DNA from: Haliotis rufescens
Lineage: Eukaryota
Assembly: GCF_023055435.1 (NCBI RefSeq)
Contig: NW_025963779.1
Coordinates: forward strand, 13,764,001-13,828,000
Length of the DNA stretch: 64,000 nt
Direction: 5' to 3'
Positions 1 through 64,000 of this stretch are shown in pieces. A model generated the notes under the pieces. That model had not been told where the DNA came from and did no database searches. It was given only the letters and a program-made list of their open reading frames with translations. Both the position numbers and the translations under genes were made by a program. Position 1 is the stretch's first letter, and the number at the start of each line of letters is the position of its first letter.

Positions 1-1948
1 GCCCCCAAAAGTCAACCACACATCCTGAGATACCAAATACCGACACTGATAAGTTGAAAAAGACATTTTTCTATGATGGTCAGTTTAGTAGGCTTTGATA
101 ATCTTCATTCTAAATCATACACATAAGAGAATGGTTACACTCGTACTGTGGATGATGATATATCGATTAAACATAGAGACCTTCATTCACCTTTGGGCCT
201 ATGATTCTAACAAATGTGCCATCTACACACCCTAGCACATTTGGAAATCCTGAAAAAAATGACATTCTTATTTTTTATAATTTTTATTGGTTAAAAGGAT
301 GATGGTGAATGGTAATTTCATATTGATTCATACCTGAACATTTTACACTTTACAATTATAGAATGCCGCCTAAGGGAACTATTATGACTGTTCAAAACAA
401 TGCCGTTTTCTAAACTTCGGATTTTAGCATTGCTCTAACTTGCACTAAGAGTTATGCCCCCTTTACGTTTATAACGTAATGTTAAAACGGTTGAAAGATT
501 GAAGAATTACCTGCGAATTTTGTGAAAACTTCTGTTTTGTGGTGTCTGCATCTGATCCTGTCGGCATCCTCACACACCGGTAAGCAGCTGAACACGAGTG
601 ACACGATGTAAAGAATCGTTTCCGCCCGAAACCTAAATCTAAGGAACAAATCATCGTCCGACGTATTCCAGTGGGTTTTCACGATCGGTAAGCCGCCTGG
701 AAATAACCTGTCTCCTTCTTGATCTCCGCTTACGTCTATTAGCAATCGCCTTTTCTGCTTACTTAAGTTTTACGTGGTTTCGAAATCAGTTTAAGTCGAA
801 AATTGAACTCAGTTTGGTTTGAGAAATGCATTTTTGCTGAGTTTTCTCAAATTTGAGTAAAAACTCAGACCTTAATCAGTTTTTGAACTTAAGTTTGTTT
901 CGAGAAATCGGGGCCTGATGCTAAAAGATTGTAGTGGTTGCACCTCTTTATTTCACAGACCGTTTGTACATAAATAGATGACAAAGCGTAAGAGAAAGAA
1001 TATATTTTCTCAGACCTAGTGATGAAGAAACATAGAACTGTGAGTACACATCCCTCAGTATATTGATGGATGTCATTTTTTAGATTTGACAAATCAACTT
1101 TTCCAAAGCCACTAAATCGTAAACATGAAGGAACAACATATGTATATGTACTCGCTGCAGAGGCAGATTCGACTAAGAGTTTAAACCAGGCAACTCATTC
1201 GACAGGGCGGTATTGTATCTCTCCACATTTCTATCGCCCACGCCTTTCTACGGTCATTTACTTGAAGCTGTCAGAATGAATAAATGTTGTTGATGTTCTC
1301 GCTGAAGAGTCAGATTCGACTAAGAGTTTAAACCAGCAACACTTGAGACAAGGGAATATTGCATCTCTCCTTATTTCTGTCTACCGTGACACGAGCTGTG
1401 TGCGGTGGAGCGATTTGCTGCCAAATTTCCCTGAACCACAACCAAGTCAGATCTCGTGGTGTAGGATATGCGATATGGCGAATGCCATAACTTGCACGTG
1501 CATTTTCTTTACTGTTTTCCCCCATGAATTTTTGAACAAGTGTGAAAACAATGACGTTTAAGACATTGCAAATCGACAAGGCTGCGTTTTGACACACCGT
1601 TAGTCGAATATCAGGCCACTAACATTTTCCCAAAACATATATCCAATTTATATACCGGATGTTTTTTTGTGTGGTCAGGTTCAATGGACTTCATACTACC
1701 TGTGCGTTTCTTTTCTGAAGAGTGTATATTCCAAAATGTTAATTTTTCTTGAAATATTTAGATTGTGGGTCATGTTCCCATGAAATATACTAGAATATCC
1801 TTCCTTCATGGCGCTCATATTGGATTTGGCGGGTGGCCCTATATCTCAAAATATTTGGAATGTCATTAGTTACAACTGTGCAAAGTTTCATGCTTTTATC
1901 ACAAAGGGTACATTGACCCTATATCTGTAATGAAATCGCTCCACTATA

Positions 1949-2740
1949 CCACAAGCATAGGTTGCTCAGGATCGAAATAATGGTATACTGTGGAATCACG
2001 ATTTGAATATTTACACATCTTCACTGGAATGAAATAGTGACAGACTTATGAGTGCCAATGGTTGTCAGACACTGAATGATCATTGGGAGGAAGAAAACAC
2101 CAACACCGATACAGCCGAGTATCAAGAAAGACAGATCATAGGACCCAGTCAAATCAAACAGCGTCCCTGTAATTGCAAAGATTATATATACAATGTATAT
2201 CTCTGTAAAGGAAAAATATTTTATGCACGACAAATTCTTTAATCTACTATTATGTGACATTTCGGTATAGATTTTTATACCGCTGTCAAGCAGCAAAAGG
2301 TCACGTTTATTATGTTTGATATTTGTCATTATCTTGTCTTTACGGAGTATGCACGTCCGAGAGAAAATATTTACTTTCCCTCAAAGATTACATTACAGAT
2401 GAGTATCCCCATCGTCATGCTGGAAGGTGCAGTGATTGCTGAACCCAAGCCGGTAGCCACAGCATAATAGCCTTCCCTACCACGTTGTGTATGACTGTAA
2501 TCAGGGAAGGACAGAACCATAAAATATATAGGAACTGATATTTCCTGATTGTTTCTAGACCTGGAGTCGACGACCGTACAATGCATGAAGGCTAGACCCC
2601 CTTAATTATGTGAACAATCGTGCATCTTTTATGACAGTATATTCCATATATAGAGTTCTTCAAAACGACAATATGAGAGTGTGTATACTCAACGTGTCCT
2701 ACCGTGATCCCCTTTGCAGTTTAGTTAATAGAAATAGATT
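1949..2740 (-). pseudogene. Younger duplicate of the SLC16 3' end (part of intron 4, exon 5, intron 5, exon 6, 3' flank)
   Basis: Colinear with 9350-9870 and 10300-10470. Exon-5 copy 2494-2397 is 98 nt (1-nt frameshift). Exon-6 copy (~2166-2021) is open: GTLFDLTGSYDLSFLILGCIGVG...SVTISFQ*. Confidence 0.82.
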
Positions 2741-2899
2741 CGGAAAATTGTCAGTTTATTGTTTTTAAGGCCATTTGACCCATATGACATACATGTATAT
2801 TATGTATACAATTATATTACATTGACATGCATCAAGGTATTGGATTTAATTACAATTTAGAGGAAATATAGTCTCAAGTATTTTACAATTAATTGTAGA

Positions 2900-5000
2900 C
2901 ACCATATCGTGGGCTTGGTTCTTTGTTAAAAGTTCATAGTGGGTACGTGCATCGGTATATAGAGGACATACAAACCAAACATGTTTTCATCTTCTAGACA
3001 GTGCGAGCAGAGGGAGTCTTCATCACCTACAACACTTTTACGTACGTTTTGAACACCCAGGTATATTATATCCTATTCTCTATTTTAACCAAGCCTTTCT
3101 GTAATTAGGTATATTAATACTTTGTGTATACGATTCAACCTGAAGTTCTGATTTCATGGTTGAATAAGATACAAGTGATCGTTTATCTATGAGAAGAGAA
3201 TGCCATTCAAGAATAGATTGTTTCAGAACAAAGATAAATGCTTCTTCATCACCCACTCCCTGGGATATCCAAACATGCCCGAAGACGAATCTGACCATGA
3301 TATCTAATACGAGATGCCCAAATTAAGTATTTCCAATCACAGGTATCGTATAGCATTTGATATCACTGATGCGGGTGTCTATATGTGGGCATAGATAAAA
3401 CACGAAAGCAATATATTTAATAGTTATAAAATAATATTTTGTCTAGAGTGGATATCTGCCACACTCACCATGTGGAACAGCATTGCACAATTTACCACGT
3501 ACAATTTCTTTACATTTCCTTTGAGTGTATCCCAACAACTGACTACCATACAACAAATATCGGTACTATTTTTGTGTCAAATATTACAAAGGCATTATTA
3601 GCGTATATATTGTATTTTCTCACAAGCATTTTAACAGTATAAAGTGTTTTACTTGCCTGTTCCGCAAGGCTATTGGAAGCTGTAGTCCAAATTAGTTATC
3701 AATAGAACCAGATGTTTGTAGGAGCTAACAGTCTCAAGTGGTACACTATTATAGGTCTATCTTTCGTAATGCCATCATCTAGAGAGTCTGCCACCGTTTT
3801 AAATACAATGATATTAGTGTTTTGTGCATTTATTTCCATTCTCCAGATTTCACAGTATTCTTGCAAGAGATACAATCGTCTTTCTACTTTTATAGTAGTA
3901 TCTGCTACCAGTATTAGATCGTCTTCAAATTTCTTCTGATATGAACACACCCTTGTCTAATCTAGAGCCAATAAAATCTACTAATTCCACATTGAAACTG
4001 AAAAAGTAAAGGACTGAGAGTATGTCATTGTCGTACACCAACCGAACACGTAACATACTCAGATAATACTTCCATTACACATAGAAACTGCAGATTTAAC
4101 ATGACTATACATAGTCTGAATAACTCTAAAGAAATTACCTTGAATGCCATTGTTGGATAGTAAAGACATCAATATATTTCTATTGACCATATAAAATGCT
4201 TTCTTAAAGTCTACGAAAGCGCAGTACAATTTACCTTTTTACGTTTAATGTGTTTCTGTATTAATGCCTGTAAAATGAATATATTGTCCACAGTGGAATG
4301 ATTTTTAAACCCACCTTGGTATTCCCGAATAATGTCTTTTTTATCTTCTATGAAAGTATTTTATTTAGTATAAATGCAAATATCTTACTCTTGGTGTTAA
4401 GTAAGGATATTCCTCTACAGTTATTAGGATCTTCTGTATTGCCTTTCTTATGTACGGGTATTAAAATGAATGTATCCCAAAGCACTCAGAAAATTACCTG
4501 TAATCAATATTTGGCCAAACAGCACAGTGAGATTTGGAATTGGTATATCTTGGCATTTTTATAGAACTCGGAGGGAAGACTGTCATCTCCTGGAGATATG
4601 TCAACTTTAAGATTATCCATTGTTTCCGCTACATCACACAATGTAATCTCTGATGATTGATCATCAGGTTGCAGGCACATTTCACAGTCAGCAAGTGTAT
4701 GTAATGACAAGAAACTGTCCACCCCTAGACTCTGTTTCCACCTCCCCGTTCATCTCCTGGTTAAGCAGATTATGAAAGTGTTCCTACCAATCATGAACTG
4801 GTACATTGATACTTTTTCATATTTCTTAACTAATTTCCTAAAGATCTTACAGTCGTGTGTATCAGCTGCTTGAATGACAGATATTCTTAAACCTATTTCT
4901 GGCTTGTTTATACATGAGAACGTTTTCTCTTTTTGGGCTGAGACAGGACACGTTTAGAAGTGTCCCTATGAAATTAAAATCCCACGAAGCGTCTGACAAT
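2900..5000 (-). mobile_element. Degraded non-LTR retrotransposon (LINE, CR1/L2-like) RT region
   Basis: Minus-strand remnants DPNNCRGISLLNT and GKLYCAFVDFKKAF, plus SPGDD; many stops and frameshifts; boundaries approximate. Confidence 0.75.
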
Positions 5001-7117
5001 CTTCCACTGACAATACAAGATCACTGACAAACAATTAAGCTATTTTGACGAATTTTCTTCCATAATTGTCAATAATAGTGTCCCCGTTTGCACGTACAGA
5101 CGGGGTAAATTCAACAGAGCAGTGAATGTCCTCATCAATGGTTAGATGGTCAACTGAGCCATCCTCAGTAAAGTCATTCAAGTTACCAATTCTAGCTTTC
5201 GTGGCACCACACAGTATCAGATTGCTGTCTGGGTGTTCACATTTAACAAAAGTACTGTCGGAAATGCTAGAAAGTGCTTTTCCTACTACAGACTACATGT
5301 CGTGTACCATGGCTATGGCTATGCAAGTGTAATGTAACATGCATCATCGGGGCAGTGTTGACAAAACAAACACAGCGTCAATTTTTTATTTTAGAAGATG
5401 TACATCTAGAATTTTCTCCATGATATTTGTGCGTGGATTAGATGTTTTATGAAGACTACATTATTATCATTAACGGAGTCACGTGCTCATCTTCTGTAGT
5501 CCGTTTCGGACTGCCATCATAAATGTGAACTTACTGTTTTCGTTCGATTTTTTCACAGGTAAACTTGTCCTTGGACTCCTTGAGACTGAAATACTTCAAA
5601 CCACATGTAGGTCAATTGGTAGCTACTGATATGTCAATAGCAACAGTCTGTGAAAAAATCTATCCATTTTTAAGGGGAAAAACGAATTTTTCTAGCATTC
5701 CCACGGTCCTTTAGTTGCTCAAGATCTTCCATACCACAGCGATTCTCGGTTGTTTCTGGTGGAACACAAACAAAGAGCAGCATCAGACGTTTTATTCCCA
5801 GCAAAACGGAATAATAGCAGCCATATGTTTTATTCGTTTTGCGAATCTGCTTGTACTGTTAATATTTGCTAAATATATGTGCAAAGTCCTTTACCTTTTT
5901 AGCTCATGTTTCCAACAGGCAAAAAATATATGAAATAGGAAGGAAACTGCTAAAGTCAGGAATACTTAGCTTGTTGTAAAGTCTGTTTACATTTCAGCTT
6001 AGAAGCACCCGTTTTTAGTTGGGGTTGCATCACCAGTGTTGGTGAGCCCTGGGCCACGGCCCATTCCCGAGAGTGTAATGATCAGCAAAACGCCGCTAAT
6101 GAGGAAAATTAGGAGTCACCGGAGCTTATATATAAACCGTAATTATCTGAAGTGGGAACAGTGCCTGTCGTGTGAAAGGATAGCATGATAATACAAATTG
6201 AGCGTTTCAGCATGTCCGTGAAATATTCAGACCCTGCCCAACCAATCCAATTTTACATGGATTCAACTGAACTGTGTTGTCTATCCCACCTGTACATGTA
6301 TAAGACGTGCTATTAATCATTCATCAAGGACAATACTGTAATGGAAGCCTGAACCGTAGAGAGGATATCCGAGGCAGTGCTTGTGTTCCTCGTTTGAATG
6401 TTTCAGATTTTCAGAAGTTTACAACTGGATGGGCTACATCAGTTTTGCGGCATTACTTACAACACTCTTATATCACTGTACATATGCCCCATTATGTACA
6501 ATTGTGGAAACATTTTTGCAGTCGCTCAATTAGTAAGGGAAGTGATGTAAAATGTGTATTTTTGCACCCGTTAAGTGATGACGTTCAAGAAGCATCCCCT
6601 TGATGCAACAATCACGGAAATGTGTTCACGAAACATGAATGTTGTTCTGGCCAGTAATTGACCACAATCCCTTGGTTTGCATAACTCGATGTCATCAGAT
6701 GAAAAAGTTAGTTTCGTGGATCACAAAAACGTTGTTGTAAGAGTACATAATTCGTATTTAATTTGTTTAGTATCAAAATGCTATGCTATGGGATATTTAG
6801 ATTAATTGTTGCGTATTTCATGAATATTTGACGATTTCTAAAGCCACGAACCTCTTCTGTATGTACTCCTACATGCGGGTATGCTGGCTGTGGGTTGCTG
6901 TTTCTCCGTTTAGTGAACCATTTTCCCGCTTTTCCTATTGAGTGCACGTTGATACCTTGTATATAGTTTTATTTTCGTTTGTAGGTGATTGTAATAATCG
7001 TAACATAATTGTGTCCTTGAGTTACAAGTCTTTCCACACGAACAAGCTGGATATTACGATTTTGGCTATGTGCCTTCGCCTTTAATGAATATGAACCTCA
7101 CTGGTGTGAAATAGTGA

Positions 7118-7397
7118 GTGAGTGAGTGAGTTGGGTTTAACGCCGCTTTTAACAGTATTCCAGTTATATCGCGGCGTGTCAGCTTAATGTGGGAGGGAAG
7201 CCCGAAGTGATGCAAGTCTTAGACGTTTACCGCTTCGGTGAAACCCACGAGCACGGGTATGGTGCTGACTAACCTAGAAACATAATCGGGGCGAACCGGG
7301 ATTCGAACCCACAATCATAGGTTTCTGGCGTGCCCAAGGGACGCAACTCTGCACAGCGAATCGCGGCGCCTTAGACGGCTGGGCCACCCGTGCCCCC
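7118..7397 (-). mobile_element. tRNA-derived SINE family B
   Basis: A-box TGGCCCAGCCGTCTAAGG, B-box GGTTCGAATCC, (ACTC)n tail; 11-bp TSD TGAAATAGTGA at 7107-7117 and 7398-7408. Confidence 0.9.
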
Positions 7398-7855
7398 TGA
7401 AATAGTGACATATGTCGAATATCAGGAAAGGCAGATCATACGACCCAGTCACGTCATACAGTTTGCCTGTTATTGAGAAGAAAAAACCCATAACGGAATA
7501 CCACAAAACGAAAAAACCCATAACGGAATACCACAAAACGAAAACTCCAAACCCAGTGAATTGCAATTACTTTCATTTACAAAAGCAATATACTAAGTTT
7601 AAGTTCACAGCATTTTGCTGTCCTAAAGGCTCAGAGGTTCAAGAACATAGTAAGAACAACATTTACAAAGACTACAGTGAATGAATGTAATGCAGTAATA
7701 CTTTTGGTAAGTGAATGCTGTTTTGCGCTGTAGTTAGAGACTGGAGATATCTCATGGTGTCAAGACTGGGACAGGCAGACACTTGTTTGATACCATGAAC
7801 ATCATACTCCACGCTGTTGGCGCACGATGACCAGGTCACACATTGTTACCTCCAG

Positions 7856-8174
7856 GGCCTCGTTCCTCAAAGCGATCTTAGCGCTACAGTCATCCTAAGA
7901 CTATGTTAAAGTATGGGGCCTGCTATCACCTTAGCGCTACAGTCATCCTAAGACTATGTTAAAGTATCGGGCCTACTATCACCTTAGCGCTACAGTCATC
8001 CTAAGACTATGTTAAAGTATGGGGCCTACTATCACCTTAGCGCTACAGTCATCCTAAGACTATGTTAAAGTATGGGGCCTACTATCACCTTAGCGCTACA
8101 GTCATCCTAAGACTATGTTAAAGTATGGGACCTACTATCACCTTAGCGCTAAGATTGCTTTGAGGAACGGGGCC
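7856..8174. mobile_element. PIF/Harbinger-like MITE containing a 5 x 53-bp tandem array
   Basis: ~30-bp TIR GGCC(T/C)CGTTCCTCAAAGC(G/A)ATCTTAGCGCTA; CAG TSD; single-unit relatives at ~31333-31445 and ~60539-60651. Confidence 0.75.
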
Positions 8175-9421
8175 CAGATCATTAGTAATAGGCCTTACGA
8201 AAGGCCTCGCGGTGACCTGGAGACCTTAATGTATTAGCCATTAGTGTCCCTTGGGTTATGCAGGAGGCTCCAGTGACTGCCCCGCCAAAGCCCATGGACA
8301 CAGCACACGTTTTCCCCTACCACTTGGAAGACAACTACAAATAAAATCATTTAGATTAGTATAAACCATTACGTGAAGTAGACTTTCTAGCTGCAAAGCG
8401 TTGCATTAGATCCCAGTACTCTGTGCTTCATAAAAAGTGATGAAACACTACCAAGCGAATAGCATACAATATTGATATTTGGCAAGTACTGCAAGTACAT
8501 TTAAGGTTGAAACATTTCATCATTTGTGGTTGCCATTGGTTTTGCATAACTTCAGTTCCCTTTCTTGAGATAAAATGCTACTGTATATGCATAATTTGTT
8601 TAACTGTAATATGTTCTGCAACTCATCAGATTATTGCTGTACACTCTTCAGTCGCGTTAATGAGTAAATTACGATCGCACGTTTTAGAACTCGCTGAAGA
8701 TAAACAATTTTGGTGTTTTGGTTTACCAACATTATGCAGATAGGAGAACAATGTTACTTATCTTGCCTTTGCATGCTTTTGTGACGGTGGCAACGATGGA
8801 GCAGGACTCTCAACTTTCGGCAAACACCTGGTAGAACTATTTGATAGTGAGTAACAAACTCGTGCTTGTGATATAGTCGGAATCATACAATGACCTAGTT
8901 CGAAACTGATTGTTCTTTGGCGTTGGCGGTTTACATTATGAATATGAAAAAAAGAAAGAAAAAACCCTCAATTGACACAGTCTATACATTTATTGAAGTG
9001 TCAACTATGATGATACAATCAGAGGCATCCACTGTACCTTAACAAATATGTTATTGTGCTCAATTGTCAATGCATTTTCATTGTATCAAGTTGAACGCTT
9101 AATGCAATAGTATAATCAATCACCAAAAACGTTCTGATCCAAAGGCCATGAAAAACGAAAGATAACAGTTTTCCATTTTTAAGGTGTTTGTTGTTAACAC
9201 TGCCCTCGGCAGATTTCAAGGTATATGGCGGTGGCCTGTTAATAGCCGAGTCTGGACCAGTCAGTCCAGTGATTGATCTATGCCGATGTATGTACGATTA
9301 CACACAGTCAATCAAGCCTGACCACCTGATCCCTGTGGTCGACTCTTATCACAAGCATAGGTTGCTGGGGACATGGATCATGTTATACTGTAGAATCACC
9401 TTCTTTAATATTTATACATCT

Positions 9422-9567
9422 TCACTGGTGTGATATAGTGACAGACTTGTGAGTGCCAATGGTTTTCAGACACCGAATGATCACTGGGAGGGAGGAAGCA
9501 CCAACACCGATACAGCCGAGTATCAAGAAAGACAGATCATACGACCCAGTCAAATCATACAGCGTCC
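9422..9567 (-). CDS. SLC16-like exon 6 (TM12, stop)
   Basis: atgacag|GG...CAGTGA; GTLYDLTGSYDLSFLILGCIGVGASSLPVIIRCLKTIGTHKSVTISHQ*. Confidence 0.88.
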
Positions 9568-12500
9568 CTGTCATTGAAGAGAATACGTACAATGTATATC
9601 TATTATGTTACACCTGAAACAAATCAACAAAAAGGTACTGTTATGTATGATTTATCTGTGTCATTATCTTGTCTCAATTGGATGCATGGCCGAGGGCAAA
9701 TAATTTCTTTCCCTACAAAAGATTATATTACCTATGAGTATCCCCATCGTCATGCTGGAGCAACCACTTATTGCTGAACCGAAGCCGATAGCCACAGCAT
9801 ACTTGTCTTCCCCTACCAGGTTGTGTATGACTGCAATGAGGGAGTGATAGAACCATGAAACACATACAATTTCATAAAAATCAAATCGTAGTTCTCGCTA
9901 CCGCTAAACAAAGATCTGAGGACGTCCCATGACAGGTCATGTCGGGGCCACCTTTCATACTGACCAATCAGAGCGTAGCTTACAAGATCAGGAAAGTGAC
10001 AGTCGGAATGTGTTTTCTCATCATGTAACCTCGAAAAGATTGACACGGGGTACTCCTGTCGACATTTACGGTATGTACGACTGATTCTATTAAAATCATC
10101 TCATATGTCATTTCAATGGGATAAATTTTGCATAGCCCGTGGGAACTACTGCCATTCAATCTCGGCCATCTATAAGACATTCCAGAATGTCCTTTTGTTC
10201 AGTTTTTAAAATTTGAATCGAGAACTTTGTTAAAATATTTTTTAAAGCGTAGTCTGGAATGTAGTCTGAAATTTAAGGGAAGTCGCCAGTTTGAAACTTG
10301 TGCTGCATGGAGGCTAGACCCCCTTAATTATGTGAAAACTTCAGGAATTCTGCATCTTTTATGACAGTTTATTCCATGTATAGAGTTAATTAAAACAGCA
10401 ATATAACGTATGTATTCTCAAATTGTCCTGCCGTGATATCCTTTGTAGTTTGGTCAATAGATAAAGATCGTCATTAGAAGAAGAGTCATGTGAGTCAAAG
10501 CACATGGTGTAAATGTCACATTACTAAAATACCTGTGTGACATACCCATAGGAAAACTGCCCACCATCCCGCCTGCACCTAATCCAAGAAGAGAAAAGCA
10601 GCCAACGATCATGCCATAAGTGTACGCCAAGGAAAGCGCAACAAGAGAGGCACTGGATAGTAACACTGACATGCAGAACACTTGGTAGGTCTTCACACCT
10701 GGGACCATCTGTATCAAGCCGACGAGAAATCGCATTGCAGCTCCCAGCCCATTAATCAGCAACAAAAACACCAGTCCTGTCTCGTATGACAGACCCTTAG
10801 ACATGCCAAAGTCCACTGCAGTGACGGAAGTTGAAGTTAATATTCCAAACCCTACCATGGCACACACTAAACAAGATCCATACATAGGATTTAAGATATG
10901 CTGATATTTGGACTTTTCTTTTTCATTTTTCGATGTTGTCTTTTCATGTTTGGCTGATAGTGTTGGTGATGCTTGGTGTGGCGACGTTACGAGTAGACAC
11001 GAAGATGTAATGTTCAATAAGCCACCGCTAGCAAGGAGAAGTGCACCTCTCCAACCATAAGTCTCCTTGAGTTCCTCCAAGACAATGGGGAAAACAATGC
11101 TCCCGACGCCTGCCGAGGAGGTCATAATTGACAGCGCCATTGATTTAGATCTTGCATCATGAAACGTATGCGACAGGGTGACAAGGGAACTCAGATACAC
11201 CATGCTGCATCCAAAACCTGACCATGAAAAACAGAGTGGACATTTTACGCAGGTACACAGACAATTACTATCCTGCATAGAACTTTATTAAGGTATGGAC
11301 CATGTAATATTCTTGGGGAGTTTCAATACCCAACACCTCTTTTACTGATTATTTTGATAGTTTAAGTGGAGTCATACAAGGTTGTATTATCATCCCCTTT
11401 TTATTTGCAATGTATATTTCAGAATTTCAATCCATGATAGAAGGTGCAGATGTAAGAGGTATGTTTATAGGCGTGGAATATTTGGAACTACTGTTATTAT
11501 AGTATGCTGATGATTTATGTATTTTTGATGACAGTCGTATTACAATGAAAGATTGACATTTTGACAAATATGGATTAGACAGAAATATAAGTTTTTCGAA
11601 AAGTTTGTCATTTAGGACATTATGAGAAGTGTTTTTTTATGGGGAGCTTCTAAAATATCATCTTATTACATGTTTAATTATTTAGGCATGATGTTTTCTA
11701 GGTTGTCGTAGACAGATTGTATCAAAAGCCAGTAAAGATCTGTTTTTTATTAAGAAATATTACAGCATAAATACCCAAATATTCCTGTAAATATGTTATT
11801 TTAGTTCTTAAATATATGTTAAATAAAGCCAATGTTGTTATTTTGGGCGGAGGTGTGGGGCTTCGAAAAAAGAGCTGTAATCGATAGATTTCATAATATA
11901 TTTTTGTAACTATTTTTTGGGTGTTGGTAAAGGTCCATGTAGTGTAGCTTTAGCTGGCTGTGGTAGACATGGATTTTATTTGGATTACTACCAAAAATGT
12001 GTAACTTGCAGATGTTAATTGTAATGAATGTTTGGCGATGGCTATCCCAAGCAATGTTACATACTTATTAAGACGTTAGATTCAACAGGAAGGAAGACAA
12101 GGGCATCTTGTGTCAGATAATTGTTATACACGTATGGTTTCGGATATGCATGGATTAGTCAAGATGTTGCAGATACTTTATGTTTTCTGTCGATATTCAG
12201 ACAGAAATTAGAAGACTGTCAAAAAAAAAAATTATGTTTAGTCGTATCAATGATTCAACATGACTTGCACATAAGAATATTAAGTCATTGCTGACTGTTG
12301 AATATTACGTTACAAATATCAATGTTAGGAACTAAAGAAAATATATATGTTTGTTGAGATTGTATGAACTGCCGTTGCGTTGTTAAATTAGATGAAAGAT
12401 GCTATAACTGTTCACCGAATTTGTAGGATGTGTAATACTAATAGCATGGAAGATTGACTCCATTTCATATTCGATTGCGAGGCATATGCGTCGCTGAGAA

Positions 12501-14838
12501 ATAAGTACACACCGAATTAGGGCTTTTCATACAAAATTTGTAAATTTCGTAACTTATTGACTTATAATAATGTCAATCTTAATGAATGTGCTAAGTTCGT
12601 CAAAGAAGCTCTGATAGTGTACCACATTGTACATGGGCCGTAGGTGTACAAAACAGGATTAAAACTACCCTATGTTATAGAAGCCTTACTATCTTAATCG
12701 ATGACTTACCCATGACTACACCTATAGATACAATGAGGAAGACGTAACTTGTGGCAAACCAGCTGGTGATTAGCCCAAAGGAGGACACTATGCTGCCAAA
12801 GAACATCACAGTTCGAGTCCCAAACTTCACAACCAAGAACCCATTCACAAAACCTGTTTAATAATACTAATAATACTACTAATAATAATAATAATAATGT
12901 TACAGTATTTGAGCAGTGCAAGTAACATCTATGAGATTTGACCATCATATGACATCACAAAAATTATCGTATAGAAGTTTTGACCTTTTAACACATACTT
13001 GGGTCAAACTTTCTCAGATACTATCAGTGATGAGTGATCTAATTGTATCTGAGCCATCAATAAGACTTATTTTAGTTTTAGCTGCAAAACTATGAATTTC
13101 CTTTCTTATGTTGCTGTGAAGACAACATGATGGACTCGTGCAAGATCAATATACATTTTCACAGACCTGTGGTTTATCATTTTGGTTCCGTTTACTGTCA
13201 CATAATGCATTACTGAACCTTGTAATCAATAAACTCTACATCGTGTGTTGCTTTCAACCATTTGAGGTCATGTATCTCTTTGCTATGTCGACTACCTCGG
13301 GAGTTTAAAGCACAGTGTATTAAGAGTCAATTTTGTGTCAAGTTACTGCTTAACCCGAACTCAAGTCTTGCCTCCCATGAAGGTTAATCCCACAGCTGTT
13401 GACTGGATGGACGCTGTTTGAGCACGTGTTGTCTGAAAAGCCTCCAGCCAATCCACGAAGAGAGCACCAAGTGAGTATGGAAGTCCTACAGCAAGCAAGA
13501 CGTTGAAGCAGCAGCCGACGATGGCGACGAGTTGTGGAAAGAACCGCCTGGGCCCCCCATTCTTGACTACCTGTATCTCGTGCCTGATATATTAGAACAG
13601 GATAGTTATTCAAACTAAAACATGAAGACAGATCTTGTTTTTGCCCGTGTTCACGGGTTAATTTTTTTGGTCTGAATCATAAGGAATTATAAGGAATGCA
13701 CTGCTTAGGACATGCCCGAAAGGATTATTTCCGGGCCAGAAGATTTGATAATGTGCCAGACACATTCTCTACAAATTGCCCTAACAACACATTTCCATCG
13801 CTCGATGTTTAGGAAAGTGATTCATAAACACAATCTCTTGATAAAGTCGGAATCGTAAAATGAGCAGTTTCTAGCAATTTCAACAGCGATTTCTTGTGGC
13901 TATGGAAATAGTTTTCTACCTGGTATTTACATCATAGGAACCGTTTACGATGGACACTTGAGGCTATGTCTCTTTATCACCCGGGACATATATTACCATA
14001 GCACACTGTTTAGCGTTAAATAAAAGTGACACAACCCTTTCCTTATTCAAAAGAATAAAGAGTCGATTGTACGATTCCGGCAACATCATGAGCATGTGTT
14101 CATGTGTCAGAGGTTGTGTTCCTCTGTAAAAGATATTTCGCAGAACATGTTCCTTTACCACATGCACACAAATATATATTCTGTATTGAGCACAGATCTA
14201 GAACAAGTGCGTATTTAGTCACCAACATGTCTTCACATATTATACATTAACATCTGTGTGACTTGTTCATATACATGTTAAAGTTACGCATCGCCTATGA
14301 GACTTATGCCTTAATTTCTTAAGCAATGACATCATGGAAATTTGAGCGACAAAACCCTTTCCCAAACATTCTGACCATATCCGAACGCATCCTGATACCA
14401 ATACATAGCTGCCACTTACTTATCTTCCATCCAATTCCCATTGCTGATACTAGGCATAACTGTCTCTCCTTCATTGTGCATGTACCCAGGATTGTGGTAA
14501 CATGTCTTTCCTTCCATTGCCTTGTAACCATACACATTAACATCTCCCTGGAAGGTGTTCTTGTTGGAAGCATTCTGATTTGAAGGAGGAGTAGCAGAAC
14601 GTTGTTGATTAACAGCTCCCATGTCCCCGTGTCTGTCTTGATAAGCAGCATCTCGAAGATCATGGCCCAGAGAAGGACAACCAGCCTGGCTTCTGCCAGG
14701 TTGCACTGACAGATCAATCTCATTTAACTCAAACTGGCTATCCACATGGTCATCGTTGTTGTCTTTCACGTTGATGCCCCGTTCCTTCATAATTGAACTA
14801 ATCCTTGTGTGGCCTGATAATGACACTTGGTTAAGCAT
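9422..14838 (-). CDS. Monocarboxylate transporter (SLC16/MCT family, MFS), 6 coding exons, 563 aa
   Basis: Hand-spliced exons 14838-14420, 13583-13372, 12853-12710, 11217-10546, 9830-9732, 9567-9422 total 1692 nt (564 codons). Intron phases 2,1,1,1,1 join in frame. MCT-like motifs include GLPYSLGALFVDWLEAF, KFGTRTVMFFG, YGWRGALLLASG and GTLYDLTGSYDLSF. Confidence 0.88.
9732..9830 (-). CDS. SLC16-like exon 5 (TM11)
   Basis: ttgcag|TC...ATAG|gtaata, 99 nt; VIHNLVGEDKYAVAIGFGSAISGCSSMTMGILI. Confidence 0.88.
10546..11217 (-). CDS. SLC16-like exon 4 (TM4-TM10)
   Basis: tggtcag|GTTTTGGA...ATGG|gtatgt, 672 nt, within ORF 10454..11278. Confidence 0.92.
11345..12665 (+). mobile_element. Degraded LINE 3' fragment in SLC16 intron 3
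   Basis: SGVIQGCIIIPFLFAMYI and YADDL remnants; 3' tail atgggccgtagg... resembles 36730-36770. Confidence 0.7.
12710..12853 (-). CDS. SLC16-like exon 3 (TM2-TM4)
   Basis: aaacag|GT...ATGG|gtaagt, 144 nt; GFVNGFLVVKFGTRTVMFFGSIVSSFGLITSWFATSYVFLIVSIGVVM. Confidence 0.9.
13372..13583 (-). CDS. SLC16-like exon 2 (TM1-TM2)
   Basis: Acceptor atatcag|G; translates HEIQVVKNGGPRRFFPQLVAIVGCCFNVLLAVGLPYSLGALFVDWLEAFQTTRAQTASIQSTAVGLTFMG; donor G|GCAAGA (GC). Confidence 0.85.
14420..14838 (-). CDS. SLC16-like exon 1 (hydrophilic N-terminus)
   Basis: ORF from ATG to MEDK; donor AA|GTAAGT; phase 2 joins exon 2 in frame (K-H-E-I-Q-V). Start codon choice is uncertain. Confidence 0.7.
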
Positions 14839-15149
14839 ATCTTTTCGGTTTCTGTCAGCTCTGTCAGTCTCAACATTTGTTTTTGTTCAACCAGGAGGAT
14901 AATGTCTTTGGTGTACGTGAATGTGCTTACAAATGGAGATTGTAACTTAGCTCATTAAGGCAAAAACATGCTCCATAATCAAGGTAAGTCTTGTGTAACC
15001 CTTTCAAGTGACAAAGCTAAATACGTGTGTGTCTTTCTTGTATATTTCATATTGGCACTGCTCAACGTGTAACAAGTGTGTGCAAGTTGTGACCTACAAA
15101 CGTCAAACAGGATTCTATGCTGAACATATAAATAAAAGTGACAAAACAA

Positions 15150-15790
15150 ACACATGCAAAAAGACAAGTCAATTGTTTACCCGAAGAAAACCTCGGTCAA
15201 TATTATCAGACATAATGATTGTGACTGATGCGTCTTATTTGGAAATGTCCTCTGCATGTCAACCATAAAACTTTTTAAAGCTTCACTAATTCCTTGAATG
15301 CTGTAATCTTGATCAAACAACTTTTGAGCAAGAGTCATAAGACGTTCTTTTAAATCTTTGTAGAAAGAGCATGCTCCACTGTACCTCAAGAGTTATGAGA
15401 TGTAGACATGAAAGGCTGTATCTACTGCAATAGTTTTTTACATGTTGTTGACTATTGAGAACTTGAAGTTATCCCTCTTGTGAATAGTCTTGTTAATAGC
15501 TTTTGTCATTCCATGTTAGGCATAGATCTAAATATGAAACAGATAATTCACTTTCACTGGTCTCTTTTTTTTCATTTACCCCACTCGGGTGGATAAATCA
15601 GTAGAGGGAATTGGCTATTTGACCATTTATGAACCATATCTGATATGATCATCGATATTGTAGCGGCCCGGACCCGAACTTCTGATAAACCTTGAAGTCA
15701 GGATGTAATTGAGAGTCAAAACACTTCTTTTCAATGAATAATTAGTTTTTATTCATGTGGATATAACAATGCCTTATATGGACAACACAA
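15150..15790 (-). mobile_element. Degraded Penelope-like element RT C-terminal fragment
   Basis: Minus-strand remnants resembling RYIDD, KRDNFKFSIVN and RYSGACSFYKDLKER...QKLFDQ. Confidence 0.6.
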
Positions 15791-18703
15791 TGCTTCCAAA
15801 TAAGTAGATCCCTCTGAGCTTTAAGGTTTATTTGTAAGGACCAGTGTCAGGGCAAAATAATTATTGCCTGTAACTATAATGGTAGTTTACTGCTATAAAT
15901 ATATATAGATGACTTCTTTATCTGAATAACTTTACAGTTACTAAGATAGCAATTTGTGTCTGTGTTCAAAATTGCAGTCTTTTTATAGAAATGATTACAT
16001 AAGGACAAGGGGAACTTTTGGGCTGAATTATCTGCCCTTTGATTGAAACTGACCTTTAGACTGCCAAAGTCAGAATGACCCAGAATGGATCTCATCGTAT
16101 TTATAGGTGTGAGAAAATGGTCACATGTCTGTTATTGACCAATCAAATTACGAGAAATTACGTCTCTTTACGTCCTTATTCCTTTGAGGGATCTACTTTC
16201 ACAATGTAAAATCACTGAAATAAAGAGGAAGGCAAACCATCTCAGGAGGTAATTTGGTATAAAAATGAGTATTTATACCAATCAATTAATTCTGTCTAAT
16301 TGATTCACTAATTGCCTTCCAATATCACAAGATTAACAATTACGTCCTGCTACGTCAAAGCTACGTCCTTGCTGCCTGCCGAGAGGACGTAATAACAACA
16401 AGCAACATCGACTGGGAATTACGATGGACAATTCAAAGAGGAAGATTACAAATTTCAGGAGGCAATTGGAATTTATCTGATGCATAAGACGTTTTATAAC
16501 ACAAATTGGCCACTGGTATGCTTTGACAGAAGCACTGGATGTCATATTTATGAGAAACATGTTCATAAATAGTGACGCTAAATACTGCGCATGAATACAT
16601 CAGCGAAGATTACATAGTTCCTGATGTCAGAATTAACATTAACTTTAATACACGTCTTGACATATCATCAAATACGATTCTGGGTTCCTCTGGACATAGT
16701 TCATTAGATTAAATAAACTTTATAATGCAAAATGCTAAGCATTAGCCAAATTCAGTAACTTCATCGCGACCTAGGCTAGCTGTCACAAAGATAAAATGGC
16801 GGGCGTCGGCGAAACACGTAGCTCAGCCCTGATCACAAATTCACACAAATATGGATAAATATCAAGCTGCCAAGTGATTGTGATCTGTTTGTTGAAGAAC
16901 AAAGGTATGATTAATCTGTATCTGATGGTTAATTTGCGTAACTGTGTGCTTAGAACGATGAATTCTTCAAGTGTTACGGTCAATGCAAAACTCTTGAAAA
17001 AAGTAAACAAGATCGTTTTGACAGGCACGTTGTTGACATCGATGCTTATGAGGTACTGGCACATCCTAAACAATATGCGTAACATGATGGCATGGACATA
17101 TTATTATTTTTACGAGATAACAGTGTGCCATGAAGCTCTATAAAAGCATGCTATGATCCTCTGATAGATTTCTTACCAAAACGGGATTCAAAACATTGAA
17201 TTACGTGAAAACGAGGTTGGCAAAAATATACTGATATATACCTGCAAAACTAAGTACAGTTTACAGGATAATTATGATATAATTCGTGCACTGTCATATA
17301 ACCATAAAAAATACAACAGGGAAATATTTAGGAAATATTTCTAATTTTTACAAGCTGTCATAACTTACATATTTTATAATAAAGACACATCAATATTTAT
17401 ATATTCTTCGTGATGGCCATCACAATATACCCGAAACTTAAATTAAAGCCTCTCGGCCAAATTTCCTTTTTTTGATTTTATATGCATAAGAAAAAATATA
17501 TGCAAAAGGGGGAGCACAATTGGGGCAGCATACTTCTTGTTTAAATGTATTATCCTCAAATTACACACACATATTATCTATGAGGATTTCACATATTGTT
17601 TTCTGAGTATAAGAAGTATCTTTGTGTATATTGCTACCAATTCAACATGAATATTTGTCGCAGAATTGACTTTCCATAGGCAGTGTTCACCTGCCAGACA
17701 AAACTGATGTAACTATCGATTACTTACTGATTGATTTGGAATGTAAATCTTGTCATTTATGATCTGTCACAGTGGGTCATTAATGTGCATTGACATTGAA
17801 CCGGAACAATGGGTATTGATTGACAGAGATACCAATGGAGGAGGTTCACCTTAACGAACAGGCATGTATAGTTTGTCATCTTAGTTTGGATAGAGATAAT
17901 ATACTTGCAAATATGGGCTACCATGAATATTATCATCATTGTATGACATGTCCTGTTGAAGTGTCTCATGGCATATTTCACCTGTAAGGACACATTTGTT
18001 TCCCTTAGCCTTTTGTAACTGTTCTTGATTCCGTTTTATGCAATTTATATACTAGCTAGTGTGCTTTAAGAATCTTTAATGACCATGCGCTACATCTTTG
18101 CGTATAGATTTCTGTTCATGTAATATTTACCAGAAACTAATTTGAAAGTTAAATCCTGGTAAAATTCAAGCATTTTCCCGACAATTACTCTTGACAAGTA
18201 TACACGACTGTAAACAGCAACACAATACCCAAACACTGTCAAGTTTTAAATGTTTCTTGTATCTATGTATTTTGAATCACCCGTGGTTATAGAATGCCAA
18301 ATAATTCAATCAAAATGATGGCTTTGTCATAGTAACCGTTTTGACTCTTGTTTTTTTTCTGAACACTGAACACAAAATAAAGCAACTGTATTTAAAAGCA
18401 ATGACAAATTTAAGGATTATAGAAATTGTATACATTAGTATACTAAATAACTTAAAATGTTCATATAAATATAAGCGGCAAAACTCGTTATCGTATTCAA
18501 AAGAAATATCTGCCAAAAGTTGGGTCGATTGCATGATTCCGATTATGTGTGTTTATGATTCACTATCAGATAGTGAGGGTACCAGGTGTTTGTGAAAAGG
18601 CTCCTCAGTTAACGGTGTGGCCTTATACGTGACATAATTTGATATGTCACTTATACCATGTTCTTTGATCAAACAATTAATGTAGTGATGCTTACAAATA
18701 ATA

Positions 18704-18870
18704 GTGAGCGGTTGTGTAGCCTAGTGGTTAAAGCGTTCGCTCGTCACGCGGAAGATCCGGGTTCGATTCCCGAAAAGGGTACAATGTGTGAAACCCATTT
18801 CTGGTGTCCCCCCGCGGTGATATTGCTGGAATATTGCATAAACGCGGCGTAAAACCATACACACTCACTC
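18704..18870 (+). mobile_element. tRNA-derived SINE family A
   Basis: TAGCCTAGTGG A-box, GGTTCGATTCC B-box, GATATTGCTGGAATATTGC...(ACTC)n tail. Confidence 0.9.
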
Positions 18871-19637
18871 ATTACATATAATGGTTACATTATTTGAAGC
18901 CTTGTCAGTGGGAACAACTACAGAATTTCCATGTTGGTCAGCTGGCTGGATCATAATGGGTTTAGTCCATTTCTCTTTCCTCTTTTTCAGTTTCTACATT
19001 TAACCAATGAAAACATCCCGCACTGACTACAGCTTCTACTACACCAAATCAGAATCAGGGCTTTGACAAGCAGAGCCTTCAATACAGATTGAATCATCTG
19101 GCAGCTGTGATTGGACGATTTTGTGTAAGATTGTTCTGTTTTTTTACATGTACATCCATCCATGATTTAAAACTGTCCATGTTTTTTCTATAGTTAGTGA
19201 TGCCTTTTTTAACACGATGACTTAATATTAGCTGAATATGACCACAGATATTGTCAAGCAAGTGATATTTAGTGCAGAACTCGGGTGGTGTGTTTTGCTT
19301 CCTGTACTCGGAAAAGGAGCTGGCAAAGCTTGTCAATGATTTTGTTTTTGATTTTATTGCAGCCTTAAGACCAGACTGTGCACACACGTACATGTAATAT
19401 CTGTTGAAGTTACAGTAATTATTAAGAAAAAATATAATGTTAGCGAAGTTCTTCTCTTTTGGCCCATTTATAGGCAAATGCTTGGACACCATCCATAATG
19501 ATTTTAAAGTTGTGATCCTAAATGATAGGAGGTATTTGATAAATTAATTAATTGGTATTATTCAAGCAAATGTATTCAGAAACCCTGTTTATTACTAGTA
19601 ATTATAGAAGAGATTATACATATTTAATGTTTGAAAA

Positions 19638-19804
19638 TGGGGCGGTCGGGTAGCCTAATGGTTAAAGTGTTCGCTCGTCACGCCAAAGACCCGGGTTCGA
19701 ATCCCGACATGGGTACAATGTGTGAAGCCCATTTCTGGTGTCCCCCGCCGTGATATTGCTGGAATATTGCTAAAAGCGGCGTAAAACCATACTCACTCAC
19801 TCAC
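19638..19804 (+). mobile_element. SINE family A
   Basis: Full length; flanking direct repeat TAATGTTTGAAA. Confidence 0.9.
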
Positions 19805-20799
19805 TAATGTTTGAAATGCATTTACATCTATTATAGTACTTGTAATAAAGAAACTAAAAACCGGGAGTATCGTTGATATAACTTAGATTACTCTTTTCCT
19901 AAATTTCAAAAGCACATCATATCACCATCAAACACAAACCAGCAACATATATCCAAACTATAGCAGTCCTTTTGGCAAGAACACATGATCAATCGTTCAT
20001 CAGATTGAAATGTTTAACATCTAACGCCACAAATTCCCATTAATGCAAACATATTTTGTATTTATCTCCAGATCACTTGAATAAACGCTTCGTGTCAGAA
20101 AAAAGTTAACATTGACAATATAATCTTTCTAGAGATGTGTCCAACGAAAATCAGTTGCACTCGGTGGCATATGAATTAATCATTCGTGGGATTATGCAAA
20201 TTGTGTGATGTGTGCTGACTGAGTTTTGTGTAACATGAGCTTGCATACATTGAATGATCCAGGCCCAAAAAGCCGAACAGGCTCTATCAGATATCCTTGA
20301 GGGAAGTGCGACAAACCCCGGGACAACTCACCACTTCCGGGGCGTATATTCAAAACGAATGAAGACGTGATGATGAATACGTGACATTTGTTCATGGATA
20401 ACAACAGCAGCACTCTTTGTGTCGACGTCAACATGACGATTCAAGGTCCCTTAATAAATCATGGAAAGCATTCGTCCATGGCTTTTCGGCTAACGTCCAT
20501 GGCTTATGGTAATAATAATTTCAAAGCACCATAAGGGACGCAGGTCAATACTTAAATGAAAACATGATAATTTAATATACAAAATTCATATATTAATATC
20601 ATGTTGAGGGACAAATGGGTGTCCCAGGACGAACATAGCGTAACTTAGCACTTTCCTCACACCCACATTTTCTTTTGTTTTTGCATGAATTAATAAGAGG
20701 TCCTTTGGTAAGGAACTCGGGATATTTTTTCAAAAGGTGCTTTTCCAACATATACCACTAAATATTAATCAGTGGAGAACCTACAAAGTCGTTATACTG

Positions 20800-20873
20800 G
20801 AGGTGAGGTGAGGTGAAATGGGGTTTAACGTCGCGTCCAAGATTATTGCACTTATATAGCGACGTGCATGAAC

Positions 20874-20924
<51 letters not shown>

Positions 20925-21186
20925 TGCTTGTACTAGTCCGGACTGATGCCGATTTATAAGCGCACTGAAATACCATGCCGCATTTTAACATGAATATCCC
21001 ACTCAGTCACAGTATACTGACTCCGAGTCGACCAGTCCTTGTTTTAGCCTCTCAATGTCGAGCGCCAGATAGGGTAATAACAAGTACCATCTTGTAACGT
21101 CTTTTGGTATGACGCGGCTGGGGTTGAACACCTGACCTTCCGCTCTCCGGGTGGACGCTCTACCACTAGACCACGGAGGCGGTCCC
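20800..21186 (-). mobile_element. tRNA-derived SINE family C (Meta/MESC-like core) with internal (CA)n
   Basis: Minus strand: tRNA head GTGGTCTAGTGG...GTTCAACCCC followed by GTCATACCAAAAGAC...TGGCGCTC core (family assignment from recall); (CACCT)n tail; (TG)n at 20878-20922. Confidence 0.75.
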
Positions 21187-23006
21187 GTTAAACTGGAAAT
21201 CAATATAGACTGCCATGTTGTCTAACTGTGATTGGACTAGTGATCTTAATCACCTGGAGTGACCAAGTAGATAGGATCTCATTTGGGTTTGTGACTTTTA
21301 CAATTTCCCAATGACTATTCTGAGTATTGGTGCCTGGGGATACGAAATATACCAGACTTTATTATCAGAGGAAATTGATACCATGTAGATATTAATCCTT
21401 TCTTTCTCTGTGGGAAATCACTGAACTAGTTCGTGCATTCACGACCAGACGTGTTTATCAGTGACAAGTTCTAGCTTGTGACATTTTAGTGAACTTAACA
21501 TGTGATGATGAAACTATAACATTAATTATTTATATATACGATATTGGAAAATGTATTATGTTTTCACGTCAACGTGGTACTTAAAACCGAAACATTAATA
21601 AAGTTTTAATTCATATTTCATTTTTGAGTTCACTCTTTCCTTTTGAGATGAGAGTAGCTTGCAAACTCCACAAATAACAACATAACTAATTGACTACCTT
21701 GCTACTGTAAATTCAGTCTTTATTCTTTCAGTCTCATTTTGTGATGTGAGGTTGTTGCAATTGCACAAATAACAACACACGTGAGATACCTTGTTAACAC
21801 AACAGTGTTATTTACCACGCATTACACACTGAAATGGTATTTTCCATCAGTGAACTTCTACACGAACAGCACGAAAGGCATAATTAGAAGAGAAGCTAAG
21901 GAAACACACATCATTTAATAGTAACATGTCATCAAATAGGTTTCTATTTTTAAGAGTCATTTAGGAGGAGAAACAGTAATGTGTTTATGAGTATCTATTA
22001 TCTGGTAAATGTACACAGCCAGACAATAAACAATACCTATCTTCACATCAAAGTAAAAATATCTGTTTAAAACAGAAAATTAACCAAATCTATATCAAAC
22101 TAGATGTACATTTCCACGAACAAAAAATACAATAATACCAGATGGTTAGTTAGCATGATATGTTAAATTTGGCATAGAAAGACGTATTTCTGTACACTAT
22201 TTACAGAGACAGCACCTGAAAAACAAGCTAAATATTCAAGATTAGAAGGTGACATGTGGATCGTTTGGTGATAATTAACAATGCTTGAAGGATCAACCCT
22301 GTCTTGGCTGTTCCAGCAGTTGACAATAGGAATTTGTTATAAGCGACTGGAGCCGAAAGTTATATTCGCCTATGTATGTACGGCTTAGCGCATACAAACC
22401 AAGGGCCCGGTTAAGTCATGCATGTTTCCTGCACATCAACATGTATAATTATATAATCAAAGAAAATCTTAATGCGGTTTATCTGATAAAGGAACCCTGA
22501 AAAGCCGACCCCCCCTTTTTATTTCGAAAAAAAATCTTTATTTCTGTATAAATTACAACCAAAAATGTAAATAGTGCACCCCCACCCCCCTTTTCAAAAA
22601 AGCTGTATCCGGCTCTGATATTTATAATACTTATCCTATTTCAAACCCTATATGTCCACCCGTCCATCCCCGCATCACCATTCCTCTAAACTATTAAGCT
22701 CCAGAAAGAGAACGAGTTGGCACGTGTTCAGCGCGTGTGAGTCAACCGGCAAGAAAAGCATGCATGACCCAGATTTCTGGGGGGCGTCAATGGTGATGCA
22801 AGGTGTGTACGGGTGAATTGTTTTTTAAGAAGCTAGAAACCTTTGTTTAGGCACGTTTCCAATTAGGATCGAAAGAAGAAAGAGAAATGCATAGTGTGAG
22901 ATGGGATAAGTAATATAAATATACAATTAATTGTACAATTTAAAATAATCGTTCTGATGTAGTGAGATTGTAAGTGCTAAGAATCACAGTGAGGCATGAA
23001 CTCTGC

Positions 23007-25467
23007 CGGTCCTTTCCCCACTATCCAATATCATAACGCGGTCCTTTCCCCAGTATCCAATATCATAAAGCGGTCCTTTCCCCAGTAACCAATATCATAA
23101 CGCGGTCCTTTCCCCAGTATCCAATATCATAACGCGGTCCTTTCCCAAGTATCCAATATCATAACGCGATCCTTTCCCCAGTATAAAATATCATAACGTG
23201 GTCCTTTCCCAGTATCCAATATCATAACGCGGTCATTTCCCCTGTATCCAATATATCATAACGCGGTCCTTTCCTCAGTATCCAATATCATAACGCGGTC
23301 CTTTCCCCAGTATCCAATATCATAACGCGGTCCTTTCCCAAGTATCGAATATCATAACGCGATCCTTTCCCCAGTATAAAATATCATAACGTGGTCCTTT
23401 CCCAGTATCCAATATCAAAACGCGGTCCTTTCCCCAGTATCCAATATCATAACGCGGTCCTTTCCCCAGTATCCAATATCATAACGTGGTCCTTTCCCCA
23501 GTATCCAATATCATAACGCGGTCCTTTCCCCAGTATCCAATATCATAACGCGGTCCTTTCCGAGTATCCAATATCATAATTCGGTCCTTTCCCCAGTATC
23601 CAATATATCATAACGCGGTCCTTTCCTCAGTATCCAATATCATAACGCAGGCCTTTCCCAGTATCCAATATCATAACGCGGTCCTTTCCCCAGTATCCAA
23701 TATTATAATGCGGTCCTTTCCCCAGTATCCAATATCATAACGCAGTCCTTTCCTCAATATGCAGTATCATAACGCGGTCCTTTCCTCACTATCCAGTATC
23801 ATTACGCGGTCCTTTCCCAGTATCCAATATCATAATGCGGTCCTTTTTTTCGGTATCCCATATCATAACGCGGTCCTTTCCCCAGTATCCAATATCATAA
23901 CACGGTCCTTTCCCCAGTATCCAATATCATAACGCAGTCCTTTCCCCACTATCCAATATCATAACGCGGTCATTTCCCAGTATCCAATATCATAACGCGG
24001 TCCTTTCCCCAGTATCCAATATCATAACGCAGTTCTTTCCTCAGTATCCTATATCATAACGCAGTCCTTTCCCCAGTATCCAATATCATAACGCGGTCCT
24101 TTTTTCAGTATCCAATATCATAATGCGGTCCTTTCCTCAGTATCCAATATCATAACACCGTCCTTTCCCCAGTATCCAATATCATAACGCGGTCCTTTCC
24201 CAGTATCCAGTATCATTACGCGGTCCTTTCCCAGTATCCAATATCATAATGCGGTCCTTTTTTTCGGTATCCCATATCATAACACGGTCCTATCCCCAGT
24301 ATCCAATATCATAACACGGTCCTTTCCCCAGTATCCAATATCATAACGCAGTCCTTTCCCCACTATCCAATATCATAACGCGGTCCTTTCCCAGAATCCA
24401 ATATCATAACGCGGTCCTTTCCCCAGTATCCAATATCATAACGCGGTTCTTTCCTCAGTATCCTATATCATAACGCAGTCCTTTCCCCAGTATCCAATAT
24501 CATAACGCGGTCCTTTTTTCAGTATCCAATATCATAATGCGGTCCTTTCCTCAGTATCCAATATCATAACACCGTCCTTTCCCCAGTATCCAATATCATA
24601 ACGCGGTCCTTTCCCAGTATCCAATATCATAACGCTGTCCTTTCCCAAGTAACCAATATCATAACGCGGTCCTTTCCCAAGTATCCAATATCATAACGCG
24701 GTCCTTTTTTTCAGTATCCCATATCATAACGCGGTCCTTTCCCAAGTAACAAATATCATAACGCGGTCCTTTCCCAAGTATCCAATATCATAACGCGGTC
24801 CTTTCCCCAGTATCCAATATCATAACGCGGTTCTTTCCCAAGAATCCAGTATCATAACGCGGTCCTTTCCCCAGTATCCAACATCAGAACGTGGTACTTT
24901 CCCCAGTATCCAATATCATAACGCGGTCCTTTCCCCAGTATCCAATATCATAACGCGGTTCTTTCCCCAGTATCCAATATCATAATGCGGTCCTTTCCCC
25001 AGTATCCAATATCATAACGCGGTCCTTTCCCCAGTATCCAATATCATAACGCGGCCCTTTCCCCACTATCTAATATCATAATGCGGTCCTTTCCCCAGTA
25101 TCCAATATCATAACGCGGTCCTTTCCCCAGTATCCAATATCATAACGCGGTCCTTTCCTCAATATCAAATATCATAACGCGGTCCTTTCCCAAGTATCCA
25201 ATATCATAACGCGGTCCTTTCCCCAGTATCCAATATCATAACGCGGTCCTTTCCCCACTATCTAATATCATAATGCGGTCCTTTCCCCAGTATCCAATAT
25301 CATAACGCGGTCCTTTCCCCAGTATCCAATATCATAACGCGGTCCTTTCCTCAATATCCAGTATCATAACGCGGTCCTTTCCCCAGTATCCAATATCATA
25401 ACGGGGTCCTTTCCCCAGTATCCAATATCATAACGCGGTCCTTTCCCCAGTATCCAATATCATAACG
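23007..25467 (+). repeat. 32-bp minisatellite, ~77 copies
   Basis: Unit CGGTCCTTTCCCCAGTATCCAATATCATAACG. Confidence 0.97.
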
Positions 25468-27359
25468 GGAAGGGGAACAAGGATGGAAACTGAACTCTTT
25501 AGTCAGGTAACTCCTTTGCCTCGGGAAGTTTGAACACAGATGAGTTGTTTGTTTCAGGGACGCAAGGTCGAAAATAACGCACAGGGATTAACAAATTACT
25601 GTATCTATGGCAACATACTGATCCTACATATACTGGTATTGTGCTCAGTTTAGAAATGACGAATACCACCACAACCGCGACCAAGAACATCACATTGGGG
25701 GAAACGGTTCTCCAACCTCGCTCTTTCTTCAGCTCATCAGAATCAAAGGTCACGGTGAACTCTTGTCATGGTCCGTATGTCCGTGTCACCGTTGTGCGTT
25801 GTAGTCAGTGAAAACCTCTGTAATCATCGCCCCCTTGAAGCTAAGGCTTAACATGATATTCAAACTTATGATAAGAATTTAGAAAAGGTATGAACATTAG
25901 AAGTTTACTCTTTGAAAATAATCAATAAACATTTATAAAAATTATACAAGTTGTGGGGACCAACAAGACAACGAAAATGTTAACTCACAGTTAACCGATA
26001 ATGACAAATACTGTTAAGTTTGTAGGGAACATCCTAACTAGCATTCTATTTGTGGTAGATGCCATTTTCAAAATAATGTTTATTATTTTTTTCGCACTCC
26101 TGAAATGAATATGTTCAAACTTTACACGCGGTTTTGGAAACAGAAGGATGTTGAGTTTGGAGAATAAAAGGAAACAGAAAGTTGTAGGTTATTCACACAA
26201 TTGAAAAATATCTTTGTTCATTTTCTTCTAGAATCGTCTGCCGTGAAAGAATGTGAACGATAAGACGATGTTGAGCAAAGAAAGGCAACCATTGTGGATT
26301 TCAACATCGTTATATGATACTATTGCTGTTGTAGATTGTATATGTTTGTTGCAGCTGCGTTGATTGGCTGATATTTCAAGCAGTGTAATGTATAACAACT
26401 AGGTGAGCTACAGTCCCTATGCGCCTATGAAGATACATGTCACAAGTATGTCGCACCTGTCCAAGTATGGAAAGGCGTCCACTTACATTTATTAATTCCA
26501 AGGACGGTGAATGTATGCCTGAAAGTTTAGTCCAGTAACATGACTCTAAATCCATTTCAATCATTGCATTGTTTACGTAGTCACGAATGGTCATGATTAA
26601 GCCAATGGATTTCAAAGGGAAGATATTTTCGGCGAGAGCGTAACGCAAAGCTTGCAGAGTCTCGTGTCACGCCTTGTGACTTCGAGAGCGATTCAATTAT
26701 TGTTTCATCAAAGTGAAATATTGTTGTTTTTATACTACGTGAGAAAACAATCATTGATCACAATTCGGGCAAGATAATGTTTCATGAACACAAAATACTG
26801 ATATGGTCGCTGGCCTAGGTCAATATCCGTTTCTTGGGTCCATAAAACACGTAGTTGGACCTATTAAGAATATTGCAATTCCATTTGTTAATCCGTACCA
26901 CGTGACAAAACAGTACCTTTCGATATAGACCCCCTAATCATGTGCCTGACACTGACCTCGAATATTGACTCGTCACATGATCAGTATTGACCTGTCATGT
27001 GATGAATGTTGACTCTCGTCTGCTAGAAAACAAAATGGCGTCCCGTAACATTTCACGATTCGACGTTATGTCAGAAGAAGATATTGTTGACATGCTGGAT
27101 AACAGAAACCTGCTTCGTCATGTTAGGTGCTCATGATGGTTGGGAATCCTCTTGGGGAGATTTCCATTGAATGGGAGTTTGGCGTCTGGCCTTACTCGCG
27201 AACTGGTATCCGATCCATCTTAGAAATGTGAATAAACTGTAAATAACCACTGTTTCTTGTCTGTAATTGCCTTTATAGCCAAAATCGTACAAATTATTGC
27301 TATGTTTACTCACTCATTGATATATATTTTAAATGTTTTCATTCAGTCATTTCACCATG

Positions 27360-27442
27360 TCATGAGTATGGTTTTACGCCGCTTTTAGCAATATTCCAGC
27401 AATATCACGGCGCTTTATCCACTTTGCTACACGAACGCCCCC
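27360..27442 (-). mobile_element. SINE family A, internally deleted
   Basis: Tail (GATATTGCTGGAATATTGCTAAAAGCGGCG) joined directly to a head remnant. Confidence 0.7.
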
Positions 27443-27899
27443 AGTACAATGGATGTGATTTAAGTTCACCAAATAGTGTTGTCGTTGTAGTTTGTGAGAT
27501 ATTCACCAAGTTCTTGTCTCATGTGAGATGCCCCTTAATCGCCTAAGTCTTACCCATCATCACGCTCCGGTGAATGTATACCCATAGTAATAGGTGCTTA
27601 TATAGAATACTAAACAAGGTACCGTGTAATACCAATTTTATGAAACGAGTGAATAGCTAACGACTATGCACGTGTTTCATAAAGTTGGTGTTACAAGAGG
27701 GCGAGTTGATTATTGTATTTACTACTTGCCGTTCATACATTTTAAAGTCTCATTTGTTCGATCTATGAAAACCCGTCATAAACTAGGTCAAGTGTGTGAC
27801 TACAATAGTTCACTGTCGTGGGCAAGCTGGCAGACATTGTCGCGATCCACAGCACATATCCAATTGAGTTTAACAGAATAATACAACTTCAAACACATA

Positions 27900-28071
27900 A
27901 GAGTGAGTGAGTGAGTGAGTGAGTGAGTGAGTGAGTGAGTACGCCGCTTTTAGCAATATTCCAGCAATATCACGGCGGTGGACACCAGAAATGGGTTTCA
28001 CACTTCGTACCCTTGTCGGGAATCGAACCCGGGTCTTCGGCGCTTTAACCACTAGGCTATCCGACCGCCCT
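27900..28071 (-). mobile_element. SINE family A with expanded (GAGT)n tail
   Basis: Family A sequence; flanking AAACACAT direct repeat. Confidence 0.88.
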
Positions 28072-28476
28072 AAACACATTAGAAGTTGACGAGTATTAAC
28101 TCAACAACCTACATTTAGAATTCAGGCGGCTTGTTCACGAAGCTGCCTTCGCTGAGACAAATTGCTACAATTACGAGTGCCATATGAGCTATTCTTTAAG
28201 ATGTCTTAAACCTTACTATCGTACTATTTGTCGAGAAGTAACTGTTTAAAAGATGTTCACGTACACACAGTGATGAATCTATTTCAAGATAAGTCGACAG
28301 ATTTATTACGATTTCTTTTTGTATAGTGCCTTATGCCTTCAGAGTCGATTGGGTAATATACATCACACATGACTAAAAATGAGAAAACAACTTTGAAAGA
28401 CAATATCCCGACATGATTAGGCCAAAGTACACTGTTGTTATTACTATTTATCTCTAGAAACATGCTGAATTCCTCT

Positions 28477-29020
28477 CAATCTCATTAAAATCAGATCTAA
28501 GTACTCGCTGCCGCAAAACAAAGATCTGAGGACATCCCATTATGGGTCACGTCAGAACGACCTTTCGCGAACTTTGACCGACCACTGACATGACTAATAA
28601 CAAATCGACATCATGAATACACAATGCCATTTAGAAAGTGGTCAAATGTAACTAATATTTGGGATAACACTTTCTTAGTAAAGTACAGATTCTAGTACTT
28701 TTTTTTGGAAAACTGAACAAACGAACATTCCGGAATGTCTAATATATGGTTGATATTGTATGGCAGTGCTTCCCACATACTGGGCAACGCCTCCTCCGTT
28801 TAAACGTTTATCCCACGGAAGCGTGAGATAGACGATAATTTTGACGGAATCTTCGAGGTTGCATGATTAGAAAACACATTCCGGATGTCACTTTCATGAT
28901 CTGGTAAGCGACGCTTTGATTGGTCGGATGAAAGGTCGTTCAGACGTGACCCGTAATGGGATGTCCTCAGATCTTTGTTTAGCGATAGCGAGATCTAAGA
29001 TGTGATTTTGATGAGATTTG
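28477..29020. mobile_element. TIR MITE with 8-bp TSD (CA...TG ends; hAT- or P-like)
   Basis: ~90-bp TIRs; TSD ATTCCTCT (28469-28476 and 29021-29028); one-ended relative at ~9870-10290 in SLC16 intron 4. Confidence 0.78.
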
Positions 29021-29546
29021 ATTCCTCTATGTCAATTAGCACGGAAACAGCTTTCCCATAGCTAATTCGTCTTCCACTCAGAGGACCTCGCAACAAAGGG
29101 CGGACTAAAGTGTTTCCCCTGTTTCCTCGCGTGTCATGGACAATGTGGTTAGGTTCGCCTTGGTTTCTGCATGTCCTGAATGCTTTAACAATAAAGAGAG
29201 TGCTTTTACTGCTAAGTGGTAATGAGTCCCAATTCCGCGATTCAGCTTGGTGAGCAATTTCACAATCAGTGCTGGATATTTGGTTATAATGAGGTACTGG
29301 TTCGAACGGTGAAACCACTATTACGTGTCTGATGGTTGGGTTTGCACTTCATCAGGTGCACGTGTTTATAAATTTACACCTATTATCATGTTGTACAATG
29401 TGTTTACATATAAAAAAATATCAACGCCAGAGAATATGCCCCGGTTGTCTACTGAAACAGATTCCATCGGGCGTGAAAGGCAAAAGCGATGAAAAGTAGA
29501 TGAATATATCACTCAAAACCAGTGACAGGACCAGGTGTTCGCGAAA

Positions 29547-29714
29547 GTGATTGAGTGAGTTTGGTTTTACGCCGCTTTGAGCAATATTCCGGCAATATCA
29601 CGGCGGGGGGACACCAGAAATGGGCTTCACACATTGTACCCATGTCGAGAATTGAACCCGGGTCTTCGGCGTGACGAGCGAACGCTTTTACCACTAGGCT
29701 ACCCGACCGCACCT
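29547..29714 (-). mobile_element. SINE family A
   Basis: Family A sequence; TSD TCGCGAAAG. Confidence 0.9.
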
Positions 29715-32579
29715 CGCGAAAGAGAGACAGGGGATATTTAATGTGTCAAGTGAAATATCATATTTCTCTCATCGAGTGAAGGGGGGAGAGATGATATTTT
29801 CACGAGGCACATGGAATATCATATTTATTATATACTGTTTGTGTGCCTGTCTACCGGAAAAGAAAATTATTTCATTACAAATGTAAAACCTTGAAACGTA
29901 AATTCTCCCCACCTAACACACAGGGACAATTCACCACCCCTTGCATTTGCGACTAAAAAGTAGTTTCGTATTTGCAAAATCTTAACATAAACCAAAGTAA
30001 CAAAAATTATTTAGGGTCACTAAAATTCTGTATTATACATACAATGTTTAGATATGAATATATAATAAATCAACTTAAAAAAAGCATACTTGGAAACTAC
30101 AAAGCCGCAGTTGGAAGCGAAAGTGTACATGCTTGTCAAGTAACAAAAATGGGGCTTTGCGAGACGAACAGTCTCGATTGACGAGTTAAGTGAGAAATTA
30201 ACAGTTTATAACGAACATTTTCAAGAGCATAACAAACGGCATGAAGCGATATTAACAAGATGAAGTTCATTTTCAATCTTACTCTGGTCTTAGATTTTGT
30301 GAAAGATGTAGCTTCCCTAGATCTAATTTTATATACGTAGTAGTTGAAAAGCTTGTACATAAATTTAATGTCAAGTTCTACTTTTCTTAACCCCCTCGCC
30401 GCTCTTCGATCTGAAATGCATAATTGGCATCTCAACGACTACAGGAGGTATTTACAGGTTGTTACAATTAGCAATCCCCGTCATTTGAATCGGCCAGATG
30501 TTGTATTTTTAGTAATGTATTGGGTATTGTTCGTCATACATGATGTGACACACTAATGCAATATTTTCGCCTTCGTTAACGGTACAAAAAAAACTAGAGA
30601 TGTAATGATGATTTCCCCCGATATTGTGCAGTCTTGATCAATTAGAATTGAACTAAAGGGTTTGGCAATGACACTATGGTCATGTAATTTCGTCTACCGT
30701 AAACAAACCATTTAATCGACTCAGAATTGATTAAGTATGTAACTAACTCTTCTGACAAACACTAAATGTATTTTGATATTAAAAAGTACAGAACATTGAA
30801 AACATCACAAGACTTCAAGAAGTCGGCGTGAGAGTTCTTGAGACAGATGTTGAGTTGGGGGCGTCCCGTATTTCCACAGCCCTGTAATACGGGATCTGGC
30901 GGGGGAGACTTACCGCCAGTCTATGTAACCCAACTCTCCCCTGGGTTCACGATTACTGGCACTTCTTTGTGGCTCCCGGCACACGGCACATAGGAGCCTT
31001 CCCCTACTCCATAAATGGTTATCTGTCAGTAGTTAAGGATAGCGCTTTGGCCCGTAAGTCAGCAGGAGTTATCTTCCCCTACTGGACGTGGTTCTGCGCA
31101 TGCTCGAAGAGGGACATGCTGGGTCATGCGTCACTTCCGGTTCCGGGAGGGGGAGAATGAATAACAAACACAAGGGTCGGGTCGGTTTGGAAAACCAGGG
31201 CTCAGACCAGGCACCGGAACGGACCAATCAGCGTGCAACGTTTTGGACCAATCAAAAGAGGGAACATTTCGAGCCACTCCCTGCATTCATACACCACGTC
31301 CATGTCTGTCCATGTCGGTTCACCTTTAGAATTCAGGCGTCCGTTCCACAACATGATCGTAGCGCTAAGGTGATTGCAACTCACATACTTTATCTTAGAC
31401 GGACGACTGTCATTGCGCTACATCTTGGATCGAAAACGAGGCTTGGAGAGCATAGCTCCATGCAGCGCGAGTCGCATCAGCTCATAGGGAACAGACAGCA
31501 TGTTGTGCATTTCTCTGATGGACATTTCAAACAAACAAAAAATGGTATCCTCTGTATCTAATACAGAAAATATTTCACATTTAATCATGAGGTCCAACTA
31601 AAATATGCCCGTAATACACTTGAATTAGCATTTTGCTGTCAGGATCCCGGATGTGAATCGAAAGGTGCATTTCGAGATACGTATTTCAGAAATAAATTGT
31701 TTTATCATAACCTCGTCGGCATATAGGTACAATGTGACAGTACATTCAATGACAGAGGTTTTGTATTGTAAATGAACCGCATAACATGAAATACGTCAGT
31801 GTACTTTTGCAAATTTGCTCAGTCAGTGTGTGGCTTGGCGAACTCGAGATCGTCGAACATGTTTATTTCACGTTTCATAGCGGTGTTTTGCTGCACAACG
31901 CACTATCGTTTTGCTATGAGTCCAGGTGACAAAAGACACTTTTTCTGCTATGAGTTTCATCTTAACATATTACGATGTAAATGAAATTAGTTCACAAAAT
32001 AATTCTTGTGTCAAAATAAATATTCAGAAGGGGCGATAACTCTATTCAGTGTGTACAATGACAGATGATACTTTACTTGTTCTTCAAACATCACTTACTT
32101 AACTGATTATTGCCGATTGAGATTGCACCGGGTACAACAAAAGTTATAATGTGTGAACTGTTTAAAATAAGTTAAAAGAAATCTAAAAATTGATAAATAT
32201 AAATAATGCATGAAATTAAAGAAATATAAGAATTGATACAACCACCAACTTCTTGAACACCCTCACCCAATCCTGTATGATGATAGGTAATTGTATATCA
32301 AAAGGAAGCTACTAATACATTTATCCTGAATATTTTGAAGATGTCTTGATCAGATATGAGTACAGTTAAAATAACAAAAGATAAAAAAGAATCAACTTCA
32401 ATTGGTAATCAAGCCAAGATAAAATATATGTATCGATACAAATTATGTTGATTGAACAATCTGGATTTCTTATATTTAACAAAGAATATCAAAACCGAAA
32501 TTTTCATGTCTTTATTTCTCACAATATAAGTTTTCAAAACTTAACATGGACCGGGTGTCTTTGTCGGTCAAAAGCACCT

Positions 32580-32743
32580 GGGGCGGTCGGGTAGACTGGT
32601 GGTTAAAGCGTTCGCTCGTCACGCCGAAGACCGGTGTTCGATTCCCCACAGGGGTACAATGTGTGAAGCCCATTTCCGGTGTCCCCCGCCGTGATATTGC
32701 TGGAATATTGCTAAAAGCGGCGTAAAACCATACTCACTCACTC
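32580..32743 (+). mobile_element. SINE family A (nested in the Polinton-like element)
   Basis: Family A sequence. Confidence 0.9.
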
Positions 32744-34739
32744 AAAAACCTAATTAAATTCCAGGAGAAAATAATTTTCTTGCTGGTAAACAAATGGTAC
32801 AATGTGCTTTTTGTAGTGTCTGATAAATATTGGCCATGTTGTTTTGTGAGTGAATAAGGTTTTTCACTTCCTCGTCCTATTTAAGTGAAATGTGACAGGA
32901 AGCACATTTGTTGATTGAAAAAAAATGTCTTTTCACTTCCTCGTCCTTTGACAGGACGCATATTGTAACCAGTGTATTATGACAGCAGAAAGCTCCTCCA
33001 GACATCCATCACAGGATACTAGTACTTCATTGTGTTGACTCGCTGGCCTGAAATGAATAATTCAATAATATTGTAATAATATTTCTACTTCAATAAAAAC
33101 ATTTTATAAACAATGCACATTCACCTTCTCTCAAAATAGTGCTTATGTAGAAAACAACATTCATCTCAAATAGAGAAATTTAAGGAAAGTTAATCACAGT
33201 GTGTAACATTACATGCAACTTTAGAACAATCTTGAAGGCATCAATTCATCTGATATGTCTAAAATTCAAGCAGTATATTCTGTGTAAACAGTAAACTCAA
33301 CAGATCAAACATCAATTTAATGACTGTACTACAGCTCTTTATATCAATGTCACACAGAAATGTACTCTTGTTTTAATGAAACACGTTTTGATATTTGTAT
33401 TACCGGTATGTATTTAATCATGACATACTTTGTTTAGTCTGACCATGCTGAAAACAAATACGATTTTTATTAAAATCAGGTGAAATATCACATTTTGTCA
33501 TCCCTACAGTCAGTCTGCCTCATTGACACTATGGTAAGGTGATGAAGATCACAAAGAAAATATAAGACTTGAATTTATTTTGTCAAATATAATGTTTATC
33601 TCTTCTTGTTGTTTACTAAAGTTGATATCTTGACTTGAAAATATTAACTTTGTCATATCACAAGATGAGATAAATTCATGCTATCATCGTTATTTGACAA
33701 GGAAAACAAATTTCTTCCATGTATATATATTTTTTTATATTTCTCGTTTTGAATGAATTATAAAAAGATATCACACCTCTTGACTTGATTGAAATAAACT
33801 AAAGTTCTAAAGATTGTTAACAATAGTAAAATATTACATCATAACAATATAATTATTGCAAAATGACACAGTAAGCACAACTATATTCTTACATATAAAT
33901 TGATATGATTAAAAATCAATAATACATGGCAATTGCTTACACAAAAGAAATCATTTTGTTTTTTAAAGTTTCAACATGTTTGTGGACATAAAGCCAGATG
34001 GGTTTCACAATTAAACAAAGAGGATAAATGAGTTATGATTGCAATACGCATTGGAATTAAAAATAATTCTGTTTATACTTTAAGTTTATAGTAATGTCAA
34101 TAAAAATTTATGCATTTAAAATATTTGAATACAAACTGTTAAAGAGTTATCTGTTTGTGTAAATTATATAAAGATCACATGTAGATTGAACATTTACTGG
34201 CCATTAATCAGTTGGGTTTTTGTTCATTTCATGACATAATTAATTTGGTACAGTAAAGTAAATATCATTTTGGTAGAAATATTGTTTACAAAATTGCAGA
34301 TCAAACTGTACTTTACTTCAAATACTTAAACACCTTTTATGTAATAATTCAGTTGAAATATTACACCTCATGGTATCTGATATGTCAACATTGAGAATCA
34401 AAATAACAACTTTCACAATATTGACAGCACAAGTAGATCTAGAGGTCTAATATTTTATTGGAATGCATTTGAGTCCATTACAATTTACATCAAATACGCA
34501 ACTGATGCAAAATTCTGATTTGTTACGATTGTAAATTCTCAATAGGTTACAATTTGATACATTATATCAACATATCAATTTAGTTAGTTTCTGACATATA
34601 TCTAGATATGGTCAAAAGGTCAATATTTCGACTTCAAATACAACCCGCAAATTTATTTAAACTCACAATAAATAGTTTGGCTTAATGGTGTGTAAACAAT
34701 GAATTCTTCTTTAAAAGATCTCAGTAGCATTTGTATTAA

Positions 34740-35391
34740 AGGGCAAGTTCACACGGAAATGAACCAATTTTTCTTGTACTTTTTCCACATTAAAAGTGTT
34801 AACATAGAAGTGTCATAGACAAAAATATAAAAACATCATACTTAATTAACATATTTTTTGCATTAAAACGATTTATATTTTTCACATTTACCAAGTGTTC
34901 TATTTCCATAACAAAAACACCATGAGTTATGCCCCTTGCAATATGACGTCATTGGTGCCAATTGATCAACATTATGACGTCATCATGCTTTGTTAGAGCC
35001 GCTTCACGTGGTGTAGGTACAGTTTTGTGATTCTAGCGTCTCAGATGCCAGCCAGAATTGTGTTATGCTGAGTCACTACTGCGCCGGAGTGTGTCGTAGG
35101 CCATGTTGTTTTACCGCAAACTTGTACTTGATATCTTTTGCGTTCAGAATAGACAGGGACCCAGTTGAATTGGCACCAATTACGTCATAATCTAAGGGGG
35201 ATAACTCAGGCCTGTTTAGCTCGAAAAACGAAGGCCTCATAACGGCATATCATTTTCACACTATTGTGAGCTTCCTACTTTCACTGTGAAAAAAATGAGT
35301 TTACATTTTCAAACACAGATATTAACTAATTCTAAAATTGCGTTTTGTTTAGAAAAAGAAAGAAAGTGATTTTTGCGTGTACACTTCCCCT
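34740..35391. mobile_element. Kolobok-like MITE
   Basis: TTAA TSD; TIR AGGGCAAGTTCACACG / CGTGTACACTTCCCCT. Confidence 0.7.
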
Positions 35392-36329
35392 TTAAGTCTG
35401 TTCAGCTACCATAAACTGCACTGGGAGTTACCAGGTGATCATGGATATTTTAAAATGAAATCACAACAGAACGGCCAGACTCAAATTTATATTGGTAAGG
35501 AGACCAGATAACAGTTGAATAGTTTGTCAATGATAAGAATAAGAACAATGTTCAATACTTACGATAAATGTACCGGGATGGTTAAATTGTCACAGTTTGT
35601 CCCGATTGCGTGCCTTGTTGACATCTCCATGTGTTTCATGTGCTATCCAGCCTTCACCTTCTGCTCTCCAAGCCTCGCTTTCAAACCGGAAGTAGCGAAG
35701 TGTGAAAAAAGTCTTGTGGAACGAGACCTTGCACCTCAAAGTTTACAATCAAGTCATAATACCCGATGACGTAATTTGTTGAATTTTGTTGCAAGATCCT
35801 TAGGCGATGTGACGTCAGCCAAGCAACAACGTTGCTGGGTCATCGACTGTGTAAACGCTCGTCTCAGTGATCTATCATCTCCACACGCAACCGGAAGTGA
35901 CGTCATCGTGGATGCGCACGCATGACCCAGCATGCCCTCTTCGCGCATGCGCAGAACCACTTCCGGTAGGGGGAGATAACTCCTGCTGATGCACGGGCAA
36001 AAGCACTTTCCTTAACTACTTCTGTCTTTATTTTGCCTCGTCAATGTGGAATTAACGTGAAAAGGAAGTCAACAGTTTGTGTACGAGCCAGACACCATAA
36101 AGGGAGACAATTGGAGGGGAGGTCACTCTTGTATGACAATAGTTCCGTCAAAGTGTTATGTTCACTGCGAGGAAAAAATCACTTTTTCCAACTTCGGAAA
36201 ACTCAGTCTTTCACTCAGAAGTATATGATAAATCATATAATGCCCTACAGGTACCAGTGATTGAGGACTAAATACTGAATACTGAACGTTATACTTCTAC
36301 TATTGGAAATAGCCATGGAAAATTAACTG

Positions 36330-36770
36330 GGTTTCGAAGTTGAAATTATTAATATATAAAATGGGATCTGGTTTTGTCTGTGAAGATCAGTCTATTGGCA
36401 GTATAGATTCTTTTGTTTCGGAGTTTATGGCTAGAGCACAATATATGCACCAACCTGAATGGCATGCCTCCCAATCGCTAGGCTCTAAAACGTTCTCATA
36501 CTTCTTATTTCAACCTATTTTGGGCGTTTAACCATATATTGGTGATATCACTATAAATAAGTTTCTTGTGGCTTTAGCAAGGTAAAGATGTGGCCCACAT
36601 CGTCTAAATATAGAAACCGTTAGATACGTGGGCATGCCAAGAAACCAAAGAATATGTGATATGTGTTACACAGTAGCTATGTTGAAAGTGAATACCATTA
36701 TAAATAAATGGCTGTAGCACTGTTTGCAACATGTAATGGGCCGGCGGCCTATACTTCTTGAATAAATGAT
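36330..36770 (+). mobile_element. LINE 3'-end fragment
   Basis: Similar to the 3' parts of the LINE fragments above; ends atgggccggcggcctatacttcttgaataaa. Confidence 0.45.
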
Positions 36771-37535
36771 GAGAATAAGGACTGAATACTTGTAATCACG
36801 CGTTGATAAAACTGTTTACAATGATCCATTCACATATTTTCCACCACTATTGTGCCTTTTACGCCCAATAGAATCTGTTTCGGCGGATAATGGAGACTGC
36901 TATTCCGGGGCCTTGCCGTTTTACATTGTAATTTGTTATATCAAAATATTTTTTAAGTCAACAGAAATAGACCAAAATCGACTACTCTCATGTTTGTAAT
37001 TTTTTTTAATCAAAACTGTTAATATAAGCATGCTCACACTCTACTTTGAAGCTTGTTTCATAATCAGTGATTTAGAATTCAAAGGTAACAAATCGCATAC
37101 CAGAAACATTCATATTCTCCTTCTGAATAGAATGAGAATATGTACAATGTTTCTGGTATGCGATTGGTTGCCTTTGGATTTCTAGGTCACTGATTATGAA
37201 ACAAGCTTCAAGAAGAATGAACATTCTTACCATTTTTTCATATGAGCATATCTCCATATATCACATATACGACACCTATGACATCAAAATATACCATTTA
37301 TGTAAACATCGTCCATTATTAAAGCATTCACAAAATCTAACATTCATTGTTGTTAACCAGTGTTTCCTTTGTAGGCATCAATCCAGAGAACGCCACATAT
37401 CGAGTCATTAATAATCAGAATATTGGCTTTATCCTATTTCCTTCACTTGCATCAATTCCTACATGAGCTCACTGTGTAAAGTCCATTCCTCGTAATACTC
37501 ATTCTAAATGCCAACAACTGTTCGATTATCACGTA

Positions 37536-37693
37536 CAGTCAAACACCGTTGTGTCGAACTTCAGGTTATCTTGAAGAAATAATTTGATCAATGCGTATTC
37601 CTTCTTTATTAATTATTTTCGGTTGTGTTGAACCTCGGATAACCTGAATTATTTACGTAGGTCCTTCAACTTCGACACGACGCAGTTCGACTG
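37536..37693. mobile_element. pogo/Tigger-like MITE
   Basis: TA TSD; CAGTCAAAC...GTTCGACTG inverted ends. Confidence 0.65.
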
Positions 37694-37761
37694 TACCTGA
37701 CTGTACTGACAGTTTGCGGTATGTGTCGACCAACTTTCAGATGAGATGAAAGGTTGTATTG

Positions 37762-37994
37762 TTTGTGTTTGTTGTTAAACGCCGCACTCAGCAATATTCC
37801 AGTTATATGACAGCGGTCTATAATCCAGTGATTGATATCATGAGCATCGATCCACATAATTGGGATACGATGCCATGCATCAACCAAGTCAGCGAGTCTG
37901 ACCATCTGATGCCGTTAGTCGCCTCTTACGACAAGCATAATCGCTTTTTACGGCAAGTATGGGTTGCTGAAGACTCATTCTACCACGGATCTTC
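37762..37994 (-). mobile_element. Non-tRNA SINE-like retroposon just downstream of the GPCR stop
   Basis: 12-bp TSD AAGGTTGTATTG (37750-37761 and 37995-38006); 3' tail shared with SINEs A and B (ATATAACTGGAATATTGCTGAGTGCGGCG); a decayed copy lies at ~9185-9400. Confidence 0.8.
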
Positions 37995-38055
37995 AAGGTT
38001 GTATTGAACTGACTGATATGATGATTAGACACCCTTGTGAAGCACCTTCGAAGAT

Positions 38056-39153
38056 TCACATACATGTGCTTTCGTACTTCGGATAGTGTGTGTATGGCTT
38101 GACAGTGAGCAAATTGTTACACGAACGTTCAATATGGTTCACGCCGTTCCCCTCTTCTGTCGATCTTGTTCGGTCACTGATTTTGGACGCTCCGGGAAGC
38201 ACATTGTCCACGTGCATATTGTCTGGAGACAGTTGCGTTGGTTGACGCCAGAAGCAGAGGGTTTTCTTGTACCCTTCCCTAAAGCTGCGGTTCATGAGAC
38301 CGTAGAGGAACCAGTTAACACAGGAGTTGGTAAAGGAGGTGTATGAACAGGCGATGTGGACGGTAGCGGGCCATGTGTCGTCTCTGTCAGCAATGGTAGT
38401 GATCATGTAGGGGCTCATGAGTGCCGCGAAACAGAGGAACACGGCAAACAGTGTCTTGATGAGAGATATCTCAGCAGGCTTGGGGGTTCTGTTAGACGGC
38501 AACCCTGTCTGTCTGATCCTATTTTTGGCGTTCCTGACGTAGCGGTAGATGTAGAAGTTACAGATGAAGATGATGATGGCTGGAGCGGCGATGCTGCCGA
38601 GGAGGAGAAAAAGAGTGTAGCCGAAGTTAGCTGTTCGGTCATATCCGCAGTAGTGCAACTTCCGGTCATACCGGAAGCGGCCCCAGCCAACGAGAGGTGG
38701 TAGCGTCATGAGTGCTGCAACCACCCAGATACAAACACAGATTGTAATGGTTGTGTGTTTCGTGAAGACACGGCGGTATGTATCGCTGTGGCAAATGTTG
38801 AGGTAGCGGTTTATGGAGATAACGGTGAGGGTGAGGAGAGATGCAACGTAGGCGCACACAATAAGGAACCCGTTAAAGACACAGTGCCCTGGTCCAGCAA
38901 CGGAGTATCTTCCTGTCATAAGATCCACCAGGAGATAAGACACAACGTATCCTAGAATGATCAAGTCGGCCACGGCAAGATTGACGATGTAGATGCCGTG
39001 AAGGGTTCGGAGCACGCGATGGCTTGCCACAGTGACAATGATGAGGAGATTGCCAAACGTACCCATGACGACGTAGAAGATACCGATAATGATAAAAATG
39101 ATCCTAGCTTCTTGACTAATTTCGAATCCGACGTAAGGATCTGTTGGCGTCAT
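38056..39153 (-). CDS. Rhodopsin-family (class A) 7TM GPCR, melatonin-receptor-like (NRY type), intronless CDS
   Basis: 365-aa ORF with seven hydrophobic segments; GNLLII (TM1), NLAVAD (TM2), INRYLNICH (TM3), W in TM4, ECL2 Cys, NSCVNWFLYG (TM7), helix 8 FREGY. Confidence 0.93.
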   Translation of the reverse strand: MTPTDPYVGFEISQEARIIFIIIGIFYVVMGTFGNLLIIVTVASHRVLRTLHGIYIVNLAVADLIILGYVVSYLLVDLMTGRYSVAGPGHCVFNGFLIVCAYVASLLTLTVISINRYLNICHSDTYRRVFTKHTTITICVCIWVVAALMTLPPLVGWGRFRYDRKLHYCGYDRTANFGYTLFLLLGSIAAPAIIIFICNFYIYRYVRNAKNRIRQTGLPSNRTPKPAEISLIKTLFAVFLCFAALMSPYMITTIADRDDTWPATVHIACSYTSFTNSCVNWFLYGLMNRSFREGYKKTLCFWRQPTQLSPDNMHVDNVLPGASKISDRTRSTEEGNGVNHIERSCNNLLTVKPYTHYPKYESTCM

Positions 39154-40164
39154 GTTGACGGAGGAGTAAGCCTATCAGGAATCTGTAACAATATACTTTG
39201 GTATTAGATGTCAGAACATGTTGAAACAAAACAAAGGACAGCCAGGCTGCCGTTAACAACTGGTTGTATGATGTCGGGTAGGTTAGCCAATAAAGAAGAA
39301 TTGTTAAAGGCTTTACATAATATTCTTAATAAACATCATGGACACACTGATCATAGGTTATTTTCGTACAATTCTGTCTAATCAAGCTTTTGAAGTTTGA
39401 ATATTGATTGCCGTTATATCGGAACAACAGGACAAGTTAGAGTTTTAATAAATGAATTTATGCTCAAACATTTTAATCAGTTGGTAACAAGTGTGTTGAG
39501 AAGTAATTTGAAGCACCTCAAATGCGGATGTGTGTTATCCTTCACACAAAAACTATGCATAGACACACAATACTCAGACCGACAGAAAGACAACTTAATC
39601 ACTGGCCCAAAATATAGTCATAAAAAGGTTTACCTGCATGGGCTTATTGCCGTATGTAACTCTCATAGAGAGAAAAAAAATACAATTCTCTATTTTATTA
39701 ACACTGAACTATACTAGCTTAAATTATAAATAATAATTTCAAAATTTGCGGACTTCATTAAGTTTCAAGTCTTTGAAAGGCAATCCAGCTTGCTTCCATT
39801 TGTCAATGCCATTTCCATTCTATTACCTGTCAGTGCTAAATATCCCCAGCCTCACGATTGCCCACTGTCCATTGCCTCGTATCAATCAGTGATAATTTAA
39901 GTCCTGGCCTCCAGCTGTCCGTCGCTATCACCTGTCAGCGCGAATTAACTGTTAAGTGTTCGCTTCCATTTGTCCATTGTTAATCACCTATTGGCGCCAA
40001 TGTACTGCTGGCTTCCCGTGTGAAGTTCCACCTTTGTTATCTGATTACCTTTGTTGTTCTTACAGGTATGTTTTCTGCCTGCGACAGAAGCGATCGTTAA
40101 ACTCCAAAACTGCCTGTCTGTCACAACATTTGTTCACCTGATGAACGTTGTGTTCCTCATAGTA

Positions 40165-41540
40165 CATTTAGGTAAACATATTCGTATATCTGCCATTGTC
40201 AGTCATATGTTTCAATTTCCAACATCTAAAGTGAGGAAAACACATTCTCCTATATCTGCCAATTTCAGTCAAATGTTTTTATTTCCTACATCTAAATTTA
40301 GATAAACATATTCGTATATCTGCAATTGTCAGCCATATGTTTCAATTTCCCACATCTAAAGTGAGGAAAACACATTCTCCTATATCTGCCAATTTCAGTC
40401 AAATGTTTTAATTTCCTACATCTAAATTTAGATAAACATATTCGTATATCTGCCATTGTCAGTCATATGTTTCAATTTCCCACATCTAAAGTGAGGAAAA
40501 CACAATCTCCTATATCTGCCAATTTCAGTCAAATGTTTTAATTTCCTACATCTAAATTTAGATAAACATATTCGTATATCTGCCATTGTCAGCCATATGT
40601 TTCAATTTCCCACATCTAAAGTGAGGAAAACACATTCTCCTATATCTGCCAATTTCAGTCAAATGTTTTAATTTCCTACATCTAAATTTAGATACACATA
40701 TTCGTATATCTGCCATTGTCAGTCATATGTTTCAATTTGACACATCTGAAGTTTGACAAACACATTCTCCTATATCTGCCAATTTCAGTCAAATGTTTTT
40801 ATTTCCTACATCTAAATTTAGATAAACATATTCGTATATCTGCCATTGTCAGTCTATGTTTCAATTTCCCACATCTAAAGTGAGGAAAACACATTCTCCT
40901 ATATCTGCCAATTTCAGTCAAATGTTTTAATTTCCTACATCTAAATTTAGATAAACATATTCGTATATCTGCCATTGTCAGTCATATGTTTCAATTTGAC
41001 ACATCTGAAGTTTGACAAACACATTCTCCTATATCTGCCAATTTCAGTTAAATGTTTTTATTTCCTACATCTAAATTTAGATAAACATATTCGTATATCT
41101 GCAATTGTCAGCCATATGTTTCAATTTCCCACATCTAAAGTGAGGAAAACACATTCTCCTATATCTGCCAATTTCAGTCAAATGTTTTAATTTCCTACAT
41201 CTAAAATTAGGTAAACATAATCGTATATCTGCCATTGTCAGCCATATGTTTCAATTTGACACATCCAAAGTGAGGAAAACACATTCTCCTCTATCTGCCA
41301 ATTTCCGTCAAATGTTTTAATTTCCTACATCTAAATTTAGGTAAACATATTCTTATATCTGCCATTGTCAGTCATATGTTTCAATTTGACACATCTGAAG
41401 TTAGGAAAACACATTCTCCCATATCTGCCAATTTCAGTCAAATGTTTTAATTTTTTACATCTAAATTTAGGTAAACATATTCTTATATCTGCTAATTTAA
41501 GTCATATGTTTAAATTCTGATATCTAAATTTAGATACATA
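40165..41540 (+). repeat. 130-bp tandem repeat (dimer of two related ~65-bp subunits), ~10.5 copies
   Basis: Period 130 (40174, 40304, 40434, 40564); both halves contain TATATCTGCCA..TCAG..A.ATGTTT..ATTTCC.ACATCTAAA. Confidence 0.95.
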
Positions 41541-41569
41541 TACAGACTATTATATTGAAGTTGTAGTGG

Positions 41570-41687
41570 ATGTTGAGGTAGCGGTTTATGGAGATAACGG
41601 TGAGGGTGAGGAGAGATGCAACGTAGGCGCACACAGTAAGGAACCCGTTAAAGACACAGTGTCCTGGTCCAGCAACGGAGCATCTTC
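41570..41687 (-). pseudogene. 118-bp copy of the GPCR ECL1/TM3 segment
   Basis: Matches 38795-38912 in the same orientation with 3 mismatches by eye. Confidence 0.9.
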
Positions 41688-42164
41688 GGAGTACTTCACT
41701 GACGGAGTACTATATTATTAGATTTTGCCAATCTTCATGCATCGTTTACTAGTTTTAATTTGGATGGTTTTCTATGGCTTACAACATGTAGTACGCCATG
41801 TTTCTTCAGCCATAACATACAACAGTTGTAACCATAGCATCAGGGATTTTGAAAAGATTAGTACAAGAAATATATCCTACCCCTTTGTATATCTATAAAT
41901 AGCCCTCACATTCTTTACAATACAGAGAAACATTAATCGACATTAGGAAACATCGTACTGCAGTAGTGGGCCCCATCTGATATTTCAAAATTAGCAGTAC
42001 ACCTTTAGTCCAACCTTTTTAATATATGTGGACCACTCATATCGAACACTTACATCTCCATATGGGTATAGATTATATACAGACGGCTTATGCTCGGGAC
42101 AAATGGCAGGCCTAGCAACATGGATTTAACAACCTCAGGCACCACTGTCTTTGACTGCCAGCTT

Positions 42165-42386
42165 ACATTTTATGACGTATGATAAGCATTGTATGACGTA
42201 TAAATAACATTTTATGGCGTATAAATTACGTTTAATGATGTATTGATAGCATTTTATGACGTACTAATAGCGTTTTATGACGTATAAATAGCATAAATGA
42301 TGTATTAATAACATTTTATGACGTATTAATAGCATTTTATGACGTAAAAATAGCATTTTATGACGTATAAATAGCATTTTATGATG
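42165..42386 (+). repeat. ~21-bp AT-rich minisatellite
   Basis: Unit CATTTTATGACGTATAAATAG, ~10 copies. Confidence 0.85.
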
Positions 42387-42559
42387 AGCCAAATCACAGA
42401 GAGTGTCACAGTGGGCATACATTAAATTGATTCCATCAAAGCTGAAAATTTAGCTCTAGTCTTTGTTGCATACATTTATTCGCAAATTAATAAACAAGTG
42501 TTGTTATATGACAAACGGATTGGAAGCTGATTATCAATGAGAGTGGCTATGAGGTAAAC

Positions 42560-45500
42560 CAGTGAGACAGTGAGACAGTGAGACAGTGAGTCAGAGAGTC
42601 AGAGAGCCTGTAAGCAACTATGGAAGATGGATTCAGGATGTAAACCTCTTTGTGATGAGGATCACAACGTTTCGGAGTATATACTTACTCCTGCATCGGG
42701 TTAATGATTCTAGCTCACCTGATGAAGGAGTAAGTATATACTCCGAAAGCCAGCAAGCCATTGAGCCATTGAGCCAGTAAGACAATTTGCCAGTCAGCCA
42801 GTGAGTCAGCAAGCCAGTGTGACAGTAAGTCAGTTGGACTGTTGGACAGTAAGCCAGTGAACCATTGAGTCAGTGTGACAGTAAGCCAGCGTGACAGTAA
42901 GACAGTGTGACAGTGAGTCAGTGTGACTGTAAGCCAGTGTGACAGGAGGACAGTGTGACAGTGAGCCAGTAAGCCAGTGTGACAGTGAGTCAGTGTGACT
43001 GTAAGCCAGTGTGACAGTAGGACAGTGTGATAGTGAGTCAATGTGACAGTGAGCCAGTGTGACAGTAAGCCAGTGTGACAGTAAGCTAGTGTGACAGTGA
43101 GTCAGTGTGACTGTAAGTCAGTGGGACTGCTGGACAGTAAACCTATGAGTCAGAGAGCAAGTGTGACAGCAAGATAGTGTGACAGTGTGTCATTAAGACA
43201 GTGTGACAGTAAGTCAGTGTGACTGTAAGTCAATGAGGCTGTTGGACAGTAAGCCAGTGAACCAGTGAGACAGTGTGACTGTAAGCCAGTGTGACAGTAA
43301 GCAAGTGAGCCTGTGTGCCAGTGAGTCAGTGAGGCAGTGTGATAGTAAGCTAGCGTGACAGTAAGCCAGTGTGACAGTCAGCCAGTGTGACAGTGAGCTA
43401 GTGAATACGTGTGGCAGTAAGTCAGTGTGACAGTAAGCCAGTGTGACTGTAAGCCAGTGTGACAGTAAGCAAGTGAGCCTGCGTGCCAGTGAGTCAGTGA
43501 GGCAGTGTCATAGTAAGCTAATGTGACAGTAAGCCAGTGTGACAGTTAGCCAGTGAGTCAGTGAGTCAGTGTGACAGTCAGCCAGTGTGACAGTGAGCTA
43601 GTGAATACGTGTGGCAGTAAGTCAGTGTGACAGTAAGCAAGCGAGCCTGTGTGACAGTGAGTCAGTGTGATAGTTACCTAGGGTGACAGTCAGCCAATGA
43701 GTCAGTGAACAGGTGAAAGTAAGCCAGTGTGACAGTGAGCCAGTGAGCCATCGTGACAGTAAACTAGTGTGGCAGTGAGTCAGTGAGCCAGTGTGACAGT
43801 AAGCCAGAGTGATAGTCAGCCAGTGTTACAGTAAGCTACCGAGACAGTGAGTCATTGAGCCAGTGTGACAGTATGCTAGTGTGACAGTGAGTCAGTGAAC
43901 CAGTGTGACAGTAAGCCAGTGTGACAGTAAGCCAGTGTTACAGTAAGTCAGTGTGACAGTGATTCAGTGAACAAGTGTGACAGTGAGTCAGAGTGACAGT
44001 AAGCAAGTGTGACTGTGAATCAGTGAGGCAGTGTGACAGTAAGTCAGTTTGACAGTGAGCCCGTGTGCCAGTAGGCCAGTGGAACTTAAAGTCAGTGGGA
44101 CTGCTGGACAGTAAACCAGTGAACCAGTGAGTCAGTGAGCCAGTGTGACAGTGAGTCAGTGTGACAGTAAGCTAGTGTGACAGTGAGTCAGTGAACAAGT
44201 GTGACAGTGAGTCAGTGTGACACAAAGCCAGTGTGACAGTGAGCTAGCGTGACAGTGAGCCAATAAGTCAGTGAACAGGTGTGACAGTAAGCCAGTGTGA
44301 CAGTGAGTCAGTGAGCCAGTGTGACATTAAGCCAGTGTAACAATGACTCAGTGAGTCAGTAAGCCAGTATGCCAGTGAGCCAGTAAGTCAGTATGCCAGT
44401 GAGCTCGTGAACCAGTAAGCCAGTAAGTCAGTATGCCAATGAACCTGTGAACCAGTAAGCCAGTATGCCAGTGACTCCGTGAACCAGTAAGCCAGTAAGT
44501 CAGTATGCCAATGAACCTGTGAACCAGTAAGTCAGTATGCCAGTGACTCCGTGAACCAGTAAGCCAGTATGCCAATGAACCTGTGAACCAGTAAGCCAGT
44601 GACTCCATGAACCACTAAGCCAGTAAGTCAGTATGCCAGTGAGCCAGTAAGCCAGTATGCAAGTGAGCCCGCGTACCAACAAACCAGTAAGACAGTAAGC
44701 GAGTGAGCCAGTATGCCAGTGAGCCCATGTACCAGTAAGCCAGTAAGTCAGTTTGCCAGTGAGCCCGTGTACCAGTAAGCCAGTAAGTCAGTATGCCAGT
44801 GAGCCAGTAAGCAAAAATGTCAGTGAGCCAGTAAGCCAGTATGCCAGTGAGCCAATAAGCAAGTAAGTCAGTAAGCGAGTGATCCAGTATGCCAGTGAAC
44901 CCGTGAACCAACAAGCCAGTGAGCCAGTATGCCAGGAAGGCAGTGAGCCAATGAACCAGTAAGCCAGTAAGCCAGTGAGCCCGTGAACCAGTTAGCAGGT
45001 AAGTCAGTGAGCCAGTATGCAAGTGAGCCCTTAAGACCAGTAAGCCAGTGATCCAGTAAGTCAGTAAGCCAGTGAACCCGTGAACCAACAAGCCAGTGAG
45101 CCAGTGGGACAGTAAGCCAGTTAGTCAGTGAGCCAGTACGTCAGTGAGCTCGTGAACGAACAAGCAAGTAAGCCAGTAGGAGAGTTAGCCAGTGAGTCAG
45201 TGAGCCCGTGGACCAGTAAGCCAGTGAGCCAGTATGCCAGTGAATCCGTGAACCAGTAATTTAGGAAGCTAGTGAGCCAGTATGCCAGTGAACCCGTAAA
45301 GCAACAAGCCAGTAAGTCAGTAGGGCAGTAAGCCAGTGTACCAGGAAGTCAGTAAGCCAGTATGCCAGTGAGCCCGTGAACCAGTAAGCCAGTAAGTCAG
45401 TAAGCGAGTGAGCCAGTAAGCAAGTAAGCCAGTGAGGCCGTGAACCAGTACGTCAGTAAGCCAGTAAGCCAGTGAGACCGTGAACCAGTGAGTCAGTGAG

Positions 45501-46025
45501 CCAGTGAGTCAGCATGACAGTGAGTTGGTGTGACAGTAAGCAAGTGTGACTGTAAGCCAGTGTGACAGCGAGCCAATGAGACAGTGAGCCAGTGGGACAG
45601 TAAGCCAATGTGACGGTGTGTCAGTGTGACAGTGAGCCAGTAAGCCAGTGAGCCAGTGTGACAGTAAGTCAGTGTGATAGTAAGCTAGCGTGACAGTGAG
45701 CCAATAAGTCAGTGAACAGATGTGACAGTAAGCCCGTACGCCAGTGAGCCTGTGAACAAGTACGCCAATAAGCGAGTGAGACAGTAAGCCAGTAAGTCAG
45801 TGAGACCGTGAACCGGTAAGTCAGTAAGTCATTGAGCCAGAAATTCAATGAACCAATAAGTCAGTGAGCCAGTAAGCCAGTGAACCAGTAAGTCAGTAAG
45901 TGAGTGAGCCAGTAAGCCAGTGAGCTCGTGAACCAGTAAGCCCGTAAGCCAGTGAGCCCGTGAACCAACAAGCCAGTAAGCCAGTGAGCCCGTGAACCAG
46001 TTGACTAGTGGGCCAGTGGGCCGTG
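42560..46025 (+). repeat. Complex octamer-word satellite
   Basis: Shuffled 8-mers CAGTGTGA, CAGTAAGC, CAGTGAGT, CAGTGAGC, CAGTAAGT, CAGTATGC, CCGTGAAC. Confidence 0.92.
42662..42750. ncRNA. Inverted pair of minimal hammerhead ribozyme motifs (Penelope-like terminal repeat remnant)
   Basis: Plus strand CTGATGA-A-GGAGTA(agtata)TACTCC-GAAA at 42719-42748; inverted copy 42670-42700 with 2 mismatches, continuing GAAACGTTGTG. Confidence 0.7.
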
Positions 46026-46167
46026 AGTTTAGTTCACGTAGTTTTGCGATGTACTGTAGCGGTGGTCGTAAACATTTCCCGCTTTAAAGTATACTACATT
46101 GCTCGTTAAAGGAAATATTAGAACTTAACCGGAAAAGCACATTTCCGGAATATAACTTTATACAAGA

Positions 46168-47760
46168 CAGCTCACAGCTCATGGTTAATGACTCACAGCT
46201 CACAGGTCATGGCTTACGACTCACAGCCCACAGGTCATGGTTAATGACTCACAGCTCACAGGTCATGGCTTACGACTCACAGCCCACAGGTCATGGTTAA
46301 TGACTCACAGCTCACAGGTCATGGCTTACGACTCACAGCCCACAGGTCATGGTTAATGACTCACAGCTCACAGGTCATGGTTAATGACTCACAGTTCACA
46401 GGTCATGGCTAACGACTCACAGGTCATGTCTTACGACTCACAGCTCATGGCTTACGACTCAAAGCTCACAGGTCATGGCTTACGACTCACAGCCCACAGG
46501 TCATGGCTTACGACTCACAGCCCACAGGTCATGGTTAATGACTCACAGCTTACAGGTCAAGGCTTACGACTCACAGCTCACAGGTCATGGCTTACGACTC
46601 ACAGCTCACAGGTCTTGGTTAATTACCCACAGCTCACAGGTCATGGCTTACGACTCACAGCTCACAGGTCATGGCTTACGACTCACAGCTCACAGGTCAT
46701 GGCTTACGACTCACAGCCCACAGGTCATGGTTAATGACTCACAGCTTACAGGTCAAGGCTTACGACTCACAGCTCACAGGTCATGGCTTGCGACTCACAG
46801 CTCACAGGTCATGGCTAACGACTCACAGCTCACAGGTCATGGATTACGACTCACAGCTCACAGGTCATGGCTTACAACTCACAGATCACAGGTCATGGCT
46901 TACAACTCACAGCTCACATGTCATGGCTTACGACTCACAGCTCACAGGTCATGGCTTACGACTCACAGCTCACAGGTCATGGCTTACGACTAAAAAAAAT
47001 CTCAGGTCATGGCTTACGACTCACAGCTCACAGGTCATGGCTTACGACTCACAGATAACAGGTCATGGCTTACGACTCACAGATCACAGGTCATGGTTAA
47101 TGGCTCACAGCTCACAGGTCATGGCTTACGACTCACAGCCCACAGGTCATGGCTTACGACTCACAGCTCACAGGTCATGGCTTACGACTCACAGCCCACA
47201 GGTCATGGTTAATGACTCACAGCTTACAGGGAATGGCTTACGACTCACAGCTTACAGGTCATGGCTTGCGACTCACAGCTCACAGGTCATGGCTAACGAC
47301 TCACAGCTCACAGGTCGTGGATTACGACTCACAGCTCACAGGTCATGGTTAATGACTCACAGCCCACAGGTCATGGTTAATTACCCACAGCTCACAGGTC
47401 ATGGCTTACGACTCACAGCTCACAGGTCATGGCTAACGACTCACAGCTCACAGGTCATGGATTACGACTCACAGCTCACAGGTCATGGTTAATGACTCAC
47501 AGCCCACAGGTCATGGTTAATTACCCACAGCTCACAGGTCATGGCTTACAACTCACAGATCACAGGTCATGGCTTACAACTCACAGCTCACAGGTCATGG
47601 CTTACGACTCACCGCTCACAGGTCATGGCTTACGACTCACAGCTCAAGGTCATGGCTTACGACTCACAGCTCACAGGTCATGGCTTACGACTAAAAAAAA
47701 TCTCAGGTCATGGCTTACAACTCACAGCTCACAGGTCATGGCTTACGACTCACAGCTCAC
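46168..47760 (+). repeat. 28-bp minisatellite, ~57 copies
   Basis: Unit ACTCACAGCTCACAGGTCATGGCTTACG. Confidence 0.97.
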
Positions 47761-47789
47761 AAATGTTGCATGTTGAATGTATTTCAAAG

Positions 47790-48960
47790 TGGGTTAAGTC
47801 ATTGCTTCATTGGTAGAATGCAAGAGCTGAAAAAAAGGAAACAGAATTGGAATAAACCCATTCTGTCCCAGCTAGCTGTCATTCAAAGTCTGGCTGCCCA
47901 CATGAAACGTTTGTAGTTGTTACCACTGACAAGGCCTCAGATAACATGACCATTACATGTCAGCATCCCCACATTGATTGTTTGATCAAAGAACTTGGTA
48001 TAAGTGACATATCAAATAATGCCACATATAAGGCCAGTATGTTAACTGAGGAAGAAATCCGTCAAAACCATGCATCAGTACCCTCAACTTTTTACTTGAC
48101 TCTAAAACCTGAAGACATATCCGTTGATCTTTTGTACTGAATTCCAAAGCTCCATTAAAAAAATCCGCAAAAAGAGAGATATATTGCCGGGCCCAGCAAA
48201 TGTACCACCAAATTCCTGTCTCAAAAACTAACCATATTCCTTAATAGTATCAAGGACGGACTTTCTTTATATTCACAGTAAGTATTTGAGATAAGTGGAA
48301 TTAACACCGTGTGGATTCACAAAAACTCAAAAGATTAACTTGACTCTTTACAATCTCAGAAAAGAACAATGTTCAATTATGTGAAAAAATTAGTTTTTCA
48401 ACTTTGTACTCCACTACCCCCCTGTGACAAACTTAAGGGTAAACATTATACCTTGATCCATGGGGCTTTTGTTACAAAACGTGGGGACCATAGATTAAAT
48501 TGCATATCGAACGTCCGAGGTTCAGGACAATTTGTCAAAAATGAAGCGATGATGAAAGATCTGAAGTTGACTGATAACACAATATGTGAACCCTGAACTT
48601 CCTCATTTATAAAATCTATGTAACATTTTGAGGTAAAAAGTAGGCATCCATGGACACCAATTTTGCTCCCCACCCTGCTGTTTCTTTGTGCACAAGAAAT
48701 CGGAATTTCTGCTCGGATTGGCAAAATTAAAAAAAGGTAATTTTAAGCTTAAGCTTCATGTATATCGATATTCTGATATCGTTCAATCACCATCAAAAAG
48801 CCAATTCCCTTCCACTAATTTACCCACACGAACAAGAAATAGAGGAGACCAGTGAGACCGCCTCATCTCTTTCATCAAGGTTACAACATTCCAAAAAAAT
48901 TAAGGTAGACATGTGGAGGACATTTCCAAATTTGACACATCAGTGACAAAAATGATATCC
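47790..48960 (+). mobile_element. Degraded Penelope-like element reverse transcriptase
   Basis: Remnants VVTTDKASDN, LY*IPKLH, RYIAGPSKCTTK, SGINTVWIHKNSK, GI-MDTNFAP (GIPMGTNCAP-like), FMYIDI (FRYIDD-like), IYPHEQEI. Confidence 0.75.
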
Positions 48961-50109
48961 GATGCAATTCCCAATTTTGCCTTGTACCATATGTTTCCGT
49001 GTTTTTTTCAGGTGAACAATTGACTTGCCTTTGCATGGGTTTGTGACCGGAGCCATCCAGAAGGGCAGGACACCTTTTCGCGAACAACTGGTATTATTCA
49101 CTATTTGATAGTAATTCACAAACACATGCTCATGATATAGTCGGAATCGTACAATCGACTCTTTCTTATGAAAATGGAACGGATTTTGTCGCTTTTATTT
49201 ACGACGCTCACAGATCATGGCTTACTTGTCACATCTTACATGTTATGGCTCACGCAGACATTCAGAACTACCAATTATGTATTCAAACTTTCAAAGACTC
49301 ACCGAGTAGCAGTAGTAGGTGTGGGTCAGATCGTACACGAGACACCTATCCGCCTCGCCGGGCTGGTGAAACTTAAGTCAGCGGCGGTGCTAACAAACTG
49401 CCACACTCCATGCCACGTGCGTGTCGCTCGTCAACACGGAGCTGATGTGAGGTGACTGTTGGTTGGATTACAAGTCGTTACAATGTTTCTGTATCAATCA
49501 TTCTCATATGTAATTGCACAGTACATCTGGATAATGACCCGAGCGCCTAACACACCCATCAATGTATAGATAGTTAATTGATTTCATATTGATCTCCGGA
49601 TCTTATTTGATGAAACACACACACCGATTGAGGATTTTCTTATTGGACCCATCCTATTTAACAATGCTGGATCCGCACTTGCTTTCTGGACTCATGCTTG
49701 TCCTGTTTTTTCGATATAAAGACAATAATTATTCATAAACCAGTTCAGTCACATTTGAAGCAATGGTTTTCACATATTAAAAAGATTGGAAGCTAATAAC
49801 ACGTCATAAGTATGAAAGCGCAGTAAGTTCAACCAAACTGACACTGGGCGGTTCTAGGAAACAGAACACCACGAGATTTCTTCCCGGAATGACTATATGC
49901 ATATCAGTGTTCTGGTCATGATATCGATCTGTGATGCTTGGATGCAGAGACTGAGGGTCGATGTCGTGACATGGGGCTCTATTTGTGCAGGATGCATAAT
50001 GCATCACAGGTGCGTCATATGAACGCTTTGGGCAGAGATGTGACACAGCTTAATGCAAAGTAAATTTGACGACATGGTTTACATGAGAGACAAATACATC
50101 AGACACAGG

Positions 50110-50840
50110 AACCTGCGTATTCCTCACAATTGAGTGTCACCAGAGGTTGCTGTCTGAACCTGCGTATTCCTCACGATTTGAGTGTCACCAGAGGCTGCTG
50201 TCTGAACCTGCGTATTCCTCACGATTTGAGTGTCACCAGAGGCTGCTGTCTGAACCTGCGTATTCCTCACGATTTGAGTGTCACCAGAGGTTGCTGTCTG
50301 AACCTGCGTATTCCTCACGATTTGAGTGTCACCAGAGGCTGCTGTCTGAACCTGCGTATTCCTCACGATTTGAGTGTCACCAGAGGCTGCTGTCTGAACC
50401 TGCGTATTCCTCACGATTTGAGTGTCACCAGAGGTTGCTGTCTGAACCTGCGTATTCCTCACGATTTGAGTGTCACCAGAGGTCGCTGTCTGAACCTGCG
50501 TTTTCCACACGATTTGAGTGTCACCAGAGGTCGCTGTCTGAACCGGTGTATTCCTCACGATTTGAGTGTCACCAGAGGTCGCTGTCTGAACCGGTGTATT
50601 CCTCACGATTTGAGTGTCACCAGAGGTTGCTGTCTGACCCGCGTATTCCTCACGATTTGAGTGTCACCGAGGTTGTTGTCTGAACCTGCGTATTCCTCAC
50701 AATTGAGAGTCATCAGAGGTCGCTGTCTGAAACTGCGTTTTCCTAACGATTTGACTCTCACCAGAGGTCGCTGTCTGAACCGGTGTTTTCCACACGATTT
50801 TAGCGTCACTAGAGGTCGCTGTCTGTACCTGCGTATTCCT
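50110..50840 (+). repeat. 48-bp minisatellite, ~15 copies
   Basis: Unit AACCTGCGTATTCCTCACGATTTGAGTGTCACCAGAGG(T/C)TGCTGTCTG. Confidence 0.96.
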
Positions 50841-51589
50841 AGCGTCTTTTCTATAGCCTTTCCCTATAAACCATTATCTGTGTCTGTATACCACTAGTGG
50901 CTGTATGCTGTATTCAACTACGGAACTGCACGTGTAAATCCCTTGCGTGTGTAGGCTGCATACTGTCCTGCCAAGACCGCCTTTATCAGTCACTATACAC
51001 CATGCATTATGCACGATAGTCCATTTCGACCTACGCTAAGTGGTTTCATTCTCAACATCAACTGACAAACTCGACGGTAAAGAGACAGTGATTGGTATCC
51101 GACAACCACAACAACCACTAAGCACTCCCCATCTGAAACGATTTGTGGTCTATTGTTGCCGATTTCAACGTTATTGAATCAGGAGCGCCCGTCTCTCGTT
51201 CTGTTGCACCAAATTGAGTGATGTCTCCAAGCAATCCAGCTGACATAAACGTTCTTCTACATGTGAAACAAGTAATGAGGATAATTGCTTAGAATTTTTT
51301 GGTTTTGATTTATCACTGTACTGTACCTCCGCCTCTTCTCTGTCCGTGTGTCGCCGCGAATAGCTGCAAGATTGATGATGCGGCGTTTAGCAGTTAGTAC
51401 TTACTCACTGTAAAGAATGATCTGCCATCCCACCTAGTGACGAGTATTTATGAAGCACTATCATCTACACCGGGGCCTCTTCTCGGGCGTGTCAGAAACC
51501 TATTACAGTGGGTTCGAATCGATTCGCCTTGATTATGTTTCCGAGTTTGTCAACACCATACTGAGCTCGTGGGTTTTATCAAAGTGTTA

Positions 51590-51885
51590 GCGCCGTTGTA
51601 TGCAACTGAAATACTGTTAGACGCTGTAATAAATAACTGAAATACTGTTATACGCCGTGATATATACAACTGAAATACTGTTCAAAGCTGTGTTATAAAA
51701 CTGAAACACTGTTAAACGCCGTGATATACAACTGAAAAAACTTATAAACGTTGTGATCTATGACTGAAATACTGTTAAACGCCGTGATATATAACTGAAA
51801 TACTGTTAAACGCCGAGACCTATAACTGAAATACTGTTAAACGCCGTGAAATATATAATACTGTTAAACGTCGTGATCTATAACT
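51590..51885 (+). repeat. ~30-bp minisatellite derived from the SINE B tail
   Basis: Unit ATAACTGAAATACTGTTAAACGCCGTGAT, directly following a decayed SINE B body at ~51485-51595. Confidence 0.85.
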
Positions 51886-52493
51886 TACGGTGACCCATAA
51901 GGGACATGGAGTCTGTTTTTCCATATTTTGATATTTCACTTACATTTATCGTAACCTTTTGCAAATTAACACGATTTGTCTTACAAATATGTGATAAATC
52001 ACGTGTAAAGAAGATATTGAATCGCTGAAAAACGAAACGAAAATGTCAAAAACTAAAATGAAAATGTCAAAAACACAAAACGAAAATGTCAAAAACTAAA
52101 ATGAAAATACAGAAAACTATTTCCACCGCAGTGTAAATATTATCACCGCGGTGTGAATATTATCACCATGGTGTGAATATTATCACCGCGGTGTAAATAT
52201 TACCACCGCAGTGGAAATAGTTTTCTATATTTTCATTTTCGTTTTTGACATTTTTGCTTTTGTTTTTGACATTTTCGTTTTAGTTTTTGACATTTTCGTT
52301 TTTGTTCTTTGCCATTTTCGTTTTAGTTTTTGACATTTTCGTTTCACTTTTCAGCGATTCAATATCTTCTTTACACATGATTTATCACATATTTGTAAAA
52401 CAAATCGTGTTAATTTGCAAAAGGTAACGATAAAAGTAAGTGAAATATCAAAATATGGAAAAACAGACTCCATGTCCCTTATGGGCCACCGTA
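51886..52493. mobile_element. IS3EU-like foldback MITE
   Basis: TACGG...CCGTA termini, 6-bp TSD ATAACT (51880-51885 and 52494-52499); ~240-bp arms containing ~20-bp subrepeats. Confidence 0.8.
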
Positions 52494-53045
52494 ATAACTG
52501 ACGAAAAAATGCACATCCAAACTATCGTCAGTATCGACTCGATCCGTGTCTTGGCTGACAGTGACCGTATCCAGCAATCTACGAATTTACCTTGGTGTCT
52601 GTTTGACGCATCTTTAATCACCTTTCAATAATCGGTCAGTTGATCAATGATGACTAACACATGTAACCGCTTCATTAACAACTTCGGAAATCCTCCCGTC
52701 ACGTTTATCGTGTCGGCCATTTTGACGTCTTGTACTTGATGTAACTGTATTACGACGCGCTGTCATTGTGACTGACTTACTGAGGTAGTTCATTACAGAC
52801 CTTTCTCATCTAATGATGATATTATTTGAGTACATTTGTTCTAAGGGAACTACAAAAGTTGTCCCTGTTGAGCATGTTGAGCAGATATAAGCACATGTCA
52901 CCTCTCGTTTTGAGGAACTATTTTATTCCAGTACAGCTGGTTGTTGTTTGGCTGTCAGTGTAAACATGAAGTCACACGTACCAAATAAAATTGTGTTTAG
53001 ATCTTGGCCTACATCCTTTGAGGTAAGAAATTGTTTTTAAAAATT

Positions 53046-53572
53046 ATAAGAATTGACTTTCACATTGTATGAATTCATTGGAGTATGAACCTTCATAGAG
53101 TGAGGGCCAAACATTGTATGAACGCCGTCGCAAGCTCCGACGTTCATACAGTCTGGCCCTCACTCTATGAAGGTTCATACTCCAATGGACTCACACAAAG
53201 TAAAAGTCAATTCTTAATTGACTGTGTAGGCGTGTCAAGTTATGCGCAATTAAACGATCACCTGATTCATGTTACGCCATGTCATGTCAGTATGAATTCC
53301 TACACCTGGAATGTTTATCAATCTCGTCATTTTTGTCTGTTTTGATATATACAACTGTTTTTGGTTTAACTATTGTAGATAAAACATGTTTTACGCTGTC
53401 GAATTTAATAATAAGCATTGACTGTGTATTTTTTCGGTTCATTGAGGTATGAATCAAAAAGCCGATGTGCAAACTTTTATAAGAATCCGCTACACAGATT
53501 CATACAGTTTGCACATCGCTTTTTCAGTCCATACCTCAATGAACCGAAAAAAATACACAGTCAATTCTTAAA
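53046..53572. repeat. Two adjacent ~160-bp palindromes sharing (T)AAGAATTGACT-type ends
   Basis: 53046-53217 and 53412-53572 each fold back on themselves. Confidence 0.7.
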
Positions 53573-53685
53573 TGAACGTCAATTTCGCGGTCATGTAACC
53601 TATCTCTCGTCCAATGGTAAAGCCGTATATCGTGTAAACTTCAAATTAAAAAATTATAACTGGAATACTGTTAAACGCCGTGATA

Positions 53686-54210
53686 TATACTCACACGCAA
53701 AAGAAACGCAAGTAGTTTTAAGAAAATAGGTAACAAACACGGAACCATAAATTGATACGAGTTTTAGCATGTAGTGAAGCCTGATGGTGTTATCAATATT
53801 TTTGGTTGCATTTTGGAAGCCCCGACTAAAAACGCAACATAAAAAAACGAATCGCCAAAACGCACCATTTCAATGAATATGTGGGTATCATGCAACCATT
53901 TCTCGCGAAATTGAAAATGCACGAACTGTAGTGGGTATAAAACTGTGGCCGATTCTTGGACCTACCACTCCTTGGTCAACAATGCAACGCCTAACTCAAA
54001 TTCAGAGAAACGGACTTTTGGAAGCTGGAGAGTCTGTCCAAGATGTTGCCCGTCATGTCAACGTTAACATAACCACAATTTACCATCTCCTGCATCGATA
54101 CAATGCAGGGTCATCACAATTGGCGTCATCGTGAGTGCATGGAGGCGTGTCATCTTCTCTGATGAAAGTCACTTTTGTGTCTCCCATCGAGGTGATCGTT
54201 TCGTCTATGA
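53686..54210 (+). mobile_element. Truncated, internally deleted Tc1-like element
   Basis: Left end TATACTC...AAAAGAAACGC; remnants LLEAGESVQDVARH and WRRVIFSDESHF. Confidence 0.75.
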
Positions 54211-55095
54211 GACGTCACGTTTGTTTAGAGTCTGCCTGTCCTGTCATAACGTTACGAAGTGCATTAGGTGTACAAACAGCGATAAAACGAAACATGGTAA
54301 CAATTCGTACATATTTCGGCCACATCCAACTCTTTTAATTTGTGGAAAAAGGTTCCAAGCCGCAGAGGTCTACAAGCAAAGATATGGAAATTGATCGCTG
54401 GCGTTAGTCTAGTGTCCTCGCTAAATTGTTTCGCAATTTATATCTCCAAAGTTGCGAAAACTTGTAAAATGCATTAGCTTCGTCACAGTTAGACACTGAT
54501 ATTCAGTATATCAGATTATCCTTTTGATAATGATAGCAATTATCCCCGTAGTTTCTCCAGATTCCCGATGGTTACTTCCGACTCGATCGCCGAATGAGAA
54601 GGGCGACGCCATGTTTGTGTGTAACACTGAAAATAGTCCTTACTCGACTTGCTATTTGCATCTCTAACCGCATATGACCCCAACGGATATCGTTAATATC
54701 CAATGATATCGTTTTTATCCGTTGGCTTTATCATGCCGAGAAACCTACCCATTATATGATAAATTGCGATAATCACACTTCTGTGCGCATAATTTTCTGC
54801 CATGGGGACACGTGCCGTTGCCTTCCTCACCTACTCTTCACTTCACAATGACTCCCTAGTTTAGTCGATTGGTCGTGACAAAGGCGTGAGTACGCGTATC
54901 CTGTACACATTATCGTTAACGCTGTTACGAATAGATTGCTATTGCGCTAATGAAAATACCATAACGGATTAATTTACGACCAGCACAGTCTCCCATACTT
55001 ATTCATAGACTTACGATATACTCGTGGCACTAATTAAGATGGCCTTTTCGAAAGCGTCAAATGAATGAGGTCTTGAGCGGAGAGGAGGCGCGGCA

Positions 55096-55374
55096 GTCAC
55101 GGGTGGCCCAGTCGTCTAAGGCGCCGCGATTCGCTGTGCAGAGTCGCGTCCCTTGGGCACGCCAGAAACCTATGATTGAGGGTTCGTATCCCGGTTCGCC
55201 CCGATTATGTTTCTAGGTTTGTCAGCACTATACCCGTGCCCGTGGGTTTCACCGAAGTGGTAAACGTCTAAGACCTGCATCACTTCGGGCTTTCCTCCCA
55301 CACTAAGCTGACACGCCGCGATATAACTGGAATACTGTTAAAAGCGGCGTTAAACCCAACTCCCTCACTCACTC
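55096..55374 (+). mobile_element. SINE family B
   Basis: Near-identical to the reverse complement of 7118-7397. Confidence 0.9.
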
Positions 55375-55503
55375 CAATTTATGTGCACATGAGGGAATGG
55401 TCTCTTTGTCGGATCGGGACTGTTGTTGGACTCTTCGTTATCTGAACCATCCCATCAATTGCACTTTAATTATCTTGAATTGCTGTAACCTTACTTTACC
55501 AAA

Positions 55504-55780
55504 GGGGGCACGGGTGGCCCAGTCGTCTATGGCGCCGCAAGTCGCCGTGCAGAGTTGCGTCCTATGGCACACCAGAAACCTATGATCGTGTTAAATCCCT
55601 GTTCGCCCGGTTATTTTTCTAGTATAGGTTTGTCAGCGCCAGACCCATGCGCGTGGCTTTCAACAAAGTGGAAAATGTCTGAGGCCTGCATCACTTCCGG
55701 CTTTTCTCCTACATTAAACTGTAAGGCGGTTTATAACCGGAAGACTGTTAAAGGCGGCGTTGAACCCAACTCACTCACTC
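55504..55780 (+). mobile_element. SINE family B (diverged)
   Basis: Same head, body and tail, more substitutions. Confidence 0.85.
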
Positions 55781-55884
55781 AGTACTTTACATAATGCATA
55801 TGCTCTTGCATGAACCAATCCATCAAATGCATTTTCATGAAAAATTCCAACCACAATTTAGCAAAATGCTTATTAAGGATAGGA

Positions 55885-55960
55885 TTTATGGATGCATAAC
55901 TTCTTTATTTACTATTAAGAGCGCCTATTTCGGTGTAGGTTCTAACACCGTTATCAAGCA
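55885..55960 (-). ncRNA. Minimal hammerhead-like motif (U3-A8 core variant), Penelope-like terminal remnant
   Basis: Minus strand TTGATAA-C-GGTGT(tagaacct)ACACC-GAAA followed by AATAAAGAAGTT; related partial copy at ~61605-61665. Confidence 0.55.
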
Positions 55961-58076
55961 AGTGATGATGCATATGTTGTCGCATGAACGAATCCATCAA
56001 ATGCATTTTAATTAATCGTTCTGCATGGCTTCAATTTAACAGAATGCATTTGTTGTCGCATGAACCTATCCACCAAATGCCTTTAAATTAATCGTTCTAG
56101 CGTCAATTTATACATATGCTATTGCAAGATCTTGAAAACAATGCATTCTAAAGCTAAGCGCTGATTAGGTGCAATAATCTTACTTCCCTAATAAAATCTA
56201 TAGTAGAAATGCAGAGAAATATATTTATTTCGAATTTGATATATCATTATCGCGATGTATCTTTCTAGTCGGATAACTTTGTGTGGTAGCAAAATGACTT
56301 CGAGTAAATGAGGTGTAACATTATTGTCCATTTAAAAAACATTTAATTTCTGAAATAGAAAAGAAACTGTCGCCCTTATTTTGCTTAATAAACAATTTGT
56401 ACATTTGTATCAGTGTCATTTATATCTATTTAGTTGTGTATTTTGTGTCGCAGATCAACTTCGGTGCTTAATTATGCGAACATGGTATGCATAAGTTCGC
56501 TGTCGCGTCTTATCTATGATATCAGATAACTTGGATATATTTTCGCCTTCACTCGACGGAAACGGCATCTCGTTATCGTAACCTTCCGCCGACTATCGAT
56601 TCCTTCTGATTGAGATTGCTACAACGGGTCAACTACAGGTCAAAGTGTGGCGACACATTCGGTCCGGAAGCGCCTAATTACAACACAGCGCTTCCGCGTC
56701 CGTTAACTTCATACGTCAGAACGAAGACGTATATACGTGTATGTACGTCTTTGGCCAGAGTTAAGCGACGCAGAGGTTACGAAAGTTACAAATTAGAGAA
56801 CGTCTTTGTGGAGATCATATTCACACAAGTATAATTTTATATGCGCACACACAAACACATACACGCACGCACGCACGCACGCACGCACGCGCGCGCACAC
56901 ACCTGTAATAAATTATCAGTCCCTAATTAATGTTCAATTTAGAACATTTTGATTTGAATAAAAAAGGACTATATATCATTTCTCAATTTCAATTCCACCC
57001 CACCCACCCCAAAATTAGAATAAAAATTATTATAGTTGTGATAAATTTTGGAACGCCCTTCTTTTCCTGTGTCAGTTTCTCATCACCCCCTGCTCAATTC
57101 TCCAAACCCAATCTCGCCCCCAACCCCACCCCACCCCTGTAGTCAATGACCAGTCCCTAATTATATTCTGGTAATAATACGTCATTGGGGAGACGCTTGA
57201 TGGACATGCCTTTAAGTGGCAATTAAGAAACTCTGTAGCATGTTTTTGTTCCGCCCAATTTTAGTTCCGACCAGGACAAATATCAGGATTAAATACATAA
57301 AATTGCATTGAAATGTTCCGACCCTGTAGTGAAAAGGTTTTTTTTGCGGTTGACGTTAACAAAGGTTTTGGTGTGTTTATGAGCGATGTTTCCGTGTGTT
57401 GTTAATGTGCAACATAAAAAAGGAAACTAAGACATGCAATCGCAATACAAATAAACATAATCTAAAAGAAAAACAAAAGAATATGATGAAAAAGAAAAGC
57501 ATGAAACAAATACCGATAGTTAGTTAATGATAAAGGCAAATGTGAAAACATGTAATTATGACAGAAACAGATAGAATGCAGCGCCCCAAACGCAACCGAA
57601 ATCGTAGGTACTGTTGCACGAGATTTCCAAGCAATAATCGTGTTTATGTAAAAATAAATAAACAAAATGCAGTCGCCAGTGAATACTACGGCTGTCGCAA
57701 TGAATTATCACGAACACTTAACGGAAAATGAGGTTTTTATACCATGGTAACAGATATATATTAAAAATGATTTTTTTGTTTTTTTTCCAAAATGTTAACG
57801 AAATGTCAAATAAGAATTTTCACACATAAAGCATGTTCCAACCGGAACTTGTACTTGAATACATTTCAAATATTTGTTCCATGCTTAAAATTCAGGTATT
57901 CTTTCTCTCTCAAAGAAGACAAAACAACAAGAAAAAGAAAATAACTAAGTCCCATTTTTAATGTAGCCCAATCACAAAATCCCTCAGGCATTTGACAGTT
58001 TCACAAGGTAGAACATACAGTATGTTTGGTTTACTGGAAAGTTGGATAAGTTGAAAGCAAGAAAGTATTTATTCTA

Positions 58077-59550
58077 TATTCAACAACAAAAGAGTCCTTT
58101 TCAAACAAGTAAAGTTTGGTTTTAAAAATGGTAGTACAAGTATGGAATCAGGTCACAAAAATGCAACTGCAACAGAAAAGCATGCATTCCATGCAAAAGT
58201 TGACTTTTATGCAAGCCCCATGCATTTCACTACCCAAGAATGGGTATAAAAACATGTGCGAGAACGGGATTCCATATGCATTGTTTAGCATCGTGCTGAC
58301 AACAACCACTCAGAAAAACAACAAAATTACGCAATTGTTCAACATTACGAAATGCCACGCCTGTCCGAAAATGAGCGTCTGCGAGTCATTGGTGTGCTTG
58401 AAGCAGGATCGAGTCAACGTGATGTTGCAAGACAATGTAACGTCCACAGAAACACCATCTGGTGTTTATGGCAACGTTGGCAACAGACGAATGCAGTCAG
58501 AGACTATCCTCGGAGTGGCAGGCCAAGCGTAACCAATAATCGACAAGACAACTGGATTCGTACGAAATCGATTCCAGCCAGCAACAGTGACTGCAAGAAG
58601 CACCCCTGGCCTTCGATGAATATCTTCACAAACCGTACGTCGCCGCCTCATATGTGCAGGGATTGTCGCCAGAAGACCTGCCAGACGTCCCATTTTGACA
58701 GGAAACCACCGTCAAGCACGTCTACAGTGGTGCAGACAGCGTCTACGCTGGACGGCCATGCCGTGGGGCAAGTTCTATTCACTGACGAGTCTCGTTTTCA
58801 CCTCAGCCACAGCGATGGACGGATTCGAGTGTACCGACGTCGAGGTGAACGTTACGTCAATCATTATGTCATGGAAGAAGTTGGGTTCGGGGGCGGCAGC
58901 GTTATGGTATGGGGTGGGATTGCAGCAAGACAGAGAACCCGTTTGATAGTGGTAGAGGGAAATCTCAATGGACAGAGCTACCGCGACGAGATCATCGGCC
59001 CTGTTGTTCTACCGTTTTTGCGTCGTCATGGCCCAGGCACTACCTTTCAACATGACAACGCCCGGCCTCATATTGCTCGACTTGTTCAGGATTCTCTTCA
59101 ACAAACAACGTGAATGTCATCCCCTGACCGGCTCGCTCCCCTGATCTCTCACCAATCGAGCACATGTGGGATGAGATGGATCGGCGCCTTTGACGTCAAC
59201 CACGTGTTCCATAGACACTCCAGGAACTTCGAAACATGCTCCAGCAGATATGGACAGATATCCCACAGGACTTTGTGCGACGCCTGGTCCATTCCATGAG
59301 ACGAAAAGTGTTGCTTGCATCGCAACCAGAGGTTGACACACACGCTATTGATTTGTAAGTTGACATTTTGGCATGTTCATGTTTTCATTAATGAAATCAC
59401 GCATTTTCTGAAGTCAGTATGGTATTAAACCATTTGAAAACTAACAGGAGTATTTTATCTTTTGCAAACCGAAATTGTTTCAGATTTGGTAAAAAGCATA
59501 ACTTTGCATTAAATCTTATTCAATGTCACAGGAACTTTTGTTGTTCAGTA
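58077..59550 (+). mobile_element. Tc1/mariner (DD34E) DNA transposon, full length, frameshifted transposase 58352-59351
   Basis: TA TSD; imperfect TIRs TATTCAACAACAAAAG / CTTTTGTTGTTCAGTA; HTH N-terminus, RSGRP, FTDESRF, GGGSVMVWG, FQHDNAR, SPDLSPIEH; at least three frameshifts. Confidence 0.92.
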
Positions 59551-60873
59551 TAGATTTTCTACATATAGGCCAAGGTTTTTTTGTGAATCATAGAGAATTT
59601 AACCCTCGAGGAGGAGAAGCAGTGTGTATACATACTTCTACTGTGAATGGTGTCAAAAGAGTTATTACTGAATACACGGATATTAGTTTTTGTCGTTTTT
59701 GACAAAACTGTATTCCCATTTGACCAATGTGTTGTTATTGCTTCTGTTCATGTACACCCCGCAAATACACCAATGCAGACTGATAATAGGTTCTTCAAAG
59801 GTATAGAATACTTCGAAAGATCTCTTATAGCCGTTATCAGAAACCATATACTGATACATGGTCTCTGTCGTTATATATGACGCGTATATACTCCCTGCCC
59901 ATTTACGACATATCATGTTTGTACAGTCTGTACACACGACTTATTTATATTATGTGATCGTGTTTATTTTGTTTGACAAAACGCATATTACGCCCATTAG
60001 TATTATTTGTTTAATTACCAAGATATTGGCCTCCGTTGTTGGTTAAGAAATGTATTTTGAAACAGACGATAGATAGTCACCGACGAGGTCAAAGGTCTAA
60101 GTTATGGGAAGGTGAAGGACGTCAAACACATGACTCAGGAAGTGGTGAGTGTTAGGAGACTAACGAGTGAGAGAACCAATATGGTAGATTCAATGACAGA
60201 ATCACAGACTTGTAGAAAATACTGCATGGATTACCGACCGACTTACCTAAGACTTCCAGGGTTTGCGCAGAACTTTTCTATATCTCAAATATCTGTAACA
60301 TGTCTGTGTGGGTTGTAAGGGGAGACAATCAGACATGTCCATGGTCCAAGTTTCTACAAATTCCCGAGGTGACCCGGATAGGAACAGGTGCATGGTTGGT
60401 GCTAACACGGTCGTGTCTGTTAATAGATGAACAGCTGAATATAGGGCAGTGTGACATAGACTTGTTCCCCGATGACGGCAGATGAAATTTCTGATTCATT
60501 TTGAAGCACCTGACCACATTTGAAGCACAGCCAAAGTCCAGGGTCCCGTTCAGCAATGCGATCTTAGCGCTACGACTGACGGAAGTCTGCATTTGAAGGA
60601 TGGAAGTTACGATCGTCCTAGCACTACATGTCATTGTGGAACGGGACGCTGATCAGCTGACAACACACTTTTACCTTAAAATGCCGGAAATCACATTTCA
60701 GAGCTTTTAAACTAAGACCATCCAGAGTAGTGTCAGAGACCAAACAAATTAAAATGAATTTATTTTATGATCTCGTAGTGTCGATTAAAACAGTCCACAT
60801 GTCACAGTGATTGCGTATATCCATTGTTTAATGTGACATTCTACATTATTCCACATACCCAGTTCATCAGGAT

Positions 60874-61163
60874 TGGGGGGGGGCAGGGGTGGCCCAGTCG
60901 TCTAAGGTGCCGCGATTCGCTGTGCAGAGTTGCGTCTCTTGGGCACGCCAGAAACCTATGATTGTGGGTTCGAATCCCGGTTCGCTCCAATTATGTTTCT
61001 AGGTTTGTCAGCACCATACCCGTGCTCGTGAGTTTCACCCAAGTGGTAAACATCTGAGACCTGCATCACTTCGGGCTTTCCTCCCACATTAAGCTGACAC
61101 GCCGTGATATAACTGGAATACTGTTAAAAGCGGCGTTAAACCCAACTCACACACACACACACA
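60874..61163 (+). mobile_element. SINE family B
   Basis: Full length; 9-bp TSD CATCAGGAT (60865-60873 and 61164-61172); (CA)n tail. Confidence 0.9.
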
Positions 61164-62009
61164 CATCAGGATGGCCTATAAATAATGAAGTCTAGACTAG
61201 GGCTGGGACGGATCACTTGAGTACTTGGTCGGGTGGGTACTGAGTAGGACCCGAGTACCCACAGTACTAACCAGACCCGTGGTTAGTCACATGACATATT
61301 GTTTAATGACAAAAATTATCTCGAACTCTATGGTTACACTATAAGTCACTAATGTTTGCATTTCTTTCTGACTATACACCCATTCCTTCTGACCTTCATA
61401 TGTTTGAATAAAGATATAACTTCAGTGAACATCAGTGTATGAATGACCAGATCGTTTTTCACTTGTATCTAAAGACATTTTGCCAGAGCTACAGTCAAAC
61501 TATTCCCAATTGAACACTGTGTACCAAACTCTTGAGACCGGGTAGGGTTGGGTAATAGCAGAGTGCTTCAATCAATTTGATTGTTCAATCAGAGTAAGGA
61601 TAAGGCATATGGATGACCACCTCCTTATTACAATCAGGAGCGAAGTTTCAGTGTAGGTTCTAAACTTGACGCTGTGCATCCGGTTCCCAATTAAATTTAG
61701 CAGGGTTAAATCTACAGGTGACCTAGCTCTACATTGAAAAAGCAGTGTGTTTATGTTCTAATTTTATATTCTGTCATGACCTGTAAATGTTTTGAAAAGT
61801 ATATGTTAATTTACAATTATTTGTGTCAATAGAGATGTGATAGCGTCACAATCATTGCTCAGTACGTACACGTTCTGGACTAACATTTCGTTCCAGAAAT
61901 AAAGTTATCTTATTTAAAAATATACATCAACAAAATGAAAAGTTAAATCCAAATAGAGCCCAGAACAATTCTTAATTCATTCTAGACTTGATTGGGATTT
62001 AATGTTTGA

Positions 62010-62177
62010 TGGGGCTGTGGGGTAGCCTAGTGGTTAAAGCTTTGGCTTATCAAGTTGAAGGCCCGAGTTCGATTCCCGACATGTGTACAATGTGTGAAGC
62101 CCATTTTCCGGTGTCCCCCACCATGATATTGCTGGAATATTGCTAAAAGGGGCACAAAACCATACTCACTCTCTCAC
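62010..62177 (+). mobile_element. SINE family A (diverged)
   Basis: Family A sequence. Confidence 0.85.
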
Positions 62178-62355
62178 TAATTTTTAGTTTAATCTCTAGG
62201 GTCTGGTAGAAAGACTAAACAAATCTAAGCATGTAAAGTTCCCTAGTTTATTCTCTCACGTCCATTCACAGTTACTGGTAATTGCCTGCCAGATGAATTG
62301 TATACCTGGGTAGAAAATCAAAAAAGCAGTAAATTTGTTTATTGGTGATAATTAT

Positions 62356-62803
62356 TAGGGCTGTGTATTGACCTGGATTTTGTATTGCAATATATTGCCT
62401 TACTTTAAGCTGTATTGTGATATGCATTGCAATATATTGCCAATTTACATTTTCATTATACCCTGTATTAATGTCCGATACCATAAATCTGTGTCCCTCA
62501 CTATTTTTCCTTTTCAGTGAATAAATGTATGATAAAGAGATTAAAGAATAAAAACAAAACAAGAGGAGCTTGATAGTCGCAATGTGTACACGCTAATTGA
62601 TAAAAAGATCTTCAGAGGCAAGTTGTATCAGATAAGATACTTGTAAGATACTTTTTTCCATCTCCATATCGTTTAGGAACACATAAATATACTTTTTTAT
62701 ATTTGCCCAAATATATTTCTACATTTACAAACGTATCGCAATACGTATTGCTGAAGATTTGCACCACAATATACCAGTGTACCGGTAATACTGCACACCC
62801 TTA
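62356..62803. mobile_element. hAT-like MITE
   Basis: TAGGGCTGTG...CACACCCTTA ends; 8-bp TSD ATAATTAT. Confidence 0.7.
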
Positions 62804-63126
62804 ATAATTATTAACAAAAACAATCCTAATCTGAGGGCTAACTAGATTTAATTAAGTAACTAAGATTACATAAAAAAACATGTTTCTCAGGTACTTGAAA
62901 AAGTGGGGAGGGCGGTATGACCTTTGAAATATTATTTATTGAAAACAAAGTGAGGAGGGAGGAACACACACATTTTGGATCATGGCGTATATCATTTGAT
63001 GCATGAATGTTTTCAAAAATGTTTTATTGGCAATAAAAAGTAATGTTGTGCCGGAGTTAAATTGACATGCCGATTTCCTGAGAAACTTTTCCCTGTTTTT
63101 AGCCTTTTTTAAGTATTGAATTGGTA

Positions 63127-64000
63127 TTTTATGGACACAGGTAGTGAAGTGGTAAGTGAACCATTTTATGGACACAGGTAGTGAAGTGGTAAGTGAACCA
63201 TTTTATGGACACAGGTAGTGAAGTGGTAAGTGAACCATTTTATGGACACAGGTAGTGAAGTGGTAAGTGAACCATTTTATGGACATGGGTATTGAAGTGG
63301 GAAGTGAACCATTTTATTGTCACAGGTGGTGAAGTGGTAAGTGAACCATTTTATGGACACAGGTAGTGAAGTGGTAAGTGAACCATTTATGGACAGGTAG
63401 TGAAGTGGGAAGTAAAGAATTTTATGGACACAGGTATTGAAGTATTAAGTGAACCATATTATGGACACAGGTATTGAAGTGGTAAGTGAACCATTTTATG
63501 GACACAGGTAGTGAAGTGGTAAGTGAACCATTTTATGGACACGGGTATTGAAGTGGTAAGTGAACCATTTTATGGACACAGGTAGTAGAGTGATAAGTGA
63601 ACCATTTTATGGACACAGGTATTGAAGTGGTAAGTGAACCATTTTATCGACACAGGTATTGAAGTATTAAGTGAACCATATTATGGACACAGGTATTGAA
63701 GTGGGAAGTGAACCATGTTATGGACACAGGTATTGAAGTGGGAAGTGAACCATGTTATGGACACGGGTATTGAAGTGGTAAGTGAACCATTTATGGACAC
63801 AGGTAGTAGAGTGATAAGTGAACCATTTTATGGACACAGGTATTGAAGTGGTAAGTGAACCATTTTATCGACACAGGTATTGAAGTATTAAGTGAACCAT
63901 ATTATGGACACAGGTATTGAAGTGGGAAGTGAACCATGTTATGGACACAGGTATTGAAGTGGGAAGTGAACCATGTTATGGACACAGGTAGTGAATCGGT
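63127..64000 (+). repeat. 37-bp minisatellite, ~23 copies, running to the window end
   Basis: Unit TTTTATGGACACAGGTAGTGAAGTGGTAAGTGAACCA. Confidence 0.96.

Follow-up and report, generated by a model that had tools for sequence, protein, structure and literature searches.

The 5-kb gene-less element at 31022..36026 of the analyzed Haliotis rufescens DNA (a 64-kb stretch, hereafter the window) is best explained as a small shell with another repeat inside it. The outer shell is likely a multi-copy, non-autonomous element of about 0.7 kb with Polinton-type ends, into which a 4.3-kb repeat has been inserted, a reading to which we give a probability of roughly 60% from the one copy analyzed. On the sequence of its termini, the shell is best read as a Polinton derivative that would be mobilized in trans. 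The original prediction had proposed a non-autonomous mini-Polinton moved in trans, and the ends fit this proposal; a 5-kb mobile unit is unsupported, since about 4.3 kb of it is probably a separate repeat. As most of the 5 kb is likely other nested jumping DNA, the true passenger probably measures only about 0.7 kb. The features are listed in Table 1.

Table 1. Features of the Polinton-ended element and of the repeats nested in it (window coordinates).
Feature	Position	Strand	Evidence
Left target-site duplication (TSD) copy, TCTGTC	31022..31027	.	
Left terminal inverted repeat (TIR), starts (AGT)2	31028..31131	+	bin 31033-31243 at 42-44x single-contig depth, 4/4 runs
Left arm of outer element, 52% G+C	31132..31333	+	contigs 88-89% alike cover arm in runs X1, X13
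Presumed PIF/Harbinger-like MITE, left part, broken within its right inverted repeat	31334..31424	+	homology to intact copies
Nested non-coding high-copy element, ~4.3 kb (inner repeat)	31425..35710	.	depth, own inverted repeat, no Pfam
Inner repeat, left subterminal inverted repeat (subTIR), 16 bp exact	31437..31452	+	
tRNA-derived SINE	32579..32744	+	contigs skip 32575->32748 in 3/4 runs
652-bp MITE, TTAA on both flanks	34740..35391	.	contigs skip 34735->35392 in 4/4 runs
Inner repeat, right subTIR	35662..35677	-	
Presumed PIF-like MITE, displaced right end	35711..35731	+	similarity to two intact copies
Right arm of outer element: two TGACGTCA palindromes and ETS-like motif (putative)	35732..35917	+	
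Right TIR, ends (ACT)2	35918..36020	-	
Right TSD copy, TCTGTC	36021..36026	.	

Termini and target site

The two TIRs align over 104 columns with 89.4% identity (10 mismatches and one gap, E 9e-33) and delimit an element of 4993 bp, with AGTAGT at the left terminus and ACTACT at the right. An extra match of 17 bp (31129-31145 with 35886-35902) is shifted by an indel and is weak alone (E 0.19). Folding of the TIRs was no better than that of shuffled sequences (z 0.95 and -1.06). The left TIR contains a palindrome that we take to be NRF1-like, and in the left arm lie a pair of putative CCAAT boxes and a putative ETS-like motif. TCTGTC abuts both termini and is duplicated exactly only at length 6 (lengths 4-11 were tested), the chance of two fixed 6-mers agreeing being about 3e-4. 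Considering this duplication and the 104-bp repeat, it is hardly credible that the ends were inserted separately or were paired by chance, the one point in favor being that no empty site was seen. Among the 27 end-motif pairs in the window, one had a TSD or an inverted repeat, and none formed a larger Maverick-type pair enclosing the element. The inverted ends of more than 100 bp starting with AGTAGT and the exact 6-bp duplication were thus as originally described, and their interpretation as a Polinton/Maverick signature agrees with published Mavericks (PMC8097293).

Scans of other collections with the end patterns gave 0 and 0 matches in viral_contigs and 0 and 0 in the prokaryotic genome_contigs (two scans each). 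A further scan had 19 matches in viral_contigs, none of which extended past the pattern (27-41 of 104 bases identical) or had an inverted partner, and in metagenome_contigs 0 of 13 matches extended past 27 bases. The blank scans say little, since a SINE control pattern likewise gave 0 in viral_contigs and these collections contain little animal DNA. The inner-repeat pattern also had 0 matches in viral_contigs. The lack of a related end in the viral, metagenome, and prokaryote collections, together with the fact that the tie to Polintons consists of six plus six terminal bases and one TSD with no coding partner, would suit a shell that is the MITE of a non-Polinton DDE transposon with 6-bp duplications and an AGTAGT start. 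We consider this origin rather unlikely: the scanned collections are poor in animal DNA, the doubled AGT is one of the motifs listed for Mavericks (PMC8097293), and IS3EU/GingerRoot, the other group with a 6-bp TSD that was checked, ends in TA..TA or TG..CA (PMC10045372).

Coding content

As predicted, the interior is AT-rich (33% G+C) and has no long open reading frame, the longest stop-to-stop frame being 167 aa (31058-31561) and every other one shorter than 100 aa. The 167-aa frame was dropped as a gene, since it has no Pfam match and runs across three different pieces. Pfam profiles searched in six frames over the whole element, read with X at stops, found nothing significant (best E 0.11); the identical read-through picked up a nearby GPCR outside the element. 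In the flanks (5 kb left and 4 kb right), Pfam gave the GPCR and one weak match (E 0.005), and Polinton genes were absent. Rfam and ARAGORN had no match inside the element, to which the bacterial promoter scan is irrelevant.

Repeats nested in the shell

A nested PIF-like MITE had been proposed, and it exists, but not as a whole copy: its halves flank the separate 4.3-kb repeat. We take this MITE to be PIF/Harbinger-like; intact copies lie in the window at about 7855-8175 and 60541-60651. Its missing right end was found 4.3 kb away, immediately past the inner repeat, where 35714-35731 has 15 of 18 bases in common with each of the two intact copies, against only 9-10 of 18 for the bases after the left part. 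The chance of a shared 10-mer within 60 bases is about 4e-5. A MITE complete at about 31444 was dropped on these counts, although the bases after the left part by themselves give a weak gapped match to a MITE end, which counts against the split.

The inner repeat measures about 3.5 kb after removal of its own two insertions, and its boundaries are uncertain within 31423-31427 and 35710-35716. Its inverted repeat is exact over 16 bp, and 0 of 100 shuffles gave one longer than 14 bp. A 5-bp direct repeat, TCTTG, at 31423 and 35712 flanks the inner repeat at an ambiguous boundary, and the intact MITE copies also fit an insertion without duplication. Partial stems are present at its ends, with folding no better than in shuffles (z -0.34 and -0.33), and none of the 33 Tandem Repeats Finder rows is an array within 31028-36020. 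A 37-bp TIR starting at 31416 was rejected because no duplication lies beside it and its bases belong to the MITE. About 4.3 of the 5 kb thus probably acts as a repeat in its own right, one that is more abundant, has an inverted repeat of its own, and interrupts the MITE, and it is possibly Helentron-associated and HINE-like.

The SINE and the TTAA-flanked MITE that had been noted inside the element were both located. At other places in the window the SINE has at least five relatives of nearly full length, and two relatives matched the Rfam tRNA. The TTAA-flanked MITE, presumably Kolobok-like, has imperfect TIRs (13 of the 16 first bases agree).

Depth and related contigs

Depth, expressed as summed contig depth relative to single-contig depth and not equivalent to copy number, was compared among four sequencing runs (X1, X5, X13, and X15, in this order). 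The left-end bin (31033-31243) was at 44, 42, 42, and 43x, and the median of 13 interior bins was 401, 148, 1568, and 324x, a tenfold spread between runs. The interior therefore exceeded the depth of the left-end bin by a factor of 3.5-37, and the end bins varied only 1.0-1.4-fold between runs. The right-end bin, which includes 76 bases of repetitive flank, was at 264-370x. The bin 35675-35885 reached 2569-5798x, and the right arm may hold an additional high-copy piece.

X1 record 1, a paralogous contig 88% alike, follows the window sequence from the left arm across the MITE up to 31422, where its final 20 letters are unaligned. Contigs 88-89% alike (records 1 and 9) connect the left arm with the MITE or stop at the MITE start, a pattern indicative of other copies sharing the identical short layout. 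The ends are repeated (about 40x) and have paralogous contigs; none of the 24 loose ends listed showed the flank of another copy (5097 more were unlisted). An empty-site joint with a single TCTGTC was not among the 15 joints listed (1179 more were unlisted), the aligned reads being dominated by the SINE. Among the rows listed there was also no second copy bearing both ends, no further TSD, and no autonomous partner, which weighs against the small-shell reading.

These profiles bear on whether the whole 5 kb (about 4.2 kb without the SINE and the TTAA-flanked MITE) is a composite mini-Polinton that spreads with its cargo. A single TSD surrounds everything, and excerpts of a preprint describe butterfly Polinton-related variants with LINE cargo and without polB (bioRxiv 2025.02.07.637071). 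Moreover, the right-end bin is not below the interior in two of the four runs (interior to right-end ratio 0.5 in X5 and 0.9 in X15), so many interior copies could lie within such ends, which counts against a small shell. Nevertheless, a mobile composite seems unlikely considering the excess of interior over left-end depth, the spread of the interior between runs compared with the steadiness of the ends, the inverted repeat of the interior and its splitting of the MITE, and the paralogous contig that departs from the window sequence at the junction.

The original prediction had also offered a hollowed-out endogenous virus. In such a history, one autonomous Polinton would have inserted, lost its genes in place by internal deletion, and never been mobile in its present form. 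The outer TIRs are 10% diverged, so the copy may be old, 96% of vertebrate Maverick loci are degraded fossils (PMC8097293), and full-length relatives with common ends could give the end depth. We find this history very improbable, since the six-frame Pfam search revealed no viral gene remnant and the contigs 88-89% alike suggest other copies of equal short layout.

Proposed origin and significance

The small-shell reading would imply that a PIF-like MITE entered a Polinton-ended progenitor of about 0.6 kb and that the resulting unit of about 0.7 kb spread, the present copy inserting at TCTGTC. An unrelated high-copy repeat of about 4.3 kb, tentatively Helentron-associated and carrying the SINE and the TTAA-flanked MITE, would then have landed in the PIF-like MITE, within its right end. 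The shell would be moved by enzymes of a full-size Polinton at another genomic site: its integrase and perhaps also its protein-primed polymerase. A possible extension, at somewhat less than even odds, is a family of MITE-sized (0.6-0.7 kb) Polinton parasites for which ends of about 100 bp and short promoter-like arms suffice for spread by a Polinton integrase to tens of sites, in units far smaller than a Polinton genome.

Polinton movement (excision, protein-primed copying, and packaging) has been deduced from gene content, with little direct testing. Polintons have been characterized mainly in silico, according to a nematode preprint (bioRxiv 2023.08.22.554363). If real, a tiny family whose insertions keep clean ends and duplicate 6 bp would show which bases the integrase and the polymerase need, and so delimit the minimal cis signals for Polinton transposition. 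It would also argue that integration need not go via a genome-length virion. A single, old, and heavily invaded copy is a lead and not proof, and nested repeats can inflate apparent "mini-Polinton" sizes. We regard the gene-less element as a modest addition to the known non-autonomous Polintons and not as a hollowed-out virus.

Comparison with known systems

The inner repeat resembles HINE/DINE-1 (PMC4067079) and the oyster Cg_HINE (PMC7492417) in being non-coding and high-copy, with short subTIRs that have partial repeats next to them (the right subTIR lying about 35 bases inside the end) and T/A runs at the boundaries. The subTIR is 16 bp, compared with the published 11-15, and was counted as agreeing with about 11-15 bp. 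Unlike in HINEs, its hairpins are not above chance, and the element has no microsatellite or tandem array, a frequent but not universal HINE trait. The 5-bp direct repeat at its boundary also differs from Helentrons, for which insertion at TT with no target duplication is expected.

IS3EU/GingerRoot, a family with a retroviral-type integrase, has the 6-bp TSD in common with the outer element (PMC10045372), whose termini are instead AGTAGT..ACTACT. Vertebrate Mavericks have TIRs of 46-1447 bp, a 6-bp TSD, and ends that are most commonly (AGT)2//(ACT)2 or else (AG)3//(CT)3, and they are 12.7-24.6 kb long (PMC8097293). Polintons measure about 13-25 kb (bioRxiv 2023.08.22.554363) and by definition encode pPolB and an RVE integrase (PMC5499653). 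The outer element matches them in its (AGT)2//(ACT)2 termini, in a 104-bp TIR within the range, and, in the one copy, in a perfect 6-bp TSD. It differs from an autonomous Polinton in having no genes for pPolB, integrase, ATPase, protease, or capsid, and in its length of 5 kb overall, or about 0.7 kb once the inner repeat is subtracted.

The N in Repbase names such as Polinton-1N1_DR stands for non-autonomous. The zebrafish element of this name is, in excerpts of the source naming it, reported to be used as an alternative start site (PMC9341505). Compared by these excerpted descriptions only, the abalone element differs from it in its host group and in its inferred MITE-sized unit, and resembles it in having Polinton-type ends without core genes and a presumed movement in trans; its putative promoter-like motifs would echo the alternative-start use described for Polinton-1N1_DR.

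Ends and insertion scar

The outer insertion is bounded by terminal inverted repeats (TIRs; 31028-31131 and 35918-36020) that align over 104 columns with 89.4% identity (10 substitutions and one gap, E 9e-33), starting with AGTAGT on the left and finishing with ACTACT on the right. Both termini are directly adjoined by TCTGTC (31022-31027 and 36021-36026), a duplication exact only at length 6 (lengths 4-11 were tried), for which the chance agreement of two fixed hexamers is ~3e-4. The inverted repeats of more than 100 bp beginning with AGTAGT and the exact 6-bp duplication, both claimed in the original prediction, are thus borne out. Of the 27 motif pairs of Maverick type that the window holds, the 31028/36020 pair alone has a TSD or an inverted repeat, and the outer element is a genuine insertion with Polinton-type ends. 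An 11-base word of the left flank (30998-31008) recurs in the left TIR (31073-31083), a match seen by eye, absent from blastn at E 0.5 and probably due to chance.

The interior is AT-rich (33% G+C) and gene-less, as had been proposed: six-frame translations of the outer element, with X at stops, gave no Pfam match better than E 0.11, an approach under which the GPCR next door scored E 7e-42 but which old frameshifted relics could escape. Since Polintons are defined by coding for pPolB and integrase (PMC5499653, in excerpt), the outer element is not an autonomous member of the family but at most a derivative.

The window is animal DNA, containing an intronless GPCR, MFS transporter and Tc1/mariner-like frames, SINEs and satellites; its SINE and MITEs are presumably molluscan. 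The GPCR frame finishes 2 kb from the right end of the outer element, and a near-perfect palindrome (37046-37211, 166 bp, 86%) is probably a foldback MITE.

Features of the window, with positions, strand and supporting matches
Feature	Position	Strand	Remark
Major facilitator superfamily transporter frame	10454-11284	-	276 aa; E 3e-16
Tandem array, large	23007-25467		period 32 bp
Left arm of shell	31132-31333
PIF-like MITE, two parts	31334-31424, 35711-35731
Inner element	~31425-35710
SINE in inner element	32579-32744
TTAA-flanked MITE in inner element	34740-35391
Right arm of shell	35732-35917
Intronless rhodopsin-family GPCR frame	38056-39171	-	7tm_1, E 8e-43
Tandem array, large	40166-41516		period 130 bp
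Tandem array, large	42748-46027		period 8 bp
Tandem array, large	46167-47761		period 28 bp
Tandem array, large	50109-50840		period 48 bp
Tc1/mariner-like transposase piece	58289-59113	+	HTH and weak DDE_3 matches
Tandem array, large	63126-63995		period 37 bp

A nested inner repeat

The PIF-like MITE, the SINE and the Kolobok-like MITE (found to be TTAA-flanked) predicted as nested insertions were all seen, the first of them split around an inner element of ~4.3 kb (~3.5 kb without its two passengers). Intact relatives of this MITE, which starts near 31334, lie at ~7855-8175 (containing 5.2 tandem units of 53 bp) and 60541-60651 (with a different short core). The left part tracks them to ~31424 (16/22 against the 60.6-kb copy, 10/22 ungapped against the 7.9-kb copy), the bases that really follow match them at only 9-10/18, and the right end reappears at 35714-35731 (15/18 to each), its key 10-mer having a chance of ~4e-5 of falling inside 60 bases. 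The inner element carries an exact 16-bp inverted repeat (31437-31452 and 35662-35677; longest in 100 shuffles, 14). A contig of run X1, at 88% likeness and hence a paralogue, follows the window from 31163 as far as 31422, the MITE included, where its last 20 letters are unaligned, and one of X13 (89%) spans 31171-31336. These paralogous contigs give no more than a hint of a separate inner element, with which the inverted repeat and the split MITE also agree.

Other copies of the inner element occur without the SINE (32575 joined to 32748, three of four runs) and without the TTAA-flanked MITE (34735 joined to 35392, all four). This MITE stood at 4,450-17,000x single-contig depth in X1, X5 and X15 and at 1,500-2,000x, equal to the surrounding repeat, in X13; organisms A and C seem to have many free copies of it and organism B few.

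Our best guess is that the inner element is of Helentron type. It has subterminal repeats, with ~35 bases between the right-hand repeat and the end, a layout resembling that of HINE/DINE-1 Helentron derivatives (excerpts of PMC4067079 and PMC7492417). On the other side, the hairpins expected of such derivatives fold in the inner element no better than shuffles, no tandem array was found in it, and its boundary has a 5-bp direct repeat.

Read depth across the element

Among the sequencing runs listed, 18 of 24 (six studies, three organism labels) hold part of 30000-37000; four of the 18 (X1, X5, X13 and X15, in this order below), all consisting of contigs, were compared at 85% likeness. X1 may come from the source of the window itself. 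Summed contig depth is not copy number, so that depth, divided by that of one flank contig per run, serves solely as a relative profile. The left-end bin (31033-31243) stood at 44, 42, 42 and 43x single-contig depth and the interior median (13 bins, leaving out SINE, TTAA-MITE and junction bins) at 401, 148, 1568 and 324x; the left end is therefore constant while the interior varies tenfold, and the 5-kb element is likely not a single unit. Against a separate interior, the right-end bin (264-370x) equals or exceeds interior depth in X5 and X15; this bin also covers 76 bases of repetitive flank and probably gathers contigs of both ends.

Single contigs of the inner repeat (31455-35674) reach ~50x single-copy depth (X5 records 27 and 30), hence groups of near-identical copies exist, and the tenfold difference in depth from run to run points to recent bursts or to tandem arrays. 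The flanks (30400-31021 and 36021-36307) are themselves repeated (20-153x on the left; 1,130-1,610x in bin 36097-36307), so that the element has repeats for neighbours and there may be empty sites in paralogous copies. No empty site of the outer element appeared among the 15 joints listed (1179 more, SINE-dominated), and no TSD of another copy among the 24 loose ends listed (5097 more, likewise SINE-dominated).

The shell and its likely origin

Once the inner element is set aside, the shell measures ~0.7 kb, or 0.6 kb if the MITE is left out too, and consists of two TIRs and two GC-rich arms. The shell carries putative CCAAT, ETS-like, NRF1-like and TGACGTCA motifs. One right-arm bin is deeper than expected (2569-5798x), owing either to another repeat or to an end that members of the inner family share, and the shell may therefore be smaller still.

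The outer insertion is most likely a small non-autonomous Polinton derivative swollen by nested repeats, and we give a probability of roughly 60% to a Polinton-ended shell moved by a helper and later hosting the inner repeat. The Polinton biology underlying this proposal was reportedly set out by Kapitonov and Jurka in 2006. A full-size Polinton would supply a retroviral-type integrase recognising the outer ends (drawn from an excerpt of PMC6431247), its 6-bp staggered cut would leave the 6-bp scar, and the short terminal repeats could serve protein-primed copying. If the TIRs were identical at entry, their 10% difference suggests an old insertion. A family of 0.6-0.7 kb with varied 6-bp TSDs and an autonomous partner is a tentative expectation, somewhat on the doubtful side.

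Comparison with known elements

When viral, metagenome and prokaryote collections were scanned for the end patterns, the matches were due to chance (0/19 and 0/13 extend) and no autonomous partner was seen. The openly accessible literature covered, largely at the level of listings, yielded no description of the outer-element family or of a MITE-sized Polinton derivative; supplementary tables may list such families. In excerpts of this literature, Polinton-1N1_DR is named in zebrafish (PMC9341505), Tlr1 is at times called non-autonomous (PMC5499653), Polinton-N1A_NV carries a capsid gene (PMC11296320), variants exist without polB and with LINE cargo (bioRxiv 2025.02.07.637071), and the passage on Anolis reports no apparent non-autonomous copies (PMC3014272). 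Mavericks are described across surveyed mollusc genomes (PMC10294476) and molluscan pPolB proteins are listed (bioRxiv 2023.08.22.554363), both as excerpted.

The Polinton signature read into this element stands for its ends and TSD, and a non-autonomous derivative is likely, the idea of a single 5-kb unit or of a hollowed-out virus being the part that is not supported. According to the portions available of Barreat and Katzourakis (PMC8097293), vertebrate Mavericks have (AGT)2//(ACT)2 as their commonest end motif, are flanked by 6-bp TSDs and carry TIRs of 46-1447 bp, and the outer element is alike in all three. IS3EU/GingerRoot elements share the 6-bp TSD but, in the excerpt of PMC10045372, have TA..TA or TG..CA termini, unlike the AGTAGT..ACTACT found here.
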